From a virus (Duplodnaviria; Caudoviricetes), in the IMG/VR virus record IMGVR_UViG_3300033463_000029, positions 71,164 through 135,163 of that record: a DNA stretch of 64,000 nucleotides. The stretch is one strand, 5' to 3'. Below are positions 1-64,000 of this stretch, piece after piece; the first letter of the stretch is position 1; each line of letters begins with the position of its first letter. A program made the translations under genes and the position numbers. The notes beneath the pieces were generated by a model, which worked only from the letters and a program-made list of their open reading frames with translations, was not told the origin of the DNA and searched no databases.

Positions 1-1503
1 GACTGGCTTTTTATGATAAGTTTTCACCAAAGTAGATTCGGTAAACCTTGCGTGTCTCTTGAATTGATTATAGAAACTCGTTCCATTGAAATTCATTTCA
101 ATCATAATCCTGACGCAATCTTTCATATCATCATTAAACAAAGCGTAAGACAAAGCTGATGCAACATCGGCTGCATACACCTCATCTTCAGTATTTGACG
201 AATACCTTCCAATCTGCTCAAGTCTAACGCAGTCTCTAATTCCGCAGCTTATTGACGAATACTTTCTCACGTTCGCGGGTGAATTCAGTCTTAGTTTGAA
301 TATGTTTATTGTATTTGAGTCAGGTGAACGGTCTCCACGTTCTTTTACTTTTTCATCTGGGTCCTGTCCGCCTTCAGCAATATCAACCAAAAATACAAAT
401 CTATCATTTGGATCTATATTGTTCGGATCAAACTTTGGATGCCAGACAAGATTTTTATCATTCAAAAATTGATTTTGTATTCCAACAATATCTTTATGGA
501 CAAAATCTGTAGACAACCTGTCAATGAACGTCATATCTTCTGCCGTGAGCAATGCTTTGGAACTCTTGTTAAACTGAAGCTCAAACTCCTGCGCAAATTC
601 TTCGTCACCGAAGTCAGCTCTTTGCTGTGCAGCCCATTTCGAATCATGTCCGGGAACTTCCCAATAGTCTGTTCTTAAATTGACAAATGAATTTCTACCC
701 TCAACAGATTTCGACCAAATCTCATAAAATTTGTTAGTCGTTCCGTTTGGAGTTGAAATAATCATACACTGAGAAACAGCGGATGATGAAAGTGTAGGAT
801 AAACGGAACGCCAGAAATTGTTAACTATGTTTTCAGGAATGTGGGCAAACTCGTCCAGAATCATAAAATGAATCGTGAAACCAATTGATGCGGTATTGGT
901 TGTAGCAGCCGACATCAATTTAGAACCATTTTCAAGAGACATTCCAGTTTTACCAAAGTTATTACAACCGGGCTTCAAGAAATATGGAAGACCCCTGAAG
1001 ATTTCCGTAATCTTTGAAACCAACTCCTTTGCCGTATCATCCTTGTTAGCCATAACTGCACAGTTATAAGATGGATTGAAAATCATCTTGTGTGCAAGAA
1101 TGGAACACAGCGTAGTCGTCTTACCGCTCTGACGAGCAGCCATCCAGATAATATTTCTTCGTTTCGGAACTACCCGGTCAAGTTCTTCATTATAAACCTC
1201 TTCTGTTGCGAGATTTATTATCTTTTTCTGAAATTCTCTAAGTGTGACAAGAACGTCACCGTCGTCGGTTTTAAACTTACAATAATTTGTAATAAAATAT
1301 AAAGGATCTTCACAGCACTTTGTATACTCGTTATACTCATCCTCCGTCATATTAAAAACAACGCCGGGAGCACGCAAATCCAAATCACGCTGAAAGAACG
1401 GAGAAAAATCGATCTCATATCCCTCGTTTCTCTCCTTTATCAGTTTGTTGATTGTTTCGGTAGAATATACCTTTCTTTTTTTCCTTAAATTGCTGTCTTC
1501 CAT
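1..1503 (-). CDS. terL: Terminase large subunit (T4 gp17-like), 3' end outside the window
   Basis: Absent from the ORF track, apparently because it runs off the window start. Hand translation from the ATG at 1503 (TGATG overlap with the upstream gene) gives EYTKCCEDPLYFITNY, Walker A AARQSGKTTT, LENGSKL, Walker B FMILDEFAH and coupling motif IISTPNG. Confidence 0.95.
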   Translation of the reverse strand, partial: MEDSNLRKKRKVYSTETINKLIKERNEGYEIDFSPFFQRDLDLRAPGVVFNMTEDEYNEYTKCCEDPLYFITNYCKFKTDDGDVLVTLREFQKKIINLATEEVYNEELDRVVPKRRNIIWMAARQSGKTTTLCSILAHKMIFNPSYNCAVMANKDDTAKELVSKITEIFRGLPYFLKPGCNNFGKTGMSLENGSKLMSAATTNTASIGFTIHFMILDEFAHIPENIVNNFWRSVYPTLSSSAVSQCMIISTPNGTTNKFYEIWSKSVEGRNSFVNLRTDYWEVPGHDSKWAAQQRADFGDEEFAQEFELQFNKSSKALLTAEDMTFIDRLSTDFVHKDIVGIQNQFLNDKNLVWHPKFDPNNIDPNDRFVFLVDIAEGGQDPDEKVKERGDRSPDSNTINIFKLRLNSPANVRKYSSISCGIRDCVRLEQIGRYSSNTEDEVYAADVASALSYALFNDDMKDCVRIMIEMNFNGTSFYNQFKRHARFTESTLVKTYHKKPV

Positions 1504-1874
1504 CAATCGTTGCTGATTAGGAAGCCTATGGTCTTATTTCCGTTTATTATTATATCAACCACACAGTAATCGAACCCGCTGGCGGATTTTCCAAAAGAGA
1601 CGTTATTTTCGATGAATATGTTTGAACTATGCGAAACTCCTTCATTTATTGCATCGAATATTTTCTCTTGAAGTCTCTCTGCGTTTATCTTCGTATTAAA
1701 TACAAGATATTCCAAATCCAATCCGAAGTATGGAGCACCAAGAACTTCTCCCTCTTTAGTTCCAAGAATCATCTTTATCTGAGAAATGACGCTCTCCAAC
1801 TCATTGTCATGATCTATGATTCCCGGTTGAAAATTCGGGTCCTTTTCGTCTCTTATGTAAATTTCCTTTATCAT
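1503..1874 (-). CDS. Baseplate wedge protein, gp25-like
   Basis: 123 aa with QIKMILGTKEGEVLGAPYFGLDLEYLVF, matching the gp25/GPW T..GE...P.FG..L pattern. Confidence 0.75.
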   Translation of the reverse strand: MIKEIYIRDEKDPNFQPGIIDHDNELESVISQIKMILGTKEGEVLGAPYFGLDLEYLVFNTKINAERLQEKIFDAINEGVSHSSNIFIENNVSFGKSASGFDYCVVDIIINGNKTIGFLISND

Positions 1875-2623
1875 TGCTCCTTTACCTCGTAATAGGCTTC
1901 TTTTATCTTTTTAAATTTTCCGTTCTTTACATTATTTATCAAATCTTTCGTGCTCGACACAATCACACCCTTCTTTCCGACACCATCTCCATCTGGTCCT
2001 GCAATCATATTTCCCGAACTTGCTCGATGACTGTCACCAATCGCAAGATCGTCGCTCATTTTTTCTCTAGCTTCAAACTTAAGGTCAAGATAGGTCTTTC
2101 TTATTCTTTGTTCTGTATCAACAATTTGCTTGTTTATAGCAAGAATCTTTTCGGTCATCTGATTAAACACCTCAAACATTCTTGGTATAACTTGACCCTT
2201 TTTAACGCTTTCATATATAGTCTTCTGCATTATGGTGTTAATTTCAACCTGAACATAAAGCATTGCGAGAATCTCAATATCCTGTTCTATCTTATCCTTT
2301 ATATAGTCCAAGTCAATCACATCCACAGGAAGGACATGATTGACAATGTTCATTATTGTTTTCTTGCATTTTTTTCTAATTCCCTTTTTAGCTCCATCCA
2401 AATCGTATTCAAACACATTTGCCTGCATTATTTCTGCGGCAGATGGATTATCCACGGTGGCAGCGGGAATTGTAGGTATAGTTGCTGCCGGAGTTCTCAC
2501 AGCAGGGTCTTCGCCCATATCATGGGCTGGGTCTATACCGTTCAAAAGTCTCTCAAAATCGAGCCTATCATTTTTTATTGTTCCCAAAACAAATCTGCGT
2601 TTAATTTCCTTATATTTATTCAA
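1871..2623 (-). CDS. terS: Terminase small subunit (T4 gp16-like)
   Basis: IPRMFEVFNQMTEKILAINKQI resembles the gp16 PR..EVF..L helix, and the C-terminal IVSSTKDL resembles the gp16 tail. It lies two genes upstream of terL. The real start may be the in-frame TTG at 2587, just after a late-promoter motif at 2613-2619. Confidence 0.7.
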   Translation of the reverse strand: MNKYKEIKRRFVLGTIKNDRLDFERLLNGIDPAHDMGEDPAVRTPAATIPTIPAATVDNPSAAEIMQANVFEYDLDGAKKGIRKKCKKTIMNIVNHVLPVDVIDLDYIKDKIEQDIEILAMLYVQVEINTIMQKTIYESVKKGQVIPRMFEVFNQMTEKILAINKQIVDTEQRIRKTYLDLKFEAREKMSDDLAIGDSHRASSGNMIAGPDGDGVGKKGVIVSSTKDLINNVKNGKFKKIKEAYYEVKEQ

Positions 2624-2628
2624 GGAAA

Positions 2629-2799
2629 TTAAACGCGGTATTTGAAGGTTAAGTAGTTAGAATCGAGTCCCTGAGTATACGTGTGGTCATTTACAGACCA
2701 CATAGATACCTTATATCTTTTATCATTTATTACTATTTCTACTAGAAAATTTTCATCTGGTTCTGTTGGTCCGAACTGAACTTTAATTGGAGCCAGCAT
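2629..2799 (-). CDS. Hypothetical protein (56 aa)
   Basis: MLAPIKVQFG... is the non-overlapping 3' part of track ORF 2629..3369 and fills the gap between its neighbours. Confidence 0.5.
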   Translation of the reverse strand: MLAPIKVQFGPTEPDENFLVEIVINDKRYKVSMWSVNDHTYTQGLDSNYLTFKYRV

Positions 2800-2837
2800 T
2801 TTATTTCCGGTATCAAATTCACAAAGAGGGAACTTTT

Positions 2838-3260
2838 TTATTTCTTCTGATTGAACTCTAATTCCTCCTTTAGTTGAACAATCAACTTGTTCGCTTCTTC
2901 TAGGTTCTCTGACAGATCTCTTATCTCTTGAACCTTCTCCTTTACTTCGTTCTTTAGTTTTTCTACTTGTCCGGACAAGTCTTTCACCACCGGCGACTCG
3001 CTCAACAGGTGTTGCAAATCCTGATTCACAACAACTCGTATTCTCTCTATTGTTTTCTCCTCCTGTGTCGTTCTCGAAAGAACTGTTCTCCAGAGGGAAT
3101 TCAATATTAACTGGTTTTTTGTCAACGCCCTGTGACTTTCTGTGTTGTGACGGTTCTCTTTTTTCTGCTTTCTTCTGCCTAAGCCGCTCAATACGCTGTT
3201 CATGAGACACCAGACCGCTAGGGCTCCCAAAATCAAAAAGATTAACACTGTCTGATTCAT
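2838..3260 (-). CDS. Membrane-anchored coiled-coil protein
   Basis: N-terminal hydrophobic helix, basic patch and C-terminal heptad coiled coil. ATGA overlap with the upstream gene. Confidence 0.6.
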   Translation of the reverse strand: MNQTVLIFLILGALAVWCLMNSVLSGLGRRKQKKENRHNTESHRALTKNQLILNSLWRTVLSRTTQEEKTIERIRVVVNQDLQHLLSESPVVKDLSGQVEKLKNEVKEKVQEIRDLSENLEEANKLIVQLKEELEFNQKK

Positions 3261-3712
3261 TGTTCCGATTCGTTTTCATTTTCTTCGTCTTCTTGTTTCC
3301 AATAAGGGAAAATCTCATGGTCTTCTTCAGAAGTATCCCAGCGAACTTCCTCACAACCACAGTTTTCACACTGAGTTAAAACAAAGTTCATCTTGTCTTT
3401 ACTATCCGGCAAATCATACCCCTCATAATCAGATAGCATAAAATTTCCCGTTACTCCCACTTTGTGTCCGCAATTAAGGCAATGTCCGTTCATTATATCG
3501 ATTTCGTCGAGACGGAAATCAGTATCACGGTCTTTCCAAAACTCATAATTCTTTTTCTGTTCATCGTTCGGAACAGATATTTCAAACCTAGCCCCACAAT
3601 AAGGGCATTCAAATGTGTACACGTTTCCCATCTCCTCATCTTCCAGTTCATACTGGTCGATGAGAACGAGATCATGCATACATCTATTACATTTAAGTCC
3701 TTCTAATTCCAT
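3257..3712 (-). CDS. Double zinc-ribbon protein
   Basis: Four CxxC pairs (CNRC, CPYC, CLNC, CENC) in two internally similar halves, each ending in a W-K motif. Confidence 0.7.
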   Translation of the reverse strand: MELEGLKCNRCMHDLVLIDQYELEDEEMGNVYTFECPYCGARFEISVPNDEQKKNYEFWKDRDTDFRLDEIDIMNGHCLNCGHKVGVTGNFMLSDYEGYDLPDSKDKMNFVLTQCENCGCEEVRWDTSEEDHEIFPYWKQEDEENENESEQ

Positions 3713-3715
3713 ATA

Positions 3716-4270
3716 CTAAAACACTTCAATTTGACAAGATTTCATAACCGCTAGTGCGGCTTCGTGATTTTCTTTTGTTGTTCCGGCGCAACATTGCGCA
3801 TTTACAAGGATGTTCGCTTGATCATAAAAAGAAGTTTTGACAAGAATAGCATTTGCTATTACGCAGATGTCCGTACAAAAGCCAACGAATACAACTTCAA
3901 ATGGTTCGACTTCTATATCATAGTCAAGGTGCATATAATCAACCAGCCATTTTGAACCAAATGTCAGTTTGGTTATATACTCGACGTTAACTTTATTCTT
4001 TGTTGACACCTCATCCAACGCAGCCTTTATGCTTGGCTCTATTGCCCAACCTTCGGTATTTGCTATACAGTGCGGAACAGGAAGATTTCTTCCCTCGTTT
4101 GTTTCCAAATAATCTCCAAAATGAGTGTCCTGTGTAACATATATCCTATCCCACCTGAAATCCTTTATGTATTTCACAATTTTCGGGACAACCTCAATCG
4201 CAGCTTCATTTCTCAAGCTTCCTGTTATAAAGTCGTTTTGCGCATCGACCACAACTAGCACTCTCTTCAT
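3716..4270 (-). CDS. pncA: Nicotinamidase / isochorismatase-family cysteine hydrolase
   Basis: Motifs VVVDAQNDF, TQDTH, HCIANTEGW, KLTFGS and VGFCTDICV (D-K-C catalytic triad plus metal-binding histidines). Confidence 0.88.
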   Translation of the reverse strand: MKRVLVVVDAQNDFITGSLRNEAAIEVVPKIVKYIKDFRWDRIYVTQDTHFGDYLETNEGRNLPVPHCIANTEGWAIEPSIKAALDEVSTKNKVNVEYITKLTFGSKWLVDYMHLDYDIEVEPFEVVFVGFCTDICVIANAILVKTSFYDQANILVNAQCCAGTTKENHEAALAVMKSCQIEVF

Positions 4271-4272
4271 AA

Positions 4273-4485
4273 TTATAATTGTTCTAATCTTTCGTTGCCT
4301 GTCAGTTCCTCACCTCTAAGAAGTTTCCTGATACCGATAAGCGATTGTTTTATGTTTCTATCTTGACAAGTTTCTCCAGTCTCTTCCACATCTTCTATGT
4401 TGATGTTATATTGAGTGCTAAGTGTATCCTCAACAACTTCAAGAAACCACCTAGGGACAGATATATTTTTTAAACTATCTTTCAT
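4273..4485 (-). CDS. Hypothetical protein
   Basis: 70-aa ORF tightly packed between its neighbours. Confidence 0.65.
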   Translation of the reverse strand: MKDSLKNISVPRWFLEVVEDTLSTQYNINIEDVEETGETCQDRNIKQSLIGIRKLLRGEELTGNERLEQL

Positions 4486-4487
4486 TA

Positions 4488-5402
4488 TTAAATTTCTCTA
4501 TCATATGTTATAAACCTATCGGACAAATCATTTATTTTTATCCTTTCAAAATTTCCATCATCCTTCAACCACACGAGATTTCTGTATGGAACACGATAGT
4601 TTAGCTGCCTAAGCATCAACGTATACGCTGACAACTGAAGAGTGTAGTGACCATATGCTTCGTCGATGTAATCATCAAACGGATAACACATTGCAACTTG
4701 ATATGTCCTATTGTAATCGTTATACAACGATTTGTTCGTCTTCCAGTCATCGCATATAAGATTCCATCCGTTTACGTCACAGAAAGCAAGAAGTATATCC
4801 ATTGTACCAGCAATCCTGTCAGTTATACCAAACGGATTATCTTCGAATATATACATCTTTGTTTCCGGCATGACTGGATATTTCTTAAACGGGTCGTTTG
4901 AGTTTATAGTATTGTATATTCTCTCAAAATACTTAACACCAGCCTCTTGCTTTGGACCGTATGGAACAAGATATCCGCTTTCATATTGCGGGAGGATAAC
5001 CGGATCTATTCTTTCCGGCATTCCCAAGAAGAACCACATATACGATTCAAGAAAGAGGTGTGTGGATGTTCCATTGTTTGCGGCAATAATCTTCGTTTCA
5101 TCCCACTCCCGTTTTATTGCTTCATATGTGCTTCCTGTTCGTATGGCTTTGTCTCTTGCCTTTTGGTCCCAATCAACAGGCTGTTCAAATCTTTTCAAAA
5201 ACGTAGTTGCGCTTTCAAGGCACATCTCTATTGGGTTTCCGTTCGGGTCAAGTTTGCCTGTTGGAACATAATACTTATGAGGAACAGGATCAAACCTCAA
5301 ATCCTTAAAAGCGTCTGTTATATGATTTCTTATATCCGTAATCTCTTTCGGGAACGGATAATTTTTATGCATTTTTACAATGTCGTCTATATGTAGCAGC
5401 AT
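4488..5402 (-). CDS. PD-(D/E)xK exonuclease (Cas4/RecB-like phage family)
   Basis: Motifs NGTSTH, ETKMY, IAGTMDIL, DDWKTN and YTLQLSAY. Confidence 0.85.
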   Translation of the reverse strand: MLLHIDDIVKMHKNYPFPKEITDIRNHITDAFKDLRFDPVPHKYYVPTGKLDPNGNPIEMCLESATTFLKRFEQPVDWDQKARDKAIRTGSTYEAIKREWDETKIIAANNGTSTHLFLESYMWFFLGMPERIDPVILPQYESGYLVPYGPKQEAGVKYFERIYNTINSNDPFKKYPVMPETKMYIFEDNPFGITDRIAGTMDILLAFCDVNGWNLICDDWKTNKSLYNDYNRTYQVAMCYPFDDYIDEAYGHYTLQLSAYTLMLRQLNYRVPYRNLVWLKDDGNFERIKINDLSDRFITYDREI

Positions 5403-5411
5403 ATCTCTATT

Positions 5412-6530
5412 TTATATTAAAATTGCATCCAATTCATTATTACTGAAGTACCCCTCTATGGACGGAAGATTTAATCCGTTCTCGGCGGCATATAACAATA
5501 TATCGTTGAAATCCCATTTGTCTTTATTAGGAATACCAGATTCTTTTATGTACTTATCCCAGAGAAACACTTCAAATCCTTCCCTGAGCTTATCTATCGT
5601 ATGTTGCCTACCCGTCTTATCTGAGTCAAACATATATCTGTGCTCAAACGGAATTTCAACGTTCTTTCCTGCACCACAAAGAGCGATTGCATTTTTCAAC
5701 AAAAACGCATCCATCGGACCTTCGGTAACAGTGACGGTTCGAGTGCAATCAATCAACAATATGTTGAAAAGCATAGAAAGCGAATTGATATCATCCGGAA
5801 CCGTTACGCCATCATTGAACACAATCTCATGTATCTTTTGCAGGTTATATGTTTTATATTTCGCGCCCCTACCGTCAAAACGTCTAACCTGCATTCCGAA
5901 AATATTTCCAGCCGGAGTGAGGTTCAACACGAACAGTTTGTTCGCTCGCGGAGAATATAGGAATTTTCTAAAATCTCGCTGACCCCGTTTAACAAGATAG
6001 TAATATCCAACAGAAGGTGTATCACACTCTATAAGTCCAAGTTTCTCTTTGAAGGATTCTCGGTCTATTACATACTTTTTTATCTCATCAATATCGTATA
6101 TGTACGATAATGATTCGAGCGCAGACACGGTTCCGCCTCTATATGATGACGTATCTACTCTCGTAGATGATACATAATCGATTTCATCTAGAGACAGATT
6201 TTGTCCAAAACGCTTGAAGAAATTAGGAAGATTCATAGATGTTCCGCAGTTGAAACACTTATAAAGATTTTTCCATTTCCCTTCAAGTACGATATTTCCC
6301 CTTTTCTTGCTTCTGTCGTGACCAGAATCGCCGCAGCAAGGAGCTGCAAAATTTATCCTGTCTTTATAAATTCTTATTTTTCGCTTAGCAGGATCATTTG
6401 GAAACGCCTTATCCAATATTGCCTGCAACTTTGGCAATATTGAAGCAACGAAATCGTCTTTAGACAATGACTGTGTGTCTAATATAGACTGTGTTCCGGA
6501 TGAATTGAATATGTTAACACTAGTATCCAC
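5412..6530 (-). CDS. DNA primase (T4 gp61-like)
   Basis: Zn finger CCGDS...KKRG...YKCFNCG, TOPRIM motifs TEGPMDA and FDSDKTG, and C-terminal KWDFND. GTG start. Confidence 0.9.
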   Translation of the reverse strand: MDTSVNIFNSSGTQSILDTQSLSKDDFVASILPKLQAILDKAFPNDPAKRKIRIYKDRINFAAPCCGDSGHDRSKKRGNIVLEGKWKNLYKCFNCGTSMNLPNFFKRFGQNLSLDEIDYVSSTRVDTSSYRGGTVSALESLSYIYDIDEIKKYVIDRESFKEKLGLIECDTPSVGYYYLVKRGQRDFRKFLYSPRANKLFVLNLTPAGNIFGMQVRRFDGRGAKYKTYNLQKIHEIVFNDGVTVPDDINSLSMLFNILLIDCTRTVTVTEGPMDAFLLKNAIALCGAGKNVEIPFEHRYMFDSDKTGRQHTIDKLREGFEVFLWDKYIKESGIPNKDKWDFNDILLYAAENGLNLPSIEGYFSNNELDAILI

Positions 6531-6534
6531 GGCG

Positions 6535-6542
6535 CAAATATA
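6535..6542 (-). promoter_or_regulatory. Bacteroidota-type -7 promoter element TATATTTG
   Basis: Matches TAnnTTTG. Only 4 nt before the primase GTG. Confidence 0.7.
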
Positions 6543-6577
6543 CGGAAAATTCTTTTAATGAGAAAGATAAATTATGG

Positions 6578-6584
6578 ATAAATA
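6578..6584 (+). promoter_or_regulatory. T4-late-like element ATAAATA
   Basis: 23 nt upstream of the divergent + strand gene at 6608. Confidence 0.55.
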
Positions 6585-6607
6585 CAGAAAGGTTTATTTT
6601 TTCTTAG

Positions 6608-8212
6608 ATGAAAATAGAAATGGTATATTCTCCAGAGAATCTGGAAAATTCTCCGGAAATGATAGAAGAGTGTGATTTACTCATACTTGAAGATTTAATT
6701 GAAACATACGGGGCAGATGCTGTGTTTGATGCGCTGAACGAAGATGGAAACTGGAGTCATTTTGGAAATGACTGGGCTATTCCATATAACAAAACCGCCG
6801 GTGGAACATCAAAAGTAAAAGGATTAGGGAAGTTAATACAATCTATCCCCAGCTTCGCAATAACAGCGGCGATATCTTGGCCAGTTGCGGTTTTTGCTGG
6901 AATAGGTGCACTATCACACAGAATACAGAAAAGGTGGGAAGATCATAATTCTTGGAGACAAAGGCTAATCCCAGGATTCTGGGTAGACGCACTTGGTGCC
7001 CCACAGGGAACATCAACTCCACATGATATAGTCGCTGCACCATACAGACTTTCAAAAAAGGCTCTTAAGCTTTTAGGAATCGGCGCGGCCGGTGCAGTTG
7101 GATACGAAGCAGCAAAAAAGAAAGGTATCATAGATAAAATAAAAGGATACATCAATAAAAAGAAAGATGGAAAAGATGCAGCAAAGGACGCTTCAACCGA
7201 TTCATCAATAGCTGGCGCAACTCCATATATGTCCGTTCCGGGAGAGCAAGAACAACTTTTCACACCAGAAGAAGTTAAAAGCTGGGATTTTAAAGAATAC
7301 TGGGTAACACTAACAAACGGTGAAGTAATACGAGTAAAAACAAACACCGCCGAAAACGCAAAACGTATGGTAGCATGGCTTCTTGGTATACTTGCTGCAT
7401 CTAAATATTATAAGACTGTTAACGCCGAGATATCATCAGGAAGAAAGATGAAATACACGGTTCCGTTTGATAATGGGGAAGTTGCAATAGTTGCTGCACA
7501 ATCTGAGAAGGACGCAATAGAAACAGCAATTTCTCAAAGAAAACAATTCTGTGACAGTTTAAACAAATCTTGCAACGGACTAATTCCGCTAGAACCAATG
7601 GCGGCAGGAAACGTCGTAAAACAAGATGTTGTCGTAAAAACGTCAGAAAAGGTGAAAGAACCTCAAATCAAAGATGTTTTGGATCATAAACCAGAAAAGA
7701 AAGAACAAAATGTAGGAAAACTCCCGAAACCTCTTTATAAATTGAACGGGTTGGATCACTATAAAGTTAGATATTCTCAATTTATATTCAATTATGGGGC
7801 TGGAGATAAAAACTCGGCAATCGACGTGTTTAACGGAATACTAAAAAATGAGGCGAAAGACCTCATGACTACAATCGAAAACAATTTCGAGAAATACGCT
7901 AAGATATATATCATTGGCTTTGGTGACGGAGATGTCTACAAAATACCAAACGATTCAGAATTTTCAGCAAAAGAGCAAGCAGAAAAACTTCATAAGGTCA
8001 AAATGAGTGTGATGGAAGCTCAGTCCCCAAGAGACGGAAGAGTTGAATTGGCTAACCTTCTTAAAAAATACGGAACAAAGATAAACGCAATGACCAGCAG
8101 AATGCAATCTACAGAAAAGCCAAGAAAGCTTGGAAAGAGTGATAAAGCATACTTTGCTGAAATCCTCGATGAGAAGGGTTCCGAAAGCAAATTCGACATG
8201 AAAGTTAGTTGA
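6608..8212 (+). CDS. Hypothetical protein, probably virion-associated, with hydrophobic helices
   Basis: 534 aa. Late-type promoter, LNE-type motif, Gly/Ala-rich hydrophobic segments and a KDASTDSS motif. Confidence 0.7.
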   Translation: MKIEMVYSPENLENSPEMIEECDLLILEDLIETYGADAVFDALNEDGNWSHFGNDWAIPYNKTAGGTSKVKGLGKLIQSIPSFAITAAISWPVAVFAGIGALSHRIQKRWEDHNSWRQRLIPGFWVDALGAPQGTSTPHDIVAAPYRLSKKALKLLGIGAAGAVGYEAAKKKGIIDKIKGYINKKKDGKDAAKDASTDSSIAGATPYMSVPGEQEQLFTPEEVKSWDFKEYWVTLTNGEVIRVKTNTAENAKRMVAWLLGILAASKYYKTVNAEISSGRKMKYTVPFDNGEVAIVAAQSEKDAIETAISQRKQFCDSLNKSCNGLIPLEPMAAGNVVKQDVVVKTSEKVKEPQIKDVLDHKPEKKEQNVGKLPKPLYKLNGLDHYKVRYSQFIFNYGAGDKNSAIDVFNGILKNEAKDLMTTIENNFEKYAKIYIIGFGDGDVYKIPNDSEFSAKEQAEKLHKVKMSVMEAQSPRDGRVELANLLKKYGTKINAMTSRMQSTEKPRKLGKSDKAYFAEILDEKGSESKFDMKVS

Positions 8213-8348
8213 GTTTCTTAATCCTGTTTGGATCTATAACTCTGATACGAACATAAGGGGTCGCAACAAGTTCGACCTCTTCTTTTTTTGTGTTCTTCTT
8301 AAATATGTTTCTGAAGAATGATACTATTGAACAGATAATCCTTTTCAT
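8205..8348 (-). CDS. Small hypothetical protein (47 aa), not in the ORF track
   Basis: MKRIICSIVSFFRNIFKKN... with an ATGA overlap to the upstream gene. It overlaps a + strand terminator, so it is uncertain. Confidence 0.35.
   Translation of the reverse strand: MKRIICSIVSFFRNIFKKNTKKEEVELVATPYVRIRVIDPNRIKKLN
8255..8289 (+). terminator. Intrinsic terminator after 6608..8212
   Basis: Stem aaggggtcg/cgacctctt followed by a T-tract. Confidence 0.65.
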
Positions 8349-8776
8349 TTTATGAATTTTATTACATTTTGCGGAACGCATTTTATTATCTTCGCTTTAT
8401 TAACGGTTGGAAAGAATATCACTTCATCGAACATAACATAATAATCCGATAATTTTTGAACGTCACAATCGTCCAAGCCAACCGCACCCTCAACAAGAGA
8501 GCCTTCCGCATTGAACACAGATTCCTTAACAGACGATATTGTATCAAATGTCATTTTGCTGTTTATGTATATTATTCCGATATACCTCTTTGATTTACAC
8601 CCGGAAATCAAAAGCCTTTCAAGCTCGTTGTTTATCAAAAATTGATGGGCTTTTTTATTGATGTCAAGACCAGTTCCCTCCAAGATGCTATCGACATCAA
8701 TAATATAATATGAGCTCAAATTCGAGAAAAGATTCTTTAATCTTTTACACGGTTCAACTGTAAAATAGATATTCAT
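8345..8776 (-). CDS. Hypothetical protein
   Basis: Start reassigned to MNIYF (8776), downstream of the hairpin at 8782-8816. Confidence 0.65.
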   Translation of the reverse strand: MNIYFTVEPCKRLKNLFSNLSSYYIIDVDSILEGTGLDINKKAHQFLINNELERLLISGCKSKRYIGIIYINSKMTFDTISSVKESVFNAEGSLVEGAVGLDDCDVQKLSDYYVMFDEVIFFPTVNKAKIIKCVPQNVIKFIK

Positions 8777-8777
8777 C

Positions 8778-8816
8778 AAAAAAATAAGAGGCGATTTTAA
8801 GTTTCGCCTCTTATTT
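8778..8816 (-). terminator. Intrinsic terminator
   Basis: 13-bp inverted repeat aaataagaggcga/tcgcctcttattt with a T-tract on the minus strand. Confidence 0.75.
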
Positions 8817-9648
8817 ATTCGCAATTTTCATGGTCATCTTTTTCATATGCATCTTTAAGTGCAGTCTTAAGAGATTCTACTATTGACCGAACATCTATTC
8901 CATCAACAACGCACTCTATAAATTTTTCTCCACCGTTCTCAAATTCATCTGAAATTATTTTATAAAGAGATTTTGACGGAAGATCCATTGTAAGCGTAAT
9001 AGGTATATCCGTTTGATGTTTTTTGGATTTCGAGACCATAACATAAACAGGATCGTGAATAATCGGATCAGGCATGTGTTCAGGAATGCGTGTTTGGTCG
9101 ATTGCTGCTCTTGTTTCAGCATTCTCCTGTCGCTGCTCTATAACAGAAGGAGCGTCGTTTTGGAGTGTGATTGATTCTGCTGGAACAGATTTATCAACAA
9201 CATTAAAGGCAACGCCACTTTGGACTGACTCCTCGATTGGCTTCCAATCCTTTGGGTCTGGGAGCTCTCTGAAACGCTGTTTGCGTTTCGGGGCAACGAG
9301 AATATCCTTTCCGACATTTGAATCAATCTCGCTTCCGTTTCCATTGCCCTGCATTATATCATTAAGCGTTGGAATTTCCACGGATTCTGACATTGACTTG
9401 TCAGAGTATACTTTTGGTTCTATTTTTTCGACAGTCCAGACATTTGATGGAGAATCAACCTCCACCATAAACTTCTCCTTAAGATCGCCTTTCAGTTCGG
9501 TTTTCTTGGATATGTACCTTAAATTGCAGGTATCTCCACTATCGAAGTTGTAGAACACCTCTCCATCCATTTCAGTTATGGATTCAAGGATCACAACTTC
9601 ACCGATTTCATCACCGGCAATCCATTCAAAATATCTTTTCTCTTTCAT
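8815..9648 (-). CDS. Hypothetical protein
   Basis: 277-aa ORF in the main coding direction. Confidence 0.75.
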   Translation of the reverse strand: MKEKRYFEWIAGDEIGEVVILESITEMDGEVFYNFDSGDTCNLRYISKKTELKGDLKEKFMVEVDSPSNVWTVEKIEPKVYSDKSMSESVEIPTLNDIMQGNGNGSEIDSNVGKDILVAPKRKQRFRELPDPKDWKPIEESVQSGVAFNVVDKSVPAESITLQNDAPSVIEQRQENAETRAAIDQTRIPEHMPDPIIHDPVYVMVSKSKKHQTDIPITLTMDLPSKSLYKIISDEFENGGEKFIECVVDGIDVRSIVESLKTALKDAYEKDDHENCE

Positions 9649-9669
9649 TTTATATTGAAGTCGTTTATT

Positions 9670-10032
9670 TTAACTTTCGTTATCTTTACCTTTAATGAAT
9701 CGTCCGAACTGTTCTTTGTATTCGTATTTCCATTCAACGTCTTTGTAGTAGTCGTCTGTGAACCACGAGAGGTAGTCTTCCCGAAAATTTTCGAGAACTT
9801 CTGTAAAATGTTTTTTATAATCCCCACGCGAAAGAACATTTAGTTTTTGTTCGGAAATAGTAAAGCAATGTGTCGTCCCCTTGACTCTCCATATAACAGA
9901 CAATGTAGTGTCATATTTATGCGCCTGAGCAACAATATACTCAATTGTTATTGGATTGACCCATCCGTTGGGGTATATTTCGACTGTACGAATATCCCCA
10001 ACGGACCAATCAAAATTAAAGACGAACGGCAT
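9670..10032 (-). CDS. Hypothetical protein
   Basis: 120-aa aromatic-rich ORF, tightly packed. Confidence 0.7.
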   Translation of the reverse strand: MPFVFNFDWSVGDIRTVEIYPNGWVNPITIEYIVAQAHKYDTTLSVIWRVKGTTHCFTISEQKLNVLSRGDYKKHFTEVLENFREDYLSWFTDDYYKDVEWKYEYKEQFGRFIKGKDNES

Positions 10033-10037
10033 ATATC

Positions 10038-10265
10038 TTAGTCTTCCTCCAAAGCATCGAGGATAGCCTCAAGCTTTTCTTGTTTTACGCTTTCAATCTG
10101 CCACTCGTCAGTGCAAGCAGTGAACTCCTTTTCCACGACGTTTGCAGCAATCTGAGGTGATCCCGCATCGTGTACAAGATAATTCTCCTTATGATACTTA
10201 ATCTTTCCGTTGTCCTGTTCAACTCCAACGCGAACAGTTACTTTAAAATATCCTAAACTTTCCAT
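10038..10265 (-). CDS. DUF4494-like small protein
   Basis: YFKVTVR...NGKIK...ENYLV.DA.S...A...V pattern of the Bacteroidota/phage DUF4494 family. Confidence 0.65.
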   Translation of the reverse strand: MESLGYFKVTVRVGVEQDNGKIKYHKENYLVHDAGSPQIAANVVEKEFTACTDEWQIESVKQEKLEAILDALEED

Positions 10266-10269
10266 AGTA

Positions 10270-10542
10270 TTACTTTACATTTAATTCGATTTCACCCATA
10301 ATCTTTTTGTACTGAAGGTTGTTTTTGTAAACATCCGGGACTTCTCCACATTTTGCACAAACAAAGACTGGGATTTCAATGATTTCGTCTCTTCCTGTTG
10401 GGGAAACAAGTTTAGACAGATTTTTCAGAACAAAAGCCTGTTTAAAAATCTTCGACCCGCAGGAACAAACCACGTTTTTCGAGTTGATTATAGCAGAAGG
10501 GTCAATTCCCCTTGGCTGCGGTGTTTGCATTACTCCATCCAT
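10270..10542 (-). CDS. Small zinc-ribbon protein
   Basis: CSCGSKIF...SPTG...IPVFVCAKCG. Confidence 0.7.
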   Translation of the reverse strand: MDGVMQTPQPRGIDPSAIINSKNVVCSCGSKIFKQAFVLKNLSKLVSPTGRDEIIEIPVFVCAKCGEVPDVYKNNLQYKKIMGEIELNVK

Positions 10543-10556
10543 ATTTTTGAAAATTT

Positions 10557-10582
10557 TGGATCTCCGCCGAAACGGAGATCCA
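10557..10582 (-). terminator. Hairpin/terminator after the S1-like gene
   Basis: 10-bp stem tggatctccg/cggagatcca. Confidence 0.65.
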
Positions 10583-10588
10583 TTTTAA

Positions 10589-11674
10589 TTAGTTTTCGGA
10601 TTCAAGAAGATTTACCTTCTCAACCTCTTCTGGTGAGGGCTGGAGGTCGCCGATTACTATGCGGCAATTCTTGTCATCAATCCAGTTGAGTTTGTGGATG
10701 TAAGCCCTGAATTCGTCTCCGGGAGTAAACTGACCCTCGTCGAACATTTCCTCCATGCACTTCGACATGGTTGTTCTATGCATAAGGCTAGTGTAAAGCC
10801 ACTTGCCTTCCTTGTCCTTAATGGCACAGAAAATGCCGTTTTTGGACGTTCCGGTGACTTTGACGAAGATTGGCTTACCAACGTAGAGTTCTTCGTGAAT
10901 TCGGCTCGGAAGAGTAATCTCGATGAACTTCTTGTGGCTGACAACAAAGTTCTTAGTAGGAACAGAATAGTTCACAACGCACACGTTGATTTCCTGTCCA
11001 ACGAGAGACTCCGCGTCGGTTATAGGTCCGCTTGATGCAAGAGATGCTGGCATAAAGCACTGCACTCCGAGAACATCAACCGTGTAGCCACCGCCACTTG
11101 TGCAGACAACGGTTCCCTTATACCCATACTGAGGACCGTCCTTGCGAACGAGTTCATCCATAAACTCCTTCTCAATCTTGGACTTGTATCCTTCCCAGAT
11201 GGAAACGCGCTTATTGTCCATAACTTTTGCGAGAATTCCCTGAGACACGAGCTTCGTGCGATACGACTCGTCGTTGAGTGCATCAACGAAATCGCGGTTG
11301 CTGCGATATCCTACACTTCTCACAAACTGGTTCTCTTTGTTAAGATCGACAACAGATGACATTCCGTTATCGGAGTCGATGAGAACCTCGTGGTCTGATA
11401 CAGGGCGAATGTCCTTAACGTTGTAAACGACACCCTCCTTTGCGTCCTTTGGACTTGGATGAAGCTTTGCTCCGTTATAGTGGCGCTCAATTAGGTCATA
11501 AAGCTCCTGTGCATACGGTTCGTGACAAAACACTTTGTCATTCCCGTTGACCTTTACCTTCTTATTTACATGAAGAGACGCGCCCCCATCATAACCGTCC
11601 TCATATAAGGACCAATCGAACCCATCTTCAGGACCCCAACTCTTTCCGGTCGGCTTGAATTTAATTTTGCTCAT
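10589..11674 (-). CDS. rpsA: Truncated ribosomal protein S1 (bS1) homolog, about 3 S1 domains
   Basis: Domain-2-like GGYTVDVLGVQCFMPAS...VGQEINVCVV...NFVVSHKKFIE. The N-terminal FDWSLYEDG resembles the Bacteroidota bS1 N-terminus. Confidence 0.82.
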   Translation of the reverse strand: MSKIKFKPTGKSWGPEDGFDWSLYEDGYDGGASLHVNKKVKVNGNDKVFCHEPYAQELYDLIERHYNGAKLHPSPKDAKEGVVYNVKDIRPVSDHEVLIDSDNGMSSVVDLNKENQFVRSVGYRSNRDFVDALNDESYRTKLVSQGILAKVMDNKRVSIWEGYKSKIEKEFMDELVRKDGPQYGYKGTVVCTSGGGYTVDVLGVQCFMPASLASSGPITDAESLVGQEINVCVVNYSVPTKNFVVSHKKFIEITLPSRIHEELYVGKPIFVKVTGTSKNGIFCAIKDKEGKWLYTSLMHRTTMSKCMEEMFDEGQFTPGDEFRAYIHKLNWIDDKNCRIVIGDLQPSPEEVEKVNLLESEN

Positions 11675-11697
11675 TTAAAAATGAATTAGACGTTAAA

Positions 11698-12591
11698 CTA
11701 TTTCTCCTTCATCGCGCCGATGACAATCTTTGTCGAATTCGTTGTGGAGTCGAGGAGAATACGATCCACTGCGCCAGAACCGTTCACGTTGTACTTTCCG
11801 AGAATCACGGTGAAGGTCTCTTCAGATTTGTCGACAACCTTTACGAACTTCTCGCGGTTCACAGTAAGGGCAATCGGATAATCCGGCTCATGATCAACCT
11901 CACCGATGAGATAAACGAAGTCAGACTTCTTGTTCTCTGATTTTTCGGATAGGTTGATATCCCTGACATAAAGAGACTTTCCTTCAACGTAGAACGAAAG
12001 TGCATCCCTGCGAGCGTCCATCTTGATGATGTCTGAAATCTTGATGATGTCTGAAATCTTTTCGGGGGTGAGTTCAGAACGAACAGCGTCATCAACATTG
12101 AAGATGTTGTTGACAAAAACATCATCAGGAAGATATGCAATTTCCGTAGGACGGAAACCGTCAATCTTCATCTTCAGAATCTTAGAAGAGAATTGAATCT
12201 GGGTTGAGACGAAATCGGTTCCACCGTCCTTGAGGACAAAGGGCTCATAAGAAACCTCAATGTCGAAGTCGGCGTTACCTTCCGCGTCAACATCAGACCC
12301 AAACCGCTCTACGATCTGGATAAACTTTTTGAGCTGAATCAGGATTCCAGCTTTGATTCTCGCTGCTCCACGCTCCTGTTCGCCATCGTCGGATACGAAC
12401 GAAATGTTCGCATCATCAAACGTAATCGATGCAAACCGTATTGCAGACTTGTCTTCGGTGAACGTCTTTGCGACGAATGCGCGTGACGTTGTGTCGATTT
12501 CGAGCAGCAGGGATTCCCTGATCTTAAGATAGCTCTTCAGATAGCTCACGAACGGCTCGGCACTGCCGCTTAAATGTAGTTTTAGCTTCAT
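11698..12591 (-). CDS. Putative DNA polymerase sliding clamp (gp45/PCNA-like)
   Basis: 297 aa, acidic, alternating helix/strand pattern. The N-terminus (F..YLK.Y.KI...LLLEI) is reminiscent of gp45. Remote similarity only. Confidence 0.45.
   Translation of the reverse strand: MKLKLHLSGSAEPFVSYLKSYLKIRESLLLEIDTTSRAFVAKTFTEDKSAIRFASITFDDANISFVSDDGEQERGAARIKAGILIQLKKFIQIVERFGSDVDAEGNADFDIEVSYEPFVLKDGGTDFVSTQIQFSSKILKMKIDGFRPTEIAYLPDDVFVNNIFNVDDAVRSELTPEKISDIIKISDIIKMDARRDALSFYVEGKSLYVRDINLSEKSENKKSDFVYLIGEVDHEPDYPIALTVNREKFVKVVDKSEETFTVILGKYNVNGSGAVDRILLDSTTNSTKIVIGAMKEK
12020..12060. repeat. Perfect 18-bp tandem duplication (KISDII x2) inside the clamp-like gene
   Basis: atcttgatgatgtctgaa x2 followed by atctt. 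Confidence 0.9.
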
Positions 12592-12655
12592 CTAAAAGAT
12601 GTGTTTAAATTGTTTAACAATAAATTACCTTTGAAAACACCATCGTTTTCAGTTG

Positions 12656-12663
12656 CAAATATA
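12656..12663 (-). promoter_or_regulatory. Bacteroidota-type -7 element TATATTTG driving the clamp-S1 operon
   Basis: Intergenic TATATTTGCA in the correct orientation. Confidence 0.7.
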
Positions 12664-12694
12664 CTGAAAATAATTTAAACAAAAAAACAGAGGA

Positions 12695-14563
12695 TTAAAT
12701 TCCCCTGTTTTTATCAACCTTTCCAGCCAATGTTATATTTATAGGTCCTAGAAGACCGGTGAGAGAATCTTCATAATATATTCCGTTGTTAGATGTAAAC
12801 CCTCCTCTGAACAACGGTTGAACATCATTAACCTCTATATTGTTACCAAGACGGTCTGAAAGATTTCTCGATAGAAGAATATCTCCGTATTCATCTATTC
12901 CGTAGTTTCCATCACCAAACAAAAGCTGGTTGTTTTTGTCTGCGTCAAAATATACGTTAACAGAATCAACACCATCAACCTCTTCAACAATTCGTATTAT
13001 ATCCGAAACTGGTATTCTTACGCGGCGGGTCATATTTACAGCATAATCTGAAACCGCAGATATTATTGACTGCTTTACAGCGTTAAAATTATAGTTATTG
13101 TAAATTCTTACTGTTATGTTCACTGAGAATTTTGCAAAGATAGGATCTATTATGCGGTTTTCTATCGAAATTGCCTTTCTTCCAGAATTTTCAATAAGGT
13201 CAAGAATTCCTTTCTTTTCATCACTTGTCAACCCAAACCTATCAATAGAACAAGTAAAATAGTTGTCTGATGATGTTATGCGCTTCGTTATGTCAGGAAC
13301 AAGATAAAGATAAACAACATTATCATCCATCTTTGTTCTATCATATTCAACTTTCAATGCATCAACCTCATTCTTTTTCGCAGTCAAGAGTTCAAGAAGA
13401 TCAATAGCCTGCTGAGAATTTACACCGGTCAAATTTATTTGAGCAGAATATTTATATTTAAGCGCATTATATTCATTCTTTGCGTCATTATATAGTCCCT
13501 CTATCTTTATATCCTCAACCGTGTTAAATCCTGAGAACACGTCTATTATTGAGAACATGTTAAGTTTTGAAAGGAACGTCTTATAATTAACATCGTTTGC
13601 TAAAACAAAACTCCTAGACATGTGCGGTGCAAGTTTTCTTGTCATCTCTATCGACTCACCATATGTTCCAAACAATATGTCTGATGCCGGATATAAAGAG
13701 TAGACCGCATTCAAATCAACATAATCCCCATTCTGGTCATATCCCTGATCTTCAAATGTCCAAACAATTTCACTTGACGGCTGTTCAAGATTTCCGGCCG
13801 CGCCCGACGAAACTATATATTCAAACAATATTGTTGAACCAACAACTGGTATTTTTCCATTGTTTCCTGTTCCGAAGAACACATCGATTCCTCCGTTTAC
13901 GCTGGTTTTAACAATGCACGCCTCTTGCTCATAGGTCATATCAAGAATCGAGTCGACTTTCTCCCAACGCTTTCCGTTTACATAAACATTTGCAAAAAAT
14001 TCATCAACAATATCATCTGTTTTACTTGCAAAGTTAAAAGACTGCATTGCTTCTCCTGTTCCGGTTCCTTGCTGATATTTAACATCTCCCTGAACGATTG
14101 GGAACTCCATCTTTGAGTCTTTATCCCCTACAGTAATCTGCAAAATGTTAGCTGGAAGGATTATTCTATAAACAAGACCGTTTGCAGAATTTCTGATTCC
14201 TGTAAAATTCTTTATTGAAATTGTCTCACCGGCATAATCAGAATTTCTGTTATAAGTCATATAAATAGTTCCCCTTGCAGCAATACCTCTCGACGGAACA
14301 TGACCTGTCAATTCAGAAAGACCTATAACAGATCTTGACTGATATGCGGTTTCGATATTCAACTCAGTTACGGACGACTCTATATAGAACAGAATCATTC
14401 TGCCAAGATTGACAATTACATTTATTATCTGGGCGAACGGAGAAGCCATCGTGAACTCCTGATCGTTTGCTGCATATGTATTTTTGACATAGTTCATCGC
14501 GTCATCATACATCTGAGACAACCCGATTCTATTAGTCTTAAATATATTTAAATCAAGTTTCAT
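12695..14563 (-). CDS. Baseplate wedge subunit (T4 gp6-like)
   Basis: ELNIETA...SV..LS..TGH.PSR, VFFGTGNNGKIP, GES.E..RKLAP and EVDGVDSV. Lies in the tail module. Confidence 0.85.
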   Translation of the reverse strand: MKLDLNIFKTNRIGLSQMYDDAMNYVKNTYAANDQEFTMASPFAQIINVIVNLGRMILFYIESSVTELNIETAYQSRSVIGLSELTGHVPSRGIAARGTIYMTYNRNSDYAGETISIKNFTGIRNSANGLVYRIILPANILQITVGDKDSKMEFPIVQGDVKYQQGTGTGEAMQSFNFASKTDDIVDEFFANVYVNGKRWEKVDSILDMTYEQEACIVKTSVNGGIDVFFGTGNNGKIPVVGSTILFEYIVSSGAAGNLEQPSSEIVWTFEDQGYDQNGDYVDLNAVYSLYPASDILFGTYGESIEMTRKLAPHMSRSFVLANDVNYKTFLSKLNMFSIIDVFSGFNTVEDIKIEGLYNDAKNEYNALKYKYSAQINLTGVNSQQAIDLLELLTAKKNEVDALKVEYDRTKMDDNVVYLYLVPDITKRITSSDNYFTCSIDRFGLTSDEKKGILDLIENSGRKAISIENRIIDPIFAKFSVNITVRIYNNYNFNAVKQSIISAVSDYAVNMTRRVRIPVSDIIRIVEEVDGVDSVNVYFDADKNNQLLFGDGNYGIDEYGDILLSRNLSDRLGNNIEVNDVQPLFRGGFTSNNGIYYEDSLTGLLGPINITLAGKVDKNRGI

Positions 14564-14575
14564 TAAATTAAATGA

Positions 14576-17500
14576 TTATTTTTTTGATATAGTATAATCC
14601 ATATTTGATAATTGCTGTATCAATACTTTTATAGCTTCGACAACGCTGCCTGGATCATTATTGCGTCCCCATCCAAACGAAGCTCCTGCGGCGTCGGTTT
14701 CAAATTTCAATCCCTGCAAAGCCGTCTGTATCGCATCAACAACATCACCGCTTGACAAACCGCGACCGCCTCCGCCGCCTCCGCTGCCGCCTCTACCTCT
14801 ATTTACAGCGTCAGTTACATCACCAATCTTTCCTACATCAGCCTTTGATATTTCCCTTAAAGCGTTTGTCAATGAACTCAAGTCATTTGACATTCCGTTT
14901 ATATTATCCTTTATTTTCTTGAAAGCCTCAGCAAGTTTATTTATGTCATCGATTCTCTTTTGCTTATCTTTATACAAAGTCTTGTCGAAGTTTCCGAAGG
15001 TGTCTGTAACTTTCTTAAGTTCTGTGTCGGTTGAATTTATATTCGTCTTAGCCTTGTTGAACGCTTCTGTAGCCTTCTTGTCTGTCAATGTTGACAAGTT
15101 CTTATTAAATTGAGATATGGTTGTATAGAAATCGTTTACGTTCTTTGTGGCTTTCGTTATGTCTCCTTCTTCACCCGCTATTGAATTTATAAAGTCTATT
15201 ACCTCATTAAACGAGCCAACAACATTCTTCAAAGAATCTGCGTTTCCGTTAAACGATTCCATATAATCTCTGGCATACAACGCATTGACAAAAGATGTTA
15301 CTCCAGTTGCAATGTCTGTTCCGATCTTCTTGAAATCTATTGCTGGTCCAGTTTTCCAACCGCCCTTTCCGTCATATAAAACTTTATGTATTCCTGTTGC
15401 GTCAACGGTGAAGCTCGACATCACATCGATAAAGTTTGCAACTGGTTCTATGACTTGACCAAGTATACCGGTCATCTTTTCTATGGCATCGCTTCTTCTG
15501 GCTGCTGCACGTCTTCCGGAAAAATCCCAAATTGATGTACTGTCACCATACATAAGTTTTGACCACCCCTCAACAATACTTCTATCAAACAAAGAACTAA
15601 CAAAAGCGGTAACAGCACCAGCTATGTGAGTACCAATCTTTTTAAAGTCTATTCCCGGTCCAGGCTTTACTCCCTCTTTTTCATCCTCGATTAGTTTATG
15701 AAGTACACCATCCTCATCCACAACAAAGTTGGACATCACGTCTATAAAGTTTGTAATGGGTTCTATAACCATGCCTAGAATTCCCATCATTTCCTTTATA
15801 CCCTTTCTTCTTCGTCTAGCTTCTACCCAGTTCTGATATGATGTTCCCTCTCCATAAAGAATCTTGGCCCATTCGTTTGCATTTTGTTCAGAGAACAACG
15901 TTCCAACAAACAAACTTACAGTTCCAGCGATTGTTTGAGCAACACTTACAACATCAACGGATGGATACTGAATAAGCTCTCCCTTTTCATTAAACGTTAT
16001 CCTCTTTAGATATCCATCCCCGTCAGATTCGTATGCTGTTAGCATCTCGACAAATTTTGATATAGGATCAATTATCTGCCCTATTATCATCATCGCTATT
16101 GCAGCTTTAGCTACATTTTTAAGCTTAACGTCCTCGAACCCCTTGGACATTTCATTTGCAAATGTGCTCAACGTTCCGACGATAGTCTTTCCAACAGCTA
16201 TAGGATCAACCCAGTCCGAATATTTGACGTTTCCGTCTTTATCTCTAGAAATTACCTTTCTTATAACTCCGTCGCCGACAACATCTGATATCTCCGCAAT
16301 CCTTGATATTGCATCGACCGCAACGAGTATACCAAAAGAAAGAAGTTTTATTTTGGCTATATCGCCCATCAACTTAAAGAACTCTATCATTCCTATTCCA
16401 AGCGACAGGTTCTTTCTATTGAAAGATTTCAATATCGGAGATATCCCGTTCTTAATAAAATCAACTATTGCTCCAGCTCCGCCAGCTTCGTCAGTTTTCT
16501 TCTTTAAATTCACAACCGCATTTACAATGCTGATAACGGCAAACGCGAATCCAACAACAATAGTTATGACCGGCAGAGCAAGCAAAACAGGAATCAAAAG
16601 TAATGAGAATCCTGCCGCGAGCGCACCAAACGCCGTCGCAACAAGGGCGATTCCTCCCACTTCGATTACCATCTGTTTCCATGTTATACCGGCTTCTTCT
16701 CTCTTTTTAATCAGATTTACTACACCGTTTATAAACACAAGTGTAAGGAGTGCAAATCCGATGACAACACCAAGCGCAAGTGCTCCCGGAAGTATATATG
16801 ACATAAGGGCACCAGCAGCAACAGCCAATGCGCCAAACGCAACGAGTATTCCTCCGGCAAACGCAAGGGTAATCAACATATCCTTTCTCACCTTCGGATC
16901 TTTCATTGCTTGAGATACCTTATAAGTGGCATATACTAATCCTAGCACAGCGAACGCAAGAGCCGTTATTATCGTAAGCGCAATTATTCCTTTTTTAGCT
17001 TTTCCAAGAAGTTTTCCGGCAACCCACGCTATACCAATAAGGGCAAGCATCACACCGCCAACTATGGCTAACCCCAACGATATATCTTTCCAGTTCTTTT
17101 TAGCAAATCTAGCTAAAAACGCAGATGCAATCACAAGACCGAAACAGAATATAGTAAACAACATTATTTTTCCAAGACTCTTAAACGCATCTGTGCTTGT
17201 TATGATTTTACTAGCAAGACCAGCTATTAAGATTATACCGACCATTGTAATCAAGGTCAATCCTAATATTAGCAATCCGCCCCACAAAGCATCTTTCCAT
17301 TTTCCTTGAGCGAATATAAGACCAAAAGTTGCCGCCAATATGACTAGACCCATCGTAGCCAAAGTGAATATCATTATATCCTTCAGACCATCCATTGCTC
17401 CAAGTCCCTTTACGACTTTAGCGGCTAATCCGGTTATAAGGATTATGCCGACAAGAAGAAGCATTGTTGCACCAAGAACAGCAAGACCATACAATAAAGG

Positions 17501-18142
17501 TTTTGTACCAATCTTTTGTATTAAAACTCCTATCCCTATGCATACAAGTAACAGTGCGCTTGCCGCAAGCGCAGCTTTTGTCATAGTATATATACCTTCA
17601 GTGAGAGACTTTATTCCCTTTGTGTCTATCTTCATTGCAGATAAAAGCTTCATAGCCAGTCCAGCCGCCGCAAAGAATGGTATCGTCAGAAGCATTCCAA
17701 GCGTAGCTATTGGAGCCAATAAAACCAGCGGTGCTGCCTTTTTAACGGCTGACGTCATTTTAAGGATAGCTTCGTTGACGTTGTTTAGAGTTTTTATCTT
17801 GTCTGATTTAAACTCATATTTAAGAATCTTATGAAAAGCCTCATAGAACGAAATCATGACATTCTCAAAATTCTTCATCACTTTTCCGCTTAACCCAGCA
17901 ACAGCCTTAACAGCAACAGGCAACCCCCCAAGGACAGAAATCATCTGTTTTATTTCGCCAAGACCGAGTCCACCAGCTTTCGCGTCAGTCGCCTTTGGCG
18001 CACTGTCGCCCGCAACACTTCCGCGAGAAAGTTTTGCAGTAGAATCAGCATCACCACCAGCGCCGTTTTTACCACCCATATTCTTTGCGATTATGGAGAC
18101 ACTTTTGTTAATGCTGGCTAATATATCTAGAGAATTTATCAT
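14576..18142 (-). CDS. Probable tape measure / membrane-spanning ejection protein
   Basis: 1188 aa, Ala/Gly/Ile-rich, with a long run of periodic hydrophobic helices and about 105-aa internal repeats. Lies between the tube and baseplate genes. Confidence 0.6.
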   Translation of the reverse strand: MINSLDILASINKSVSIIAKNMGGKNGAGGDADSTAKLSRGSVAGDSAPKATDAKAGGLGLGEIKQMISVLGGLPVAVKAVAGLSGKVMKNFENVMISFYEAFHKILKYEFKSDKIKTLNNVNEAILKMTSAVKKAAPLVLLAPIATLGMLLTIPFFAAAGLAMKLLSAMKIDTKGIKSLTEGIYTMTKAALAASALLLVCIGIGVLIQKIGTKPLLYGLAVLGATMLLLVGIILITGLAAKVVKGLGAMDGLKDIMIFTLATMGLVILAATFGLIFAQGKWKDALWGGLLILGLTLITMVGIILIAGLASKIITSTDAFKSLGKIMLFTIFCFGLVIASAFLARFAKKNWKDISLGLAIVGGVMLALIGIAWVAGKLLGKAKKGIIALTIITALAFAVLGLVYATYKVSQAMKDPKVRKDMLITLAFAGGILVAFGALAVAAGALMSYILPGALALGVVIGFALLTLVFINGVVNLIKKREEAGITWKQMVIEVGGIALVATAFGALAAGFSLLLIPVLLALPVITIVVGFAFAVISIVNAVVNLKKKTDEAGGAGAIVDFIKNGISPILKSFNRKNLSLGIGMIEFFKLMGDIAKIKLLSFGILVAVDAISRIAEISDVVGDGVIRKVISRDKDGNVKYSDWVDPIAVGKTIVGTLSTFANEMSKGFEDVKLKNVAKAAIAMMIIGQIIDPISKFVEMLTAYESDGDGYLKRITFNEKGELIQYPSVDVVSVAQTIAGTVSLFVGTLFSEQNANEWAKILYGEGTSYQNWVEARRRRKGIKEMMGILGMVIEPITNFIDVMSNFVVDEDGVLHKLIEDEKEGVKPGPGIDFKKIGTHIAGAVTAFVSSLFDRSIVEGWSKLMYGDSTSIWDFSGRRAAARRSDAIEKMTGILGQVIEPVANFIDVMSSFTVDATGIHKVLYDGKGGWKTGPAIDFKKIGTDIATGVTSFVNALYARDYMESFNGNADSLKNVVGSFNEVIDFINSIAGEEGDITKATKNVNDFYTTISQFNKNLSTLTDKKATEAFNKAKTNINSTDTELKKVTDTFGNFDKTLYKDKQKRIDDINKLAEAFKKIKDNINGMSNDLSSLTNALREISKADVGKIGDVTDAVNRGRGGSGGGGGGRGLSSGDVVDAIQTALQGLKFETDAAGASFGWGRNNDPGSVVEAIKVLIQQLSNMDYTISKK

Positions 18143-18172
18143 TTCAAATAATACGGCGTTTCGCCTTTACTG

Positions 18173-18179
18173 TATTTAT
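18173..18179 (-). promoter_or_regulatory. T4-late-like element ATAAATA
   Basis: 30 nt upstream of 18142 and just after a terminator. Confidence 0.55.
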
Positions 18180-18200
18180 TTGAGTTGCACAGAAAACGAC

Positions 18201-18228
18201 AAAACGGAAACCTTTCGATTTCCGTTTT
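18201..18228 (-). terminator. Intrinsic terminator after the tail tube gene
   Basis: Stem aaaacggaaa/tttccgtttt. Confidence 0.7.
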
Positions 18229-18252
18229 GGTTTTAAATTGTTAAACTTAAGA

Positions 18253-18879
18253 TTAAAGCATTGATTCGTCCCAGTAATCGCATCTGAGCGTAAATCCCGT
18301 GACTTTATAGAGGTTTGTTTTGCTCTGATAGTTAAGTTCTGGAACAGGAAGGCTAGTTGTCGGGAAGACGTTGTAACAAATCCACTGCCAGAATGGTTGA
18401 TGCTTCTTATCGTGCATTGTTATCGTCATTGAAGGAGCGACATACTCTGCCTTGATTCCCTGTCTGCCCGTAAGCGGATCCCAAATAAGGTCGTTCCATC
18501 TTCTGAGCATCTTAACTGTATACATATCAGGTGCACCTTCTTTAGATCCTCTAACATTAACCTCGAAGTCAAGCTGAATATCGATATAGGTCTGACCTGT
18601 ACCGGAAGCTGCGAAGCTACGATCAGCCATCTTGTAGTGCTGCAATTCAGCAACACCTGGGTTTTTGTTAGTATCAAGACCACCAACACGCTGTACACCT
18701 TCCAATAGGAGCTGCTTATCTGATTCATTGTCGAGAACAAGCTTCTCAGGAAGATCGATTTCGACTGTAAATAGATTCAAATATATTGGCTCCCAGAGCT
18801 CTCTGGAGACTCTCGATGTTCTGAAATGAGGGAGTCCCATTAAACCTACTGAAGTAATTCCTGTTGCATCTGCTGCCAT
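18253..18879 (-). CDS. Tail tube protein (gp19-like)
   Basis: 208 aa directly downstream of the sheath. EPIYLNLF.V, RRWNDLIWDPLTG, NVFPT.L..LNY and final CDYW. Confidence 0.85.
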   Translation of the reverse strand: MAADATGITSVGLMGLPHFRTSRVSRELWEPIYLNLFTVEIDLPEKLVLDNESDKQLLLEGVQRVGGLDTNKNPGVAELQHYKMADRSFAASGTGQTYIDIQLDFEVNVRGSKEGAPDMYTVKMLRRWNDLIWDPLTGRQGIKAEYVAPSMTITMHDKKHQPFWQWICYNVFPTTSLPVPELNYQSKTNLYKVTGFTLRCDYWDESML

Positions 18880-18903
18880 ATCTTTTTTCTATTACTTTTA
18901 AAT

Positions 18904-21420
18904 TTAAGCTGTTGTTGAACGATGTACGGTGATAGGAACAATAATCTTCTCCATAAGCTGTGACATCCACACACCGATTTCGCAGATGCCGAACTTGTTG
19001 TCAATAACTTCCTTGTCATTGTTATATTCGTCGCATTCTACTTCGAATTTAACAAGAGCACCAGAATCCTGCATTGCCTGAAGGATAGGGTTAACCTTTC
19101 TTTCAATCTCTGCTCTCATCGTAGGAATATTGTATGAGAATACATAGTCGTCGAGAACACCTTTACATACAATCTGAATTGTATTGAGAAGCTCTCTGCA
19201 ATGGAGATTGCTAAGGTCGGAATCAACCGTTTGATATGCGGTCTTATCACCGAAAATCATCTTAACACCATCTCTGTCGATGATTGGATTGATGCCGAAT
19301 TTCTCAAGATATCCTCTTTCTTCGTCATCGAAGTCATACTCAAGAGCGTCTATAGCAGGGTTGTCAAGAATACCGTTCTTATTAGCAATTGCCTTGTAAG
19401 GATCGCCACCATTGAACTTCTTCATGAACGCATTTGCAACATCAGCTGCCGGAGGAACAAGGAATCTACGATTTCCTTCACGATAGATAAGGAACGGTGA
19501 GAACACAGCTGCGTGTGTTGCGCCGTTATCCTCGCTAGGAAGGCTAAACATCTCAGTGCTTTCGTCGTAAATCATATCGGTGTTACCACCTTCTGGAATA
19601 TACTTGACATTGAACTGAGGTCTTGCCTGCTCTGCCTTGTCGAACCAGTCATCACCAAAGAATGGAGCGTCACTTGATGCGAACTGTGTTATTGAAGGTG
19701 CGTTGATGATTGCTGTTGCGTGGAACTTAGCCTGACCAAGCTGTGAGAGGTATTTCTTACCACCGCAGTTTGCTCTAAGACCATAAGCCATTGTGTCAAC
19801 AATGTATCTAAAGTCCATCTTATTGTTGTTAAGAAGTCCTCTTACGATACCCTCATCACCAACAGTATACTTGCCGTTTTCGTCTCTTTCTGTTGAAAGC
19901 ATTGAGTAAATCTTCTCAACACCAGCTTCGTTGTTTATTGCACCACTTGCATCGAATCCTGGCATATGTCTGCTGGAAATCTTAAGTCCCGCAAGATAGA
20001 AGAACTTGAGATTCTTTGTGATGTTTGCATAATCCTTGTGAACAGTAACCTTTCCGACAGGATCGCCTTGAGTTAAGCTGTACTCACCGTTTGTTGTGAA
20101 TTTGAAATAACCGCTTGTTCCGCTTGATGCGTCCAAAGCAACACTAGAATCTATGCTTGCTAGACCCTGTTTCTTTATTATTCTTACACAACGACCATCC
20201 TTTCCTTCTACAAAGTCACCGACAGAAACTTTAGATGCCTTTGTGCTTGCGTCAATGACATCAGCGCTTGTGAGGGCGAATTCTGTACCAGAAATCTTTA
20301 CTGCGCTGTAAGAAGCTATTGCTGCGCTTGCACCCTCAAATACATCAGAAAGGTGCCCTGTTGATGTTGCTTTGAGAGTTGTAGTTACAAAGTCAGGAAG
20401 ATATTTTGCATCAACCTCTGATTCTCCACGCTCACCGTCACCATCGATGTCAAGATAATACTTCTTTGTGTTAACGTCGTAAGCAAGTGCTTCAAGAGCC
20501 TCTTCATTTATCGAAATCATAAGACCAGTCTCATTGCTGCTCTTGTTGATTAGATAATCGATGCTCTTGAGATTTCCCTGTGCATCGGTAAAGTTAGGAA
20601 TAACGCTACCTGTCCAAGCACCAACAAGATTTACACCCTCGGCGTTTATGAATTTACCAAGCATCGCTTTCTTAAGACCGCTTGCATCGAAATATGCTGA
20701 CCAATTCTTGTCTGTGCTTAGAACTGATGCATCGTCCCAGTTTCCTGAGAATGCGTAAACATCAAAGAAGTAATCACAAACATAATCGTTAGGATTTATC
20801 CAAGCATATGGGATGTTCTCCTTTGAACCATAATAATCAAGGAATGAAAGCTTATAACCCTGAACATTCTCTGATTTTCTTACGATAACGGAAAGATCCT
20901 TTGTTCCGCAGTTTGCTATACCGAACAATGGAGCCTGTTCGAGAACTCCACTCGCGTCAACCTTTCTGAGAACATTCTGCTTGAAAGCGACATCATCTGC
21001 AATCCAGAAACGGGTTCTGTCGTACATATATGCAAAGTTAGCTTTTCCAGTAGAAGAATCTACAGAAGAGTCTGCGCTAAGCCAAGCATAACCGACCTTA
21101 TCCTTGTTATCCGCCTTGTCAGACGTATCAACTTTAAGAAGGTTCATTACATAAACAGCATCCTTACGAAGCATCGTGCGGATTGATCTATTTGTAAAGC
21201 AACCACGTCTCTCAAGTTTACGATCGATTGGTCCGAATAGTCTCGTGCAAGTGCCTGTATCTGAGAGCCAAACTGGTCTGTTGAATGGACCTCTCATATT
21301 AAAACCGACCGCTAAGCGGAGGGCATTTTGTGAAGAAGCTCCACTGATAACAGAATCGTCAATCTCAAGGAAATACACGCCAGATGCGCTATAATCTGAA
21401 AAATTTATTTTCTGAGACAT
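18904..21420 (-). CDS. Tail sheath protein (gp18-like)
   Basis: N-terminal SGVYFLEID, GPFNRP, VPPAA.V, GINPI, IFGDKT, LSNLHCRELL and C-terminal CDEYNN.EVID. Confidence 0.93.
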   Translation of the reverse strand: MSQKINFSDYSASGVYFLEIDDSVISGASSQNALRLAVGFNMRGPFNRPVWLSDTGTCTRLFGPIDRKLERRGCFTNRSIRTMLRKDAVYVMNLLKVDTSDKADNKDKVGYAWLSADSSVDSSTGKANFAYMYDRTRFWIADDVAFKQNVLRKVDASGVLEQAPLFGIANCGTKDLSVIVRKSENVQGYKLSFLDYYGSKENIPYAWINPNDYVCDYFFDVYAFSGNWDDASVLSTDKNWSAYFDASGLKKAMLGKFINAEGVNLVGAWTGSVIPNFTDAQGNLKSIDYLINKSSNETGLMISINEEALEALAYDVNTKKYYLDIDGDGERGESEVDAKYLPDFVTTTLKATSTGHLSDVFEGASAAIASYSAVKISGTEFALTSADVIDASTKASKVSVGDFVEGKDGRCVRIIKKQGLASIDSSVALDASSGTSGYFKFTTNGEYSLTQGDPVGKVTVHKDYANITKNLKFFYLAGLKISSRHMPGFDASGAINNEAGVEKIYSMLSTERDENGKYTVGDEGIVRGLLNNNKMDFRYIVDTMAYGLRANCGGKKYLSQLGQAKFHATAIINAPSITQFASSDAPFFGDDWFDKAEQARPQFNVKYIPEGGNTDMIYDESTEMFSLPSEDNGATHAAVFSPFLIYREGNRRFLVPPAADVANAFMKKFNGGDPYKAIANKNGILDNPAIDALEYDFDDEERGYLEKFGINPIIDRDGVKMIFGDKTAYQTVDSDLSNLHCRELLNTIQIVCKGVLDDYVFSYNIPTMRAEIERKVNPILQAMQDSGALVKFEVECDEYNNDKEVIDNKFGICEIGVWMSQLMEKIIVPITVHRSTTA

Positions 21421-21454
21421 ATTTTCTCTATCTTTAATTTTAGTTTTCTTTTAT

Positions 21455-21461
21455 TATTTAT
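21455..21461 (-). promoter_or_regulatory. T4-late-like element ATAAATA
   Basis: Upstream of the sheath gene and just after a terminator. Confidence 0.6.
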
Positions 21462-21480
21462 CGTACCAAGAAAACATAAA

Positions 21481-21513
21481 AAATAAAAAACGCCGATACA
21501 TTGTATCAGCGTT
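21481..21513 (-). terminator. Intrinsic terminator
   Basis: Stem aacgccgatac/gtatcagcgtt with a minus-strand T-tract. Confidence 0.65.
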
Positions 21514-21533
21514 GTTTAGTGATTGTTATTTGA

Positions 21534-22457
21534 TTATTCGTCTTCTGCGCCAAATAGGTCGCCAATGTTTTCATAATCGAAGGTTTCTGCATCATCGCCT
21601 TCTTTGTCTTTATCTTCATCACCTTCGCCTTCATCGTCACCATTACCCTCGTCGTCTGAATCCTCATCATCGTCAACGAGTTCGCCACCTATCTTTTCTT
21701 CAAGGTCTATGCCCTTCTTGTCGAGGTAATCCTTAAGTTCCATAACTGAATTTACATCAACAATGATTGTCGAATTCTCATCATCGTCTTCGCCTTCTTC
21801 GATTTCGATATCATCTTCAGCAACACCGGCGTCGATTAACTCTTCCTTACATTTCTCAGCATCTTCTTTGGCAACTGTAAGTTTGATTGCCTTCAATTCT
21901 GATTCCTCATCGTCGTCTGAGTCATCATCCTTAGAATCATCATCTCCGTCACCATCACCGTCGCCATCGTCGCTTCCTTCTGAATCAGAGTCCTTACTGT
22001 CGTCATCTGATGAATCATCTGACTTTTCTTCATCATCGGACTTATCTTCATCATCGCTCTCGTATAGTTTACGGAATTTTGCGAAACGCTCAGATACCGA
22101 TTCCACCGCTAGAGATTCTCCACCGTCGGCTTCTGCATCTTCTGATGAAACTATTCTGATTTCCAAAACAGCTACGCCCGGAACATGAAGGAAATCCACC
22201 TCTGGATCACTATCAACGTCAAGATGACGCTTTATGTCAAAATAGTAATCATCCTGCAACGATTCGATTACATTGAAAACCATATTTGCACATTCTTCTT
22301 CTGAGAAGCATGTGTCAACACCATTTATAATCTGTTCTTTAATTTCTTCTGCCGCAGCCTCATCTTCAACAGATGTGGCAACAACCTCCACATGGTATTC
22401 TGTGCCTACAGATTCGTAAAGCTTTTGTGTCTTAAAGTTAAAATATTTTCTTGCCAT
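21534..22457 (-). CDS. Highly acidic late protein (possible prohead core/scaffold-associated)
   Basis: D/E/S low-complexity tracts, two LYES motifs, and ATAAATA at 22480-22486. Confidence 0.65.
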   Translation of the reverse strand: MARKYFNFKTQKLYESVGTEYHVEVVATSVEDEAAAEEIKEQIINGVDTCFSEEECANMVFNVIESLQDDYYFDIKRHLDVDSDPEVDFLHVPGVAVLEIRIVSSEDAEADGGESLAVESVSERFAKFRKLYESDDEDKSDDEEKSDDSSDDDSKDSDSEGSDDGDGDGDGDDDSKDDDSDDDEESELKAIKLTVAKEDAEKCKEELIDAGVAEDDIEIEEGEDDDENSTIIVDVNSVMELKDYLDKKGIDLEEKIGGELVDDDEDSDDEGNGDDEGEGDEDKDKEGDDAETFDYENIGDLFGAEDE

Positions 22458-22495
22458 TATGAGAAAATTTTTCTTTTATTATTTATTTACGATTT

Positions 22496-23341
22496 TTAAA
22501 AGAAAAATCCAGATGCTTTATCGAGATATTTCTTCTCAGCATCAATCACTTTCTGTCCGTTGTTTTCAAGCTCTTTTCCGGTTAGCTCTCTAATAACGCC
22601 ATCTTTATCTAAAATGAATGCGCGTCTTACATCCAAACAATACAATTCATCGTTCATTCTTACCGGTTCGTCTTCCTGTTGAGTATGTCCAAAAACCTGA
22701 ATGCAACCAGAAAGATGTTTTTGTTCAAACAGGTGCTCTCTGACATCACACCAAACTATACTCGACGCTGGCTCAGACCCCCATCTCCAGCAGGACACGT
22801 CATCAAGATAAGCAACGAGGCGCATCTGGTCCTTAAAAAGATTGAGTTTCCAGTCGTAATTCAAAATAAAATCTAAAGTTGGCTCCTCACCTTCGGGCAA
22901 ACCGAGAAATTTCCCACGATATTTTATCCATTCTGGATTTACTCCGGCGTGACTAAACAAATATGTCTTTCCGGCGACAACTTCTTTGTAAAAGAAATCG
23001 AACATATCCCAGTTATCCATAAAGAGAGCCTTTATCTCATCTGCTCTCCAACGATCATATCGTCCACCAGAACCAGTCTCGCCAATATAAGCCATATCGT
23101 GATTTCCTATAAGCAACACGATTCTGTCGTTGTATTTCTTTTTTAACTCTATTATTTCTTTGAAAACGTCTATAGACATTTTGCTTGTTATCCCCTCGTA
23201 GCCATAAGGATCCACGTAGTCTCCCAAAAACACAATTTTCTTGTCTGTGTTTTCTAAAACTTCAGTGACCGGCTTTTTCCAGAATATTCTACCGTGAACA
23301 TCCGGAACTATAAGTATTTGTAAATTTTCTAAATCTTTCAT
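22496..23341 (-). CDS. Calcineurin-like metallophosphoesterase
   Basis: Motifs PDVHG, LGDYVD, GNHD, SHAG and FGHT. Confidence 0.92.
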   Translation of the reverse strand: MKDLENLQILIVPDVHGRIFWKKPVTEVLENTDKKIVFLGDYVDPYGYEGITSKMSIDVFKEIIELKKKYNDRIVLLIGNHDMAYIGETGSGGRYDRWRADEIKALFMDNWDMFDFFYKEVVAGKTYLFSHAGVNPEWIKYRGKFLGLPEGEEPTLDFILNYDWKLNLFKDQMRLVAYLDDVSCWRWGSEPASSIVWCDVREHLFEQKHLSGCIQVFGHTQQEDEPVRMNDELYCLDVRRAFILDKDGVIRELTGKELENNGQKVIDAEKKYLDKASGFFF

Positions 23342-23342
23342 A

Positions 23343-23816
23343 TTAAAACAATTCTGTTTCTGTTAGTTCTTTTCCTTCGTCATTCAACAAAACTACCCCT
23401 GAGTGATCATGCTTTAATTCAAGCTCATTGCATTCAATTCCGCATAACAGCTTTAACAGTTTTGCAAATATGTGTCTGTGGCAAAAGTCACCCGGCTTTT
23501 CATAACACATAAAAACAATGGCTTCATATTTATCCTGTTTTGCAAAGTCCACGACAGCATCAAGAAACGGAGGCAACGTATATTGTGTAAACTGAGATAG
23601 AATATGTTTCACATATCTTCTTTTGTATCCATCTTCGGTTTCTCGCCCAGCCTTAAAGTCATTCAATAAATCATACGGTGGAGCAAATCTACTGTACGGT
23701 TCACCTGAAACAAAGTTGTCTCTATCTATAAACGGAACACTCCTGCTAATACCTATACAAAGGTAATTATCAGGAATCTCCCTCATTGCTCCATAATATG
23801 ATGTATAGAATTTCAT
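23343..23816 (-). CDS. DUF488-family protein
   Basis: YTSYY...ISRS...APP..LL...Y...CYEKPGDFCHRH. Confidence 0.8.
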   Translation of the reverse strand: MKFYTSYYGAMREIPDNYLCIGISRSVPFIDRDNFVSGEPYSRFAPPYDLLNDFKAGRETEDGYKRRYVKHILSQFTQYTLPPFLDAVVDFAKQDKYEAIVFMCYEKPGDFCHRHIFAKLLKLLCGIECNELELKHDHSGVVLLNDEGKELTETELF

Positions 23817-25087
23817 TAGAACAAACTGACATTATATGTCAAACTTGGAGGAACTTCATTATATCCGATTGCGCTTATAATTCTGTTGAGTGGAGAAAGC
23901 AGCATTTTGTCAAATTGAACATCAACATTAATCGGAGGTGCAAACTCAGCCGGAAAATCATCAGGAATGAATCCAAACACATCATCGTCATTTATATAAT
24001 AAAACCTAACTTTATCGTTTGATTTTATTGTATCATACTTGCTAAGATATTTCTTTCCTTTGTTGTACAATATGTTGTTGTACGTTGCGGCCGCTCTGAC
24101 ATGAATAGGAAGAGGAGCCTTCTTTCCATCAGCTGTAGTATTCTCAAAATATTGAACAACAGGTCCCTTATCATCTTTCACAAAGTTCTCATAATTCGAA
24201 CAGTTGACAGTTTTCGATATGTCGTTCGGAGATTGCATTGCAAACCTTTTCTTTATTTCTCTAAGAACCTGAACTATTTCTCCCATAGTCGGTTTCTTTC
24301 CATCGTTCAATTTCGACAATACAAACTCGGTGAAATACTTCATCTCCTTTCTACAATAGTTTGTAACAGTACCTTTAACGACATCATATCCGGTATATGT
24401 TATATGAGAAAGAGGTTCATAATACATATTTGGATCCGCCCAAGCAACGTCGCAAATGTAGTTCTTTTTCGAGAGCATTATAATTGTTCTCGATATCTTT
24501 TCTAGTTCGAACTTTTCAAGATTCTTATCACAATTAAACGCCTTTGCATATTCTTCGAACTTATCATCCAAGAATTTATCCAAAACGCAACGATGAACAG
24601 CAAGAGAAAACTCAGTCTGTTGCTCTTTAGGTATTCCGTACATACGAATAAGAGGCTCCATAGTAATGTATGCAGAATCAGTATCACCGTAGCACTGTAA
24701 TGTGTCAAAGCTGAGTTGATTCGTTGATGCGATGCGAAGAAAAGACTCATCATCAAACTCCGCAAACCTCTCTTTCATATATGCGGCTATCTTTTTGTGC
24801 CCCTCTACATCTTTATGCCACTGTTCCTTGAAATACTTGTTAATCTGAACAACAGAATACTTGATAAGATGTTGTCCCTGAAGCGTAATGGATTCGGCGA
24901 TATCAGTGTTTGCAAGATTAAAGAATTTTGTTCCGAACACACCATAAACAGAGTTGATGAACGTTTTTGCGCTCAACTGCATGGTGTTCCAATATTCTTC
25001 CTGATCGCCGAACTCCTCTATCTTTTTCTCAAGCTCATCAATAGGACATGTATATGGGTCAAATCCAAGCTTATCTTTATCTATCAT
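23816..25087 (-). CDS. Family B DNA polymerase, C-terminal half only (split gp43B-like)
   Basis: Motif B QLSAKTFINSVYG, AESITLQGQ, motif C YGDTDS and KKNY. No exonuclease domain or motif A. Confidence 0.9.
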   Translation of the reverse strand: MIDKDKLGFDPYTCPIDELEKKIEEFGDQEEYWNTMQLSAKTFINSVYGVFGTKFFNLANTDIAESITLQGQHLIKYSVVQINKYFKEQWHKDVEGHKKIAAYMKERFAEFDDESFLRIASTNQLSFDTLQCYGDTDSAYITMEPLIRMYGIPKEQQTEFSLAVHRCVLDKFLDDKFEEYAKAFNCDKNLEKFELEKISRTIIMLSKKNYICDVAWADPNMYYEPLSHITYTGYDVVKGTVTNYCRKEMKYFTEFVLSKLNDGKKPTMGEIVQVLREIKKRFAMQSPNDISKTVNCSNYENFVKDDKGPVVQYFENTTADGKKAPLPIHVRAAATYNNILYNKGKKYLSKYDTIKSNDKVRFYYINDDDVFGFIPDDFPAEFAPPINVDVQFDKMLLSPLNRIISAIGYNEVPPSLTYNVSLF

Positions 25088-25108
25088 TTGAATTTACTTT
25101 ATTTTTTG

Positions 25109-25116
25109 CAAATATA
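25109..25116 (-). promoter_or_regulatory. Bacteroidota-type -7 element TATATTTG
   Basis: Intergenic, 21 nt before the PolB-C start. Confidence 0.7.
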
Positions 25117-25123
25117 CTACTTT

Positions 25124-25663
25124 TTAAAATAACTCTATACTCTCAGGAACAAATTTTTTCTCTACTGTCACTATAGTGTCATTGTGCCATCCTCCGTGAG
25201 CAACAAGCAAAATTTCAACAATGTCAAACCCATATTTCATTCCTATTCCGCCGGAATTCCAGCCACAGGTTATAACTATTCCACCATTCTTCACTATTCT
25301 ACCAATTTGTTCTTTCTGGTCAGACCAATATGAAGCCTGTGTGGTTTCCATGTTTACGGTCTTTCCCATTTTACTATAACATTCTGCAACCTGTCTTGGT
25401 GAATATGGAGGGTCGTACAGCACGGTGTCAACCGAGTTATCATCAAACTTCTTCAAAAAATCTATTGCATCTAAGGTGTAGTCTGTTCCATATTGAGGAT
25501 CAATGTCATTCGTTATATCCGCTATAACGTTAACATTCGCAAACGGGTCAATCGTCAACCCCCTCTTATATTTGTATATGATATCTCGAATCGGCTGTAT
25601 GTCAAACGTGTTTGAGTTCGGCATAGCCCAGCACCTTGTAATTTTTATATCTTCCTGCTCCAT
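25124..25663 (-). CDS. Small adenine-specific DNA methyltransferase
   Basis: IDPFAN, DAIDFLK, catalytic DPPYSPRQ and C-terminal HGGWHND. Confidence 0.8.
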   Translation of the reverse strand: MEQEDIKITRCWAMPNSNTFDIQPIRDIIYKYKRGLTIDPFANVNVIADITNDIDPQYGTDYTLDAIDFLKKFDDNSVDTVLYDPPYSPRQVAECYSKMGKTVNMETTQASYWSDQKEQIGRIVKNGGIVITCGWNSGGIGMKYGFDIVEILLVAHGGWHNDTIVTVEKKFVPESIELF

Positions 25664-26508
25664 TAAAACAACTCTATTTCCTTTGGCTCAACCACATCAT
25701 AATTTGTTATGATTAGTTCTTTCCCTGTCATATCGGCATCCTCAGTCACGTTCCTCATCCCATATGCAAATTCAAAAGGCATTATATTAAAATCTTTATA
25801 CAATTCTCTTATATAAGGACAATCATCATATGTTATGAGCCATTTATGTTTGCATTTCCCGACAGCATCTCTAAACCTTTCATGGTCAAACCCTTTGTGA
25901 AGTTCTCCGTTCTTTCCGTACAGCGCAGAATCTGTGGCAGAATAATACGGAGGGTCTAAAAATATGAAAACATCTTCTCCATCTGCTTCGAGAAGCTCGG
26001 AATAGTCTTCACAAGTAAGTTTAACGTTATCGTCAAATGCCCAAGAACAATATCTTATTCTATCTATCGATGATTTTGTAAACCTTTTTTCATATGACTC
26101 CTGTGAATATCCACCGCTCAGCGATGTGCCAGAAAACGTAATTCTGTTTATTATAAAGAAAAACGTAGCTCTCTCGATATCTTTACATTTTTTAGAAATA
26201 CCTTCCACGCAATATTCATACATAGATTTCCCATCAACGCCATCCTTATGGGAATAATAATTGTTTACGCTTGCTATAAGATAATTTGGATTTTCTTTAA
26301 CAAGTTTCCAAAAGCAAAACAAATCATAATACAGGTCGTTAACCCAGTATTTTTTATCCTTATTACTGGATTTTGTAGCTAAAAACACTGAGCCTCCACC
26401 GAGGAACGGTTCTCGGTACTCAGAAAACGAAGGAAACAAAGTTACCAAATGTTCGGCAACTTTGCTTTTACCTCCGGGATATCTTAACGGCGTTTTATAT
26501 TTTGTCAA
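25663..26508 (-). CDS. dam: Dam-family (D12 class) N6-adenine methyltransferase
   Basis: PLRYPGGKS, EPFLGGGSV, VNDL and FLDPPY. Recognition site not determinable. Confidence 0.88.
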   Translation of the reverse strand: MTKYKTPLRYPGGKSKVAEHLVTLFPSFSEYREPFLGGGSVFLATKSSNKDKKYWVNDLYYDLFCFWKLVKENPNYLIASVNNYYSHKDGVDGKSMYEYCVEGISKKCKDIERATFFFIINRITFSGTSLSGGYSQESYEKRFTKSSIDRIRYCSWAFDDNVKLTCEDYSELLEADGEDVFIFLDPPYYSATDSALYGKNGELHKGFDHERFRDAVGKCKHKWLITYDDCPYIRELYKDFNIMPFEFAYGMRNVTEDADMTGKELIITNYDVVEPKEIELF

Positions 26509-27515
26509 AATTCAATACCTTTTAATTTTTCAGACACTTCTTTTGTGTATTCATCATCAACAGAAATGAGATTAACAAATTCATTTTCTCTTATTGTTTT
26601 AGAAAGAACAAGAGGATTATGGGAAACCAATATTATCTGACAGCCATATTCTTTGGCAACTCTTGGAAAGAATTCTGTATATAGGAATATGACGTGAAGA
26701 ACATCAAGGCTCTTATCAATCTCATCAAATATTATTGTATACGGAGATTCAACAGAATACTTAGGAAGTGTCTTGAAATATTCTATCTCAGATTTATATG
26801 ACGACGCCCAAGCCTCGTTGACTCTGTTAATTTCTTTAACTAAAGGAGACACGAAATTTTCCAACGAATTCTTTTTTGTGCATACCTTGAGAACATTGTT
26901 CAACATAAATGAAGATAACTGACCGGCAGAAATACTGTTTCCATACATATGATATCCGATTTCAGACTCTGTGTTTCCACCGAACAACATGTCCCCCATC
27001 GCACCAAATTCAGAAAACCTAGAAGACCGCAGAACATCTGGATCATATGCATACACCGGGGTTCCATCCCACTTCACAACTGATGAATTCTTCTTGAATT
27101 TGTTTATGACAACATTTATGTCATTCTTTTCTTCTCCCCAACCAAAATCAAGAGGCTCAATAAATTTTGGGCTTCCGGATTCTTCTATAAGCGCTGTACC
27201 CTTTATCTGCTTAAGAATTGTAGATTTTCCAGATGCGTTTGGTCCAAAAAGTATATTGACCTTTCCATCCTCGAAACGAAACGTCTTCCCTATGAGATTC
27301 TTTGCACACGGAAGAGCATAAGAATCCTTTACGGTTTCCCATGTTTTAATGTCTTTATAATATTTTCTGAGGGCTTTTCTATAAGCCTTTTCTTGTTCAA
27401 CCGGATCTAAAATCCTACGAAAATCCCTGTCGGATTTTGACGGTCTTCCCGGCTTCTCCGGCTTATCGTAAATGTATCCTGTTCCGTTCTCTGGAAAATA
27501 TACAGATTCAACCAT
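26505..27515 (-). CDS. Stand-alone ABC-type ATPase
   Basis: Walker A GPNASGKST, signature SAGQ, Walker B IIFDEID and H-loop VSHNP. Confidence 0.85.
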   Translation of the reverse strand: MVESVYFPENGTGYIYDKPEKPGRPSKSDRDFRRILDPVEQEKAYRKALRKYYKDIKTWETVKDSYALPCAKNLIGKTFRFEDGKVNILFGPNASGKSTILKQIKGTALIEESGSPKFIEPLDFGWGEEKNDINVVINKFKKNSSVVKWDGTPVYAYDPDVLRSSRFSEFGAMGDMLFGGNTESEIGYHMYGNSISAGQLSSFMLNNVLKVCTKKNSLENFVSPLVKEINRVNEAWASSYKSEIEYFKTLPKYSVESPYTIIFDEIDKSLDVLHVIFLYTEFFPRVAKEYGCQIILVSHNPLVLSKTIRENEFVNLISVDDEYTKEVSEKLKGIEF

Positions 27516-27523
27516 ATTCTTAA

Positions 27524-27739
27524 TTATTCGTTATCGAGACGTTTCCAAACACAATCCAGAAAATCGTCTATGTTTTTATCCAAATAAAAACAATCAACCT
27601 TGTCGATAAACTGAACATCTCTGGCTACGTTACCAAAAATTTCCTCAACAGCATTAAAAACAGACTGACCCTTACGCCAGTCTTTTGGATAGGTTCTTAC
27701 CTTTTCCCAAACGAGAGTTATGAATTCTTCGTATGACAT
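27524..27739 (-). CDS. Small hypothetical phage protein
   Basis: 71 aa with WRKGQ..FN and DCFY motifs. Confidence 0.7.
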   Translation of the reverse strand: MSYEEFITLVWEKVRTYPKDWRKGQSVFNAVEEIFGNVARDVQFIDKVDCFYLDKNIDDFLDCVWKRLDNE

Positions 27740-27747
27740 ATATTTGT

Positions 27748-28176
27748 TTATTTCTTTATCCAGTACCCGTACAGGCTCTTATACCCGCAATCCCATATGT
27801 CCGCATATTTTCCGTTCTTTCCTCCGACCACGTGATTTGAAACTCTCATCACGTAGGAATCATTCGGGTGTTTCTCAGCAAACTCGGCGACGGTTGGTCT
27901 ATTTTCTCCGCGTTTCGGTTTGATCGCGTGCCATTCAAACCCTTGGGATTCGAGATAGTCTGTAATGTTTTCAGTAAGACCGAGATTCCACTGATTCCTT
28001 CGTGCGGACTCGACCATTCCGTCAAAAACTTCTAGCCAAGTCTTTCCGGTCGCTGCACATATACATCTTATATGGCAGTCCCCGCATTTATGAATATTTG
28101 GCTGAAAATATTCAAAATTCTTAAAATAGACATCAACTTTTTCTCGTCCCAAATTAAGCGTTTTAATCTTTTTCAT
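27748..28176 (-). CDS. Hypothetical protein, possible papain/C39-like fold
   Basis: GDCHIRCI..ATG..W, NHVV and YADIWD give a Cys-His-Asp-like arrangement. Confidence 0.55.
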   Translation of the reverse strand: MKKIKTLNLGREKVDVYFKNFEYFQPNIHKCGDCHIRCICAATGKTWLEVFDGMVESARRNQWNLGLTENITDYLESQGFEWHAIKPKRGENRPTVAEFAEKHPNDSYVMRVSNHVVGGKNGKYADIWDCGYKSLYGYWIKK

Positions 28177-28200
28177 TTCTTTTATTATTTAAATCTAATA

Positions 28201-28232
28201 CAAAGATAATGAATATTTTTCAGACTTCCAAA
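28201..28232 (-). promoter_or_regulatory. Bacteroidota-type promoter TTTG-N20-TATCTTTG
   Basis: Both the -33 element (28229-28232) and the -7 element (28201-28208) are present at canonical spacing. Confidence 0.75.
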
Positions 28233-29104
28233 TCTTTTTCAACTTTGTTTACTTTTATTTCATATCCAGTTTGCTCAGATATGTATTTTGATATGGTTTT
28301 TTTCTTTCTGTCACCCAAATCATAAACAATCGTGTTATCCTTGAGAGGTGAACCAAAAACGCAAATGGGGTTATGACATATACACAGCACGTCTGCATTA
28401 AATACAACAGCAATGTTTGTGAGAAGCCTATGAAATTTAAATTGCGCAGAAATGTCAAACCCTTCATCAACTTCATCAACCACAATCAGAACTCGTTTAT
28501 CATATGCACGTTTCTTCTCTTTGAATTCATTCGTTGAAAAATTTGTCGTTTTCTGTATTTTATCAATAAACCTTCCGAGCATATCTTTAGCTTTCTGCCC
28601 TTTTGAAATACGTCCAGAAACAAATCCTCCACCAGCAACAAATCCAGCAGCCGTTGCAGCGTTTATAAAAGATGTCGGGTCATCATCTATACTATCCAAA
28701 ACAAAAACATAATCGTACACATCAATACCAGAAACATCGACGACCGTTGTGTTTTTGTATATCGCGTCATCGTTGTTTGTCATTCCGTCGAACAACTCTT
28801 TATTTACATCAAAAAGAGAGTTTTTCTTTGCACGTATATAATGCATAAGTGTTGTTTTCCCACACCCGTTTGGACCAACAATGTACGTTGGAGTTCCCTT
28901 TATTGCTTCTATACATATTTCGTCGCCAGATTTAAAACATCTGTCGTCACGGTTAAATTTGAATGAAATCTTATTTGTAGTACCAGCTAAATCAAAAATT
29001 TTGTTCTCGTTATCAATCACTCCATGTGTGGTAGCATCCGCACGGCCACCACCAACGGAACAACCTTTCTTAGTATCGTCTATATCATTCATGCATTGAA
29101 TCAA
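28220..29104 (-). CDS. Second stand-alone ABC-type ATPase
   Basis: Motifs GPNGCGKTT, SKGQ, IVVDEVDEGFD and ICHNP. Confidence 0.85.
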   Translation of the reverse strand: MIQCMNDIDDTKKGCSVGGGRADATTHGVIDNENKIFDLAGTTNKISFKFNRDDRCFKSGDEICIEAIKGTPTYIVGPNGCGKTTLMHYIRAKKNSLFDVNKELFDGMTNNDDAIYKNTTVVDVSGIDVYDYVFVLDSIDDDPTSFINAATAAGFVAGGGFVSGRISKGQKAKDMLGRFIDKIQKTTNFSTNEFKEKKRAYDKRVLIVVDEVDEGFDISAQFKFHRLLTNIAVVFNADVLCICHNPICVFGSPLKDNTIVYDLGDRKKKTISKYISEQTGYEIKVNKVEKDLEV

Positions 29105-29113
29105 TTATTTTTA

Positions 29114-29338
29114 TTAAATTCATCTTCGCGAATCTTTTTTCCGTAGCAGTATGCCGGACAAGAAAGACAACACGGAAACAAGCGACACCAGAACGGCAAC
29201 CGCTTGTCATATATAAGTTTTATAAAATCAGAAATAGTCATAATTGAAATCGTCTTCTCTTACGGCGATTGCTCCCATTACTGAAAAAAGAACGAGAACA
29301 CAAAGAAACGGAATACCGGCGATTAGTGAAACGCTCAT
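29114..29338 (-). pseudogene. Two-TM small membrane gene interrupted by in-frame TGA codons
   Basis: Hand translation gives MSVSLIAGIPFLCVLVLFSVMGAIAVREDDFNYDYF*FYKTYI*QAVAVLVSLVSVLSFLSGILLRKKDSRR*I*, where the first three stops are TGA. ATGA-coupled to the upstream gene. Confidence 0.5.
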
Positions 29339-29523
29339 AATTCGTTACGTTTATTTGAAAATTTGTCAGTGTAATAATCTACAGCAACGAGAATTGCGAA
29401 CACGGCCGCAACATTTCCCATATCAAGCGGTTCTTTAAGTAAAAGAGATATGATCCAGCAAATAAATCCGCTGAACAGATACTGCACAATCGATACAATA
29501 TAAGCTTTAACTCTTGGTTTCAT
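29335..29523 (-). CDS. Small two-TM membrane protein
   Basis: 62 aa with two hydrophobic segments. Confidence 0.65.
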   Translation of the reverse strand: MKPRVKAYIVSIVQYLFSGFICWIISLLLKEPLDMGNVAAVFAILVAVDYYTDKFSNKRNEL

Positions 29524-29525
29524 AT

Positions 29526-30110
29526 TTATTTTACGTATAATGATTCTTCAGCATAACAGGGAAACGTCCAGCTTCCATCAAACAGAGGATTTTGAATAAG
29601 CGTAACTTCATTATATCCATCTTTATATGGTTTTGGAAACTTTACGCTAGAAACAAGCTTACCCTCCAGAAGACTGTGAACAAGCATTAGTTGGATTTCG
29701 GTCATCTCTATAAACTTGGCAAGAAGCATATTGTAATCGGTCTTTGATGCAAACGACGATCTTAAGAACGAGACAATCGCATTAAAATCGTGAATAGACT
29801 CAGAAAGAAGAGCTATGTTTGGTATGGACCACCTGTCAATGTAAATCGATTGTGGTTTGGATGACCAAGTCACATTGCACATCTTCTTGTCACCCTCTCT
29901 GAACGGGTACGTAAACCGGGTGAACCCGTTTTCATCAATATACTCGCCATCTGGCGTATAAGCCGGAAACAGTTTGAAAAGTTTCTTAAACTCCTCGACA
30001 TATTCATCAAACAAATATGGCTGAGGGTCTTTTCTGAAATCATGATATTTTATCTTATTGTGAAGATTCCAACCTTCTTTGATCTCAGTTTCCGTTAATG
30101 TTGTTCTCAT
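29526..30110 (-). CDS. Hypothetical protein
   Basis: 194-aa ORF with an ATGA overlap. Confidence 0.7.
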   Translation of the reverse strand: MRTTLTETEIKEGWNLHNKIKYHDFRKDPQPYLFDEYVEEFKKLFKLFPAYTPDGEYIDENGFTRFTYPFREGDKKMCNVTWSSKPQSIYIDRWSIPNIALLSESIHDFNAIVSFLRSSFASKTDYNMLLAKFIEMTEIQLMLVHSLLEGKLVSSVKFPKPYKDGYNEVTLIQNPLFDGSWTFPCYAEESLYVK

Positions 30111-30367
30111 AATGAAAATATTTTTGTTTCGCCAACGTTCATCTTTGCTACAATTTTTCTTATCTCATCATAATCAAATGTAACAAACATTTTTACATTG
30201 TCGAGTCGTTTCAACGAATAGTTTATTTTAAGGGTATCCTCTGCAACATCCCTTGTAACGCCTTTATATTGCATATATTCAGAAATCTTCTTCTCCCACA
30301 TTTGTGGAAGAACACCGGACTTCGGATCAATATCCGGCAAACGAGTTATTTGATACCTTATATTCAT
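30107..30367 (-). CDS. Hypothetical protein
   Basis: 86 aa, starting 5 nt after a -7 element. Confidence 0.7.
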   Translation of the reverse strand: MNIRYQITRLPDIDPKSGVLPQMWEKKISEYMQYKGVTRDVAEDTLKINYSLKRLDNVKMFVTFDYDEIRKIVAKMNVGETKIFSL

Positions 30368-30372
30368 TTTTG

Positions 30373-30403
30373 CAAATATACTACATTTTTAGGGTTTTTC
30401 AAA
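30373..30403 (-). promoter_or_regulatory. Bacteroidota-type promoter TTTG-N19-TATATTTG
   Basis: -33 element at 30400-30403 and -7 element at 30373-30380. Confidence 0.75.
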
Positions 30404-30625
30404 TCAATTGTCGCCAAATCTATATGAAACGAATGCAAAATCTTCATAAGGAACGAATCCAAGTTCTCTTAGACGAGATTTGTCTTCGTCTGACACAGCG
30501 TCCGGTGAAACGCAATTTACAAACAACATATCGTGTTCGCAAGTTGTCGGAAATTCCCTGCCATACTCGTCATCCGGACTGATATATTTCTTAAGGATGG
30601 TCAGGGCTTCAATTAAATCTTCCAT
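30404..30625 (-). CDS. Small hypothetical phage protein (73 aa)
   Basis: Start reassigned to MEDLIEALTI, downstream of its promoter. PT.CEHD.L.V and S.RFG motifs. Confidence 0.7.
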   Translation of the reverse strand: MEDLIEALTILKKYISPDDEYGREFPTTCEHDMLFVNCVSPDAVSDEDKSRLRELGFVPYEDFAFVSYRFGDN

Positions 30626-30647
30626 AAAACAAAATTTTAATACGGGG

Positions 30648-30679
30648 CAAAGATATAAACAATTTTTGAAAAAAACAAA
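30648..30679 (-). promoter_or_regulatory. Bacteroidota-type promoter TTTG-N20-TATCTTTG
   Basis: -33 element at 30676-30679 and -7 element at 30648-30655. Confidence 0.75.
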
Positions 30680-30705
30680 TGGAACCCGAAGAAAGGATTC
30701 CATTT
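30677..30705 (-). terminator. Probable terminator after the Stealth-GT2 gene
   Basis: Imperfect stem aaatggaa..cc/gg..ttccattt with a minus-strand T-tract. Confidence 0.5.
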
Positions 30706-30731
30706 TAATTAAAACAATTCAACTTTACAAT

Positions 30732-32507
30732 TTAATAGAATTTTGTAGAAAGTTTCAAAAGATTCAGGTCATTTGATAACTCTTTTGAAAATTTCAATCT
30801 GGAAACATTTCTAAAAACAAGTCTTTTTACCAAACGTTTCACAGAAGCATCAGAATTCTTATATTTAGTAAGAGTGTCAAATATGCATCTTATGTATGCA
30901 CGCTGCGTTTCTATTGGAAATCGCCCATCTTTAAATACAGATGTAAGTAGAGAATGCTCCCGCTCAATATAACGATACCCAATATAATTTAATGTTGGAA
31001 GTATCTTTTCTTTCGCAATAACATCTAAAATAAAGAGAGAATCTTCCCAAAGCTGCACTTCTGCAAACCTAATATCTTTCAAAAACTCTTTTCTAAACAT
31101 AATGGAATTAAGCATTGGATCACAATATTTCTCAAACACACTATCTATCGAATAATCGTAATTCATGTTGCAATACAAAAACGACTTTCCATTAAGCTGA
31201 TTTTTTTGTATAAACGTTTGACATAAATTTCTTTCTGTGTTTCTGTTCAAATAATTAACGCAACACTCCAACCGTCTGCTTTCATTAACATCATCGACAT
31301 CTGAGAAACATATATAATCTCCGGTAGCCTTTTCTATTCCAAAATTTCTAGCTTTTGATACACCAGACCAGTCAACAACGAACAGTTTGAATCTATCGTC
31401 TGATTTCGTTGCATCTCTAACAACATCAGCGCCCGAATCTGTGCTGCCGTTATCAATAACGATACATTCAAAATTTTTATATGTTTGTTCTTTTATGTTT
31501 TCGATTAAAGATTTTATAAACGGTTCGCCGTTGTGCATCGGAACAATTATCGAAACCTTTTTGTCTTCAGAATCTTTCTTTTCAAATGAACACCTGAATG
31601 GATATTTTGTCTCAAAATATTCGGTTAAATTGTCTATTTTTTCCTGAAAGTCTACGACGTGTTTATCAAATACGCAACAAACATCAAAATTTTTTATATA
31701 TTTAAAAAACTCAACGTCGTTGTATTGCGACTTCATTTTAAAATCAACGCCGGTTTTTAATCTAGATTTGCATAGATTCTCAACATCGTCTTCATACGCA
31801 AGGAACATATATTGTGTTACGTTTTTTGGATCACGAACTTTTGTAAACGTTTTTAAAAGTTCGTCTCCCCATAAAGAAAACAGTTTTTTCATTGAACTTT
31901 TTCTTAACGGAGACAGCCCATGGTCAGTTCGTATATATGTGGTTTTGGTTGCTGATACTCTTTTTTTCACGCTTCCGAACTTTAAACAATTCTGCCACAT
32001 TTTCCTCCAGTCTTCCTTTTGCGGATTAACGTTTTCAACATAATAAACGTTGCAAGCAATTTTTCTTGTTTTACCATTTCCTTTTGGGAAAAAATCAAAT
32101 TCCGTCATCGGATTGAGAGGAATTATATCATCATTGGCATATATGAAATGCTCGCTGAGCCCTTCGATTCTCCACAAGAAGCATTCAATTGTGTTTGCAT
32201 TAAAACACGGTAAAAATTCTTCTGGAATATAATCTTTGTGATAAACTATCTTTAATCTTGGATTTGATGTATCGAGCCAATCCGGTATTTGTGACGGTCC
32301 GGATAATATAAGGTAAATGTTTCTAATCCAGGGCATATTCTCTTCTACACCGCGAAAAACATATTTCAATGTGCCCATACTTCTATATCTGTAAAGAGAA
32401 TTCCACTCTCCGCTGTTTCCTCCGTTTACATTCTCATACGGCTTGTGTTGCTCTTGCCAAACTGGGTCACTGCAATCTACAAACGGAACGACAAAGTCTA
32501 TATTCAT
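30732..32507 (-). CDS. Stealth-family sugar-1-phosphate transferase fused to a GT2 glycosyltransferase
   Basis: Stealth CR1 IDFVVPFVDCSDPVW and CR2 LKYVFRGVEENMPWIRNIYL...LPCFNANTIE...GLSEHFIYANDD. GT2 VSIIVPMHN...IDNGSTD...GVSKARNFG...FSDVDD...WEDSLF. Confidence 0.9.
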   Translation of the reverse strand: MNIDFVVPFVDCSDPVWQEQHKPYENVNGGNSGEWNSLYRYRSMGTLKYVFRGVEENMPWIRNIYLILSGPSQIPDWLDTSNPRLKIVYHKDYIPEEFLPCFNANTIECFLWRIEGLSEHFIYANDDIIPLNPMTEFDFFPKGNGKTRKIACNVYYVENVNPQKEDWRKMWQNCLKFGSVKKRVSATKTTYIRTDHGLSPLRKSSMKKLFSLWGDELLKTFTKVRDPKNVTQYMFLAYEDDVENLCKSRLKTGVDFKMKSQYNDVEFFKYIKNFDVCCVFDKHVVDFQEKIDNLTEYFETKYPFRCSFEKKDSEDKKVSIIVPMHNGEPFIKSLIENIKEQTYKNFECIVIDNGSTDSGADVVRDATKSDDRFKLFVVDWSGVSKARNFGIEKATGDYICFSDVDDVNESRRLECCVNYLNRNTERNLCQTFIQKNQLNGKSFLYCNMNYDYSIDSVFEKYCDPMLNSIMFRKEFLKDIRFAEVQLWEDSLFILDVIAKEKILPTLNYIGYRYIEREHSLLTSVFKDGRFPIETQRAYIRCIFDTLTKYKNSDASVKRLVKRLVFRNVSRLKFSKELSNDLNLLKLSTKFY

Positions 32508-32529
32508 TATTATTTGTTTAGAGTTTAGG

Positions 32530-32536
32530 TATTTAT
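32530..32536 (-). promoter_or_regulatory. T4-late-like element ATAAATA for the Stealth-GT2 gene
   Basis: Between the capsid terminator and the ATG at 32507. Confidence 0.6.
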
Positions 32537-32540
32537 CCTA

Positions 32541-32573
32541 AAAAGAAAAGGAGGCTCTCTTAGAGTCTCCTTT
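32541..32573 (-). terminator. Intrinsic terminator after the major capsid gene
   Basis: Stem aaaggaggctct/agagtctccttt with a T-rich tail. Confidence 0.75.
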
Positions 32574-32595
32574 ATCTTTGCTATGTTCGTCAAGA

Positions 32596-34389
32596 TTAAA
32601 CGATTCCGTCTGGAGTCTTGATGTAAAGTGTGACATAGTTGAGCTGTGGATACCAACCGAGGTCGATAAGAGCATAACGTGTCTTGATGATGACCTTAGG
32701 AGCAGCAGTGTGTTCAGCGATGAGGCGAACGCTTTCAGCCATAATGTAAGGAGCAAATACAAGACCTGGCTCTTCCTTACCACCCTTACGTCCAACAAGG
32801 ATTCTTGTGTCGTCAGTTCTCATCATAGGGTCAACATAGAGAGTCATACCGGCTACGTTTCCAGCAGGATAGAGGTTACCGTTGCTCTGGCTCAATGTGT
32901 TGGCGATAGGAGAGATAGCATACTGTGAATTGCTCTGGAGCATGCTAGCGATCTTCCAGTTGGTTACGATGAATGTTGCAGGACCTCTACGTCCACGGTT
33001 CATTACGAGGTTACCAGCTGCGAGGATGAGGGTAACGATCTTCTTGAACGTTGTGTCAGCGTTTTCGAATCCGCCGAAGTTTGCAGGAGCAGGAACGTCC
33101 ATTGTTGCGAGAACTTCCTTGAACTCACCATTGATGTCTGGCTCGTCGAAGTATGTTACACAAGTCTTGGTTGTAGCAGCACCTGTGAGTGAGAGGTTGA
33201 GGTTTACACCTTCAGCTTCGTATGCTTCGAAGTGGTTTCTCCAACCGAGAGCGAAGAGTCTGCTGAGGATGTGTTTGTTCATGCTCTGTGAGAGCTCATT
33301 GATACCAGCGGTCTCAACAAGTTTCACAACGTCGATACCCCACTGCTTCTGGAGATCCTGTACCTGTTCCTGAGTAACAGCAACAGCAACTGAGATTGAA
33401 CCAACCTGTACGAACTTTGTGAACACTCTGAGTGACATCTGACGAGGATACTGCATCTCACCAGTTGCACGGCTCATTGGCTCATAGAGGTGCTGGTCAT
33501 CGTGGAATGTGCCACTCCACTTGTCTGAATCGTACTTACCTGAACCGGTGAAGCCAAGAACCTGATCTTCAAGGGCTGAGATGAGACGTGGACGAGCAAG
33601 TGTAAATGTTACACCACCAACAGTTACTTCGAGTTTAGCCTCTGGTCCGAATACCTGTCCAAGAGAAACGTTCTTTGAAGAACCAGAAACCTTGAACATA
33701 GGGTCAGCTGAAATACGGCTTGCACCGATATATTCAACCTTGAGAGCGCCTGAAGCGTCAAGAGCGAACTCTGAAACGCTAGCGTCACGTGTAGCTGCGA
33801 GTGCTTCGTAAGCAGCAGCCTTTGCAGATGCGTCACCAACGATCTTGCAACGGAAAGCGTGAGGAGCCTCGTAGAGAGCGTAAGCTGGATCTACCTGAGC
33901 ACCAAGACGTGTACCAACCTGAGGGTTAGCTGTCTTACCGTCATAAGATGGAGTTGCACCGTAAGCGTCCTTTGAACCTGAATATACATAATCAAGGAAA
34001 GGAATAACGCCTGTTGGACCCTGAAGAGGAATTGTGTTAACAAGGTCGAAACCTACTGTTCTAGCAGCCACCTGAAGTGACATAGGAAGAAGTGCAGGCC
34101 ACTTGTCACCAGAACCGTTAGATGCAGGGTTAGCCTGATCAACAGCTGTCATACCAGCCTGCTGTGCAGGAACTGCATTACCGATACCATTTGTGTTGAA
34201 GAGAGTGTTGAATGGGAATGTTGCGCCACCAGCAGCTTCCTCGTTAAGAGCCATTGCATGGTTGTGTGCATATTCGCAAAGCCACTCAAATCTTGAGCTC
34301 TGTTCGTTAACAGCGTTCTTGGTCATACTTTTTACAGCTGGACCCCAAGCTTCAACGATCATAGCGATGTTGTTTTTATTCTTTGCCAT
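32596..34389 (-). CDS. Major capsid protein (T4 gp23-like)
   Basis: DLVNTIPLQGPTG..FLDYVY, TQEQVQDL..GID, RRGPATFIV, LYVDP, GLVFAPYI and KTRYAL. Strong codon bias. Confidence 0.95.
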   Translation of the reverse strand: MAKNKNNIAMIVEAWGPAVKSMTKNAVNEQSSRFEWLCEYAHNHAMALNEEAAGGATFPFNTLFNTNGIGNAVPAQQAGMTAVDQANPASNGSGDKWPALLPMSLQVAARTVGFDLVNTIPLQGPTGVIPFLDYVYSGSKDAYGATPSYDGKTANPQVGTRLGAQVDPAYALYEAPHAFRCKIVGDASAKAAAYEALAATRDASVSEFALDASGALKVEYIGASRISADPMFKVSGSSKNVSLGQVFGPEAKLEVTVGGVTFTLARPRLISALEDQVLGFTGSGKYDSDKWSGTFHDDQHLYEPMSRATGEMQYPRQMSLRVFTKFVQVGSISVAVAVTQEQVQDLQKQWGIDVVKLVETAGINELSQSMNKHILSRLFALGWRNHFEAYEAEGVNLNLSLTGAATTKTCVTYFDEPDINGEFKEVLATMDVPAPANFGGFENADTTFKKIVTLILAAGNLVMNRGRRGPATFIVTNWKIASMLQSNSQYAISPIANTLSQSNGNLYPAGNVAGMTLYVDPMMRTDDTRILVGRKGGKEEPGLVFAPYIMAESVRLIAEHTAAPKVIIKTRYALIDLGWYPQLNYVTLYIKTPDGIV

Positions 34390-34438
34390 TTCTTTTAAAA
34401 GTTTGTTTTTGTTTTCGTTTGTTAAACTTTTTCTAAAT

Positions 34439-34445
34439 TATTTAT
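34439..34445 (-). promoter_or_regulatory. T4-late-like element ATAAATA for the capsid gene
   Basis: Upstream of the A-rich capsid leader. Confidence 0.55.
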
Positions 34446-34531
34446 TTTTCCATAATTTGAAAAAATAAAAAATTGAAAAAACCCTAACAGAACGCTGTGA
34501 GTACGTGATTTTTCTTTAAATTCGTTTTGTT

Positions 34532-36235
34532 TTAGTTGTTGTACTCACTTGCCATATCAGCGACCATGTTTATGAAATCTTTCGAATATGGTAATCCGCT
34601 TTCCTGAACACTTTCGTTGATTTTTGGCAGATTGTTAATAAATTTCTCATTAAGCATTCTTCTTTGTTGTGCTTCCATGAGTCCGGTATTCTCCCAGAAT
34701 CTGTTCACGTCTCTCTGGTTTTCAAAAAGACAGAACTGTGCTGTTTTTCTGATTGAATCCTTTACCGTTTCGTTGGAACTTTCATAAAGAGCTCTATAGT
34801 CAGCTGGCGCATGCGTTAACCAAACCTCTGTAGGCTTATTATAATCGATTCCGGATTTCCAGTTTTCATTTATTGCTTCAGGTGTGAAAACTCCTTTGTC
34901 CCCAAGATATGCAATCACGTTACTTTTTTGTGATTCGTTCAAACTCATGAATTCTTTGAAGTTTTCGCCAGTAAGCATTGCTGATACTGGATACTTTGAT
35001 ATTGTTAGGGACTCGTTCTTCTTAGCTGATTCACCTTTTCTTTTTATGGTATCAATCAAGTCGTCGATCTTATCCTCAAACTTTTCTTTTCTTTCTTTTA
35101 TATCTTTGCAATCAAAGAGCGCATTCTTTGTGTCCTCCTTGTCTGCATCGCCTTCATTACCTTCGTTAGACTTGTCGTCTTTGTCAGATGCATCGCACTC
35201 ATCAGTTTTTTCTTCTTCTGAATCATCTTTTGAATCTTCATCGTCTGATTTTGAATCATCGTCATCAGAATCTTCGTCGCCTTCCTTGTCGCCTTCGACA
35301 TCCTTAATGTCCACATCGTCATCGTCGGCGGTCACCGCTTCAACATCAATAATCTTGACGCCGTCATCTTCTCCATCTTCCTTATCCTTATCGTCGCCTT
35401 CTTCCTTATCTTTCTCTTCTTCGTCATCAGCCTCAAAAACTGATTTCATTTGTGCAGTTGGATCTCCTTCAGACTTTATCGACTTCTTCTTTTCGTCGAG
35501 TTCCTTTTCTTTATTAGAATTAGTATTCATATCGCTGTTATCGTTTTCTTGCATTTTTGCGACATTTGAACGGAGATTTACGTTTGCGTTTGTCTCTACT
35601 ATTGACAACTCTTCGTCAAGAATTCCAAAATCCTTTGCAGCATTAGTTTCAGCCTTCTTAGCCTCATTCTTCTCTGACTCTGTAAGGAATTTCATTGCTG
35701 TTTCGTCATAAGTCTTTTCGCCAGCCGATTCATTCACTCTGTGAAGAACAGCACCAGCAAAACCTGGCTTACAAACAAGGTCATACGTGTAAATCTGCTG
35801 GATTGAAACCTTACTATCACTCCCTACAGTACCGGCGGCTCTTGAAGATATATGAAGAGGAATTCCCTGATCAACAAGAGACTTCGCAATCTTTCCGTTT
35901 GGAGTATCGAGAAGTTCAATCTTACCCATAACGTTATTGGTCGTTGCATCATACCAGAGGTCAATGACTCTGTGGGATGCTTCCTTAAGCTTAACCTCGA
36001 ATCTGTCGTCCGGGTGGTCAAGCTCACCAAGAATGGGTTCTCCGTTCTTTAAATCATCCCTGAGATACTCAAGGTGCTTAAGATATTCATCCTTTGGATA
36101 AATTCTTTTATTTCTATTAAGGGTGTCAAGCTCTGCAAATATACCTTCTAGAATGTACCCGCCGCGCTCGCCGAGTCCTTCATTAAGTTTAAGAGCGTTG
36201 CTAGCTGCCCTTCTTATCATCAAATTCTTTGGCAT
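34532..36235 (-). CDS. Prohead protease (gp21-like) with an acidic scaffold-like C-terminal extension
   Basis: LEGIF, NRNKRIYP, GELDHP, SHRV, LDTPNG, ISSRAAG and TYDLVCKPGF, followed by a D/E-rich linker. Confidence 0.92.
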   Translation of the reverse strand: MPKNLMIRRAASNALKLNEGLGERGGYILEGIFAELDTLNRNKRIYPKDEYLKHLEYLRDDLKNGEPILGELDHPDDRFEVKLKEASHRVIDLWYDATTNNVMGKIELLDTPNGKIAKSLVDQGIPLHISSRAAGTVGSDSKVSIQQIYTYDLVCKPGFAGAVLHRVNESAGEKTYDETAMKFLTESEKNEAKKAETNAAKDFGILDEELSIVETNANVNLRSNVAKMQENDNSDMNTNSNKEKELDEKKKSIKSEGDPTAQMKSVFEADDEEEKDKEEGDDKDKEDGEDDGVKIIDVEAVTADDDDVDIKDVEGDKEGDEDSDDDDSKSDDEDSKDDSEEEKTDECDASDKDDKSNEGNEGDADKEDTKNALFDCKDIKERKEKFEDKIDDLIDTIKRKGESAKKNESLTISKYPVSAMLTGENFKEFMSLNESQKSNVIAYLGDKGVFTPEAINENWKSGIDYNKPTEVWLTHAPADYRALYESSNETVKDSIRKTAQFCLFENQRDVNRFWENTGLMEAQQRRMLNEKFINNLPKINESVQESGLPYSKDFINMVADMASEYNN

Positions 36236-36253
36236 TTCAAAATCTATTAGGTT

Positions 36254-36775
36254 TTATCTTGCAATGCGTATTTTTCTTCTTGGTCTTTCTCCTGTTCCTT
36301 CTTCATCTTCGTGAGCGACCGGATCGAAGCCTAGTTCATAATCGTTGTCCTTGTCATCGTCTCCGTTATTGTGCTCTTCTTCGTTGTAATCAGGAATAGC
36401 TTCCCTGTCGTGGATAGCATCAAGCATATGATCTGTCTGCTTGTTATCATGATTATAGTAACTGAATTCTGTACATCCTTCAGCCTGAAGGAATTTCCAG
36501 AGATTCACAAGGGCAACGTCCATAAGAGAAAGGAACGTTCCATATTCAGCCTGAAGATTTTCCCAAGGAGTTTTCTCGTCATAATTGAAGTCTTTCAATA
36601 CATCAATTGCGAATTTTCTGTCTTCAATATACTGAAGAAGCTCATACTGAATGAATCCGTGGAGTCTTTCAGTATCATTTTTATCGACATCTTCCTTTGT
36701 AATAAGGTTTTTGTCAATAGCAGACTGCACCTTGTCGGTGATGTCATTCAAAAAAGTATCCTTATTGAATTTCAT
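36254..36775 (-). CDS. Hypothetical protein in the head cluster
   Basis: 173 aa with an acidic C-terminus. Confidence 0.7.
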   Translation of the reverse strand: MKFNKDTFLNDITDKVQSAIDKNLITKEDVDKNDTERLHGFIQYELLQYIEDRKFAIDVLKDFNYDEKTPWENLQAEYGTFLSLMDVALVNLWKFLQAEGCTEFSYYNHDNKQTDHMLDAIHDREAIPDYNEEEHNNGDDDKDNDYELGFDPVAHEDEEGTGERPRRKIRIAR

Positions 36776-36798
36776 AACTTATTACTGATGTCTTTATT

Positions 36799-37284
36799 TT
36801 AAAGTTTTATTGAATTAACAGCCTTTGCCACATAAGCAACCAAAATCTCACCAACCTGCTGGCGATAAAGCTTGTTGCTATATTTCTTGCCAATCTGTGA
36901 ATCGATAGCAGCTTTGGTCTCCTTTACAATCTTAGACTCTTTCTTCAATATTACGTCTTGAAGAATTCTTTCTACAGATGGAGATATTGACTTTTTGATG
37001 AACTTAACAACCTGTTCATCCGTTGATTCCGGAGTCAATGGGAGTTTGCTCTCGTTCAAAAAAGCAACACCTTTTTCTGTAAGACCAACTTCCTTGTTCC
37101 ACATCTCGTTAATCATAGAACGATACGAATCTCTCTCAGCTTCGCTTAACGTTCTGAAATCGTTGATGCCGAACTCCTTCTTCACAGCAGCGACTATTGT
37201 TGCGTGGTCTTTATCAATCGCAGCCTTCTGTTCGTTTATGGCGTTATTTCTGTTTTTTCCGTATACAGAATCAAATGACTTCAT
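36799..37284 (-). CDS. Hypothetical head-cluster protein
   Basis: 161 aa with INE/LNE motifs. ATAAATA at 37309-37315. Confidence 0.7.
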   Translation of the reverse strand: MKSFDSVYGKNRNNAINEQKAAIDKDHATIVAAVKKEFGINDFRTLSEAERDSYRSMINEMWNKEVGLTEKGVAFLNESKLPLTPESTDEQVVKFIKKSISPSVERILQDVILKKESKIVKETKAAIDSQIGKKYSNKLYRQQVGEILVAYVAKAVNSIKL

Positions 37285-37326
37285 GTTATTTGATAAATTT
37301 GCTTTTATTATTTATTTTTGTTAATC

Positions 37327-38124
37327 TTACACGATTTTAAAGTTTTTTATGGAGTAGAACGGATCGGGACCTTCTCTGTATTTAAACTGCCCCGGCTGTA
37401 TTTCATTTTGATATGACATAGATTTAGATGAAAGAACGATTTCATGACCACTCCTTATCCTCTTTGTCGCGATCACCTTTATATAAGACTTTGGTCCTTC
37501 GTCGACAAATTCATAATCAGCATTAGCTTCTATTCCGCACTCCTTATCTATTCTATAATATGAAGCGTATCCGAATGGAACAGCATATATTCCGTTTTTC
37601 TTATCTATTTCTATAGCAAAATCTCTAATGACTTCCGAATAAAGATCAACCTCTCTGATTATTCTAACCGGACAAACTTCAATCACGTCTCCCGGAAGGA
37701 AAAGTTTTCCTGAAATCATTTTACCATCAATGAAGTTAACCTTATCTCTGGTTTCTGAATTCCATACTTTTATATTTTTGAACCTGATATCTTCCTGTTT
37801 TTTAGGTTGAACTTTAACCGAAACTTTCTTTTCATCTTCAGGTTCATCAACATCAAATGGATTTTCGAAATACTCATTCAACTTTTTTGTATAAGAATAT
37901 TCCTTGGCGTATTTCTCAAGCATTGAAAAATATCTTTCAGACTCGTTTATCGAATCTTTGTCCTTGCATTGTTTTGACAAGACCATATGAGATTCGATGA
38001 GACTTGAAAGCTCATCAAGTATACCCTTTCTGAATTTTCCGTTTTTATATCTACTAGTGGCAGCATATTGAAATTTTTCAGATATGCTGTCACTGTAGTT
38101 TCTTATCTGGTCTCTTATATCCAT
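37327..38124 (-). CDS. Protein with a degenerate C-terminal SET domain
   Basis: GDVIEVCPV...AVPFGYASYY...ANADY...IKVIATKRIRSGHEIVL follows the prokaryotic SET pattern but lacks NHS and the catalytic Tyr. Confidence 0.65.
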   Translation of the reverse strand: MDIRDQIRNYSDSISEKFQYAATSRYKNGKFRKGILDELSSLIESHMVLSKQCKDKDSINESERYFSMLEKYAKEYSYTKKLNEYFENPFDVDEPEDEKKVSVKVQPKKQEDIRFKNIKVWNSETRDKVNFIDGKMISGKLFLPGDVIEVCPVRIIREVDLYSEVIRDFAIEIDKKNGIYAVPFGYASYYRIDKECGIEANADYEFVDEGPKSYIKVIATKRIRSGHEIVLSSKSMSYQNEIQPGQFKYREGPDPFYSIKNFKIV

Positions 38125-41100
38125 TTATGATATTCTTGCTTTTCCAAGATATACTTTTTCAACAATCTTTCCAGATTTGTCAAACTTAATCAACATTTCT
38201 GATTCATATAGAGGAGTTGCAAGAGATGGTATATACCCGAACTCTCTATCCACCGTGAACAAAGATTCCGTTGCGCCCTCATAAAGTTTGGCGTTCTGTC
38301 TTGTCTTCACATATGCATAAACATCGCTTCTTTCTAAGAGAGATTTTCTGAATGACTCGTTGTCAATCTTTGATGTCTTTCCGGTTCCATCATCATATAT
38401 AGACTCTGCTAGAATTGACCATTTTGATGAAACATAATTGTCAAAGGTTCTCTTTATGACAACAGATTCAGTCAATATGTTCTCAACAGAATAAGACGGT
38501 TTGTATGATTCCGCCTTTGTAGATGCATCTTCTGGAGAAGCGCCCTGATTGCCTGATGAAGCGTCAGCTGGAGTTGATGCTGATGAATCTGCCTGCGTAG
38601 ATGCATCAGCTGGAGTTGACACTGAAGAATCTGTCTGCGTAGATGCATCAGCTGGTTTTTCACCGGCTGTTATATCTTTCTTCTCGCCCTCTTTTAATGT
38701 CGCAAACTGCTTAACTGCATTCACTAAACTTTCCGGCTTATCGTCGATGTTACAAATTAAAGTGCTATCCGCTTTATCAGTTGGTCTAGATTTTCCGCTA
38801 AGAATTGTTTTCCCACCGTCATGCCCAATATAGAACGGTCCAACAATATCGCTTATTGTTATAAGAGGCTGATCTGATGTACCCTCCTGACCATGCCACT
38901 TTGTGCAAGTATAAGGCTTTCCTGCATCTTTCATAACTTCGTTCTTAACGTGCCATCTGTTGTCACCGCCGTCCTTTTCAAACTTAAACTCAATACAGTT
39001 TGTAAATATCTCTTTAGTAGAATCTTCGATTAGTTTAAGTTTTTCTTCATCAGTAAGACCTTTCTTTCCACCTCTAAGCTCGTTTTCAATTTCTTCAATA
39101 ACGAGTTCAAGTTGATCTATACTATACTTCTTATTCTTCCAAGGATTCTGGCTTGCATCGGCAATTACCTTTGCCCTGACAGCTGACGTAAGTTTATCTG
39201 TTGATTCTGCAAATTTTTCCTCTTCATTTTCAGCCTTATCAGATATCTTTTTAAGATTATCCTTAACATCTTTCATTGTGGCTTCAGAATCAAGAACGAT
39301 AGATGTAGAGAAATAGTCTGCATCAGAATCACCAACCTTCTTTCCTGGTTTAACTCTATAGAATATAAGAACATTTGTTACATCCGTATCCTTGTCTGGG
39401 GTCACGGCATCCTTTTCGTCGCCTGTTGGAGTTTCACCAGCAGCGGTGCTGCTGTCTTCTGGTTTTTTATCTTCACCTTCTCCATCACCCTCTCCGTCTT
39501 CGTTTATTGTGTTGTCATTGAGATGACTTAAATTTGAATAGTCAACGGACTCGGCAGGAATTGGCAATATTGCGAATATGTTTTCCTCACCTATCTTTTC
39601 ATCTGTTTTTCTGTAGATTGAGGATATTTTTGATTTAGCGTTTGCCAAATCGGAGTTCTGATTAACAAATTTCACAACATCTTCGTTTGTCTTTGCTTCG
39701 AGAGCAGGATCATGTGGAAGATATTCTTTAATTCTCTTGACAACATCCTCAACATCGGATGCTTCCTTGAATTCCATATTAAATTCAGGCGTGTCGGCAT
39801 CCTCTGATGTTACAAGTTTAACGAACTCGTCTTTCTTTATAGGTGTGCCGAGTTTTATTCTATCAACCCTTTCAAATCCTGCAATTTTATCGTTGTATAC
39901 CGCAAACGCAATAGTATTATATTCTTCACCCTTTTCGTTCGATGAGTCACTGTCACCTATGGCGAAAATCGTTTCTATCTTCTTTGCCTTGCTGTCTCCG
40001 ACCTCTCTCTGAAAGACCGATGAAGTCACCTCTTTCTTCCAGTCTTCGCTATCTACGATATAAGGATCAAGTGCGAGCCATTTCCCATATTCGAGAACGA
40101 CTTCCTTCTTCTGTCCGTTGTCATCCTTAAACGCATCATACAATATCTTTGTATCAGGATTAAGATGAGCAATGCTTCCATAATTTGTAAAGTCTCCTTC
40201 AACCAGACCGACCAAAGAAATCTTCAATTCTTTCTTTTCTCTATTTGCTTCAAGAATCTTGACGAGAGCAACATTTCCTTTCGCTCTCACCTTATCTGAA
40301 CCAAATGAACTTCCAAGCACACCCTGTGCATTTGTCTGGCGAACAAGATAATACTGGTCTTTAACTGGATATGTATCAAGAACATAATCAGCTTCACCGG
40401 CAAGACCACTTTTGAACAGAGGAAGAACATTCTGAAGAATGAATCCCAAATATGCCAAGTATGGTTCGCTTGAAACTATTTCTACAAGAATGTGTGAGAA
40501 ATTGTTATTGTAAATATCCTTCTGAGAATCCCACATATTCTGAAGCTTTTCCTGTGCGGCAATCAAAAGATTTGAAGTCTTCTCATCTTTCGCCTCGGTG
40601 TATTTTGAGAAATTCTTTATAATACCATCACCAATGTTATAATAGTGCTTTAACATACTATCATAACCTTCCTTTAATCTGGCATACTGTTTATTAAACT
40701 TGTTTCCTTCTGGAACCTTTCCATATTTTTCAAGAATTTCATGAAGTTTATCAACTGCACTCGTGTCTATGTCTGACAATGAACCAGATGTTATTCCGAG
40801 ATCCTTGAAAACTCTGTCCATGTTGACATATTTGTCGGCGTAATTGTATATTATAGAATAGCAAATCTCTCTAACAGATTCTTTATTAAGCTGGACAGTT
40901 TCTCCCTTGTATTGGAACTGCCCGCCCTTTAATGACATGTCTGTAATAGAAAATCCGCTTTCACTTGAGCTTTCACTGCCTGCCTCATTTAGAGCGTTCT
41001 TCGCTTCAAGAACGGCATGAAAACTTTCATATACAGTCTTTCCTTCTGACTCTGCTACAGACTCATTCTGATCCGTTTCATTCGCAACTTTAATCTGGTT

Positions 41101-41685
41101 ATATGCTGTAACGGCACACTGATAGTCTCTCAAGATTTCATCTTTATATTTGTTACAGAATGGATAAAGACCAATGTTGTAATTCTTAGACGCTTCACCG
41201 TTTTTCTTATTGAAATTCATAGTAAAGAGCCTTCCGAAGAAGTCTCCAATCTTTGCTCCAAGTCCGCCATATCCGGGAAGGATATTCTTCATTGACATTC
41301 CGTCTGGATTCAAAGTGAAATCCTTCTGTGCCCTTTGCAAAGCCTTAACAACTTTATTATATCTAACTTTAATGCTCTTGTCAAGAACCTTTATAAGCTT
41401 TATTATAGCTGCTATTATAGCTGCGGCTCCAGCAACGATTGCAATCTCCTTGAAATGAACAGCAAACCAACCGAGACCAGCTCCACCGCCAGCTCCACCG
41501 CCAGCTGCGCCCTTTCCAAGTATTTTTGCACTTTGGTTTATTATTGTTCTATTGAATTCTATGTGGAGTGGCCATACACTTTTTGTTGTATGCACGGCAG
41601 CTTTCGCTGGCAAATTTACCACTTGAGATATTCCTCCAACATCAACAGGGAGACCTGGATTTATTTCATTAAGTATATTACCCAT
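38125..41685 (-). CDS. Large late, probably virion protein
   Basis: 1186 aa with an N-terminal hydrophobic helix, many LNE/LYES motifs and PADAST repeats. ATAAATA at 41713-41719. Confidence 0.7.
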   Translation of the reverse strand: MGNILNEINPGLPVDVGGISQVVNLPAKAAVHTTKSVWPLHIEFNRTIINQSAKILGKGAAGGGAGGGAGLGWFAVHFKEIAIVAGAAAIIAAIIKLIKVLDKSIKVRYNKVVKALQRAQKDFTLNPDGMSMKNILPGYGGLGAKIGDFFGRLFTMNFNKKNGEASKNYNIGLYPFCNKYKDEILRDYQCAVTAYNQIKVANETDQNESVAESEGKTVYESFHAVLEAKNALNEAGSESSSESGFSITDMSLKGGQFQYKGETVQLNKESVREICYSIIYNYADKYVNMDRVFKDLGITSGSLSDIDTSAVDKLHEILEKYGKVPEGNKFNKQYARLKEGYDSMLKHYYNIGDGIIKNFSKYTEAKDEKTSNLLIAAQEKLQNMWDSQKDIYNNNFSHILVEIVSSEPYLAYLGFILQNVLPLFKSGLAGEADYVLDTYPVKDQYYLVRQTNAQGVLGSSFGSDKVRAKGNVALVKILEANREKKELKISLVGLVEGDFTNYGSIAHLNPDTKILYDAFKDDNGQKKEVVLEYGKWLALDPYIVDSEDWKKEVTSSVFQREVGDSKAKKIETIFAIGDSDSSNEKGEEYNTIAFAVYNDKIAGFERVDRIKLGTPIKKDEFVKLVTSEDADTPEFNMEFKEASDVEDVVKRIKEYLPHDPALEAKTNEDVVKFVNQNSDLANAKSKISSIYRKTDEKIGEENIFAILPIPAESVDYSNLSHLNDNTINEDGEGDGEGEDKKPEDSSTAAGETPTGDEKDAVTPDKDTDVTNVLIFYRVKPGKKVGDSDADYFSTSIVLDSEATMKDVKDNLKKISDKAENEEEKFAESTDKLTSAVRAKVIADASQNPWKNKKYSIDQLELVIEEIENELRGGKKGLTDEEKLKLIEDSTKEIFTNCIEFKFEKDGGDNRWHVKNEVMKDAGKPYTCTKWHGQEGTSDQPLITISDIVGPFYIGHDGGKTILSGKSRPTDKADSTLICNIDDKPESLVNAVKQFATLKEGEKKDITAGEKPADASTQTDSSVSTPADASTQADSSASTPADASSGNQGASPEDASTKAESYKPSYSVENILTESVVIKRTFDNYVSSKWSILAESIYDDGTGKTSKIDNESFRKSLLERSDVYAYVKTRQNAKLYEGATESLFTVDREFGYIPSLATPLYESEMLIKFDKSGKIVEKVYLGKARIS
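38555..38655. repeat. 42-bp (14-aa) tandem repeat PADASTQ.DSS.ST, about 2.4 copies
   Basis: ctgcgtagatgcatcagctgg recurs at 42-nt spacing. Confidence 0.85.
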
Positions 41686-41751
41686 CTTTTATTAAAGAAA
41701 ATTTCTTTTGTTTATTTATTTCCATAAATTAAGGTAATATATTCCAAAGGG

Positions 41752-41758
41752 ATAAATA
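41752..41758 (+). promoter_or_regulatory. T4-late-like element ATAAATA for the + strand operon
   Basis: Forms a divergent pair with 41713-41719 (-). Confidence 0.55.
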
Positions 41759-41785
41759 CACAAAACGAAATTGTTAATTATTTAG

Positions 41786-42433
41786 ATGCAAAATATATTT
41801 GCGTTCGACTTTTCTATGAACAAACCGGCGATGACATCATACATCAACGGTGAAGTTAAGTTTTATTTGTGGCCATCAGATTTAGACGGAAAATCAATAG
41901 ACACCCTTGAATCCGTTGGTGTAAAAATAGAAAACAGAAACCTTCCAAAAATAAAAGAACACGGGTATAATAGTCATCAACTTATAATTGAACACGTTAA
42001 TAGGGCAACCGAACTCGCAAAAACTATAGTAGATGAGATAGACAGAATTGTCGACGAAAACAAAATATCAAGAGAAGACGTCATCATATCAAACGAAAGC
42101 ATGGCATTTTCAGCAAAGGGTGACGCAACGTTAGATTTGTCAGGATACAAATACATCCTAATGTACACACTAATAAACAGCGGATATAAGGTATTCAGAA
42201 CATACTCTCCAATAACTTTGAAAAAAACGGCCGGATGTTCGAAAAAAGGTATGGGTAAGGATGATATGATAGAAGCCCTTGGAAACGAAAGCGGACATTT
42301 GCTATTTGAAGTCATTAAAGACAAAAAAGAGTTATTGAAAAAGAAAACCAATTATGTCACTGGTCTAGATGATATTGCCGATTCATATTGGTGTTTCAAA
42401 ACAACATTGAACGATGAGCAGAACAGTAACTAA
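41786..42433 (+). CDS. RuvC-like Holliday junction resolvase
   Basis: IFAFDFSMNKP, NESMAF, SPITLKKTAG, KDDMIEA and DDIADSYW (RNase H-fold acidic residues). Confidence 0.82.
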   Translation: MQNIFAFDFSMNKPAMTSYINGEVKFYLWPSDLDGKSIDTLESVGVKIENRNLPKIKEHGYNSHQLIIEHVNRATELAKTIVDEIDRIVDENKISREDVIISNESMAFSAKGDATLDLSGYKYILMYTLINSGYKVFRTYSPITLKKTAGCSKKGMGKDDMIEALGNESGHLLFEVIKDKKELLKKKTNYVTGLDDIADSYWCFKTTLNDEQNSN

Positions 42434-43943
42434 AATAACGTGTAACGAAACATTCGAAGACTCTATAAAAATAGAGGAATTTGATAAATATGAATCATAT
42501 AACGTTACGGTTACAACGACTGATGGGGACAAACAAATCGTCTTCGTCGGAGATTATACATATCAAGAGATAAATGCTGGGAAATACAACGATCCGGATA
42601 AAGAAAACTATCTTCCGGAAACAAAAAGAGCTGCGTTTAAAAATGCTGTAAAGGCTGCACTAGTTGAACATAATCAAAAAATAAGAGATTCTGTTAGAAA
42701 CCTATCGTCAGGAGACGGAACGGTAGTTGATGTAAATGGAACTTCACTAGAATATATCATATATGAGCAAAACGACGACTCTTCATACAAATATGACAAA
42801 ATGATAAACGGTGTGCTAGATTCGTCAGGAAACGGTTTTTATAAAGACCTTAAAACAAAACCAGAAAAAGTAGCTTGGAAAGCTGCGGTTAAAAAATATA
42901 AAGAAGAGAATGGAATACACGGTGTAACTTGGAATCTCGAAAAGGCGCATGACGACGTGATGAATGCGATTCACAGTTTGGATTTGCATTTACCACAAGT
43001 TGAAATGCCGGATCCGCCTCTAATAGTTACAGCTATACCTAAACTAATAACCGACCCTTGTGACTTTGTTCAGTCTCTAAAACACTCATCAAACGTCGCA
43101 ATAACGATAGACCCACCAGCGTTCGTTAATTCGATGAAGGAACTTCTCTCATATTTCATAAAATATGCTACACACACAATAACTCAGATTGGAAACAATG
43201 CTGTACAAATGGTTGAGCCGGTTGTAGAAACGGCAGAAAATCCACTGGAATCATATTACACGGACATGAAAGATTACTTGTCCGATGTTGACGCCATAAA
43301 CGAAGAGGTTAAGAAACAAGACGCCGAATATATATCAACATACAGAACATATGAATATGAGCTTCCTCCTCTTCCTGAAACACCTCCGGAAGCGGCTGGC
43401 AGTGGAGCGAGTGGAGAGTGGTGGGACTGTGTTGTAAAAATGGGAAAATGGTATCAAGACAACATACACACTTATTGGGGTGCAACCGATTCGAAAGGAA
43501 ACCCAGCAAGAAAAAGTTATCCGTGCCCGCTTATAAACAACAAAGATGTACAAGACGACTGCTCATCTTTCGTAAAAGCATGCTTAATGTATTTTGGTTT
43601 CGATAAAAGTTCACTCGGACACATGGCGACAGCATCGATGCAACCCGGAAGCAAATTCGACACGTTTTTAACATCGAACGGATTCGAAAGATTAACATAT
43701 TCAGTTTCAACAAGAATGCCTGGTGACATACTTTGCGGACCACCGGCATCACATACAGAAATTTATGCTGGCGACGGAAAATCATATTCTTGGGGTAGCG
43801 TTCATGATGGTTTGGGCAGACATCAAGGAATGCCGTGCAGAACTTGTGAGCAAATGAGTCAAAGAAAAGATAGCGGAACCTCAAATATTCAACGTATTGC
43901 AACAGTTACATATACCCATATGTGGAGATACACCGGAAGTTAA
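42414..43943 (+). CDS. Protein with a C-terminal NlpC/P60-like peptidoglycan hydrolase domain (probably tail/baseplate-associated)
   Basis: DDCSSFVKACL, PGDIL and HTEIYAG..SYSWG after a Pro/Gly linker. Confidence 0.75.
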   Translation: MSRTVTKITCNETFEDSIKIEEFDKYESYNVTVTTTDGDKQIVFVGDYTYQEINAGKYNDPDKENYLPETKRAAFKNAVKAALVEHNQKIRDSVRNLSSGDGTVVDVNGTSLEYIIYEQNDDSSYKYDKMINGVLDSSGNGFYKDLKTKPEKVAWKAAVKKYKEENGIHGVTWNLEKAHDDVMNAIHSLDLHLPQVEMPDPPLIVTAIPKLITDPCDFVQSLKHSSNVAITIDPPAFVNSMKELLSYFIKYATHTITQIGNNAVQMVEPVVETAENPLESYYTDMKDYLSDVDAINEEVKKQDAEYISTYRTYEYELPPLPETPPEAAGSGASGEWWDCVVKMGKWYQDNIHTYWGATDSKGNPARKSYPCPLINNKDVQDDCSSFVKACLMYFGFDKSSLGHMATASMQPGSKFDTFLTSNGFERLTYSVSTRMPGDILCGPPASHTEIYAGDGKSYSWGSVHDGLGRHQGMPCRTCEQMSQRKDSGTSNIQRIATVTYTHMWRYTGS

Positions 43944-43949
43944 AACATT

Positions 43950-44837
43950 ATGAAATTTATAATAAAAGACGACAACATAATAAAATGGATGTATGAAAGA
44001 AACGGAGACGTCTCTTTCGATTATATGACTCCATACAGAACGACATTTGTAGACGATGATGGAAATAGCGTAACTGATAATATGAGCTATTTTCTAATCA
44101 TATGGGGGAAGATAAAGGGAGTGCCAAAAGAATATGCCGACGATTTTAAAAAAGCCGTAGAAGATAAAATAGATGAAGAACGACAATGGTTTATGGAATC
44201 GGACGATTACGATGAGGACGAAGACTATTCTGGAGATTTCTCTGTATATGAAGATGAAATACAAGATTCGGTCCCAACAGACAACGAAGAAAACATAGAC
44301 GAGGCAACAGATAATGTTGGAGAAACAGTAAATCCTCTTTCAGAAGAAGAAAAGGAAAAAGAAAGAAAAAAGTTAAGACTGTACAAATGGCTTGAAGAAC
44401 AATCCACAGAATACAGGGATATGTTTTTCAAAATGATACAGCTCGACGCAATAATGGAAATGTTCGAAGCTCTAAAGAACATGAAAAAAACTCCGGGTGA
44501 CGTGTGGAAAAATGTAATAGCTAAACTTAAGAATGCCGCAACACTTCCAGTATCTTCCGGAGAAAAGAAAAAATTCGATTTCAAAAAATTCGTAGAAATA
44601 CTTCTTCCTATTCTTGGTGCACTCGCTGCAACACTGATGGCGATAAAAGATGCAGAAGGAGAAGAAATAGAAGCCGCAAAAAAACTTAACGAAGATAAAC
44701 CAGACGATGAGATGACTCCGGAAGAAAAAACAGAAGCAAAAAATAAAGCTATAGTTAAAGAGGAGCAAGCAGAAGCTTTGAAAAAAAGCATAGTATTATC
44801 TTTGGCTGAAGCAAAACGAAATGGATTTTCATTATGA
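43950..44837 (+). CDS. Hypothetical protein
   Basis: 295 aa with an acidic middle and one hydrophobic helix. Confidence 0.7.
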   Translation: MKFIIKDDNIIKWMYERNGDVSFDYMTPYRTTFVDDDGNSVTDNMSYFLIIWGKIKGVPKEYADDFKKAVEDKIDEERQWFMESDDYDEDEDYSGDFSVYEDEIQDSVPTDNEENIDEATDNVGETVNPLSEEEKEKERKKLRLYKWLEEQSTEYRDMFFKMIQLDAIMEMFEALKNMKKTPGDVWKNVIAKLKNAATLPVSSGEKKKFDFKKFVEILLPILGALAATLMAIKDAEGEEIEAAKKLNEDKPDDEMTPEEKTEAKNKAIVKEEQAEALKKSIVLSLAEAKRNGFSL

Positions 44838-45223
44838 ATACAGCAGAAGCATTTATGGAGAAACTTTGCAAAGTTTCAATGTGCCCACCAGAAGAAAACT
44901 CAGATGCAGACTACATCGTAAACAACTCTCCGATTTTCAACGAGGCAAAGAAATTTATAATAGAATTCGGGTGTGAAAATGTAAAGGTAGCTGTAAGCGT
45001 TGGTCAAAAAGTAGACGAAACCACCATACTCGCATATATGGAAGGACTTCCAGTAACATCTAAAGTTTACGGAACAATAACAGAAGTTAATGAAAAATAC
45101 ATAATAGGAGAATATCTGTCGGATGCCGATGAAATATCGAAGCTAGCTGAGAAAGAGATAGAGAAGTTGAAAAGCCTTGTACCAAAAGACATGATGGCTA
45201 AAAGTGAATCATTACAAAAATAA
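44834..45223 (+). CDS. Hypothetical protein with a biotinyl/lipoyl-like hybrid motif
   Basis: VSVGQKV....ILAYME..PVTSKVYGTITEVN, without the lysine hairpin. Confidence 0.55.
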   Translation: MNTAEAFMEKLCKVSMCPPEENSDADYIVNNSPIFNEAKKFIIEFGCENVKVAVSVGQKVDETTILAYMEGLPVTSKVYGTITEVNEKYIIGEYLSDADEISKLAEKEIEKLKSLVPKDMMAKSESLQK

Positions 45224-45235
45224 GAAAAACTTGTC

Positions 45236-47170
45236 ATGACACAGGAACAAATGGATAATATAATAAATTTGATGAACGAAAACAAAAATGTTAATCTGTT
45301 CATCAAAGACTTCATATTACACTTCAGGTTTCCTGAATTTGCGCTCCATACGAAAGACGCAGATAAATCCGGATATATGATAACATACACACCTGTCAGC
45401 AAAATGGCTGAAAATTATGAAAAGGATTCAAGTGTCATATTAAGAGAATACGAAAAGAACATAAAAAGAGTTTGCGATTCCGATAACGTCAAGTCAAAAT
45501 GCGAAGGAGATGATATCCTTGGTTTGAAGAAAGAAATAGACAACGAGAAAAAGAAATCAATAAACAAAATAATAAAGCAGTTCAGAAACACAGCAAAATA
45601 TGGGTTTTCTTCCGGAAAGATAGAAGACTATATGTTATATGAACATTACGCAAATTATCTTTTGAGTGATGACTTTTATTATGACAAGGACAACCCTTAT
45701 GTTGTTGAGCTCTTTAAGCTTCTGAACGATTTTATGAGAATGCGAAGCAGAATAGAGTTGAATTGCCAGAACATAGACGGTATGGTGACAAAATTCAACA
45801 AAGACTGCGGAAGTGTTGTGGCAAGATTCTGGGGAAACAGAAAAAAAGATTACTACACATACCTTAAAGATCTATTCAGATATGATTTTTATACAAACGT
45901 TGATGATGATTTGATAGAAGCGAAAATAAACGATGATAACAGAGTGACACTATATGAGAAAGTTTTGAACTTTCTTAAAGATATTTGTCATTATGTTCCA
46001 CCAACCAGCCCTGACGAAAAATACAAAGAACTCAGTTTTGAGGAAATGTCAAACGCAAACAGTCCGAAAAAAATAGCAATAGACAACAAATACAGCAAGA
46101 TCGAAAAGGATAATGAATCATTATTAAAATCTTTAAAAAAGATTGCACTCGATTTTGTAAAATTAAGAAAGATAGAAGTAAATCACGGAGATTATAAATA
46201 TTTTTCAAAATACATTTCAAAAAGCGATTTGACTCAGGTGTTCACCGCTAAGGAAGAGTTGGCAAAATATAAAATAGACATAAAAAACTATAGTTCCACA
46301 ACAACAAACGCCAGAATGCTGAAATATAAGAACGCTTTAAAAAAATATCTGGGTGCATTACAAAGCATAACTCAGGACGAATCAAATCAGCTGAACGATT
46401 TATGCGAACGGGCTATAAACTGGTATCTGAACAAAAGCGAACGTGTTGAAAATGGGGAAGCTCTCCAAGAATTCATAGAACCATCTTGGAGTTCCCCAAC
46501 AAAAGTTTTCAAGGACGATGAGGGGCATGACTTTTATTATGTACAAATACCAAAAACACAAGAGACACCAAAGAAAACAATCGATTCGTCAGGAAACATA
46601 ACATATGAGGGGGATCCATATGTATACACAGAAGACTCCTTAAAAACAAAATTTGGTGTAAATGAATACGGATATTGGCTAAAATACTGCACAATGGCAA
46701 CTATAGTAAACTGTATGATGCCAATGTACTGGGGAACCGGATTGATTCTTCCAAGCGGTCCATTGTCACTCCCAATAATATTCATACCTATAGTTGTTAT
46801 ATCTGGAAGGGTTACGATCGTTATAGGTCTTGGGTTGTGCGGAATATGTCCGTTACCAATGATATTGTTTGTCAATATGAGTGACGTTCCAGCATTTCCG
46901 ATACCCTTAATAAACATGGCGATAGACATGCTAAGACAACTCGCAGGAAAATTAGTTGGATTATCAGCTGAACCAATAAAGGGGATGATAAAAGGGATGA
47001 TAAAAGGATATGACGAAGCTATAAATTCTATAAACAACGAGATAGATCAAATTGACACAGATATTCTAAATCTTCGTTCTGGAGTAGACTCTGATTTAGA
47101 AACTCTTAGAAATATGAAGAAACGATTAAATAAACAATCTAATTCAAAAAGAAAAGGAGCTGGCGATTAA
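45236..47170 (+). CDS. Hypothetical late protein with a hydrophobic Pro-rich C-terminal domain
   Basis: 644 aa, last gene of the + strand operon. Confidence 0.7.
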   Translation: MTQEQMDNIINLMNENKNVNLFIKDFILHFRFPEFALHTKDADKSGYMITYTPVSKMAENYEKDSSVILREYEKNIKRVCDSDNVKSKCEGDDILGLKKEIDNEKKKSINKIIKQFRNTAKYGFSSGKIEDYMLYEHYANYLLSDDFYYDKDNPYVVELFKLLNDFMRMRSRIELNCQNIDGMVTKFNKDCGSVVARFWGNRKKDYYTYLKDLFRYDFYTNVDDDLIEAKINDDNRVTLYEKVLNFLKDICHYVPPTSPDEKYKELSFEEMSNANSPKKIAIDNKYSKIEKDNESLLKSLKKIALDFVKLRKIEVNHGDYKYFSKYISKSDLTQVFTAKEELAKYKIDIKNYSSTTTNARMLKYKNALKKYLGALQSITQDESNQLNDLCERAINWYLNKSERVENGEALQEFIEPSWSSPTKVFKDDEGHDFYYVQIPKTQETPKKTIDSSGNITYEGDPYVYTEDSLKTKFGVNEYGYWLKYCTMATIVNCMMPMYWGTGLILPSGPLSLPIIFIPIVVISGRVTIVIGLGLCGICPLPMILFVNMSDVPAFPIPLINMAIDMLRQLAGKLVGLSAEPIKGMIKGMIKGYDEAINSINNEIDQIDTDILNLRSGVDSDLETLRNMKKRLNKQSNSKRKGAGD

Positions 47171-47184
47171 ACCAACTCCTTTTT
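47152..47184. terminator. Bidirectional terminator between convergent genes
   Basis: Stem aaaaggagctgg/ccaactcctttt flanked by A and T tracts. Confidence 0.7.
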
Positions 47185-47201
47185 CTTATTATCAACCTCT
47201 A

Positions 47202-48413
47202 TTAAAGGTTATTTAGAATGTCGTCCACATTCATCCCTGCTGCTGGGGCAGCTGCCTGAACAGGAGCCGTCGCGGGAGTAACTGTTGGTGCAGCTACTGG
47301 AGCGAAACCAACACCCTGAGGTGCGGCTGGAGCAGCAACGGGTGCAACGGGTGCAACAGGTGCGGCTGGAGCAGCTACAGGAGCTACAGGAGCCGTCGGT
47401 GCGGCAACGGGGGCAGTAACTGGTGCGGCTGGTGTTGCGGGGGCAACGGGTGCTACAGGCGCTGCAACTCCACCGGGAAGACTAGTAGCTCCTGGGAAAA
47501 CCACGGGTGCCGCTGGCTGAGGAACAGCTGGCGTAGCTGTCGGCTGACCGGCAAACATAGACTGTATACCAGCACCGACAATCTGAGATGTTGCACCAAG
47601 ACTTCCGGTTGAGAGGTAATTGTTTGAAATCGTAAGAACCTCATTGACATGTGCAATCTGTTCCTGCGTCCAGTCCTGATATTCGTAATTATCAAGGTCT
47701 GGAGAATTTGCTGCGAGATAATCTACGAGATACTGACGGTTTTTCTCCGGCATAGATTCGATAGCAATCTCATAGTTTTGGGTTTCTGGGTTTATGTACC
47801 AGATACCAGAAGGAAGAACCTGTGTTCCGGTTGGATCTTTCTCATCGTAGAATGCTGATTTGTCGAAGTTGTTGTACTCTGACACGTTCTCGCAAACAAT
47901 CGCGAACTTACGACCACGGAACGGATCGAACGGATTGATACCAGCCTGACCGTTCTCAGGATGTTCCTCGCTGTGAAGTTTGTCGAAAATCTTCTTACCG
48001 TAAACGAAAACCTTAATCTGTCCGACAAGTTCTGGATGAATATCATCCTTCAAAATCTGGACAAGAGAAGCATACTGCTGCTTGCTTCCGAGGTTTTTCT
48101 TCGCAAACTCCTGATAAGTTGCGATATTCGTGTTCTGCATCTTCCAATAAAGCTCGTTCACTGGAGATGGTTTGCCGACTGTACGAGGATCATCGATGTA
48201 AAGTCCAGTCCCAGTCACGGGGTTCTTTACATAGGTGACAAATTTCGCAACGATGTTCTTTGCTGGATTCTTGTAGAAAGGAATAAAGCGGACAACTGAT
48301 GTGTACTTTCCACTCTTAGATGCTTTATAATTTACACGATAAAGCTCCGTGTTTCTTGGCTGTTGTTCAGTTACACCACTGGGTGTAAACAGACCGTTGT
48401 AATCATTACCCAT
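47202..48413 (-). CDS. Single-stranded DNA-binding protein (T4 gp32-like)
   Basis: SVVRFIP, QILKDD.HPELVGQIKVFVYGKKIFDK, PFDPFRG..F and NFDKSAF, with the acidic tip VDDILNNL. Confidence 0.88.
   Translation of the reverse strand: MGNDYNGLFTPSGVTEQQPRNTELYRVNYKASKSGKYTSVVRFIPFYKNPAKNIVAKFVTYVKNPVTGTGLYIDDPRTVGKPSPVNELYWKMQNTNIATYQEFAKKNLGSKQQYASLVQILKDDIHPELVGQIKVFVYGKKIFDKLHSEEHPENGQAGINPFDPFRGRKFAIVCENVSEYNNFDKSAFYDEKDPTGTQVLPSGIWYINPETQNYEIAIESMPEKNRQYLVDYLAANSPDLDNYEYQDWTQEQIAHVNEVLTISNNYLSTGSLGATSQIVGAGIQSMFAGQPTATPAVPQPAAPVVFPGATSLPGGVAAPVAPVAPATPAAPVTAPVAAPTAPVAPVAAPAAPVAPVAPVAAPAAPQGVGFAPVAAPTVTPATAPVQAAAPAAGMNVDDILNNL
47230..47545. repeat. Pro/Ala/Val-rich repeats (APVAP) in the SSB tail
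   Basis: GC-rich degenerate 9-12-nt repeats. Confidence 0.8.
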
Positions 48414-48510
48414 TTTTGAACTTTTTTAATTTTTTGAATTTTTTAACCTTTTGATTTTTTTGAACTTTTGAATATTTTGAAATGTATTATGTAGTATTTC
48501 TACTACACAA
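48414..48510 (-). promoter_or_regulatory. SSB leader: GAAA hairpin followed by about 8 TT(C/A)AAAA repeats (candidate autoregulatory operator)
   Basis: TTGTGTAGTA-GAAA-TACTACATAA (48487-48510), then an A-rich repeat tract up to the ATG. Confidence 0.6.
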
Positions 48511-48546
48511 TATTTATTCATATTTTCTGGAGTTCGCTTTTCATTG

Positions 48547-48554
48547 CAAATATA
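48547..48554 (-). promoter_or_regulatory. Bacteroidota-type -7 element TATATTTG upstream of the SSB gene
   Basis: Intergenic TATATTTGCA. A late element is also present at 48511-48517. Confidence 0.7.
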
Positions 48555-48562
48555 CTTCTTTT

Positions 48563-49591
48563 TTATGAATTAAGAAAAGACGATACAATCTCAAACCTTT
48601 TTTTCTTCGCTTCCGGAAATCTGTAAAACTTCTTCTTATTCTTTCCATCAAAAGAAATGAGAAGTATTCTTAATATATTCTTATACACTTCGTTTCTTTT
48701 ACAAACAAAACCAACGGTCGAATTCAAATATTCATAAGAAACATCTCCGAAATATCCGCACATCGGTGGAAGAAGATCTTCTGGTTCAAATACAGTTGTA
48801 GAAAAAATGTCGGTTTTGTTTATATAGGAAAGAAATAGTTCCTGAATCCTATCACAGTAGTCGGATTTCGAGCTAACCGCATTTCTTAAATCTTCATCCG
48901 TTATAACCTTTATAAAATCTTCAATTATCACGTCTCTATAAATTAGTTTTGTAGATCTTTCAATCTCGGCGGAGGAATCGTTCAACCTAACAATAAAGCG
49001 TAATTTTCCGGATGAAATTACAATACCCTCGATGTCATCTATATTATTTCCGGAAAACGTAGATTCTCCACACAATGATTTTATAACATTATAATTTGTG
49101 TCATCCGGAAAGATTGAATCTGGAAGACCATTAAATGTCTTTATTATTGGATATCCGGATACACTAAAATTTCCGAAGCCACATTCTCCAACATATGAAA
49201 GCAGATCGCTGATATTGTTCAGCGACTTATCATTTGTATAAAAATCCGACAAAATAAACACAGGTCTAGAATATGAAGAATATGTTATCTGCTTCGTTTT
49301 GTTAACCGGAAGATAAAAAAATCCAATCATGCATCCACCAAACGCTTCATAAAATTCCAAATGAGAAGCTGGATTGAATCTTTCTGCAAAATCAAGGATT
49401 TCTTTATTTACAGAATTTACAATACAGTCAGATTTTCCAATAGGACGACCCTTAGAATTAAGTATGGAAAAGCTTTTATCGTTTCCAACCTTAACCGTAA
49501 ACCTTATCATATCTAAAAGTTCTCTAACCTCCACGGGATGAGACTTAAGATACAATAATTCATCTTTTGTTATTTCTGAAAAATTTTTCAT
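48563..49591 (-). CDS. Hypothetical protein (weak ligase-like EGIVI motif)
   Basis: 342 aa. No clear KxDG motif seen. Confidence 0.65.
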   Translation of the reverse strand: MKNFSEITKDELLYLKSHPVEVRELLDMIRFTVKVGNDKSFSILNSKGRPIGKSDCIVNSVNKEILDFAERFNPASHLEFYEAFGGCMIGFFYLPVNKTKQITYSSYSRPVFILSDFYTNDKSLNNISDLLSYVGECGFGNFSVSGYPIIKTFNGLPDSIFPDDTNYNVIKSLCGESTFSGNNIDDIEGIVISSGKLRFIVRLNDSSAEIERSTKLIYRDVIIEDFIKVITDEDLRNAVSSKSDYCDRIQELFLSYINKTDIFSTTVFEPEDLLPPMCGYFGDVSYEYLNSTVGFVCKRNEVYKNILRILLISFDGKNKKKFYRFPEAKKKRFEIVSSFLNS

Positions 49592-49592
49592 A

Positions 49593-51269
49593 TTAAATTA
49601 CGCTCAATACGCTGTATCCGTATGGTTTTTCTACGCTAAGATGAACATCGAAAAGATTTTCATCAAGCGTCGTGTGACTAACTATAAAAATGTTCATTCC
49701 CATGCTCTTTGAAAGTTCCTTCAGATATTTTATGACATCTGTCGAGCTCTCATAATCAAGAGACGATACTGTCTCATCAAGACAAACCAAATTTATCTGA
49801 GGATATTTTCTCTTAAGCATCTTCAATATTGCACAAAGGACAGTGAGGTCAACCTTCTTGTGCTCGCCGGTGGAAAGGCTTTGTGGTGTTATTTCTCCTG
49901 TTACGTCCTGAAGATGGGCATCAAACATCGCATCAAACTCAAGAGTGTATGGGAAACCGAGAGCCTTCAGCGTTTCAGCGACTTCCTCATTAAGAGTTGG
50001 AATGTAATTGTTCATGAGGTCCTGCTTTATTCCGTCGGCAGAATACAATTCCTCCATCACGCTTAAAATCTCCATCTTATCGTTTGAATCCTTAAGAGAT
50101 TTTTCAAGATTCGCCTTACTTTCTTCTGTCGTTTTTATTATATTACGTATAGAGTTGGCTTCACTTGAACTTTTTATAACCGCCTCGATTGTCCTATATT
50201 CAACAAGAAGCTCCTGATATTTAGTGTTTATCTTTGTTATGTTGTTATTAAGTTCAGTGAGCAGAGATTCATACGATTTCTTCGATTCATTTATGGTTTC
50301 GACTTTCTTTGTTAAATCGTCTATATACACAAGAACATCGTTTTTCTGTTTTTCAAGAGCCTGTTTCAAATCAGCAAACGCCTCACTATTAAATGAAGTT
50401 CCACACGTTGGACACTTATCCTGATTGAAAAGATTTATTTTCTGCTGTATTGTATTCAATTCAACATTCTTTTGGTATATCAGCTGCTTGAGTTGATTTT
50501 CTGATAAAACAAGCTCATTATATTTCGCATAGTGGTCCGAATACAGTTTTGTATGTTTCTGATATAAATCCGAAACCGTTGCGAGCTTTGTCTGAAGTTC
50601 AGCAAGTTTATCCTGAGAACCCGGCTGACCAGACGAAAGAGATTCAAGTTCAGCAGTTGATGTCTTTATCATCTGGTCCAACGTAAACATCTGGCTATTG
50701 CTGGAGTTTATCTCGTTTCCGAGATCGCGCATATCTTTCTTAACAAGCTCATAGACCTTGTTGATTATTTCGAGCGAGAAAATCTTGTCGATGATAGCAC
50801 GCTTATCTGCCGGTGTCATAGATATGAACGACTTGAAATTATTCAAAGAAAGCGTCATAACATTGGCAAAGATATGATACGGCATACCGTCAAGGACATC
50901 GTCTTCTATAATGTCCTGTATGCTCTTTATGCCAGCTTTATCAATCTGCTCCCCGTTCTTGAAAAGCGTAAGCCCTGATGGAGAAAACGTGCGTTCTATT
51001 ATATAAAGGTCTTTTCCTTTCTTTATAGTTCCACGAATCCATCCTTTTTTGTTTATTCTGTTTGCGATTGCAGTCACACTGACATTTCTACCATCAGATC
51101 CTTCTGTCTTTCCAAACAAAAGGAGTTTTGGTATAGTCAAAAGACTACTCTTTCCGGATCCGCTTCTACCGGAAAGCTGCCACAGCTTTGCATCCTCCCC
51201 GAAATCTATGGTAGTTACATCGTCACCATATGAGAATATGTTTTTCCACTCTAATTTCAATATCTTCAT
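49593..51269 (-). CDS. Recombination ATPase (gp46/SbcC/Rad50-like)
   Basis: Walker A GRSGSGKSS, coiled coil, Zn hook CPTCG, signature LSTGE, LDETVSSLD and VSH. Confidence 0.93.
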   Translation of the reverse strand: MKILKLEWKNIFSYGDDVTTIDFGEDAKLWQLSGRSGSGKSSLLTIPKLLLFGKTEGSDGRNVSVTAIANRINKKGWIRGTIKKGKDLYIIERTFSPSGLTLFKNGEQIDKAGIKSIQDIIEDDVLDGMPYHIFANVMTLSLNNFKSFISMTPADKRAIIDKIFSLEIINKVYELVKKDMRDLGNEINSSNSQMFTLDQMIKTSTAELESLSSGQPGSQDKLAELQTKLATVSDLYQKHTKLYSDHYAKYNELVLSENQLKQLIYQKNVELNTIQQKINLFNQDKCPTCGTSFNSEAFADLKQALEKQKNDVLVYIDDLTKKVETINESKKSYESLLTELNNNITKINTKYQELLVEYRTIEAVIKSSSEANSIRNIIKTTEESKANLEKSLKDSNDKMEILSVMEELYSADGIKQDLMNNYIPTLNEEVAETLKALGFPYTLEFDAMFDAHLQDVTGEITPQSLSTGEHKKVDLTVLCAILKMLKRKYPQINLVCLDETVSSLDYESSTDVIKYLKELSKSMGMNIFIVSHTTLDENLFDVHLSVEKPYGYSVLSVI

Positions 51270-52378
51270 TGTGCAAGTTCCTCCTCAGCTCTTTTTATAT
51301 ACTCTTTGTTAAACGCAAAGAGAGTTTCTTTAAAATCGTTTCCAACCTCACGCTCAGAAACCTTCTCCTCGAATATGTCATACAGCGTAGCGTCTTTTTT
51401 CACCGTGCGTTCCTCTTTGTCAGAGTCTGGCTTTTTAACACTCTTTTCAACAAATTCAAGCTTTCTTGGGCACAGTGTCTGAAGAGACTCAGACAACTTA
51501 TTCACGTTAACCTTTTTAAACTGACCGTGCTCAAATAGAATTTTCACATAGTTGTTTTTTATGAATGCCCATTTTTCCAAATCTGATCCATAATCATTAT
51601 ATTCGACAACATACTGGCGAGGTGAATATGTGTTTTCGTGAAATTCTCTAACAATCTCATTCGAGTCATTAACATAAAATGTATATATACCTTTTATGTT
51701 TCCCATATCTTCAATTGTTATCTCATATGGAGAACCAAAATACAATGCCTTTTTGGATTCCTGCCTTTTGTGAATGTGCCCCGACAAAATCCTGCAATCA
51801 TCACCGAGAACACTTACATTCAAACCGCCTGTTATTTGTCTTCCATTGTCATATGACATTCCTGATATCTCCGTATGGAAAACTAAGAAATCGTACTTAT
51901 CTTTATATTTTGTTATAATCTTGTTTTCCTTTGACGGATCGCCTACCCAAGAATTCAGCATAAACGTGCGTTCGTTCTTTATAGAAAGAACAAGTTTATC
52001 CTTAATGATGTCTATGTTCTTATAATGATCTATAACCCGAAGCGACGTTGTGCCGGTATCATTCTTTTTATAGATATCATGATTTCCTATCATAACATAA
52101 ACCGGCAATATCTCAGCTATCTTAAGCATCGTATCAGTTGCCTTGTTCATAACGTCAATATCAACAGTGTTTCTGTTATCGAAATAGTCACCCGCAAAAA
52201 CAACAACAGGATTTCTCTTTTTGATAATCTCATTATTGATTAGAGGTATAAAAAAGTTATCAAAATAATCTACTATATCTTGATTCCAATCTAAAGAAGT
52301 TCGCTTCTTGTCGAAGTGAACGTCAGAGATGAAAATTATTTCATCAACATTTGGTAAGTTTGCTGTTCTTATTGCCAT
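51266..52378 (-). CDS. Recombination nuclease (gp47/SbcD/Mre11-like)
   Basis: SDVHF, AGDYFDNR, GNHD, SGHIH and GSPYE. Adjacent to gp46. Confidence 0.92.
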   Translation of the reverse strand: MAIRTANLPNVDEIIFISDVHFDKKRTSLDWNQDIVDYFDNFFIPLINNEIIKKRNPVVVFAGDYFDNRNTVDIDVMNKATDTMLKIAEILPVYVMIGNHDIYKKNDTGTTSLRVIDHYKNIDIIKDKLVLSIKNERTFMLNSWVGDPSKENKIITKYKDKYDFLVFHTEISGMSYDNGRQITGGLNVSVLGDDCRILSGHIHKRQESKKALYFGSPYEITIEDMGNIKGIYTFYVNDSNEIVREFHENTYSPRQYVVEYNDYGSDLEKWAFIKNNYVKILFEHGQFKKVNVNKLSESLQTLCPRKLEFVEKSVKKPDSDKEERTVKKDATLYDIFEEKVSEREVGNDFKETLFAFNKEYIKRAEEELAQ

Positions 52379-52839
52379 TAGAAAAGTTTTTTAGATTGTG
52401 ATACGTGTTTATCAAGTCCGTTTTGTTCTTCTATGAGTTCTAGAATCGCCGCCTTATCTTCAAGAGTTATAACATCCTTATACAGAGTCCTGTAATTAAA
52501 ATCGAAGAATTCAGCAATTGCACAGAAAATCTGTATTATATTAAACTCGTCGTACTTTGTAAGAACATCCTTAAAGTGATAATAGATTTTGAACATATCG
52601 CGGCGTTCAATTTTTCCGGATGAATCTTTATACTTCTCATAGAATTCAGAATTTTCATAAGCCTGCGATAATATGTCTCGCAGTCTTCTCTCAGTATACA
52701 GATCCTCTATATTTTCGCTCGTGCTTTCTTCAAATCTGCTTGCAAATATAGGGTCTATCGCGACAGCATTTTGGGTTAACCGTTCTGTTCCATATTCGGT
52801 ATTATCAAAACTATTATTAAAAATTTTATCCTCAACCAT
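52378..52839 (-). CDS. Hypothetical protein (possibly gp33-like late co-activator)
   Basis: The ORF is well supported, but the functional resemblance is weak (size and helical C-terminus only). Confidence 0.5.
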   Translation of the reverse strand: MVEDKIFNNSFDNTEYGTERLTQNAVAIDPIFASRFEESTSENIEDLYTERRLRDILSQAYENSEFYEKYKDSSGKIERRDMFKIYYHFKDVLTKYDEFNIIQIFCAIAEFFDFNYRTLYKDVITLEDKAAILELIEEQNGLDKHVSQSKKLF

Positions 52840-52857
52840 AGCTGGGTATGATTACTT

Positions 52858-54435
52858 TTATTCAGGTAGGAACAAACCCTTCCCGGTTATTTTTATGAGT
52901 GGTGTTATTACATTATTCTGAACTTGCTGTTGTGGTTGTGTAGTTCCGCCATTATTGAAAAGGTCTATTCCTTGTGAAAATTCATCTTGCTGTGGTATAA
53001 CAGCAACCGGGGAACCTTGCTCGAACTGCGGTTTTGAATCCGTCTGAACAGTATATGTTGCCTTTCCCGGAGTTTTTGTTTGAGGGAACACAACACTCAT
53101 TTCCTCAACACCGGTGTTAGGATCTTCTGTTATGCGAAGATAATTAAAATCACAATTGAAGCGTTTTCTTTTATTCGCCTGAGGAGAAACGCGGTCATAT
53201 ATGCATTTCAAGAAATAGAACCCCTGAGCCATCATGAGTGCATCTGCAATTATACCGAACATCGCATCGACCGTGGCGCCAAGCGCAGATGATTCGGAAA
53301 CCTGATTTGCATTAACGTCGTTAGTGTCAAACTGCGTTCTGTTTGTCTGCGTAGCAGTTATTATCGCCCATCCGTTTTTGGTACCCATAGCACGCAAGTC
53401 TTCAGCAAGCTGCTTGATTTTCATATAAGTGTTCTCTGTGTTTGGGTTCCTGTAATTCTTCATAATGTTGATATAATCAACAAATATGTTTTTGAATTTA
53501 AACGGTTTGTCCGGAGTTGACCTCCGGTCTTCTTCAGCCAGAAGAAAGCTTTCAAGTTCAATGACCGTTAATGTTGAAGTTGGAAACTCTTTGACGAGAA
53601 GTTCACCAAGAACACCCATAAAACCTCTTTTAAAGGAGTTTATTTTCTCCTTCATCATCGTTCCGTCCTCTGCGACTTTCTCATATTGTAGCGAATTGAT
53701 TGAAAACATATTCGAACCAATTCTCGATGTTACCATTTCTTCTGGAAGCTCCAACGTTATGTATGCTGAGTTATGTCCCATTTTAACGGATTCCGCACAA
53801 AGGTTCTGAAGCCAAAGTGACTTACCAATCTTAGGCGCACCGACAAAACAAGCCAAACAACCGTCGAACCACCCGCCATTCAAACACATGTCGATAAACG
53901 GGAATCCGCTTGAACGCCTCTTTAATTTTTTCTGACGATGCGATTCTGCATCCCAGAAGTCCGAACCGTGATCTACAGTATCGGCAAATTCTATAACACA
54001 TGTTTGGTTGAACATAGTTTTTATATGCTCAACCATCTCCTTTGCCTTTCCGCTTTCCATGCTTTCTTGATTTAACTTCAAGTATGCTGCGGCATCATAT
54101 ATTGCTTTCTTTACATTCTCTATAATTGCCCAATTCGTTGTTTCATCATAAAGCCAATCCTCTCCGTATGTATCAAGCATCTGCTTCTGAGAATACAACG
54201 CATCAACAATATCATCGGATAATTGATCGAGAACATTTTCCTGCCTTGTCAACTGCTTCATCTGATCTGCGGTTGGGGCGGAGTGATATTTAATCAAATA
54301 ATCTTTAGCAAGCTTGAATGCAATTTGAACAGGCTTCGCAAAAAAGAAATCCGGTTCGAACTTAATAGCCAAAGACGGTTCCGATAATATATAGTGATAA
54401 TAAATGTTTTGAATGTATGTATTTGTTGTATTCAT
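52858..54435 (-). CDS. Replicative helicase (T4 gp41/DnaB-like)
   Basis: GAPKIGKSL, ITLE, KEFPT, VDYINIM, AEDLRAM, TATQTNR and SESSAL. Start set at MNTTN. Confidence 0.93.
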   Translation of the reverse strand: MNTTNTYIQNIYYHYILSEPSLAIKFEPDFFFAKPVQIAFKLAKDYLIKYHSAPTADQMKQLTRQENVLDQLSDDIVDALYSQKQMLDTYGEDWLYDETTNWAIIENVKKAIYDAAAYLKLNQESMESGKAKEMVEHIKTMFNQTCVIEFADTVDHGSDFWDAESHRQKKLKRRSSGFPFIDMCLNGGWFDGCLACFVGAPKIGKSLWLQNLCAESVKMGHNSAYITLELPEEMVTSRIGSNMFSINSLQYEKVAEDGTMMKEKINSFKRGFMGVLGELLVKEFPTSTLTVIELESFLLAEEDRRSTPDKPFKFKNIFVDYINIMKNYRNPNTENTYMKIKQLAEDLRAMGTKNGWAIITATQTNRTQFDTNDVNANQVSESSALGATVDAMFGIIADALMMAQGFYFLKCIYDRVSPQANKRKRFNCDFNYLRITEDPNTGVEEMSVVFPQTKTPGKATYTVQTDSKPQFEQGSPVAVIPQQDEFSQGIDLFNNGGTTQPQQQVQNNVITPLIKITGKGLFLPE

Positions 54436-54472
54436 TAAGTATAAAAACAAAGTATATTCGCCTTTGTGTTTG

Positions 54473-54480
54473 CAAATATA
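54473..54480 (-). promoter_or_regulatory. Bacteroidota-type -7 element TATATTTG
   Basis: Upstream of the helicase-gp47-gp46 operon. Confidence 0.7.
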
Positions 54481-54508
54481 CTGATTTTTTATTTTTTAGA
54501 AAAGTTCT

Positions 54509-54970
54509 TTATTTAAGATATATTATGTTTTGATTTGTAGAACCCCTGAATAAAGCATCTTCATCTTTCAATTCTTCTATAAAAGGACCATCAACCAAAA
54601 CATCTATTTCTCTGAGAATTGAATTTATTTTATCATCATTCATAGCGACGAGTTCATCCATCGTAAACCCAGTATATATCCATATGTTTATGTCTGGTAT
54701 CCTGTGTTTAAGTTGAGTAATGAGCTCAAGCACTTCATCTCTCCTATACATTGGGTCTCCGCCAGACAGTGTAACTTTATGATTGTCGTATTCTTCAACC
54801 AAATCTACAATTTCAGAAATCTCCATTTCTTTCCCGCCATGAAAATCCCAAGATTCAGGGTTATGACAACCCTTGCATTTGTGTGCACACCCGGCAAAAT
54901 AAACTGCGGTTCTCAAACCAGTCCCGTCGACAGCTGTATCTGGTATTATATCTAATATTCTTGTTTTCAT
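54509..54970 (-). CDS. nrdG: Anaerobic ribonucleotide reductase activase (radical SAM)
   Basis: VDGTGLR, CAHKCKGCHN, LSGGDP, VDGPF and RGSTNQ. Confidence 0.95.
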   Translation of the reverse strand: MKTRILDIIPDTAVDGTGLRTAVYFAGCAHKCKGCHNPESWDFHGGKEMEISEIVDLVEEYDNHKVTLSGGDPMYRRDEVLELITQLKHRIPDINIWIYTGFTMDELVAMNDDKINSILREIDVLVDGPFIEELKDEDALFRGSTNQNIIYLK

Positions 54971-55533
54971 AATAAAAATCTCCTTATATTACATCCTATT
55001 GTATTTCCCAACAAAACTATTCCCCAATATGCAAGAGCATCAAGAGTGAACATCTTTGAAGAGAATATGTAAAAAGGTTCTGCAATCGAATGATAAAAAC
55101 CAGATAGGATAAAAAGAGGAACGCCTATCAAAACCGGAACAGGGTTAAAGGATGGAAAGTTTTTATATATGTATACAGATACATCAACAATCAATCCGCA
55201 CATTATTGCCCGCCCCAATATCTCTAAAAATCCTTTCGACATTTTTGTCGCTTCAACGGCAGTAAGCGAATCTACATCTCCAGTAAAAATCAAAGAAATC
55301 AACAAACATCCGATTAAATTTCCAAACAAAGTTTTAACGACAAACCAAAGATCGTCTCTCTTAAATGTAGTTGAACCTACACACCCTGTATACAGTGGTG
55401 TGCCGAGACACAGTATTGTAATTAAACCGAATGAGAATAAAATCGCGCCAACAACTCCGCCGACTACGGCGTAAGCCCACGCACCGGCAGAAATGAGCAC
55501 GCCGGATAAAATTGCTCTAGCAAACTGTTTCAT
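54967..55533 (-). CDS. Formate/nitrite transporter (FNT/FocA family)
   Basis: AILSG, FSFGL...LYTG, GNLIG, AIMCG, SGFYHSIA and LGNTIG. Start reassigned to MKQFAR. Confidence 0.85.
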   Translation of the reverse strand: MKQFARAILSGVLISAGAWAYAVVGGVVGAILFSFGLITILCLGTPLYTGCVGSTTFKRDDLWFVVKTLFGNLIGCLLISLIFTGDVDSLTAVEATKMSKGFLEILGRAIMCGLIVDVSVYIYKNFPSFNPVPVLIGVPLFILSGFYHSIAEPFYIFSSKMFTLDALAYWGIVLLGNTIGCNIRRFLL

Positions 55534-55537
55534 TTTG

Positions 55538-55545
55538 CAAATATA
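55538..55545 (-). promoter_or_regulatory. Bacteroidota-type -7 element TATATTTG
   Basis: 4 nt before the FNT ATG. Confidence 0.7.
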
Positions 55546-55557
55546 CAGAAAATATTT

Positions 55558-55586
55558 GAAAAATAGAGCCTCTATGAAAGAGGCTC
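55558..55586 (-). terminator. Terminator after nrdD
   Basis: Stem gagcctct/agaggctc. Confidence 0.65.
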
Positions 55587-55591
55587 GTTTT

Positions 55592-57907
55592 TTATTTTTG
55601 AACTTCGTGCTGAATTCTGTCTTTGAACTCTGCTTGTTTTCCTGAGTTCCACCTGTCGACAGTAGAAACAAGATATCCTGTTATTCTTTGTAGAACAGAC
55701 ACGTTTTTGCTTCCACAAACCGGACAATACTTTTCTCCGTTTTCATCAACTGGAAATTCTTTTACGCTTTCGTGACAGCAATGGTCGCATCTTGCTACAT
55801 TATGGTTAAAGCTTCCGTAACCGATGTCATATTTGTCCATAAGGTCAACTATATTCATAACGGCTTCCGGATTCTTTTCAAGTTCACCATCGAGCTCAAC
55901 GTAAAAAATGTGACCGGCCGGAGTAATCTTATGATAAGGAGCCTCGACTTCAGCTTTGTGTTTCGCTGAGCAGTGATACCAAACCGGAACGTGATTTGAG
56001 TTTGTATAATAATCCTTGTCAGTCACTCCTTTTATCTCTCCGTATTCCTTCTTGTCCACCTTAGTAAACTTTCCAGAAAGACCCTCAGCTGGTGTAGCAA
56101 AACAGCTATAATTGTGATTATACTTCTCTGAAAACTCCTTGCATCTTTTATCTATTAAAGAAACAATTTCAAGACCAAGCTTCTGAGCGTATTCTGATTC
56201 TCCATGATGTTTCCCAACAAGAGCAACTAAGGTCTCAGCAAGACCAATAAATCCAACACCCAAAGTGCCATGCTTAATGACTGGTTCAATTGTATCTTCC
56301 GGATCAAGTTTATCCGAACCGTTCCAGAGACCGCTCATAAGCAAAGGGAACTGCTTAGCCTTTGCTGTAGATTGGAATTGATATCTTTCATCAAGTTGCT
56401 TAGCTACTATATCGAGAGCTTTGTTCAGCTCATCAAAGAATAACGATATTGTTTCTCTCTGAATATCTTTCTCAAGCACATCAGAAACGGAATGTTCGTC
56501 ATATATACTTACAATCTTTCCGTCCTTTTCATAAAGAGATGCAGTTGCCAAAGCAGCTTCAATTGCAAGCTTCGGAAGATTTATCGTGGTAAACGAAAGA
56601 TTACCCCTTCCGATTGATGTTGGATATTCGCCAAACCTATTTCCATAAACTCTTGTTCTGCAACCCATCGTTGCGACTTCGTGCACATATCTCTTTGGAT
56701 CATTTTTATCCCACAGCGGGTCAACATTATATGACGCATCAAGATTCAAGAAATTCGGGAAAAATCTTCTTGCAGAAACCTTACATGCGAGTTTATACAA
56801 ATCATAATTTGGATCTTCAGGAAGATAGCTAACGCCGCGCTTTTTCTTCCAAATCTGGATAGGGAAAATTGCTGTGCTTCCATTGCCTACACCTTCGTAT
56901 GTCGAATTTAAAATTTCCCTTATAACGCAGCGTCCTTCTGCCGACGTGTCGGTTCCATAGTTAACGGAGCTAAATACGACCTGATTTCCGCCACGGCTAT
57001 GTATCTGATTCATATTATGAATAAACGCCTCCATAGCCTGATGGACTCTGTTAACGGTTTCGTTTATAGCGTGCTGCTTCCATCTTTCATCACCAGACAG
57101 CCCATCAAGTGACTTTACAATATAATCATCGATTTCTGCGTCTTTAAGGTTACTATGATCAATTCCGTGTAAAGCTGATATCTTATCAATCTCCTCTTTG
57201 TATGTAGCCCTAACATAAGGAGCAAGATAAAAATCAAACGCAGGAATAGCCTGACCTCCATGCATTTCATTCTGAACAGTCTCCATAGATATACAAGCTA
57301 TGATTGCTGCCGTCTCGATTCTCTTCGGAGCTCTGGACTCTCCATGCCCTGCTCTGAATCCATTTTCGAATATCCTGTCAAGCGGGTGCTGAATACAGGT
57401 TAAACTTTTTGTTGGATAGTAATCTTTGTCATGAATATGAACTATATTGTTGTCTACATATTCTTTGACATCTTCTGAAATAAGATAATTGTCTACAAAG
57501 GTCTTTGTCGTTTCACTCGCAAACTTCATCATCATTCCGGCTGGCGTGTCAGCGTTCATGTTTGCGTTCTCTCTGGTTATGTCATTTGCCTTTGTAGCCA
57601 CAATCTCATCAAACATAACCTTTGTCTTCGATTGTCTTGCCACGTCTCTTCTGTGGCGTTCTTTTACGTATTCACGGGCTGCGTCTTTTCTAGTTGAACT
57701 CATCAGTCTTTTTTCAACGATATCGTGAATTTCCTCAACTGATAACTGTTTTACATTTTTGCTTTCAACGTAGTCAATGATCTTTTCAATAATTTCTTCA
57801 TCAACCCCCTTCTTTGTCCTTTGCATCGCAAGAGCGACAGCCTTTCTAATTTTCTCAGCGTCAAATTCAACAATTCGACCATCCCGCTTAATTACAGTTT
57901 CTAACAT
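55592..57907 (-). CDS. nrdD: Class III (anaerobic) ribonucleotide reductase with ATP cone
   Basis: VIKRDG ATP cone, ENAN, IHIHDKDY, MGCRT, TPAEGL, YTNS, CxxC/CPVCG and glycyl radical motif RITGYL. Confidence 0.97.
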   Translation of the reverse strand: MLETVIKRDGRIVEFDAEKIRKAVALAMQRTKKGVDEEIIEKIIDYVESKNVKQLSVEEIHDIVEKRLMSSTRKDAAREYVKERHRRDVARQSKTKVMFDEIVATKANDITRENANMNADTPAGMMMKFASETTKTFVDNYLISEDVKEYVDNNIVHIHDKDYYPTKSLTCIQHPLDRIFENGFRAGHGESRAPKRIETAAIIACISMETVQNEMHGGQAIPAFDFYLAPYVRATYKEEIDKISALHGIDHSNLKDAEIDDYIVKSLDGLSGDERWKQHAINETVNRVHQAMEAFIHNMNQIHSRGGNQVVFSSVNYGTDTSAEGRCVIREILNSTYEGVGNGSTAIFPIQIWKKKRGVSYLPEDPNYDLYKLACKVSARRFFPNFLNLDASYNVDPLWDKNDPKRYVHEVATMGCRTRVYGNRFGEYPTSIGRGNLSFTTINLPKLAIEAALATASLYEKDGKIVSIYDEHSVSDVLEKDIQRETISLFFDELNKALDIVAKQLDERYQFQSTAKAKQFPLLMSGLWNGSDKLDPEDTIEPVIKHGTLGVGFIGLAETLVALVGKHHGESEYAQKLGLEIVSLIDKRCKEFSEKYNHNYSCFATPAEGLSGKFTKVDKKEYGEIKGVTDKDYYTNSNHVPVWYHCSAKHKAEVEAPYHKITPAGHIFYVELDGELEKNPEAVMNIVDLMDKYDIGYGSFNHNVARCDHCCHESVKEFPVDENGEKYCPVCGSKNVSVLQRITGYLVSTVDRWNSGKQAEFKDRIQHEVQK

Positions 57908-57965
57908 GAATTTTATATTATTGATTTTCTATCGTGCAACGTGCACGTCAGATTATATGGTAGTT

Positions 57966-58005
57966 TATTTATCCCTCGCGGGACAAATTGCGCGATGCAA
58001 ATATA
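57966..58005 (-). promoter_or_regulatory. Tandem host-type (TATATTTG, 57998-58005) and late-type (ATAAATA, 57966-57972) elements for nrdD
   Basis: Both motifs lie in the intergenic region, separated by a short tcgcg/cgcga inverted repeat. Confidence 0.6.
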
Positions 58006-58137
58006 CGGAAAATTCATAAGAAAAAATAAAAAACAAAGCCAGAGTGCGCTGTGTGGCATTAAAAATTTTTTCAAAAAAAATTAGGCTTCAAAATCTATCA
58101 AAAATCGAATAAATATAGAAACTTTCGTAAGAAAATA

Positions 58138-58917
58138 ATGAAATATTTCAAATACAAAGACTTAGGTGAAGCAACTCCAGAAGATGTCGATCTTTCTTCA
58201 TTTGAGTTGAAAGACGAACTAAATAAAAAATTCTGGATTGATGGTAAATTAAATAGAAGCGTTAGGGTTGACCTTTTAAAAATTACAAGAGATTTTTTGG
58301 AAAATCTTGAAATAGAAGGAATATCCATTGAAGATATTATATTCACCGGCTCATTGGCAAACTACAATTGGAACGAAGATTATTCAGACATAGACCTTCA
58401 TATAGTATTAGATTTTAAAACAATTGGAGACGACGAAGACCTTGTTAAAAAATATTTTGATGCAGTAAGAAAAAATTGGAACGATAGACATGATGAAATA
58501 AAGATACTTGGATATCCAGTTGAACTGTACGTCCAAGACATAAAAGAAAAACACACATCAAGCGGAGTATATTCAGTATTAAACGATGAATGGATTGAAA
58601 AACCATCAAAGGACAAAATAAAAAATGACAACCTCGACAACGAAAAAATTTCGACAAAAGCGGCAGAGTTAATGACTGATATAGAAGACTTAGAAACAGA
58701 ATTCGAATCAACAACAGATTACTGGGATTTATATATAAAAGCCGATGAGCTGTTCGACAAAATAAAATCAATAAGAAAAGATAATTTCACAAGCGGAAAC
58801 AAAGAAATGTCAGAAGGAAATCTAATATTCAAAACATTAAGAAGAAACGGATATCTTGAACGACTAGTTGAACTAAAAACAAAATGTTACGACAAATCAA
58901 GAAGTATAGAAAAATAG
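58138..58917 (+). CDS. Pol-beta-superfamily nucleotidyltransferase
   Basis: TGSLANYNW..YSDIDLH (GS...DxD) and PVELYVQD. ATAAATA at 58109-58115. Confidence 0.8.
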   Translation: MKYFKYKDLGEATPEDVDLSSFELKDELNKKFWIDGKLNRSVRVDLLKITRDFLENLEIEGISIEDIIFTGSLANYNWNEDYSDIDLHIVLDFKTIGDDEDLVKKYFDAVRKNWNDRHDEIKILGYPVELYVQDIKEKHTSSGVYSVLNDEWIEKPSKDKIKNDNLDNEKISTKAAELMTDIEDLETEFESTTDYWDLYIKADELFDKIKSIRKDNFTSGNKEMSEGNLIFKTLRRNGYLERLVELKTKCYDKSRSIEK

Positions 58918-58939
58918 ACCGAAGATTCGGTCTATTTTT
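58911..58939 (+). terminator. Terminator after the nucleotidyltransferase
   Basis: 13-bp stem aaaatagaccgaa/ttcggtctatttt. Confidence 0.75.
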
Positions 58940-58964
58940 ATTAGCATATCGCCCGCATGCATAA

Positions 58965-59000
58965 TAAAAATCGTCTCCTTGTTTTATCAAAGAGACGATT
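58965..59000 (-). terminator. Terminator after 59020..61989
   Basis: Stem aatcgtctc/gagacgatt with a minus-strand T-tract. Confidence 0.6.
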
Positions 59001-59019
59001 TATTAAAATGTTTGTGAAA

Positions 59020-61989
59020 TTAGATTCTCTTGAAAATTCTGATTCCAGACGCAGACTCAACAAGTCTGTAACCCCTCTGCTGTAGAGATTCTGCAAATGC
59101 AGATGCACCAGTAGCGGAAGATCTTGATTTGTATGCATCATATGTATCTGCTGCGTCCAAAATCGTTTCGATGTCTGGAAGAATTGTTTTTATAATTCTA
59201 GCCTTGGCTTCGATCTTTTCTTTTGTTCCGAGAACATCAACATCAGTCTTCTTCATAAGTTCTGAACCGGCTATATGTTTAAACGCTTCAAGAACATCTT
59301 TGTGGTCTGCAAGATATTCGAAGTCACCGGAGTTTACAATTGTATTACCAAACTTAGCAACATCTCTAATATCCGCCACTATCGTATCAATGTTTCTAGA
59401 TATTGTTCTCTTAAGAGAATTATCAGAAATGAGTCCAAGATTCTTTCTTATTGTTCCGATTGCAATTCTCAATGAACTTGCATATCCTGTAACCTTTGTC
59501 ACATCGGAAGTAAATGAATCCACATCAACACCGGATGGTCTAACTTCACTTTGGTCGATAACATCAGATAGCTTCTTCTGCTCTTCCTCTCTTGTTTTCA
59601 AATTTGTATTTAAATCTACAATGTAGTCATAAACCTTTCCCTTTAGAGGAGTTTCGCCCAATTCGTCGGCTATGTTGTTGTATTTCTGAATAAGGTCATC
59701 TAATGTTTTTGCAATGTCCTTAAAGTTTATCACAATCTCTTTATCTGAGAGTGAACCATCTCTTATAACAGTCATTTTGTCAACAACATTGAACAAATTA
59801 GAAACAAATTCAGAAACGTTATTATACGCTACATCGTTTGATTCTATTTCATCTGCACCATGTTTTGTATAGAAACCAAGTACACCGTCTATCAATGTTG
59901 GGATAAAGAGAAATACTTTTCTAACCTGATCCAAATCTACACCAGCAGCAGATGCTTTATTTTTCTCAAAAGCGCCCTTTATGACGGCATAAGCATCTTG
60001 TCTCAAATTATCGTTTTCAAGGTTTTCCTTAACCTGCTTTATTGCGCCAAACACCTTTCCAATATTTTCAGAAAAGTCTCCAATTTCTCCCTGCAATCCA
60101 ATCTTCGAAAGAGCTCTGCTTGCTACAGTCTGCATTCTCTTAATGTTTTCTTCCTTAACATTAACGTTAATTTTATATTCTTTAGCCATCTTGTCTGGGA
60201 AAAGAAGACAAACTGTTGCAGGAGCAGCTTTATCTGAAGATAGATTCGAAGGTTCGTATGATCCTCTTTTTGCTGATGTACCGGACAACTTGACATCCAT
60301 AATTGATTTTATTATATCAACCAATTCATCCTTGCTCCCTTGTTCTATGTCATCAACCGTATACGTAGGACAGGTATCCTTTAAACGTATACCACAGCCA
60401 AATGCAATACACTTCAAGAACTTTTCGCTCAAAGAATTTATCAACTTCTCGTTAAGAGGGTTGTGTTTTTCCGCCGCAAGAACAAAATTGTTTCTACAGG
60501 TGCTTATGTCGTTTGAATTTATATCCTTAAAGAAAACAGTTTTTCTATCATCTCCAGCATATCCCTTAAAATTGTAATTAAGTTCGCATACGAATTTTTC
60601 TTTTTTGGGATCTTCATTTAAGGTCCAAGAACCTCTTCCGAACAAAATGTCCATAACCCTATCAAAAGTTTCATCTTCTGATGCTCTATTTAGGTCAAAA
60701 ACAGATGATATATATCTTCTTGAATAATCAGACGCACTCTTTGTAAGATGGTTGCAGAGCCACCAATATGCACAAGAGTATACCCATTTTGCAACAGTCG
60801 TGTCTTCATCCTTCGTTACTTCATTAGGAGTCATACCAAACTCTTTAAAGGAACCAAACATCCTTTCATAATAATCGTTTCTGTCCTTTATTGTATTATA
60901 AATCGTGTTAGAGTCTGATACGCTTGTAAGATTTCTAGAGTCATCCTTCAGGTAAACAAGAGTTGGGTATTTTGCAGATGGAGTATAAGCATAAACCATA
61001 CTTATAAGACCATTCTTTGTTGTGAATATCTTAATACCTTTAAATTTTCCTCTTACGCTAAGATCTCTTGCGATTTCAAACGGATTGTCGATAACGTCTA
61101 CATCAGAGTCATTTATGTTACCCCAAGGAATAGTTATTATTGGGTCTATGACATCAAAAAGGATTCTCTTGTTAATGTTTTTGACGATTTTTGCATTTCC
61201 ACTTAACTCCTGTCCATGCCTTGCTGGTATCAATGCAGACAACTTTGTCCCCATTTCTTCATTAAGGGATGATATATACTTTTCGCCAAGATTGAATCTT
61301 TTCTTAGCCTCTATTAAAAGTTCACTTTTCATATCTTGATTTTCAGATTTACTTTCATTTGCATCACCAGAAAGACGTTTAATGTACTTATTAGCCTGAA
61401 GCTGATTAAATTTGTTAATCATCTTTATTTCAACATCTCCTGTAACAACGCCCGGAGCATTCTCATAATCTATTGGTCTTGGAATGTTTCTAACAACTAC
61501 ACTTCCATCAACCTTCTTTGGGAATCCAACTGGAAATAGTTTAACGTCATTCTTTCCAAATAGATTTGACAATTCTATATTTCCTATCAGTTCATCAAAT
61601 ATAACCCCCGTTTCGCACACAGCAACAACACCAGCTATGTTTTCATTTGTTATGTCTAGGTGTAGAACAACAGTTTCTTCGTCTGTTATGAAATAAGATT
61701 CTTCTGTATTTTCACAAGAGAAAAGATTAGCAACTGGACTTACATCCGGAAGGTTTTCTTTCATTGTTTTGACAATTTCACCGAACACTTCGTCGTATTT
61801 TCCGGTTCTTCTTGCAAAAGCAATATCGGCAAGTCTAGCTGCTCGCTTCTTTTCTTCATCTGAAGCTGAATCTGCCTGCTTAAATATTTCAACGTCGTCT
61901 ACGGTTTTTTCACCAGACTGGATTTCGTCATCCAAGTCATAGAGATCCAAACTAGTTACACGTCCTTCTGTTATTTTAAGTTTCTTCAT
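59020..61989 (-). CDS. Large late hypothetical protein whose N-terminal domain is paralogous to the C-terminus of the upstream gene
   Basis: Start set at MKKLK, after ATAAATA elements at 61998-62004 and 62038-62044. Confidence 0.75.
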   Translation of the reverse strand: MKKLKITEGRVTSLDLYDLDDEIQSGEKTVDDVEIFKQADSASDEEKKRAARLADIAFARRTGKYDEVFGEIVKTMKENLPDVSPVANLFSCENTEESYFITDEETVVLHLDITNENIAGVVAVCETGVIFDELIGNIELSNLFGKNDVKLFPVGFPKKVDGSVVVRNIPRPIDYENAPGVVTGDVEIKMINKFNQLQANKYIKRLSGDANESKSENQDMKSELLIEAKKRFNLGEKYISSLNEEMGTKLSALIPARHGQELSGNAKIVKNINKRILFDVIDPIITIPWGNINDSDVDVIDNPFEIARDLSVRGKFKGIKIFTTKNGLISMVYAYTPSAKYPTLVYLKDDSRNLTSVSDSNTIYNTIKDRNDYYERMFGSFKEFGMTPNEVTKDEDTTVAKWVYSCAYWWLCNHLTKSASDYSRRYISSVFDLNRASEDETFDRVMDILFGRGSWTLNEDPKKEKFVCELNYNFKGYAGDDRKTVFFKDINSNDISTCRNNFVLAAEKHNPLNEKLINSLSEKFLKCIAFGCGIRLKDTCPTYTVDDIEQGSKDELVDIIKSIMDVKLSGTSAKRGSYEPSNLSSDKAAPATVCLLFPDKMAKEYKINVNVKEENIKRMQTVASRALSKIGLQGEIGDFSENIGKVFGAIKQVKENLENDNLRQDAYAVIKGAFEKNKASAAGVDLDQVRKVFLFIPTLIDGVLGFYTKHGADEIESNDVAYNNVSEFVSNLFNVVDKMTVIRDGSLSDKEIVINFKDIAKTLDDLIQKYNNIADELGETPLKGKVYDYIVDLNTNLKTREEEQKKLSDVIDQSEVRPSGVDVDSFTSDVTKVTGYASSLRIAIGTIRKNLGLISDNSLKRTISRNIDTIVADIRDVAKFGNTIVNSGDFEYLADHKDVLEAFKHIAGSELMKKTDVDVLGTKEKIEAKARIIKTILPDIETILDAADTYDAYKSRSSATGASAFAESLQQRGYRLVESASGIRIFKRI

Positions 61990-62046
61990 CGTGTGTGTAT
62001 TTATCATTTAATTAAAAGTGAATGACACTCTTTGTGATATTTATCC

Positions 62047-64000
62047 TTAATTGAACACAGAAATTCTCCCAAACTCTATGTTCTTTCCATTTCTAAGTCT
62101 ATTCTCAATTTGCTTTACCCTTGAAAGCGGAATTTTGTTAGACAGAAAACCAAGATCAACGTTTCCTGTAACAGTTGTCGGGAAGTTTTTATCGTTCAAT
62201 AATTTTGGTAAAAATTCAACCTCAAAATCACCGTCTATTACTTTTGGAAAACCATCAGGAAATTCTTCAACTGTATCACAATCATCTACAGATATGTTTC
62301 CGATGATCTTATCGACAATATATTTTGAGCACACGTATAACAAATCGACAAATTTACTGTCTTTTATATCAGTATGAAGTATTATCGTTTCGTCGTCTGT
62401 TATGAAATATGTGTTCTCGTCATTTTCACATTTAAATTCGCTTTCAACAGGAGAAACATTTGGAAATCGTTCTTTCATAACGTTGATGATTTCACCAAAA
62501 ACTTCCTCATACTTTCCGGTTCTTCTTGCAAAAGCAAGATCTGCCAATCTTGATGATTTCTTTTTTTCTTCATCACTGAGACTATCATGCTTTTTAAAGT
62601 ATTCTATATCATCTACAGAAATACGCCCAGCTTGAATTTCGTCATCCAAATCATAATTATCAAGATTTTCTACTCTACTTTCATTAACGTCGGATGAATC
62701 ATCATCGTCCAAAGAATTTTGTATACGAAGTTTATTGACAACCATAAATTTAGAATCGGCTGCAATAGAATTTCTAACATCTTCCTTTACCTCAGACATC
62801 GTCATAGAATAAGAGTCGTCATATATTAAATAGAACATTTTCTCTGTGCATGATGGATTCAATCCATCTGCTTCTATGCTGTCTCCTGTTCCGGTGATAC
62901 CAGAATGGTCTGAAAGTATAATGATGAAATCGATTTCTCCGTCTAATTCTCCTCTATCTGTATAGTTTTTGTATATATGTTTGTATACCGCGTCAGGAGA
63001 CGTTCCACCGCTCCTTATCTTAACTCCGTTATCATTAAATATATCATATGCGTCTTCTGGACTCATATCAATATATCTGTCTCTATCGTAAACGCTATCA
63101 GCAAACAGATGGAAATCTACACTTTGGAAGTTATTTTGCATCAGGAGCTCAGAAACTTCTTTAAGCATCGATATAACAAATCCTATAGCAGAACCAGACG
63201 TATCAAGATAAACCAGACACTTTTTCAAAGAATCTTTTGTTCTATATGAATTCTTCATATAGAGTCCAGATCTTGATGCGACATTTTTGTTGAAATGTCT
63301 ATATTCTTTATTCGTTGAATAGGATGAGATGTAATCCTGAAGCTCTCCTTTCCAGTCAATGTCACTATCAACTGCCTCTTTAAGAGAGGCAATCATATTT
63401 TCGTTTGATTCTTTAATTCCTTCGTTTGCCGCCGGGACATTGGCTCGTTCATTGCTTCTCATCTGAGCACCAGTAGCCTTTAACGCGTTTAGGACATCGT
63501 TATCATTTCCCTCTACACCATAATCGTCCTTTGCATTAGTTTCCGCATTAAGTTCATCCAATATTTCTTTAGCTTCTTCATCTGTTAATACTTTATCGGA
63601 GAATTTTCCGGACTTATCTCCGGTATTTCTCATAGCGACTTTATCGCTTCCCCCATATTCACTTTCGGCTTTTTCTAAAGTATCCTCATATTCTTCTGCG
63701 GTCATCTTCTGTGAACCAGACGATCCGCTTCCGCCTCCATTTTGATTAGAACTTCCAGTGTCGTTGCCGCCATCAGAACCAGAATCATTGCCAGATTCTC
63801 CACCGTTTCCTTCTGAATCGCTTCCATTAGAATCATTTCCCTTACCGGAACCAGGCTCTATTTCATCTGAAGAATCGGAACCACCATTATTCGAATTTGA
63901 ATTTTCTCCATCCTTTCCCCCATTTTCTCCATTTTCTCCATTTGAATCCCCACCTTTGTTGGAACTTGAAGAATCTTCTCCGGATTTATCACCATCGCCC
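62047..64000 (-). CDS. vWA-domain protein (DUF2201-like architecture), 5' end outside the window
   Basis: The frame appears open to the window end through a G/S/D/E/N low-complexity linker. IDWKGEL, MIDAS YLDTSGS, SGGT and ILSD. Confidence 0.8.
   Translation of the reverse strand, partial: GDGDKSGEDSSSSNKGGDSNGENGENGGKDGENSNSNNGGSDSSDEIEPGSGKGNDSNGSDSEGNGGESGNDSGSDGGNDTGSSNQNGGGSGSSGSQKMTAEEYEDTLEKAESEYGGSDKVAMRNTGDKSGKFSDKVLTDEEAKEILDELNAETNAKDDYGVEGNDNDVLNALKATGAQMRSNERANVPAANEGIKESNENMIASLKEAVDSDIDWKGELQDYISSYSTNKEYRHFNKNVASRSGLYMKNSYRTKDSLKKCLVYLDTSGSAIGFVISMLKEVSELLMQNNFQSVDFHLFADSVYDRDRYIDMSPEDAYDIFNDNGVKIRSGGTSPDAVYKHIYKNYTDRGELDGEIDFIIILSDHSGITGTGDSIEADGLNPSCTEKMFYLIYDDSYSMTMSEVKEDVRNSIAADSKFMVVNKLRIQNSLDDDDSSDVNESRVENLDNYDLDDEIQAGRISVDDIEYFKKHDSLSDEEKKKSSRLADLAFARRTGKYEEVFGEIINVMKERFPNVSPVESEFKCENDENTYFITDDETIILHTDIKDSKFVDLLYVCSKYIVDKIIGNISVDDCDTVEEFPDGFPKVIDGDFEVEFLPKLLNDKNFPTTVTGNVDLGFLSNKIPLSRVKQIENRLRNGKNIEFGRISVFN

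Follow-up and report, generated by a model that had tools for sequence, protein, structure and literature searches.

A predicted Stealth-GT2 cargo enzyme and a probably separate D-[AS]-S motif in virion proteins of a giant phage related to the Lak megaphages

The window analysed here is the whole 64,000-nt stretch between positions 71,164 and 135,163 of IMG/VR record IMGVR_UViG_3300033463_000029, part of a 135-kb contig of a tailed phage. Near its middle, the gene for the major capsid protein (32596-34389, minus strand) is followed, after an 88-nt spacer, by a gene for a putative two-domain glycan-building enzyme. The features of this locus are the following.

32596..34389, minus strand: gp23-type major capsid protein, 597 aa (Pfam Gp23, 1.4e-34), with DAS at aa 186, 202 and 211
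32547..32573, no strand assigned: 12-bp terminator-like hairpin, followed by a T-run on the minus strand, between the capsid stop codon and the promoter box of the fusion
32530..32536, minus strand: ATAAATA late-type promoter box, 29 nt upstream of the fusion ATG
30732..32507, minus strand: fusion of a Stealth domain (hexose-1-phosphate transferase type) and a GT2 domain (GT-A), 591 aa, assigned from Pfam, PDB sequence matches and motifs
30677..30705, minus strand: terminator-like hairpin with T-run, directly 3' of the fusion stop codon
27524..32507, minus strand: lineage-specific cargo block delimited by synteny, with the fusion followed by ORFs of 99, 86, 194, 290, 142 and 71 aa

The Stealth half is recognized by region CR2 (PF11380; 123.1 bits against a cut-off of 39.4, aa 40-144) and by an NDD motif at aa 125-127, read as YANDDIIP, which aligns with 'YLNDDVM' of GNPTAB. 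CR1 is weak (18.5 bits, cut-off 27.2), CR4 is marginal (13.8 bits, E 0.056) and CR3 gave no match even at E<=10. The second half matches Glycos_transf_2 (PF00535; 106 bits, aa 319-478) and contains the nucleotide-binding motif DNGSTD and the DxD motif SDVDD. PDB sequence matches were obtained to GNPTAB (7s05/9bgg), to CpsY (8j2n; aa 2-220 of the fusion, where the alignment ends), to GalT1 (5hea; aa 317-522 of the fusion) and also to GmaR. No transmembrane segment, signal peptide or hydrophobic stretch was found in the 591 residues, and the fusion is predicted to be an intact, soluble two-domain enzyme. Its Stealth relatives are enzymes with sugar acceptors (PDB matches; PMC5974469), and the closest named relatives of its GT2 half are polysaccharide-building GT2s. 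The GT2 half scores far under every NCBIfam equivalog cut-off, so that a specific activity cannot be assigned to it.

The initial annotation had drawn attention to the position of the gene directly after the capsid gene and to its own ATAAATA box, and both observations hold. The box occurs 38 times on the two strands of the 135-kb contig, and 23 of these copies lie within 80 nt upstream of ORFs, a zone that makes up 5.7% of sequence space and in which about two copies would be expected. The genes preceded by it include those for the sheath, the capsid and the 1186-aa, 1188-aa and 534-aa proteins, in all most of the large virion genes. With box, gene and terminator hairpin, the fusion is predicted to form a self-contained one-gene late unit. 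The GC content of the gene is 0.338, compared with 0.481 for the capsid gene.

The fusion appears to be a singleton: among 5.8 billion proteins its best full-length match has 42% identity and comes from unrelated phages, and the best stand-alone match to the GT2 half has 48% identity. In none of 42 relatives did tblastn detect a homologue within the 10 kb that flank the capsid gene. All relatives other than Lak-A/B/C are genome fragments, so a fusion-like gene may lie elsewhere in their genomes. The fusion is missing from the syntenic site of the closest relatives (L030, L067 and L068), which carry three unrelated small ORFs in place of the 27524..32507 block, and the block as a whole gave no tblastn match in the 42 loci. 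The corresponding islands of relatives contain DUF7487, Dam methylases, PolB with inteins, CCA/polyA polymerase, ThyA, ClpP, CotH kinase, GH16, TnpB and one epimerase. No conserved glycosyltransferase lies 3' of the capsid gene in the 25 families listed of 33; ORFs of 766-768 aa downstream of relatives' capsid genes were considered as candidates and rejected, as they are not glycosyltransferase homologues. On these grounds the fusion is best described as strain-specific cargo in a hypervariable island after the capsid gene of this phage group, and its place beside the capsid gene counts for little as evidence, because the site is a cargo hot spot. It has the attributes of a moron, with its own box and two hairpins, a place in a variable island and no counterpart in close relatives. 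The Stealth+GT2 architecture also occurs in proteins of bacterial MAGs (P0014, P0021) and on phage contigs (P0002-P0006), and stand-alone Stealth homologues are found in Prevotella, Alistipes and Azobacteroides MAGs.

The phage itself can be placed as a giant phage of the gut or rumen, in a lineage related to the Lak megaphages but not a member of them. Lak megaphages ('Grandevirales') recode TAG to Gln and have genomes of 476-660 kb with 26-31% GC (PMC11165621), whereas this contig has 37.7% GC and uses TAG as the stop codon in 27 of 192 called ORFs. An alternative genetic code for the contig was rejected in view of these TAG stops and a coding density of 94% under table 11; Lak sheath genes, by contrast, carry in-frame TAG and require an alternative code. 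The capsid protein is 46% identical to those of Lak-A/B/C. CheckV completeness of ~25% implies a genome of roughly 0.5 Mb. Besides the fusion no further sugar genes were found in the 135-kb contig, which does encode nucleoside 2-deoxyribosyltransferase and DUF488-type genes.

The second element of the story is the tripeptide D-[AS]-S, which is concentrated in the capsid protein and in three other proteins of the window.

18904..21420, minus strand: tail sheath, 838 aa (PHROG 34521 at 2.4e-98), with 6 DAS and 3 DSS
38125..41685, minus strand: 1186-aa protein heading a conserved head-gene block, with 5 DAS and 4 DSS
38518..38658, minus strand: low-complexity linker of the 1186-aa protein (aa ~1010-1056), tandem PADASTQxDSSxST, with 4 DAS and 2 DSS
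6608..8212, plus strand: 534-aa late-promoter protein, containing KDASTDSS

The DAS and DSS counts first reported for these four proteins are exact, and the accompanying hand estimate of roughly 1-2 expected DAS agrees with a computed total of about 1.5 (0.2, 0.5, 0.58 and 0.2 from the composition of the capsid, sheath, 1186-aa and 534-aa proteins, respectively). The three capsid sites correspond to positions 33751-33837, and all nine sheath sites fall within aa 117-492, the variable outer region. Block shuffles gave P<3e-4 for the sheath and P of about 1e-3 for the capsid. In the 1186-aa protein, which has no match in Pfam, PHROG or Atlas, four of the five DAS lie in one low-complexity stretch, where a 14-aa tandem repeat contains three of them, and these copies are therefore not independent; its L002 orthologue has (N)TDAST three times at the equivalent place. 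DAS occurs 15 times in the four proteins and any other arrangement of these three residues 0-3 times, while the remaining proteins hold 6 DAS against 6-11 for the other orderings. Genome-wide, as far as the 135-kb contig covers the phage's genome (~25%), this amounts to 21 DAS against 10.6 expected, and the comparison of structural with other proteins that had been proposed places the excess almost wholly in a few exposed virion proteins. No D[AS]S was found in the 1188-aa tape-measure-like, the 622-aa baseplate wedge or the unannotated 995-aa protein. A DNA-level motif beneath DAS was rejected, since the Ser codons vary and both the TCN and AGY families are used, as was an internal domain duplication in the contig's sheath, whose nine site contexts show no repeat.

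The pattern extends well beyond this phage. In 120 sheath homologues DAS appears at 50 and DSS at 44 distinct alignment columns, the next tripeptide at 28, and the outer region accounts for 447 of 451 D[AS]S. Ser follows DA in 33% of cases (a 4.7-fold enrichment), and DAD, DAN and DAT are depleted. Sheaths of only 38-41% identity are still enriched in DAS (1.73 against 0.28 expected), and in capsid relatives DAS and DSS are re-used in the same variable segment while the flanks change. The motif also forms arrays in low-complexity linkers, recurs as D[AS]S-[ILV] in coiled-coil or beta-helix-like repeats of fibre-like G004 and G006 proteins (the motif-rich proteins of these two genomes have no PHROG matches), and often takes the extended form [ILV]-D-[AS]-S-[TV]. 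Composition or GC bias was rejected as the cause, given that the Lak-A/B/C capsid and sheath are similar in Ala and Ser content and lack DAS. Judged from these sequence comparisons, D-[AS]-S is genuine, specific for Ser and under selection as a protein motif. It characterizes exposed loops throughout the clade and seems to have been gained repeatedly in variable loops and linkers of outer virion proteins, whereas conserved cores, internal and baseplate proteins, and enzymes lack it. Its behaviour is that of a motif for surface modification or recognition.

Structural models are in keeping with this view. Overall confidence in the AF2 models of capsid and sheath is low (pLDDT 52 and 56), and only the secondary-structure context of their better regions was used; within these limits all 12 sites sit in loops or at helix N-ends, as had been anticipated for a sequon. 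DAS186 of the capsid forms the N-end of helix 187-201, DAS202 comes just past the same helix and DAS211 falls in a hairpin loop, and the nine sheath sites are likewise in loops or at a helix N-end. Capsid DAS186 and sheath DAS230 cap helices, and some homologues have Asn/Asp instead of Ser at columns 430 and 490 of the sheath alignment. With two helix N-caps and this alternation, part of the motif signal may be structural; a generic type-I turn preference explains the signal only partly because DAD, DAN and DAT are depleted.

The initial annotation had joined the two elements, proposing that the fusion recognizes D-[AS]-S on virion proteins in the cytoplasm and places a phosphoglycan on the Ser. 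Several features are in line with this model: the late-type promoter shared with virion genes, the predicted soluble, cytoplasmic nature of the fusion, the exposed position of the sites, the existence of GT2-type enzymes that glycosylate protein Ser/Thr, with GmaR among the PDB matches, and the Lak-A/B/C genomes, which lack GT2 and also lack DAS in capsid and sheath. The distribution of gene and motif speaks against it. The capsid of L030 is 87% identical and has the same three DAS, and the sheath of L067 is 73% identical with 6 DAS and 2 DSS, yet both phages are without the fusion at the syntenic place, so the co-occurrence with DAS that the model calls for was not found for the fusion. Conversely, DAS is not in excess in the proteins that neighbour the 34-42% identical fusions of two other phages, no orthologue of the fusion turned up in the protein search, and the known Stealth acceptors are sugars, not peptides (PMC5974469). 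DAS in relatives lacking glycosyltransferases had been named at the outset as evidence against the model, and, at least for the fusion, this is what the relatives display. With the motif clade-wide and the fusion missing near the capsid gene in all 42 relatives, the model is unsupported and we regard it as quite improbable; what survives of the sequon idea is the Ser-specific exposed-loop motif, not the fusion as its enzyme. The motif is older than the enzyme, and the two are therefore probably not an enzyme-and-target pair.

A broader version keeps D-[AS]-S as a Ser-specific O-modification sequon that a large clade of Lak-related giant phages would present on the outer surfaces of capsid and sheath; a putative conserved enzyme would start the modification, and lineage-specific glycosyltransferase cargo, the fusion included, would diversify the glycan in an O-antigen-like manner, here into a sugar-phosphate coat. 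The cargo in question would comprise the Stealth-GT2 fusion, the rhamnose/GT2 island of G004 and the GT92/TupA and GT25 of relatives. These glycosyltransferase sets of relatives are not orthologous to the fusion, so each phage's own GT2 might act directly on D-[AS]-S; the correlation of GT2 genes with motif excess across genomes is imperfect, as G005 has a GT2 and a ratio of 1.0. The only genes common to the motif-rich G000, G004 and G006 but missing from G005 and Lak-A1 are two small uncharacterised ORFs. We consider this version unlikely. Doubtful, but to be taken seriously, is the opposite proposal that D-[AS]-S is an unmodified Asp-initiated turn or helix N-cap and the fusion an unrelated moron altering host polysaccharide. 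Capsule, LPS or EPS would be its targets, for example preventing progeny from sticking to debris or blocking other phages. The helix caps, the Ser to Asn/Asp exchanges and the coiled-coil and beta-helix-like repeats of G004 and G006 fit the structural half of this proposal, and the stand-alone Stealth homologues from MAGs of Prevotella, Alistipes and Azobacteroides, the similarity of the GT2 half to polysaccharide glycosyltransferases and the location in a cargo island fit the other. A generic turn should, however, allow D-A-D/N, which are both depleted while DAS is enriched; the Lak sheath, with equally large outer inserts and a similar Ala and Ser content, has no DAS or DSS; no fold is expected in the low-complexity linkers that carry motif arrays; and a late-expressed gene of a lytic phage would be an odd choice for surface conversion. 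Modification of phage DNA by the fusion with sugar or sugar-phosphate, as in a hypermodified base, is very improbable. DNA is in general a frequent target of phage glycosyltransferases (PMC12619734), and the nucleoside 2-deoxyribosyltransferase and DUF488-type genes could be read in this sense, but the 135 kb hold no hydroxymethylase or related base-modification gene, the fusion has a late promoter instead of an early or host-type TAnnTTTG box, and the gene is missing near the capsid gene in all 42 relatives. No Stealth enzyme is known to act on DNA.

The explanation towards which we lean slightly, taken as a whole, is that the fusion is a late sugar-phosphate-adding moron and D-[AS]-S a separate, older, clade-wide motif. 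By family, the GT2 half would transfer sugar with a nucleotide sugar as donor, and the Stealth half would place sugar-1-phosphate on a sugar hydroxyl; acting together late in infection, they could make or lengthen a glycan with phosphodiester links. The acceptor would be a surface that bears glycans beforehand, be it a virion-bound glycan or host envelope polysaccharide, and a start on bare peptide is improbable. Whatever maintains D-[AS]-S should be common to the clade, and the fusion would at most be a lineage-specific elaborator at the motif. The late-type promoter and the absence of both GT2 and DAS from Lak-A/B/C are compatible with a glycosylation reading. Two lessons follow for similar loci: where the slot beside a capsid gene is a cargo hot spot, a glycosyltransferase found there does not count as evidence for glycosylated virions, and motif enrichment must be dated against the distribution of the candidate enzyme. 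Should D-[AS]-S prove to be a site of modification, phage virions would have their first described internal sequon, and giant gut or rumen phages would coat their main exposed surfaces, with a bearing on immune recognition, mucus binding and defence evasion.

Like D-[AS]-S, the O-glycosylation sequon D-(S/T)-(A/I/L/V/M/T) of Bacteroidota, the likely host phylum, is an Asp-anchored Ser motif. The three-residue rule nevertheless confirms the earlier remark that it does not fit: DAS has no Ser or Thr right after Asp, and the third residue of DSS is Ser and not methyl-bearing. Bacteroidota O-glycosylation is periplasmic, whereas virion assembly is cytoplasmic, and the motif-bearing virion proteins have no export signal in their sequences. 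The precedent for the initial idea is mycobacteriophage virion glycosylation, in which phage glycosyltransferases reportedly O-glycosylate capsid and tail proteins and shield the virion (Freeman et al. 2023, as cited in PMC12619734). There the glycans reportedly sit on C-terminal tails of capsid and tail tube, whereas the motif described here is internal, in capsid and sheath loops. A glycosyltransferase travelling with the acceptor feature would mark such a system, and no conserved partner of this kind was found here. The fusion resembles known phage morons as a low-GC, one-gene unit with its own box and hairpins in a variable slot that close relatives fill differently; it departs from them in using a phage late-type box, not a host promoter, in an apparently lytic phage, and in its glycan-building cargo.

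The closest biochemical parallels are the Stealth hexose-1-phosphate transferases (the capsule polymerases CsaB/CsxA of N. meningitidis, CpsY of M. tuberculosis (8j2n) and the eukaryotic GlcNAc-1-phosphotransferase GNPTAB (7s05)), which the fusion resembles in CR2 and the NDD motif and, over aa 2-220, in its alignment with CpsY. Stealth enzymes use UDP-sugar donors to form phosphodiester links on sugar acceptors and are soluble or peripheral (PMC5974469), as the fusion is predicted to be. It differs in CR1 below the cut-off, undetected CR3 and marginal CR4, in the added C-terminal GT2 and in being encoded, behind a late-type promoter, by a lytic giant phage. Stealth polymerases were thought to be single-domain (PMC5974469). 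The capsule polymerases CslB and Cps1B/Cps7D (PMC5974469), like the fusion, combine a glycosyltransferase and a sugar- or polyol-phosphate transferase in one polypeptide, an arrangement that predicts a poly(oligosaccharide-phosphate) product; they make glycosidic and phosphodiester links with GT-A plus GT-B-like or TagF-like domains, not with Stealth. Bacterial capsules and lysosomal targeting are the contexts in which the family is known, and the occurrence of Stealth+GT2 on phages widens it.

The window forms the second half of a 135,163-bp IMG/VR contig with a completeness of 25% (CheckV), and identical copies of the contig's proteins are found on a 329-kb contig. The gp23-type capsid gene shares ~72% DNA identity and 46% protein identity with that of the Prevotella Lak megaphages. 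The genetic code is standard, 27 of 192 called ORFs ending in TAG at a coding density of 94%, and the GC content is 37.7%; that of Lak phages is 26-31% (PMC11165621). The contig is that of a giant phage related to Lak, not of a Lak phage proper. The sheath orthologues of Lak-A1, Lak-B1 and Lak-C1 (loci L010-L016) are 1253-1285 aa long, ~430 aa longer than the sheath here, and their genes contain in-frame TAG codons, in agreement with the published TAG=Gln recoding.

The initial annotation had noted a Stealth-GT2 fusion gene and an enrichment of DAS and DSS in virion proteins. Both observations were confirmed and extended, every motif count proving exact on recount. Taken together, the sheath, the capsid and the 1186- and 534-aa proteins contain 15 DAS versus 0, 3, 1, 2 and 3 occurrences of the five remaining permutations of these residues; the rest of the proteome (39,258 aa) has 6 DAS versus 6-11 for the other orderings. 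The excess depends on residue order. For the capsid, shuffling within blocks of 20 or 60 residues gave a P of about 1e-3, and for the sheath P<3e-4. The codons beneath the motif differ from site to site, indicating that selection acts at the protein level. AF2 models, of low confidence overall but moderate to good in the stretches concerned, place all 12 capsid and sheath sites in loops or at the N-ends of helices. A single low-complexity stretch holds four of the five DAS of the 1186-aa protein, and a 14-aa tandem repeat accounts for three of these; similar linker arrays occur at the same place in the orthologue from the relative L002, as (N)TDAST x3, and in the protein P0220 (DASVGTSVDASVDSSVDTS). 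In this genome, large enzymes such as the 525-, 558- and 694-aa ORFs have no D[AS]S, nor have the baseplate wedge protein, the tape-measure-like protein and a 995-aa protein that lacks annotation.

A 910-aa protein encoded outside the window (contig 948-3680, minus strand) carries 16 copies of NTFGN together with NNC/NDC/CWN motifs in a Cys-containing repeat; with 2 DAS, 2 DSS and an upstream ATAAATA box as well, it probably belongs to the outside of the virion, as a fibre or otherwise. A conserved 307-aa ORF just upstream of the sheath gene (21534-22457, minus strand) has a highly acidic Ser/Asp run (SDDEEKSDDSSDDDSKDSD) and an ATAAATA box, and a 403-aa protein (47202-48413, minus strand) with homologues in the longer contigs G004, G005 and G006 contains a strong low-complexity run of Ala, Pro and Val (APV x12, AAP x10).

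The motif extends across the clade. A set of 120 sheath homologues, 46-73% identical, contains 224 DAS in all versus 18-112 for the other orderings, and DAS and DSS occupy more distinct alignment columns than any other tripeptide (50 and 44, SSV being third with 28). Nearly all D[AS]S (447 of 451) map to the variable outer part, which aligns with aa 96-500, at a density of 8.85 per 1000 aa versus 0.08 in the core. With its flanks, the motif reads [ILV]-D-[AS]-S-[VT]. The residue following "DA" is Ser in 33% of cases (4.7x), and D, N and T are depleted there, a pattern not accounted for by a generic Asp-turn. More distant IMG/VR sheaths, at 38-41% identity, show enrichment as well (DAS 1.73 versus 0.28 expected), DAS again ranking first by column count. 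In capsids 56-87% identical, DAS/DSS is re-used at two or three places of a single variable segment with differing flanks. Divided by the mean count of the other orderings, the genome-wide DAS count gives 2.3 for this contig, 2.7 for G006, 1.4 for G004, 1.0 for G005 and 1.1 for Lak-A1.

The candidate enzyme is encoded directly behind the capsid gene:

30732-32507, minus strand: Stealth+GT2 fusion, 591 aa (Stealth_CR2, 123 bits; GT2, 106 bits)

Of the other Stealth regions, CR1 and CR4 match weakly and CR3 was not found in the domain profile search. By sequence, the N-terminal half matches the solved GNPTAB and M. tuberculosis CpsY, and the C-terminal half matches solved structures of GalT1, heparosan and chondroitin synthases and TagF-N; the motifs NDD, DNGSTD and DVDD can all be read. 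The sequence has neither a hydrophobic segment nor a signal peptide. An 88-nt spacer separates the capsid gene from the fusion and holds a 12-bp hairpin with a T-run, followed by ATAAATA 29 nt ahead of the ATG; a second hairpin and T-run lie 3' of the stop codon. The fusion is a promoter-gene-terminator unit of one gene, with a GC of 0.338, well under the 0.481 of the capsid gene. Of 38 ATAAATA copies, 23 lie within 80 nt upstream of ORFs versus ~2 expected, which makes the box a genuine upstream signal; it precedes the sheath, capsid, 1186-aa, 1188-aa and 534-aa genes, and the label "late-type" is reasonable. A second class of box on the contig, TATATTTG, is 6x enriched upstream of ORFs and fits the Bacteroidota TAnnTTTG -7 box. 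With ATAAATA mostly ahead of virion genes, the two classes (e.g. upstream of 5412-6236) suggest a change-over from host-type early to phage-type late promoters.

Between the capsid gene and the AAA_21/Dam/PolB block lies a slot (26224-32595; L001, L002 and L025-L057 in relatives) that is a hypervariable cargo island throughout the clade, with contents that include DUF7487 (10 loci), Dam and N4/N6 methylases, intein-bearing PolB, ThyA, ClpP, CotH kinase, GH16, IS605/TnpB, a radical SAM enzyme and one sugar epimerase. Because the slot is a cargo hot spot, the adjacency of capsid and fusion carries little weight. The family-B DNA polymerase piece here (23816-25087, 423 aa) corresponds to an 831-aa ORF in L002 (18203-20698), in which the added length includes intein splicing domains, present in three relatives.

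The initial annotation had proposed that the fusion places a phosphoglycan on the Ser of D-[AS]-S. That the motif is sequon-like and the enzyme a late sugar or sugar-phosphate transferase still stands; their pairing is not supported, and we consider it quite improbable. The fusion is absent within 10 kb of the capsid gene in 42 of 42 metagenomic capsid relatives. The closest relatives, L030 (315-kb contig; 87% identical capsid with the same three DAS) and L067 (73% identical sheath with 6 DAS and 2 DSS), keep their sites and have three small ORFs in place of the fusion and six further ORFs, beyond which all three phages share the order AAA_21, Dam, PolB, DUF488, Metallophos, sheath. No fusion homologue above 42% identity was found among 5.8 billion proteins, nor a stand-alone GT2 closely resembling the C-terminal half. 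The contigs with the nearest homologues are phage-like and unrelated, one being TGA-recoded, and proteins adjoining the homologous fusion in two other phages show no DAS excess. The closest (L018, an 18.6-kb contig from Logan SRR16020819) is 42% identical, translates only with TGA=Trp, and neighbours a separate stand-alone Stealth_CR2 gene, a RepL-like gene and a lytic transglycosylase.

Part of the motif signal may be structural, because two sites cap helices, Ser alternates with Asn/Asp in homologues at sheath columns 430 and 490, and fibre-like proteins of G004 and G006 repeat D[AS]S-[ILV] in a heptad-like or beta-helix-like pattern. One 776-aa protein (G004:353067-355397, minus strand), lacking a PHROG match, has 15 D[AS]S versus 1.6 expected, spaced every 7 or 14 residues in its C-terminal part (…DSSLxxLDSSIxxLDASV…) as in a coiled-coil fibre. 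A purely structural motif beside an enzyme aimed at host polysaccharide is nevertheless unlikely, leaving the Ser specificity, the lineage specificity and the linker arrays unexplained. We lean towards fusion and motif being independent of each other, with the fusion a late moron whose product would extend a glycan on some acceptor. Modification of DNA by the fusion seems highly improbable.

No gene of the 135 kb has a distribution matching the motif, and the contig holds no further detectable glycosyltransferase or nucleotide-sugar gene. Longer contigs of relatives do carry glycan genes. G004 (IMG/VR, 363,991 bp, 94% complete) encodes four GT2 and RmlB/C/D-like dTDP-rhamnose genes at 218-237 kb, in a stretch (about 218-241 kb; L153, L154) with a T4-type portal gene and nrdD/nrdG, and, at 298-304 kb, a 796-aa TupA ATP-grasp + TOD1/MUCI70 protein and a 767-aa GT2 + TOD1 protein. 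G003 has GT92/GT2 with TupA, G006 GT2 and GT25, and G005 a single GT2. Across genomes, the correlation of such genes with the motif ratio is imperfect. The complete Lak-A/B/C genomes encode no Stealth or GT2 gene, and Lak-A1/B1/C1 capsids and sheaths contain no DAS despite similar Ala and Ser content; set beside the glycan genes of the motif-bearing clade, this comparison with the Lak megaphages favours some involvement of glycans.
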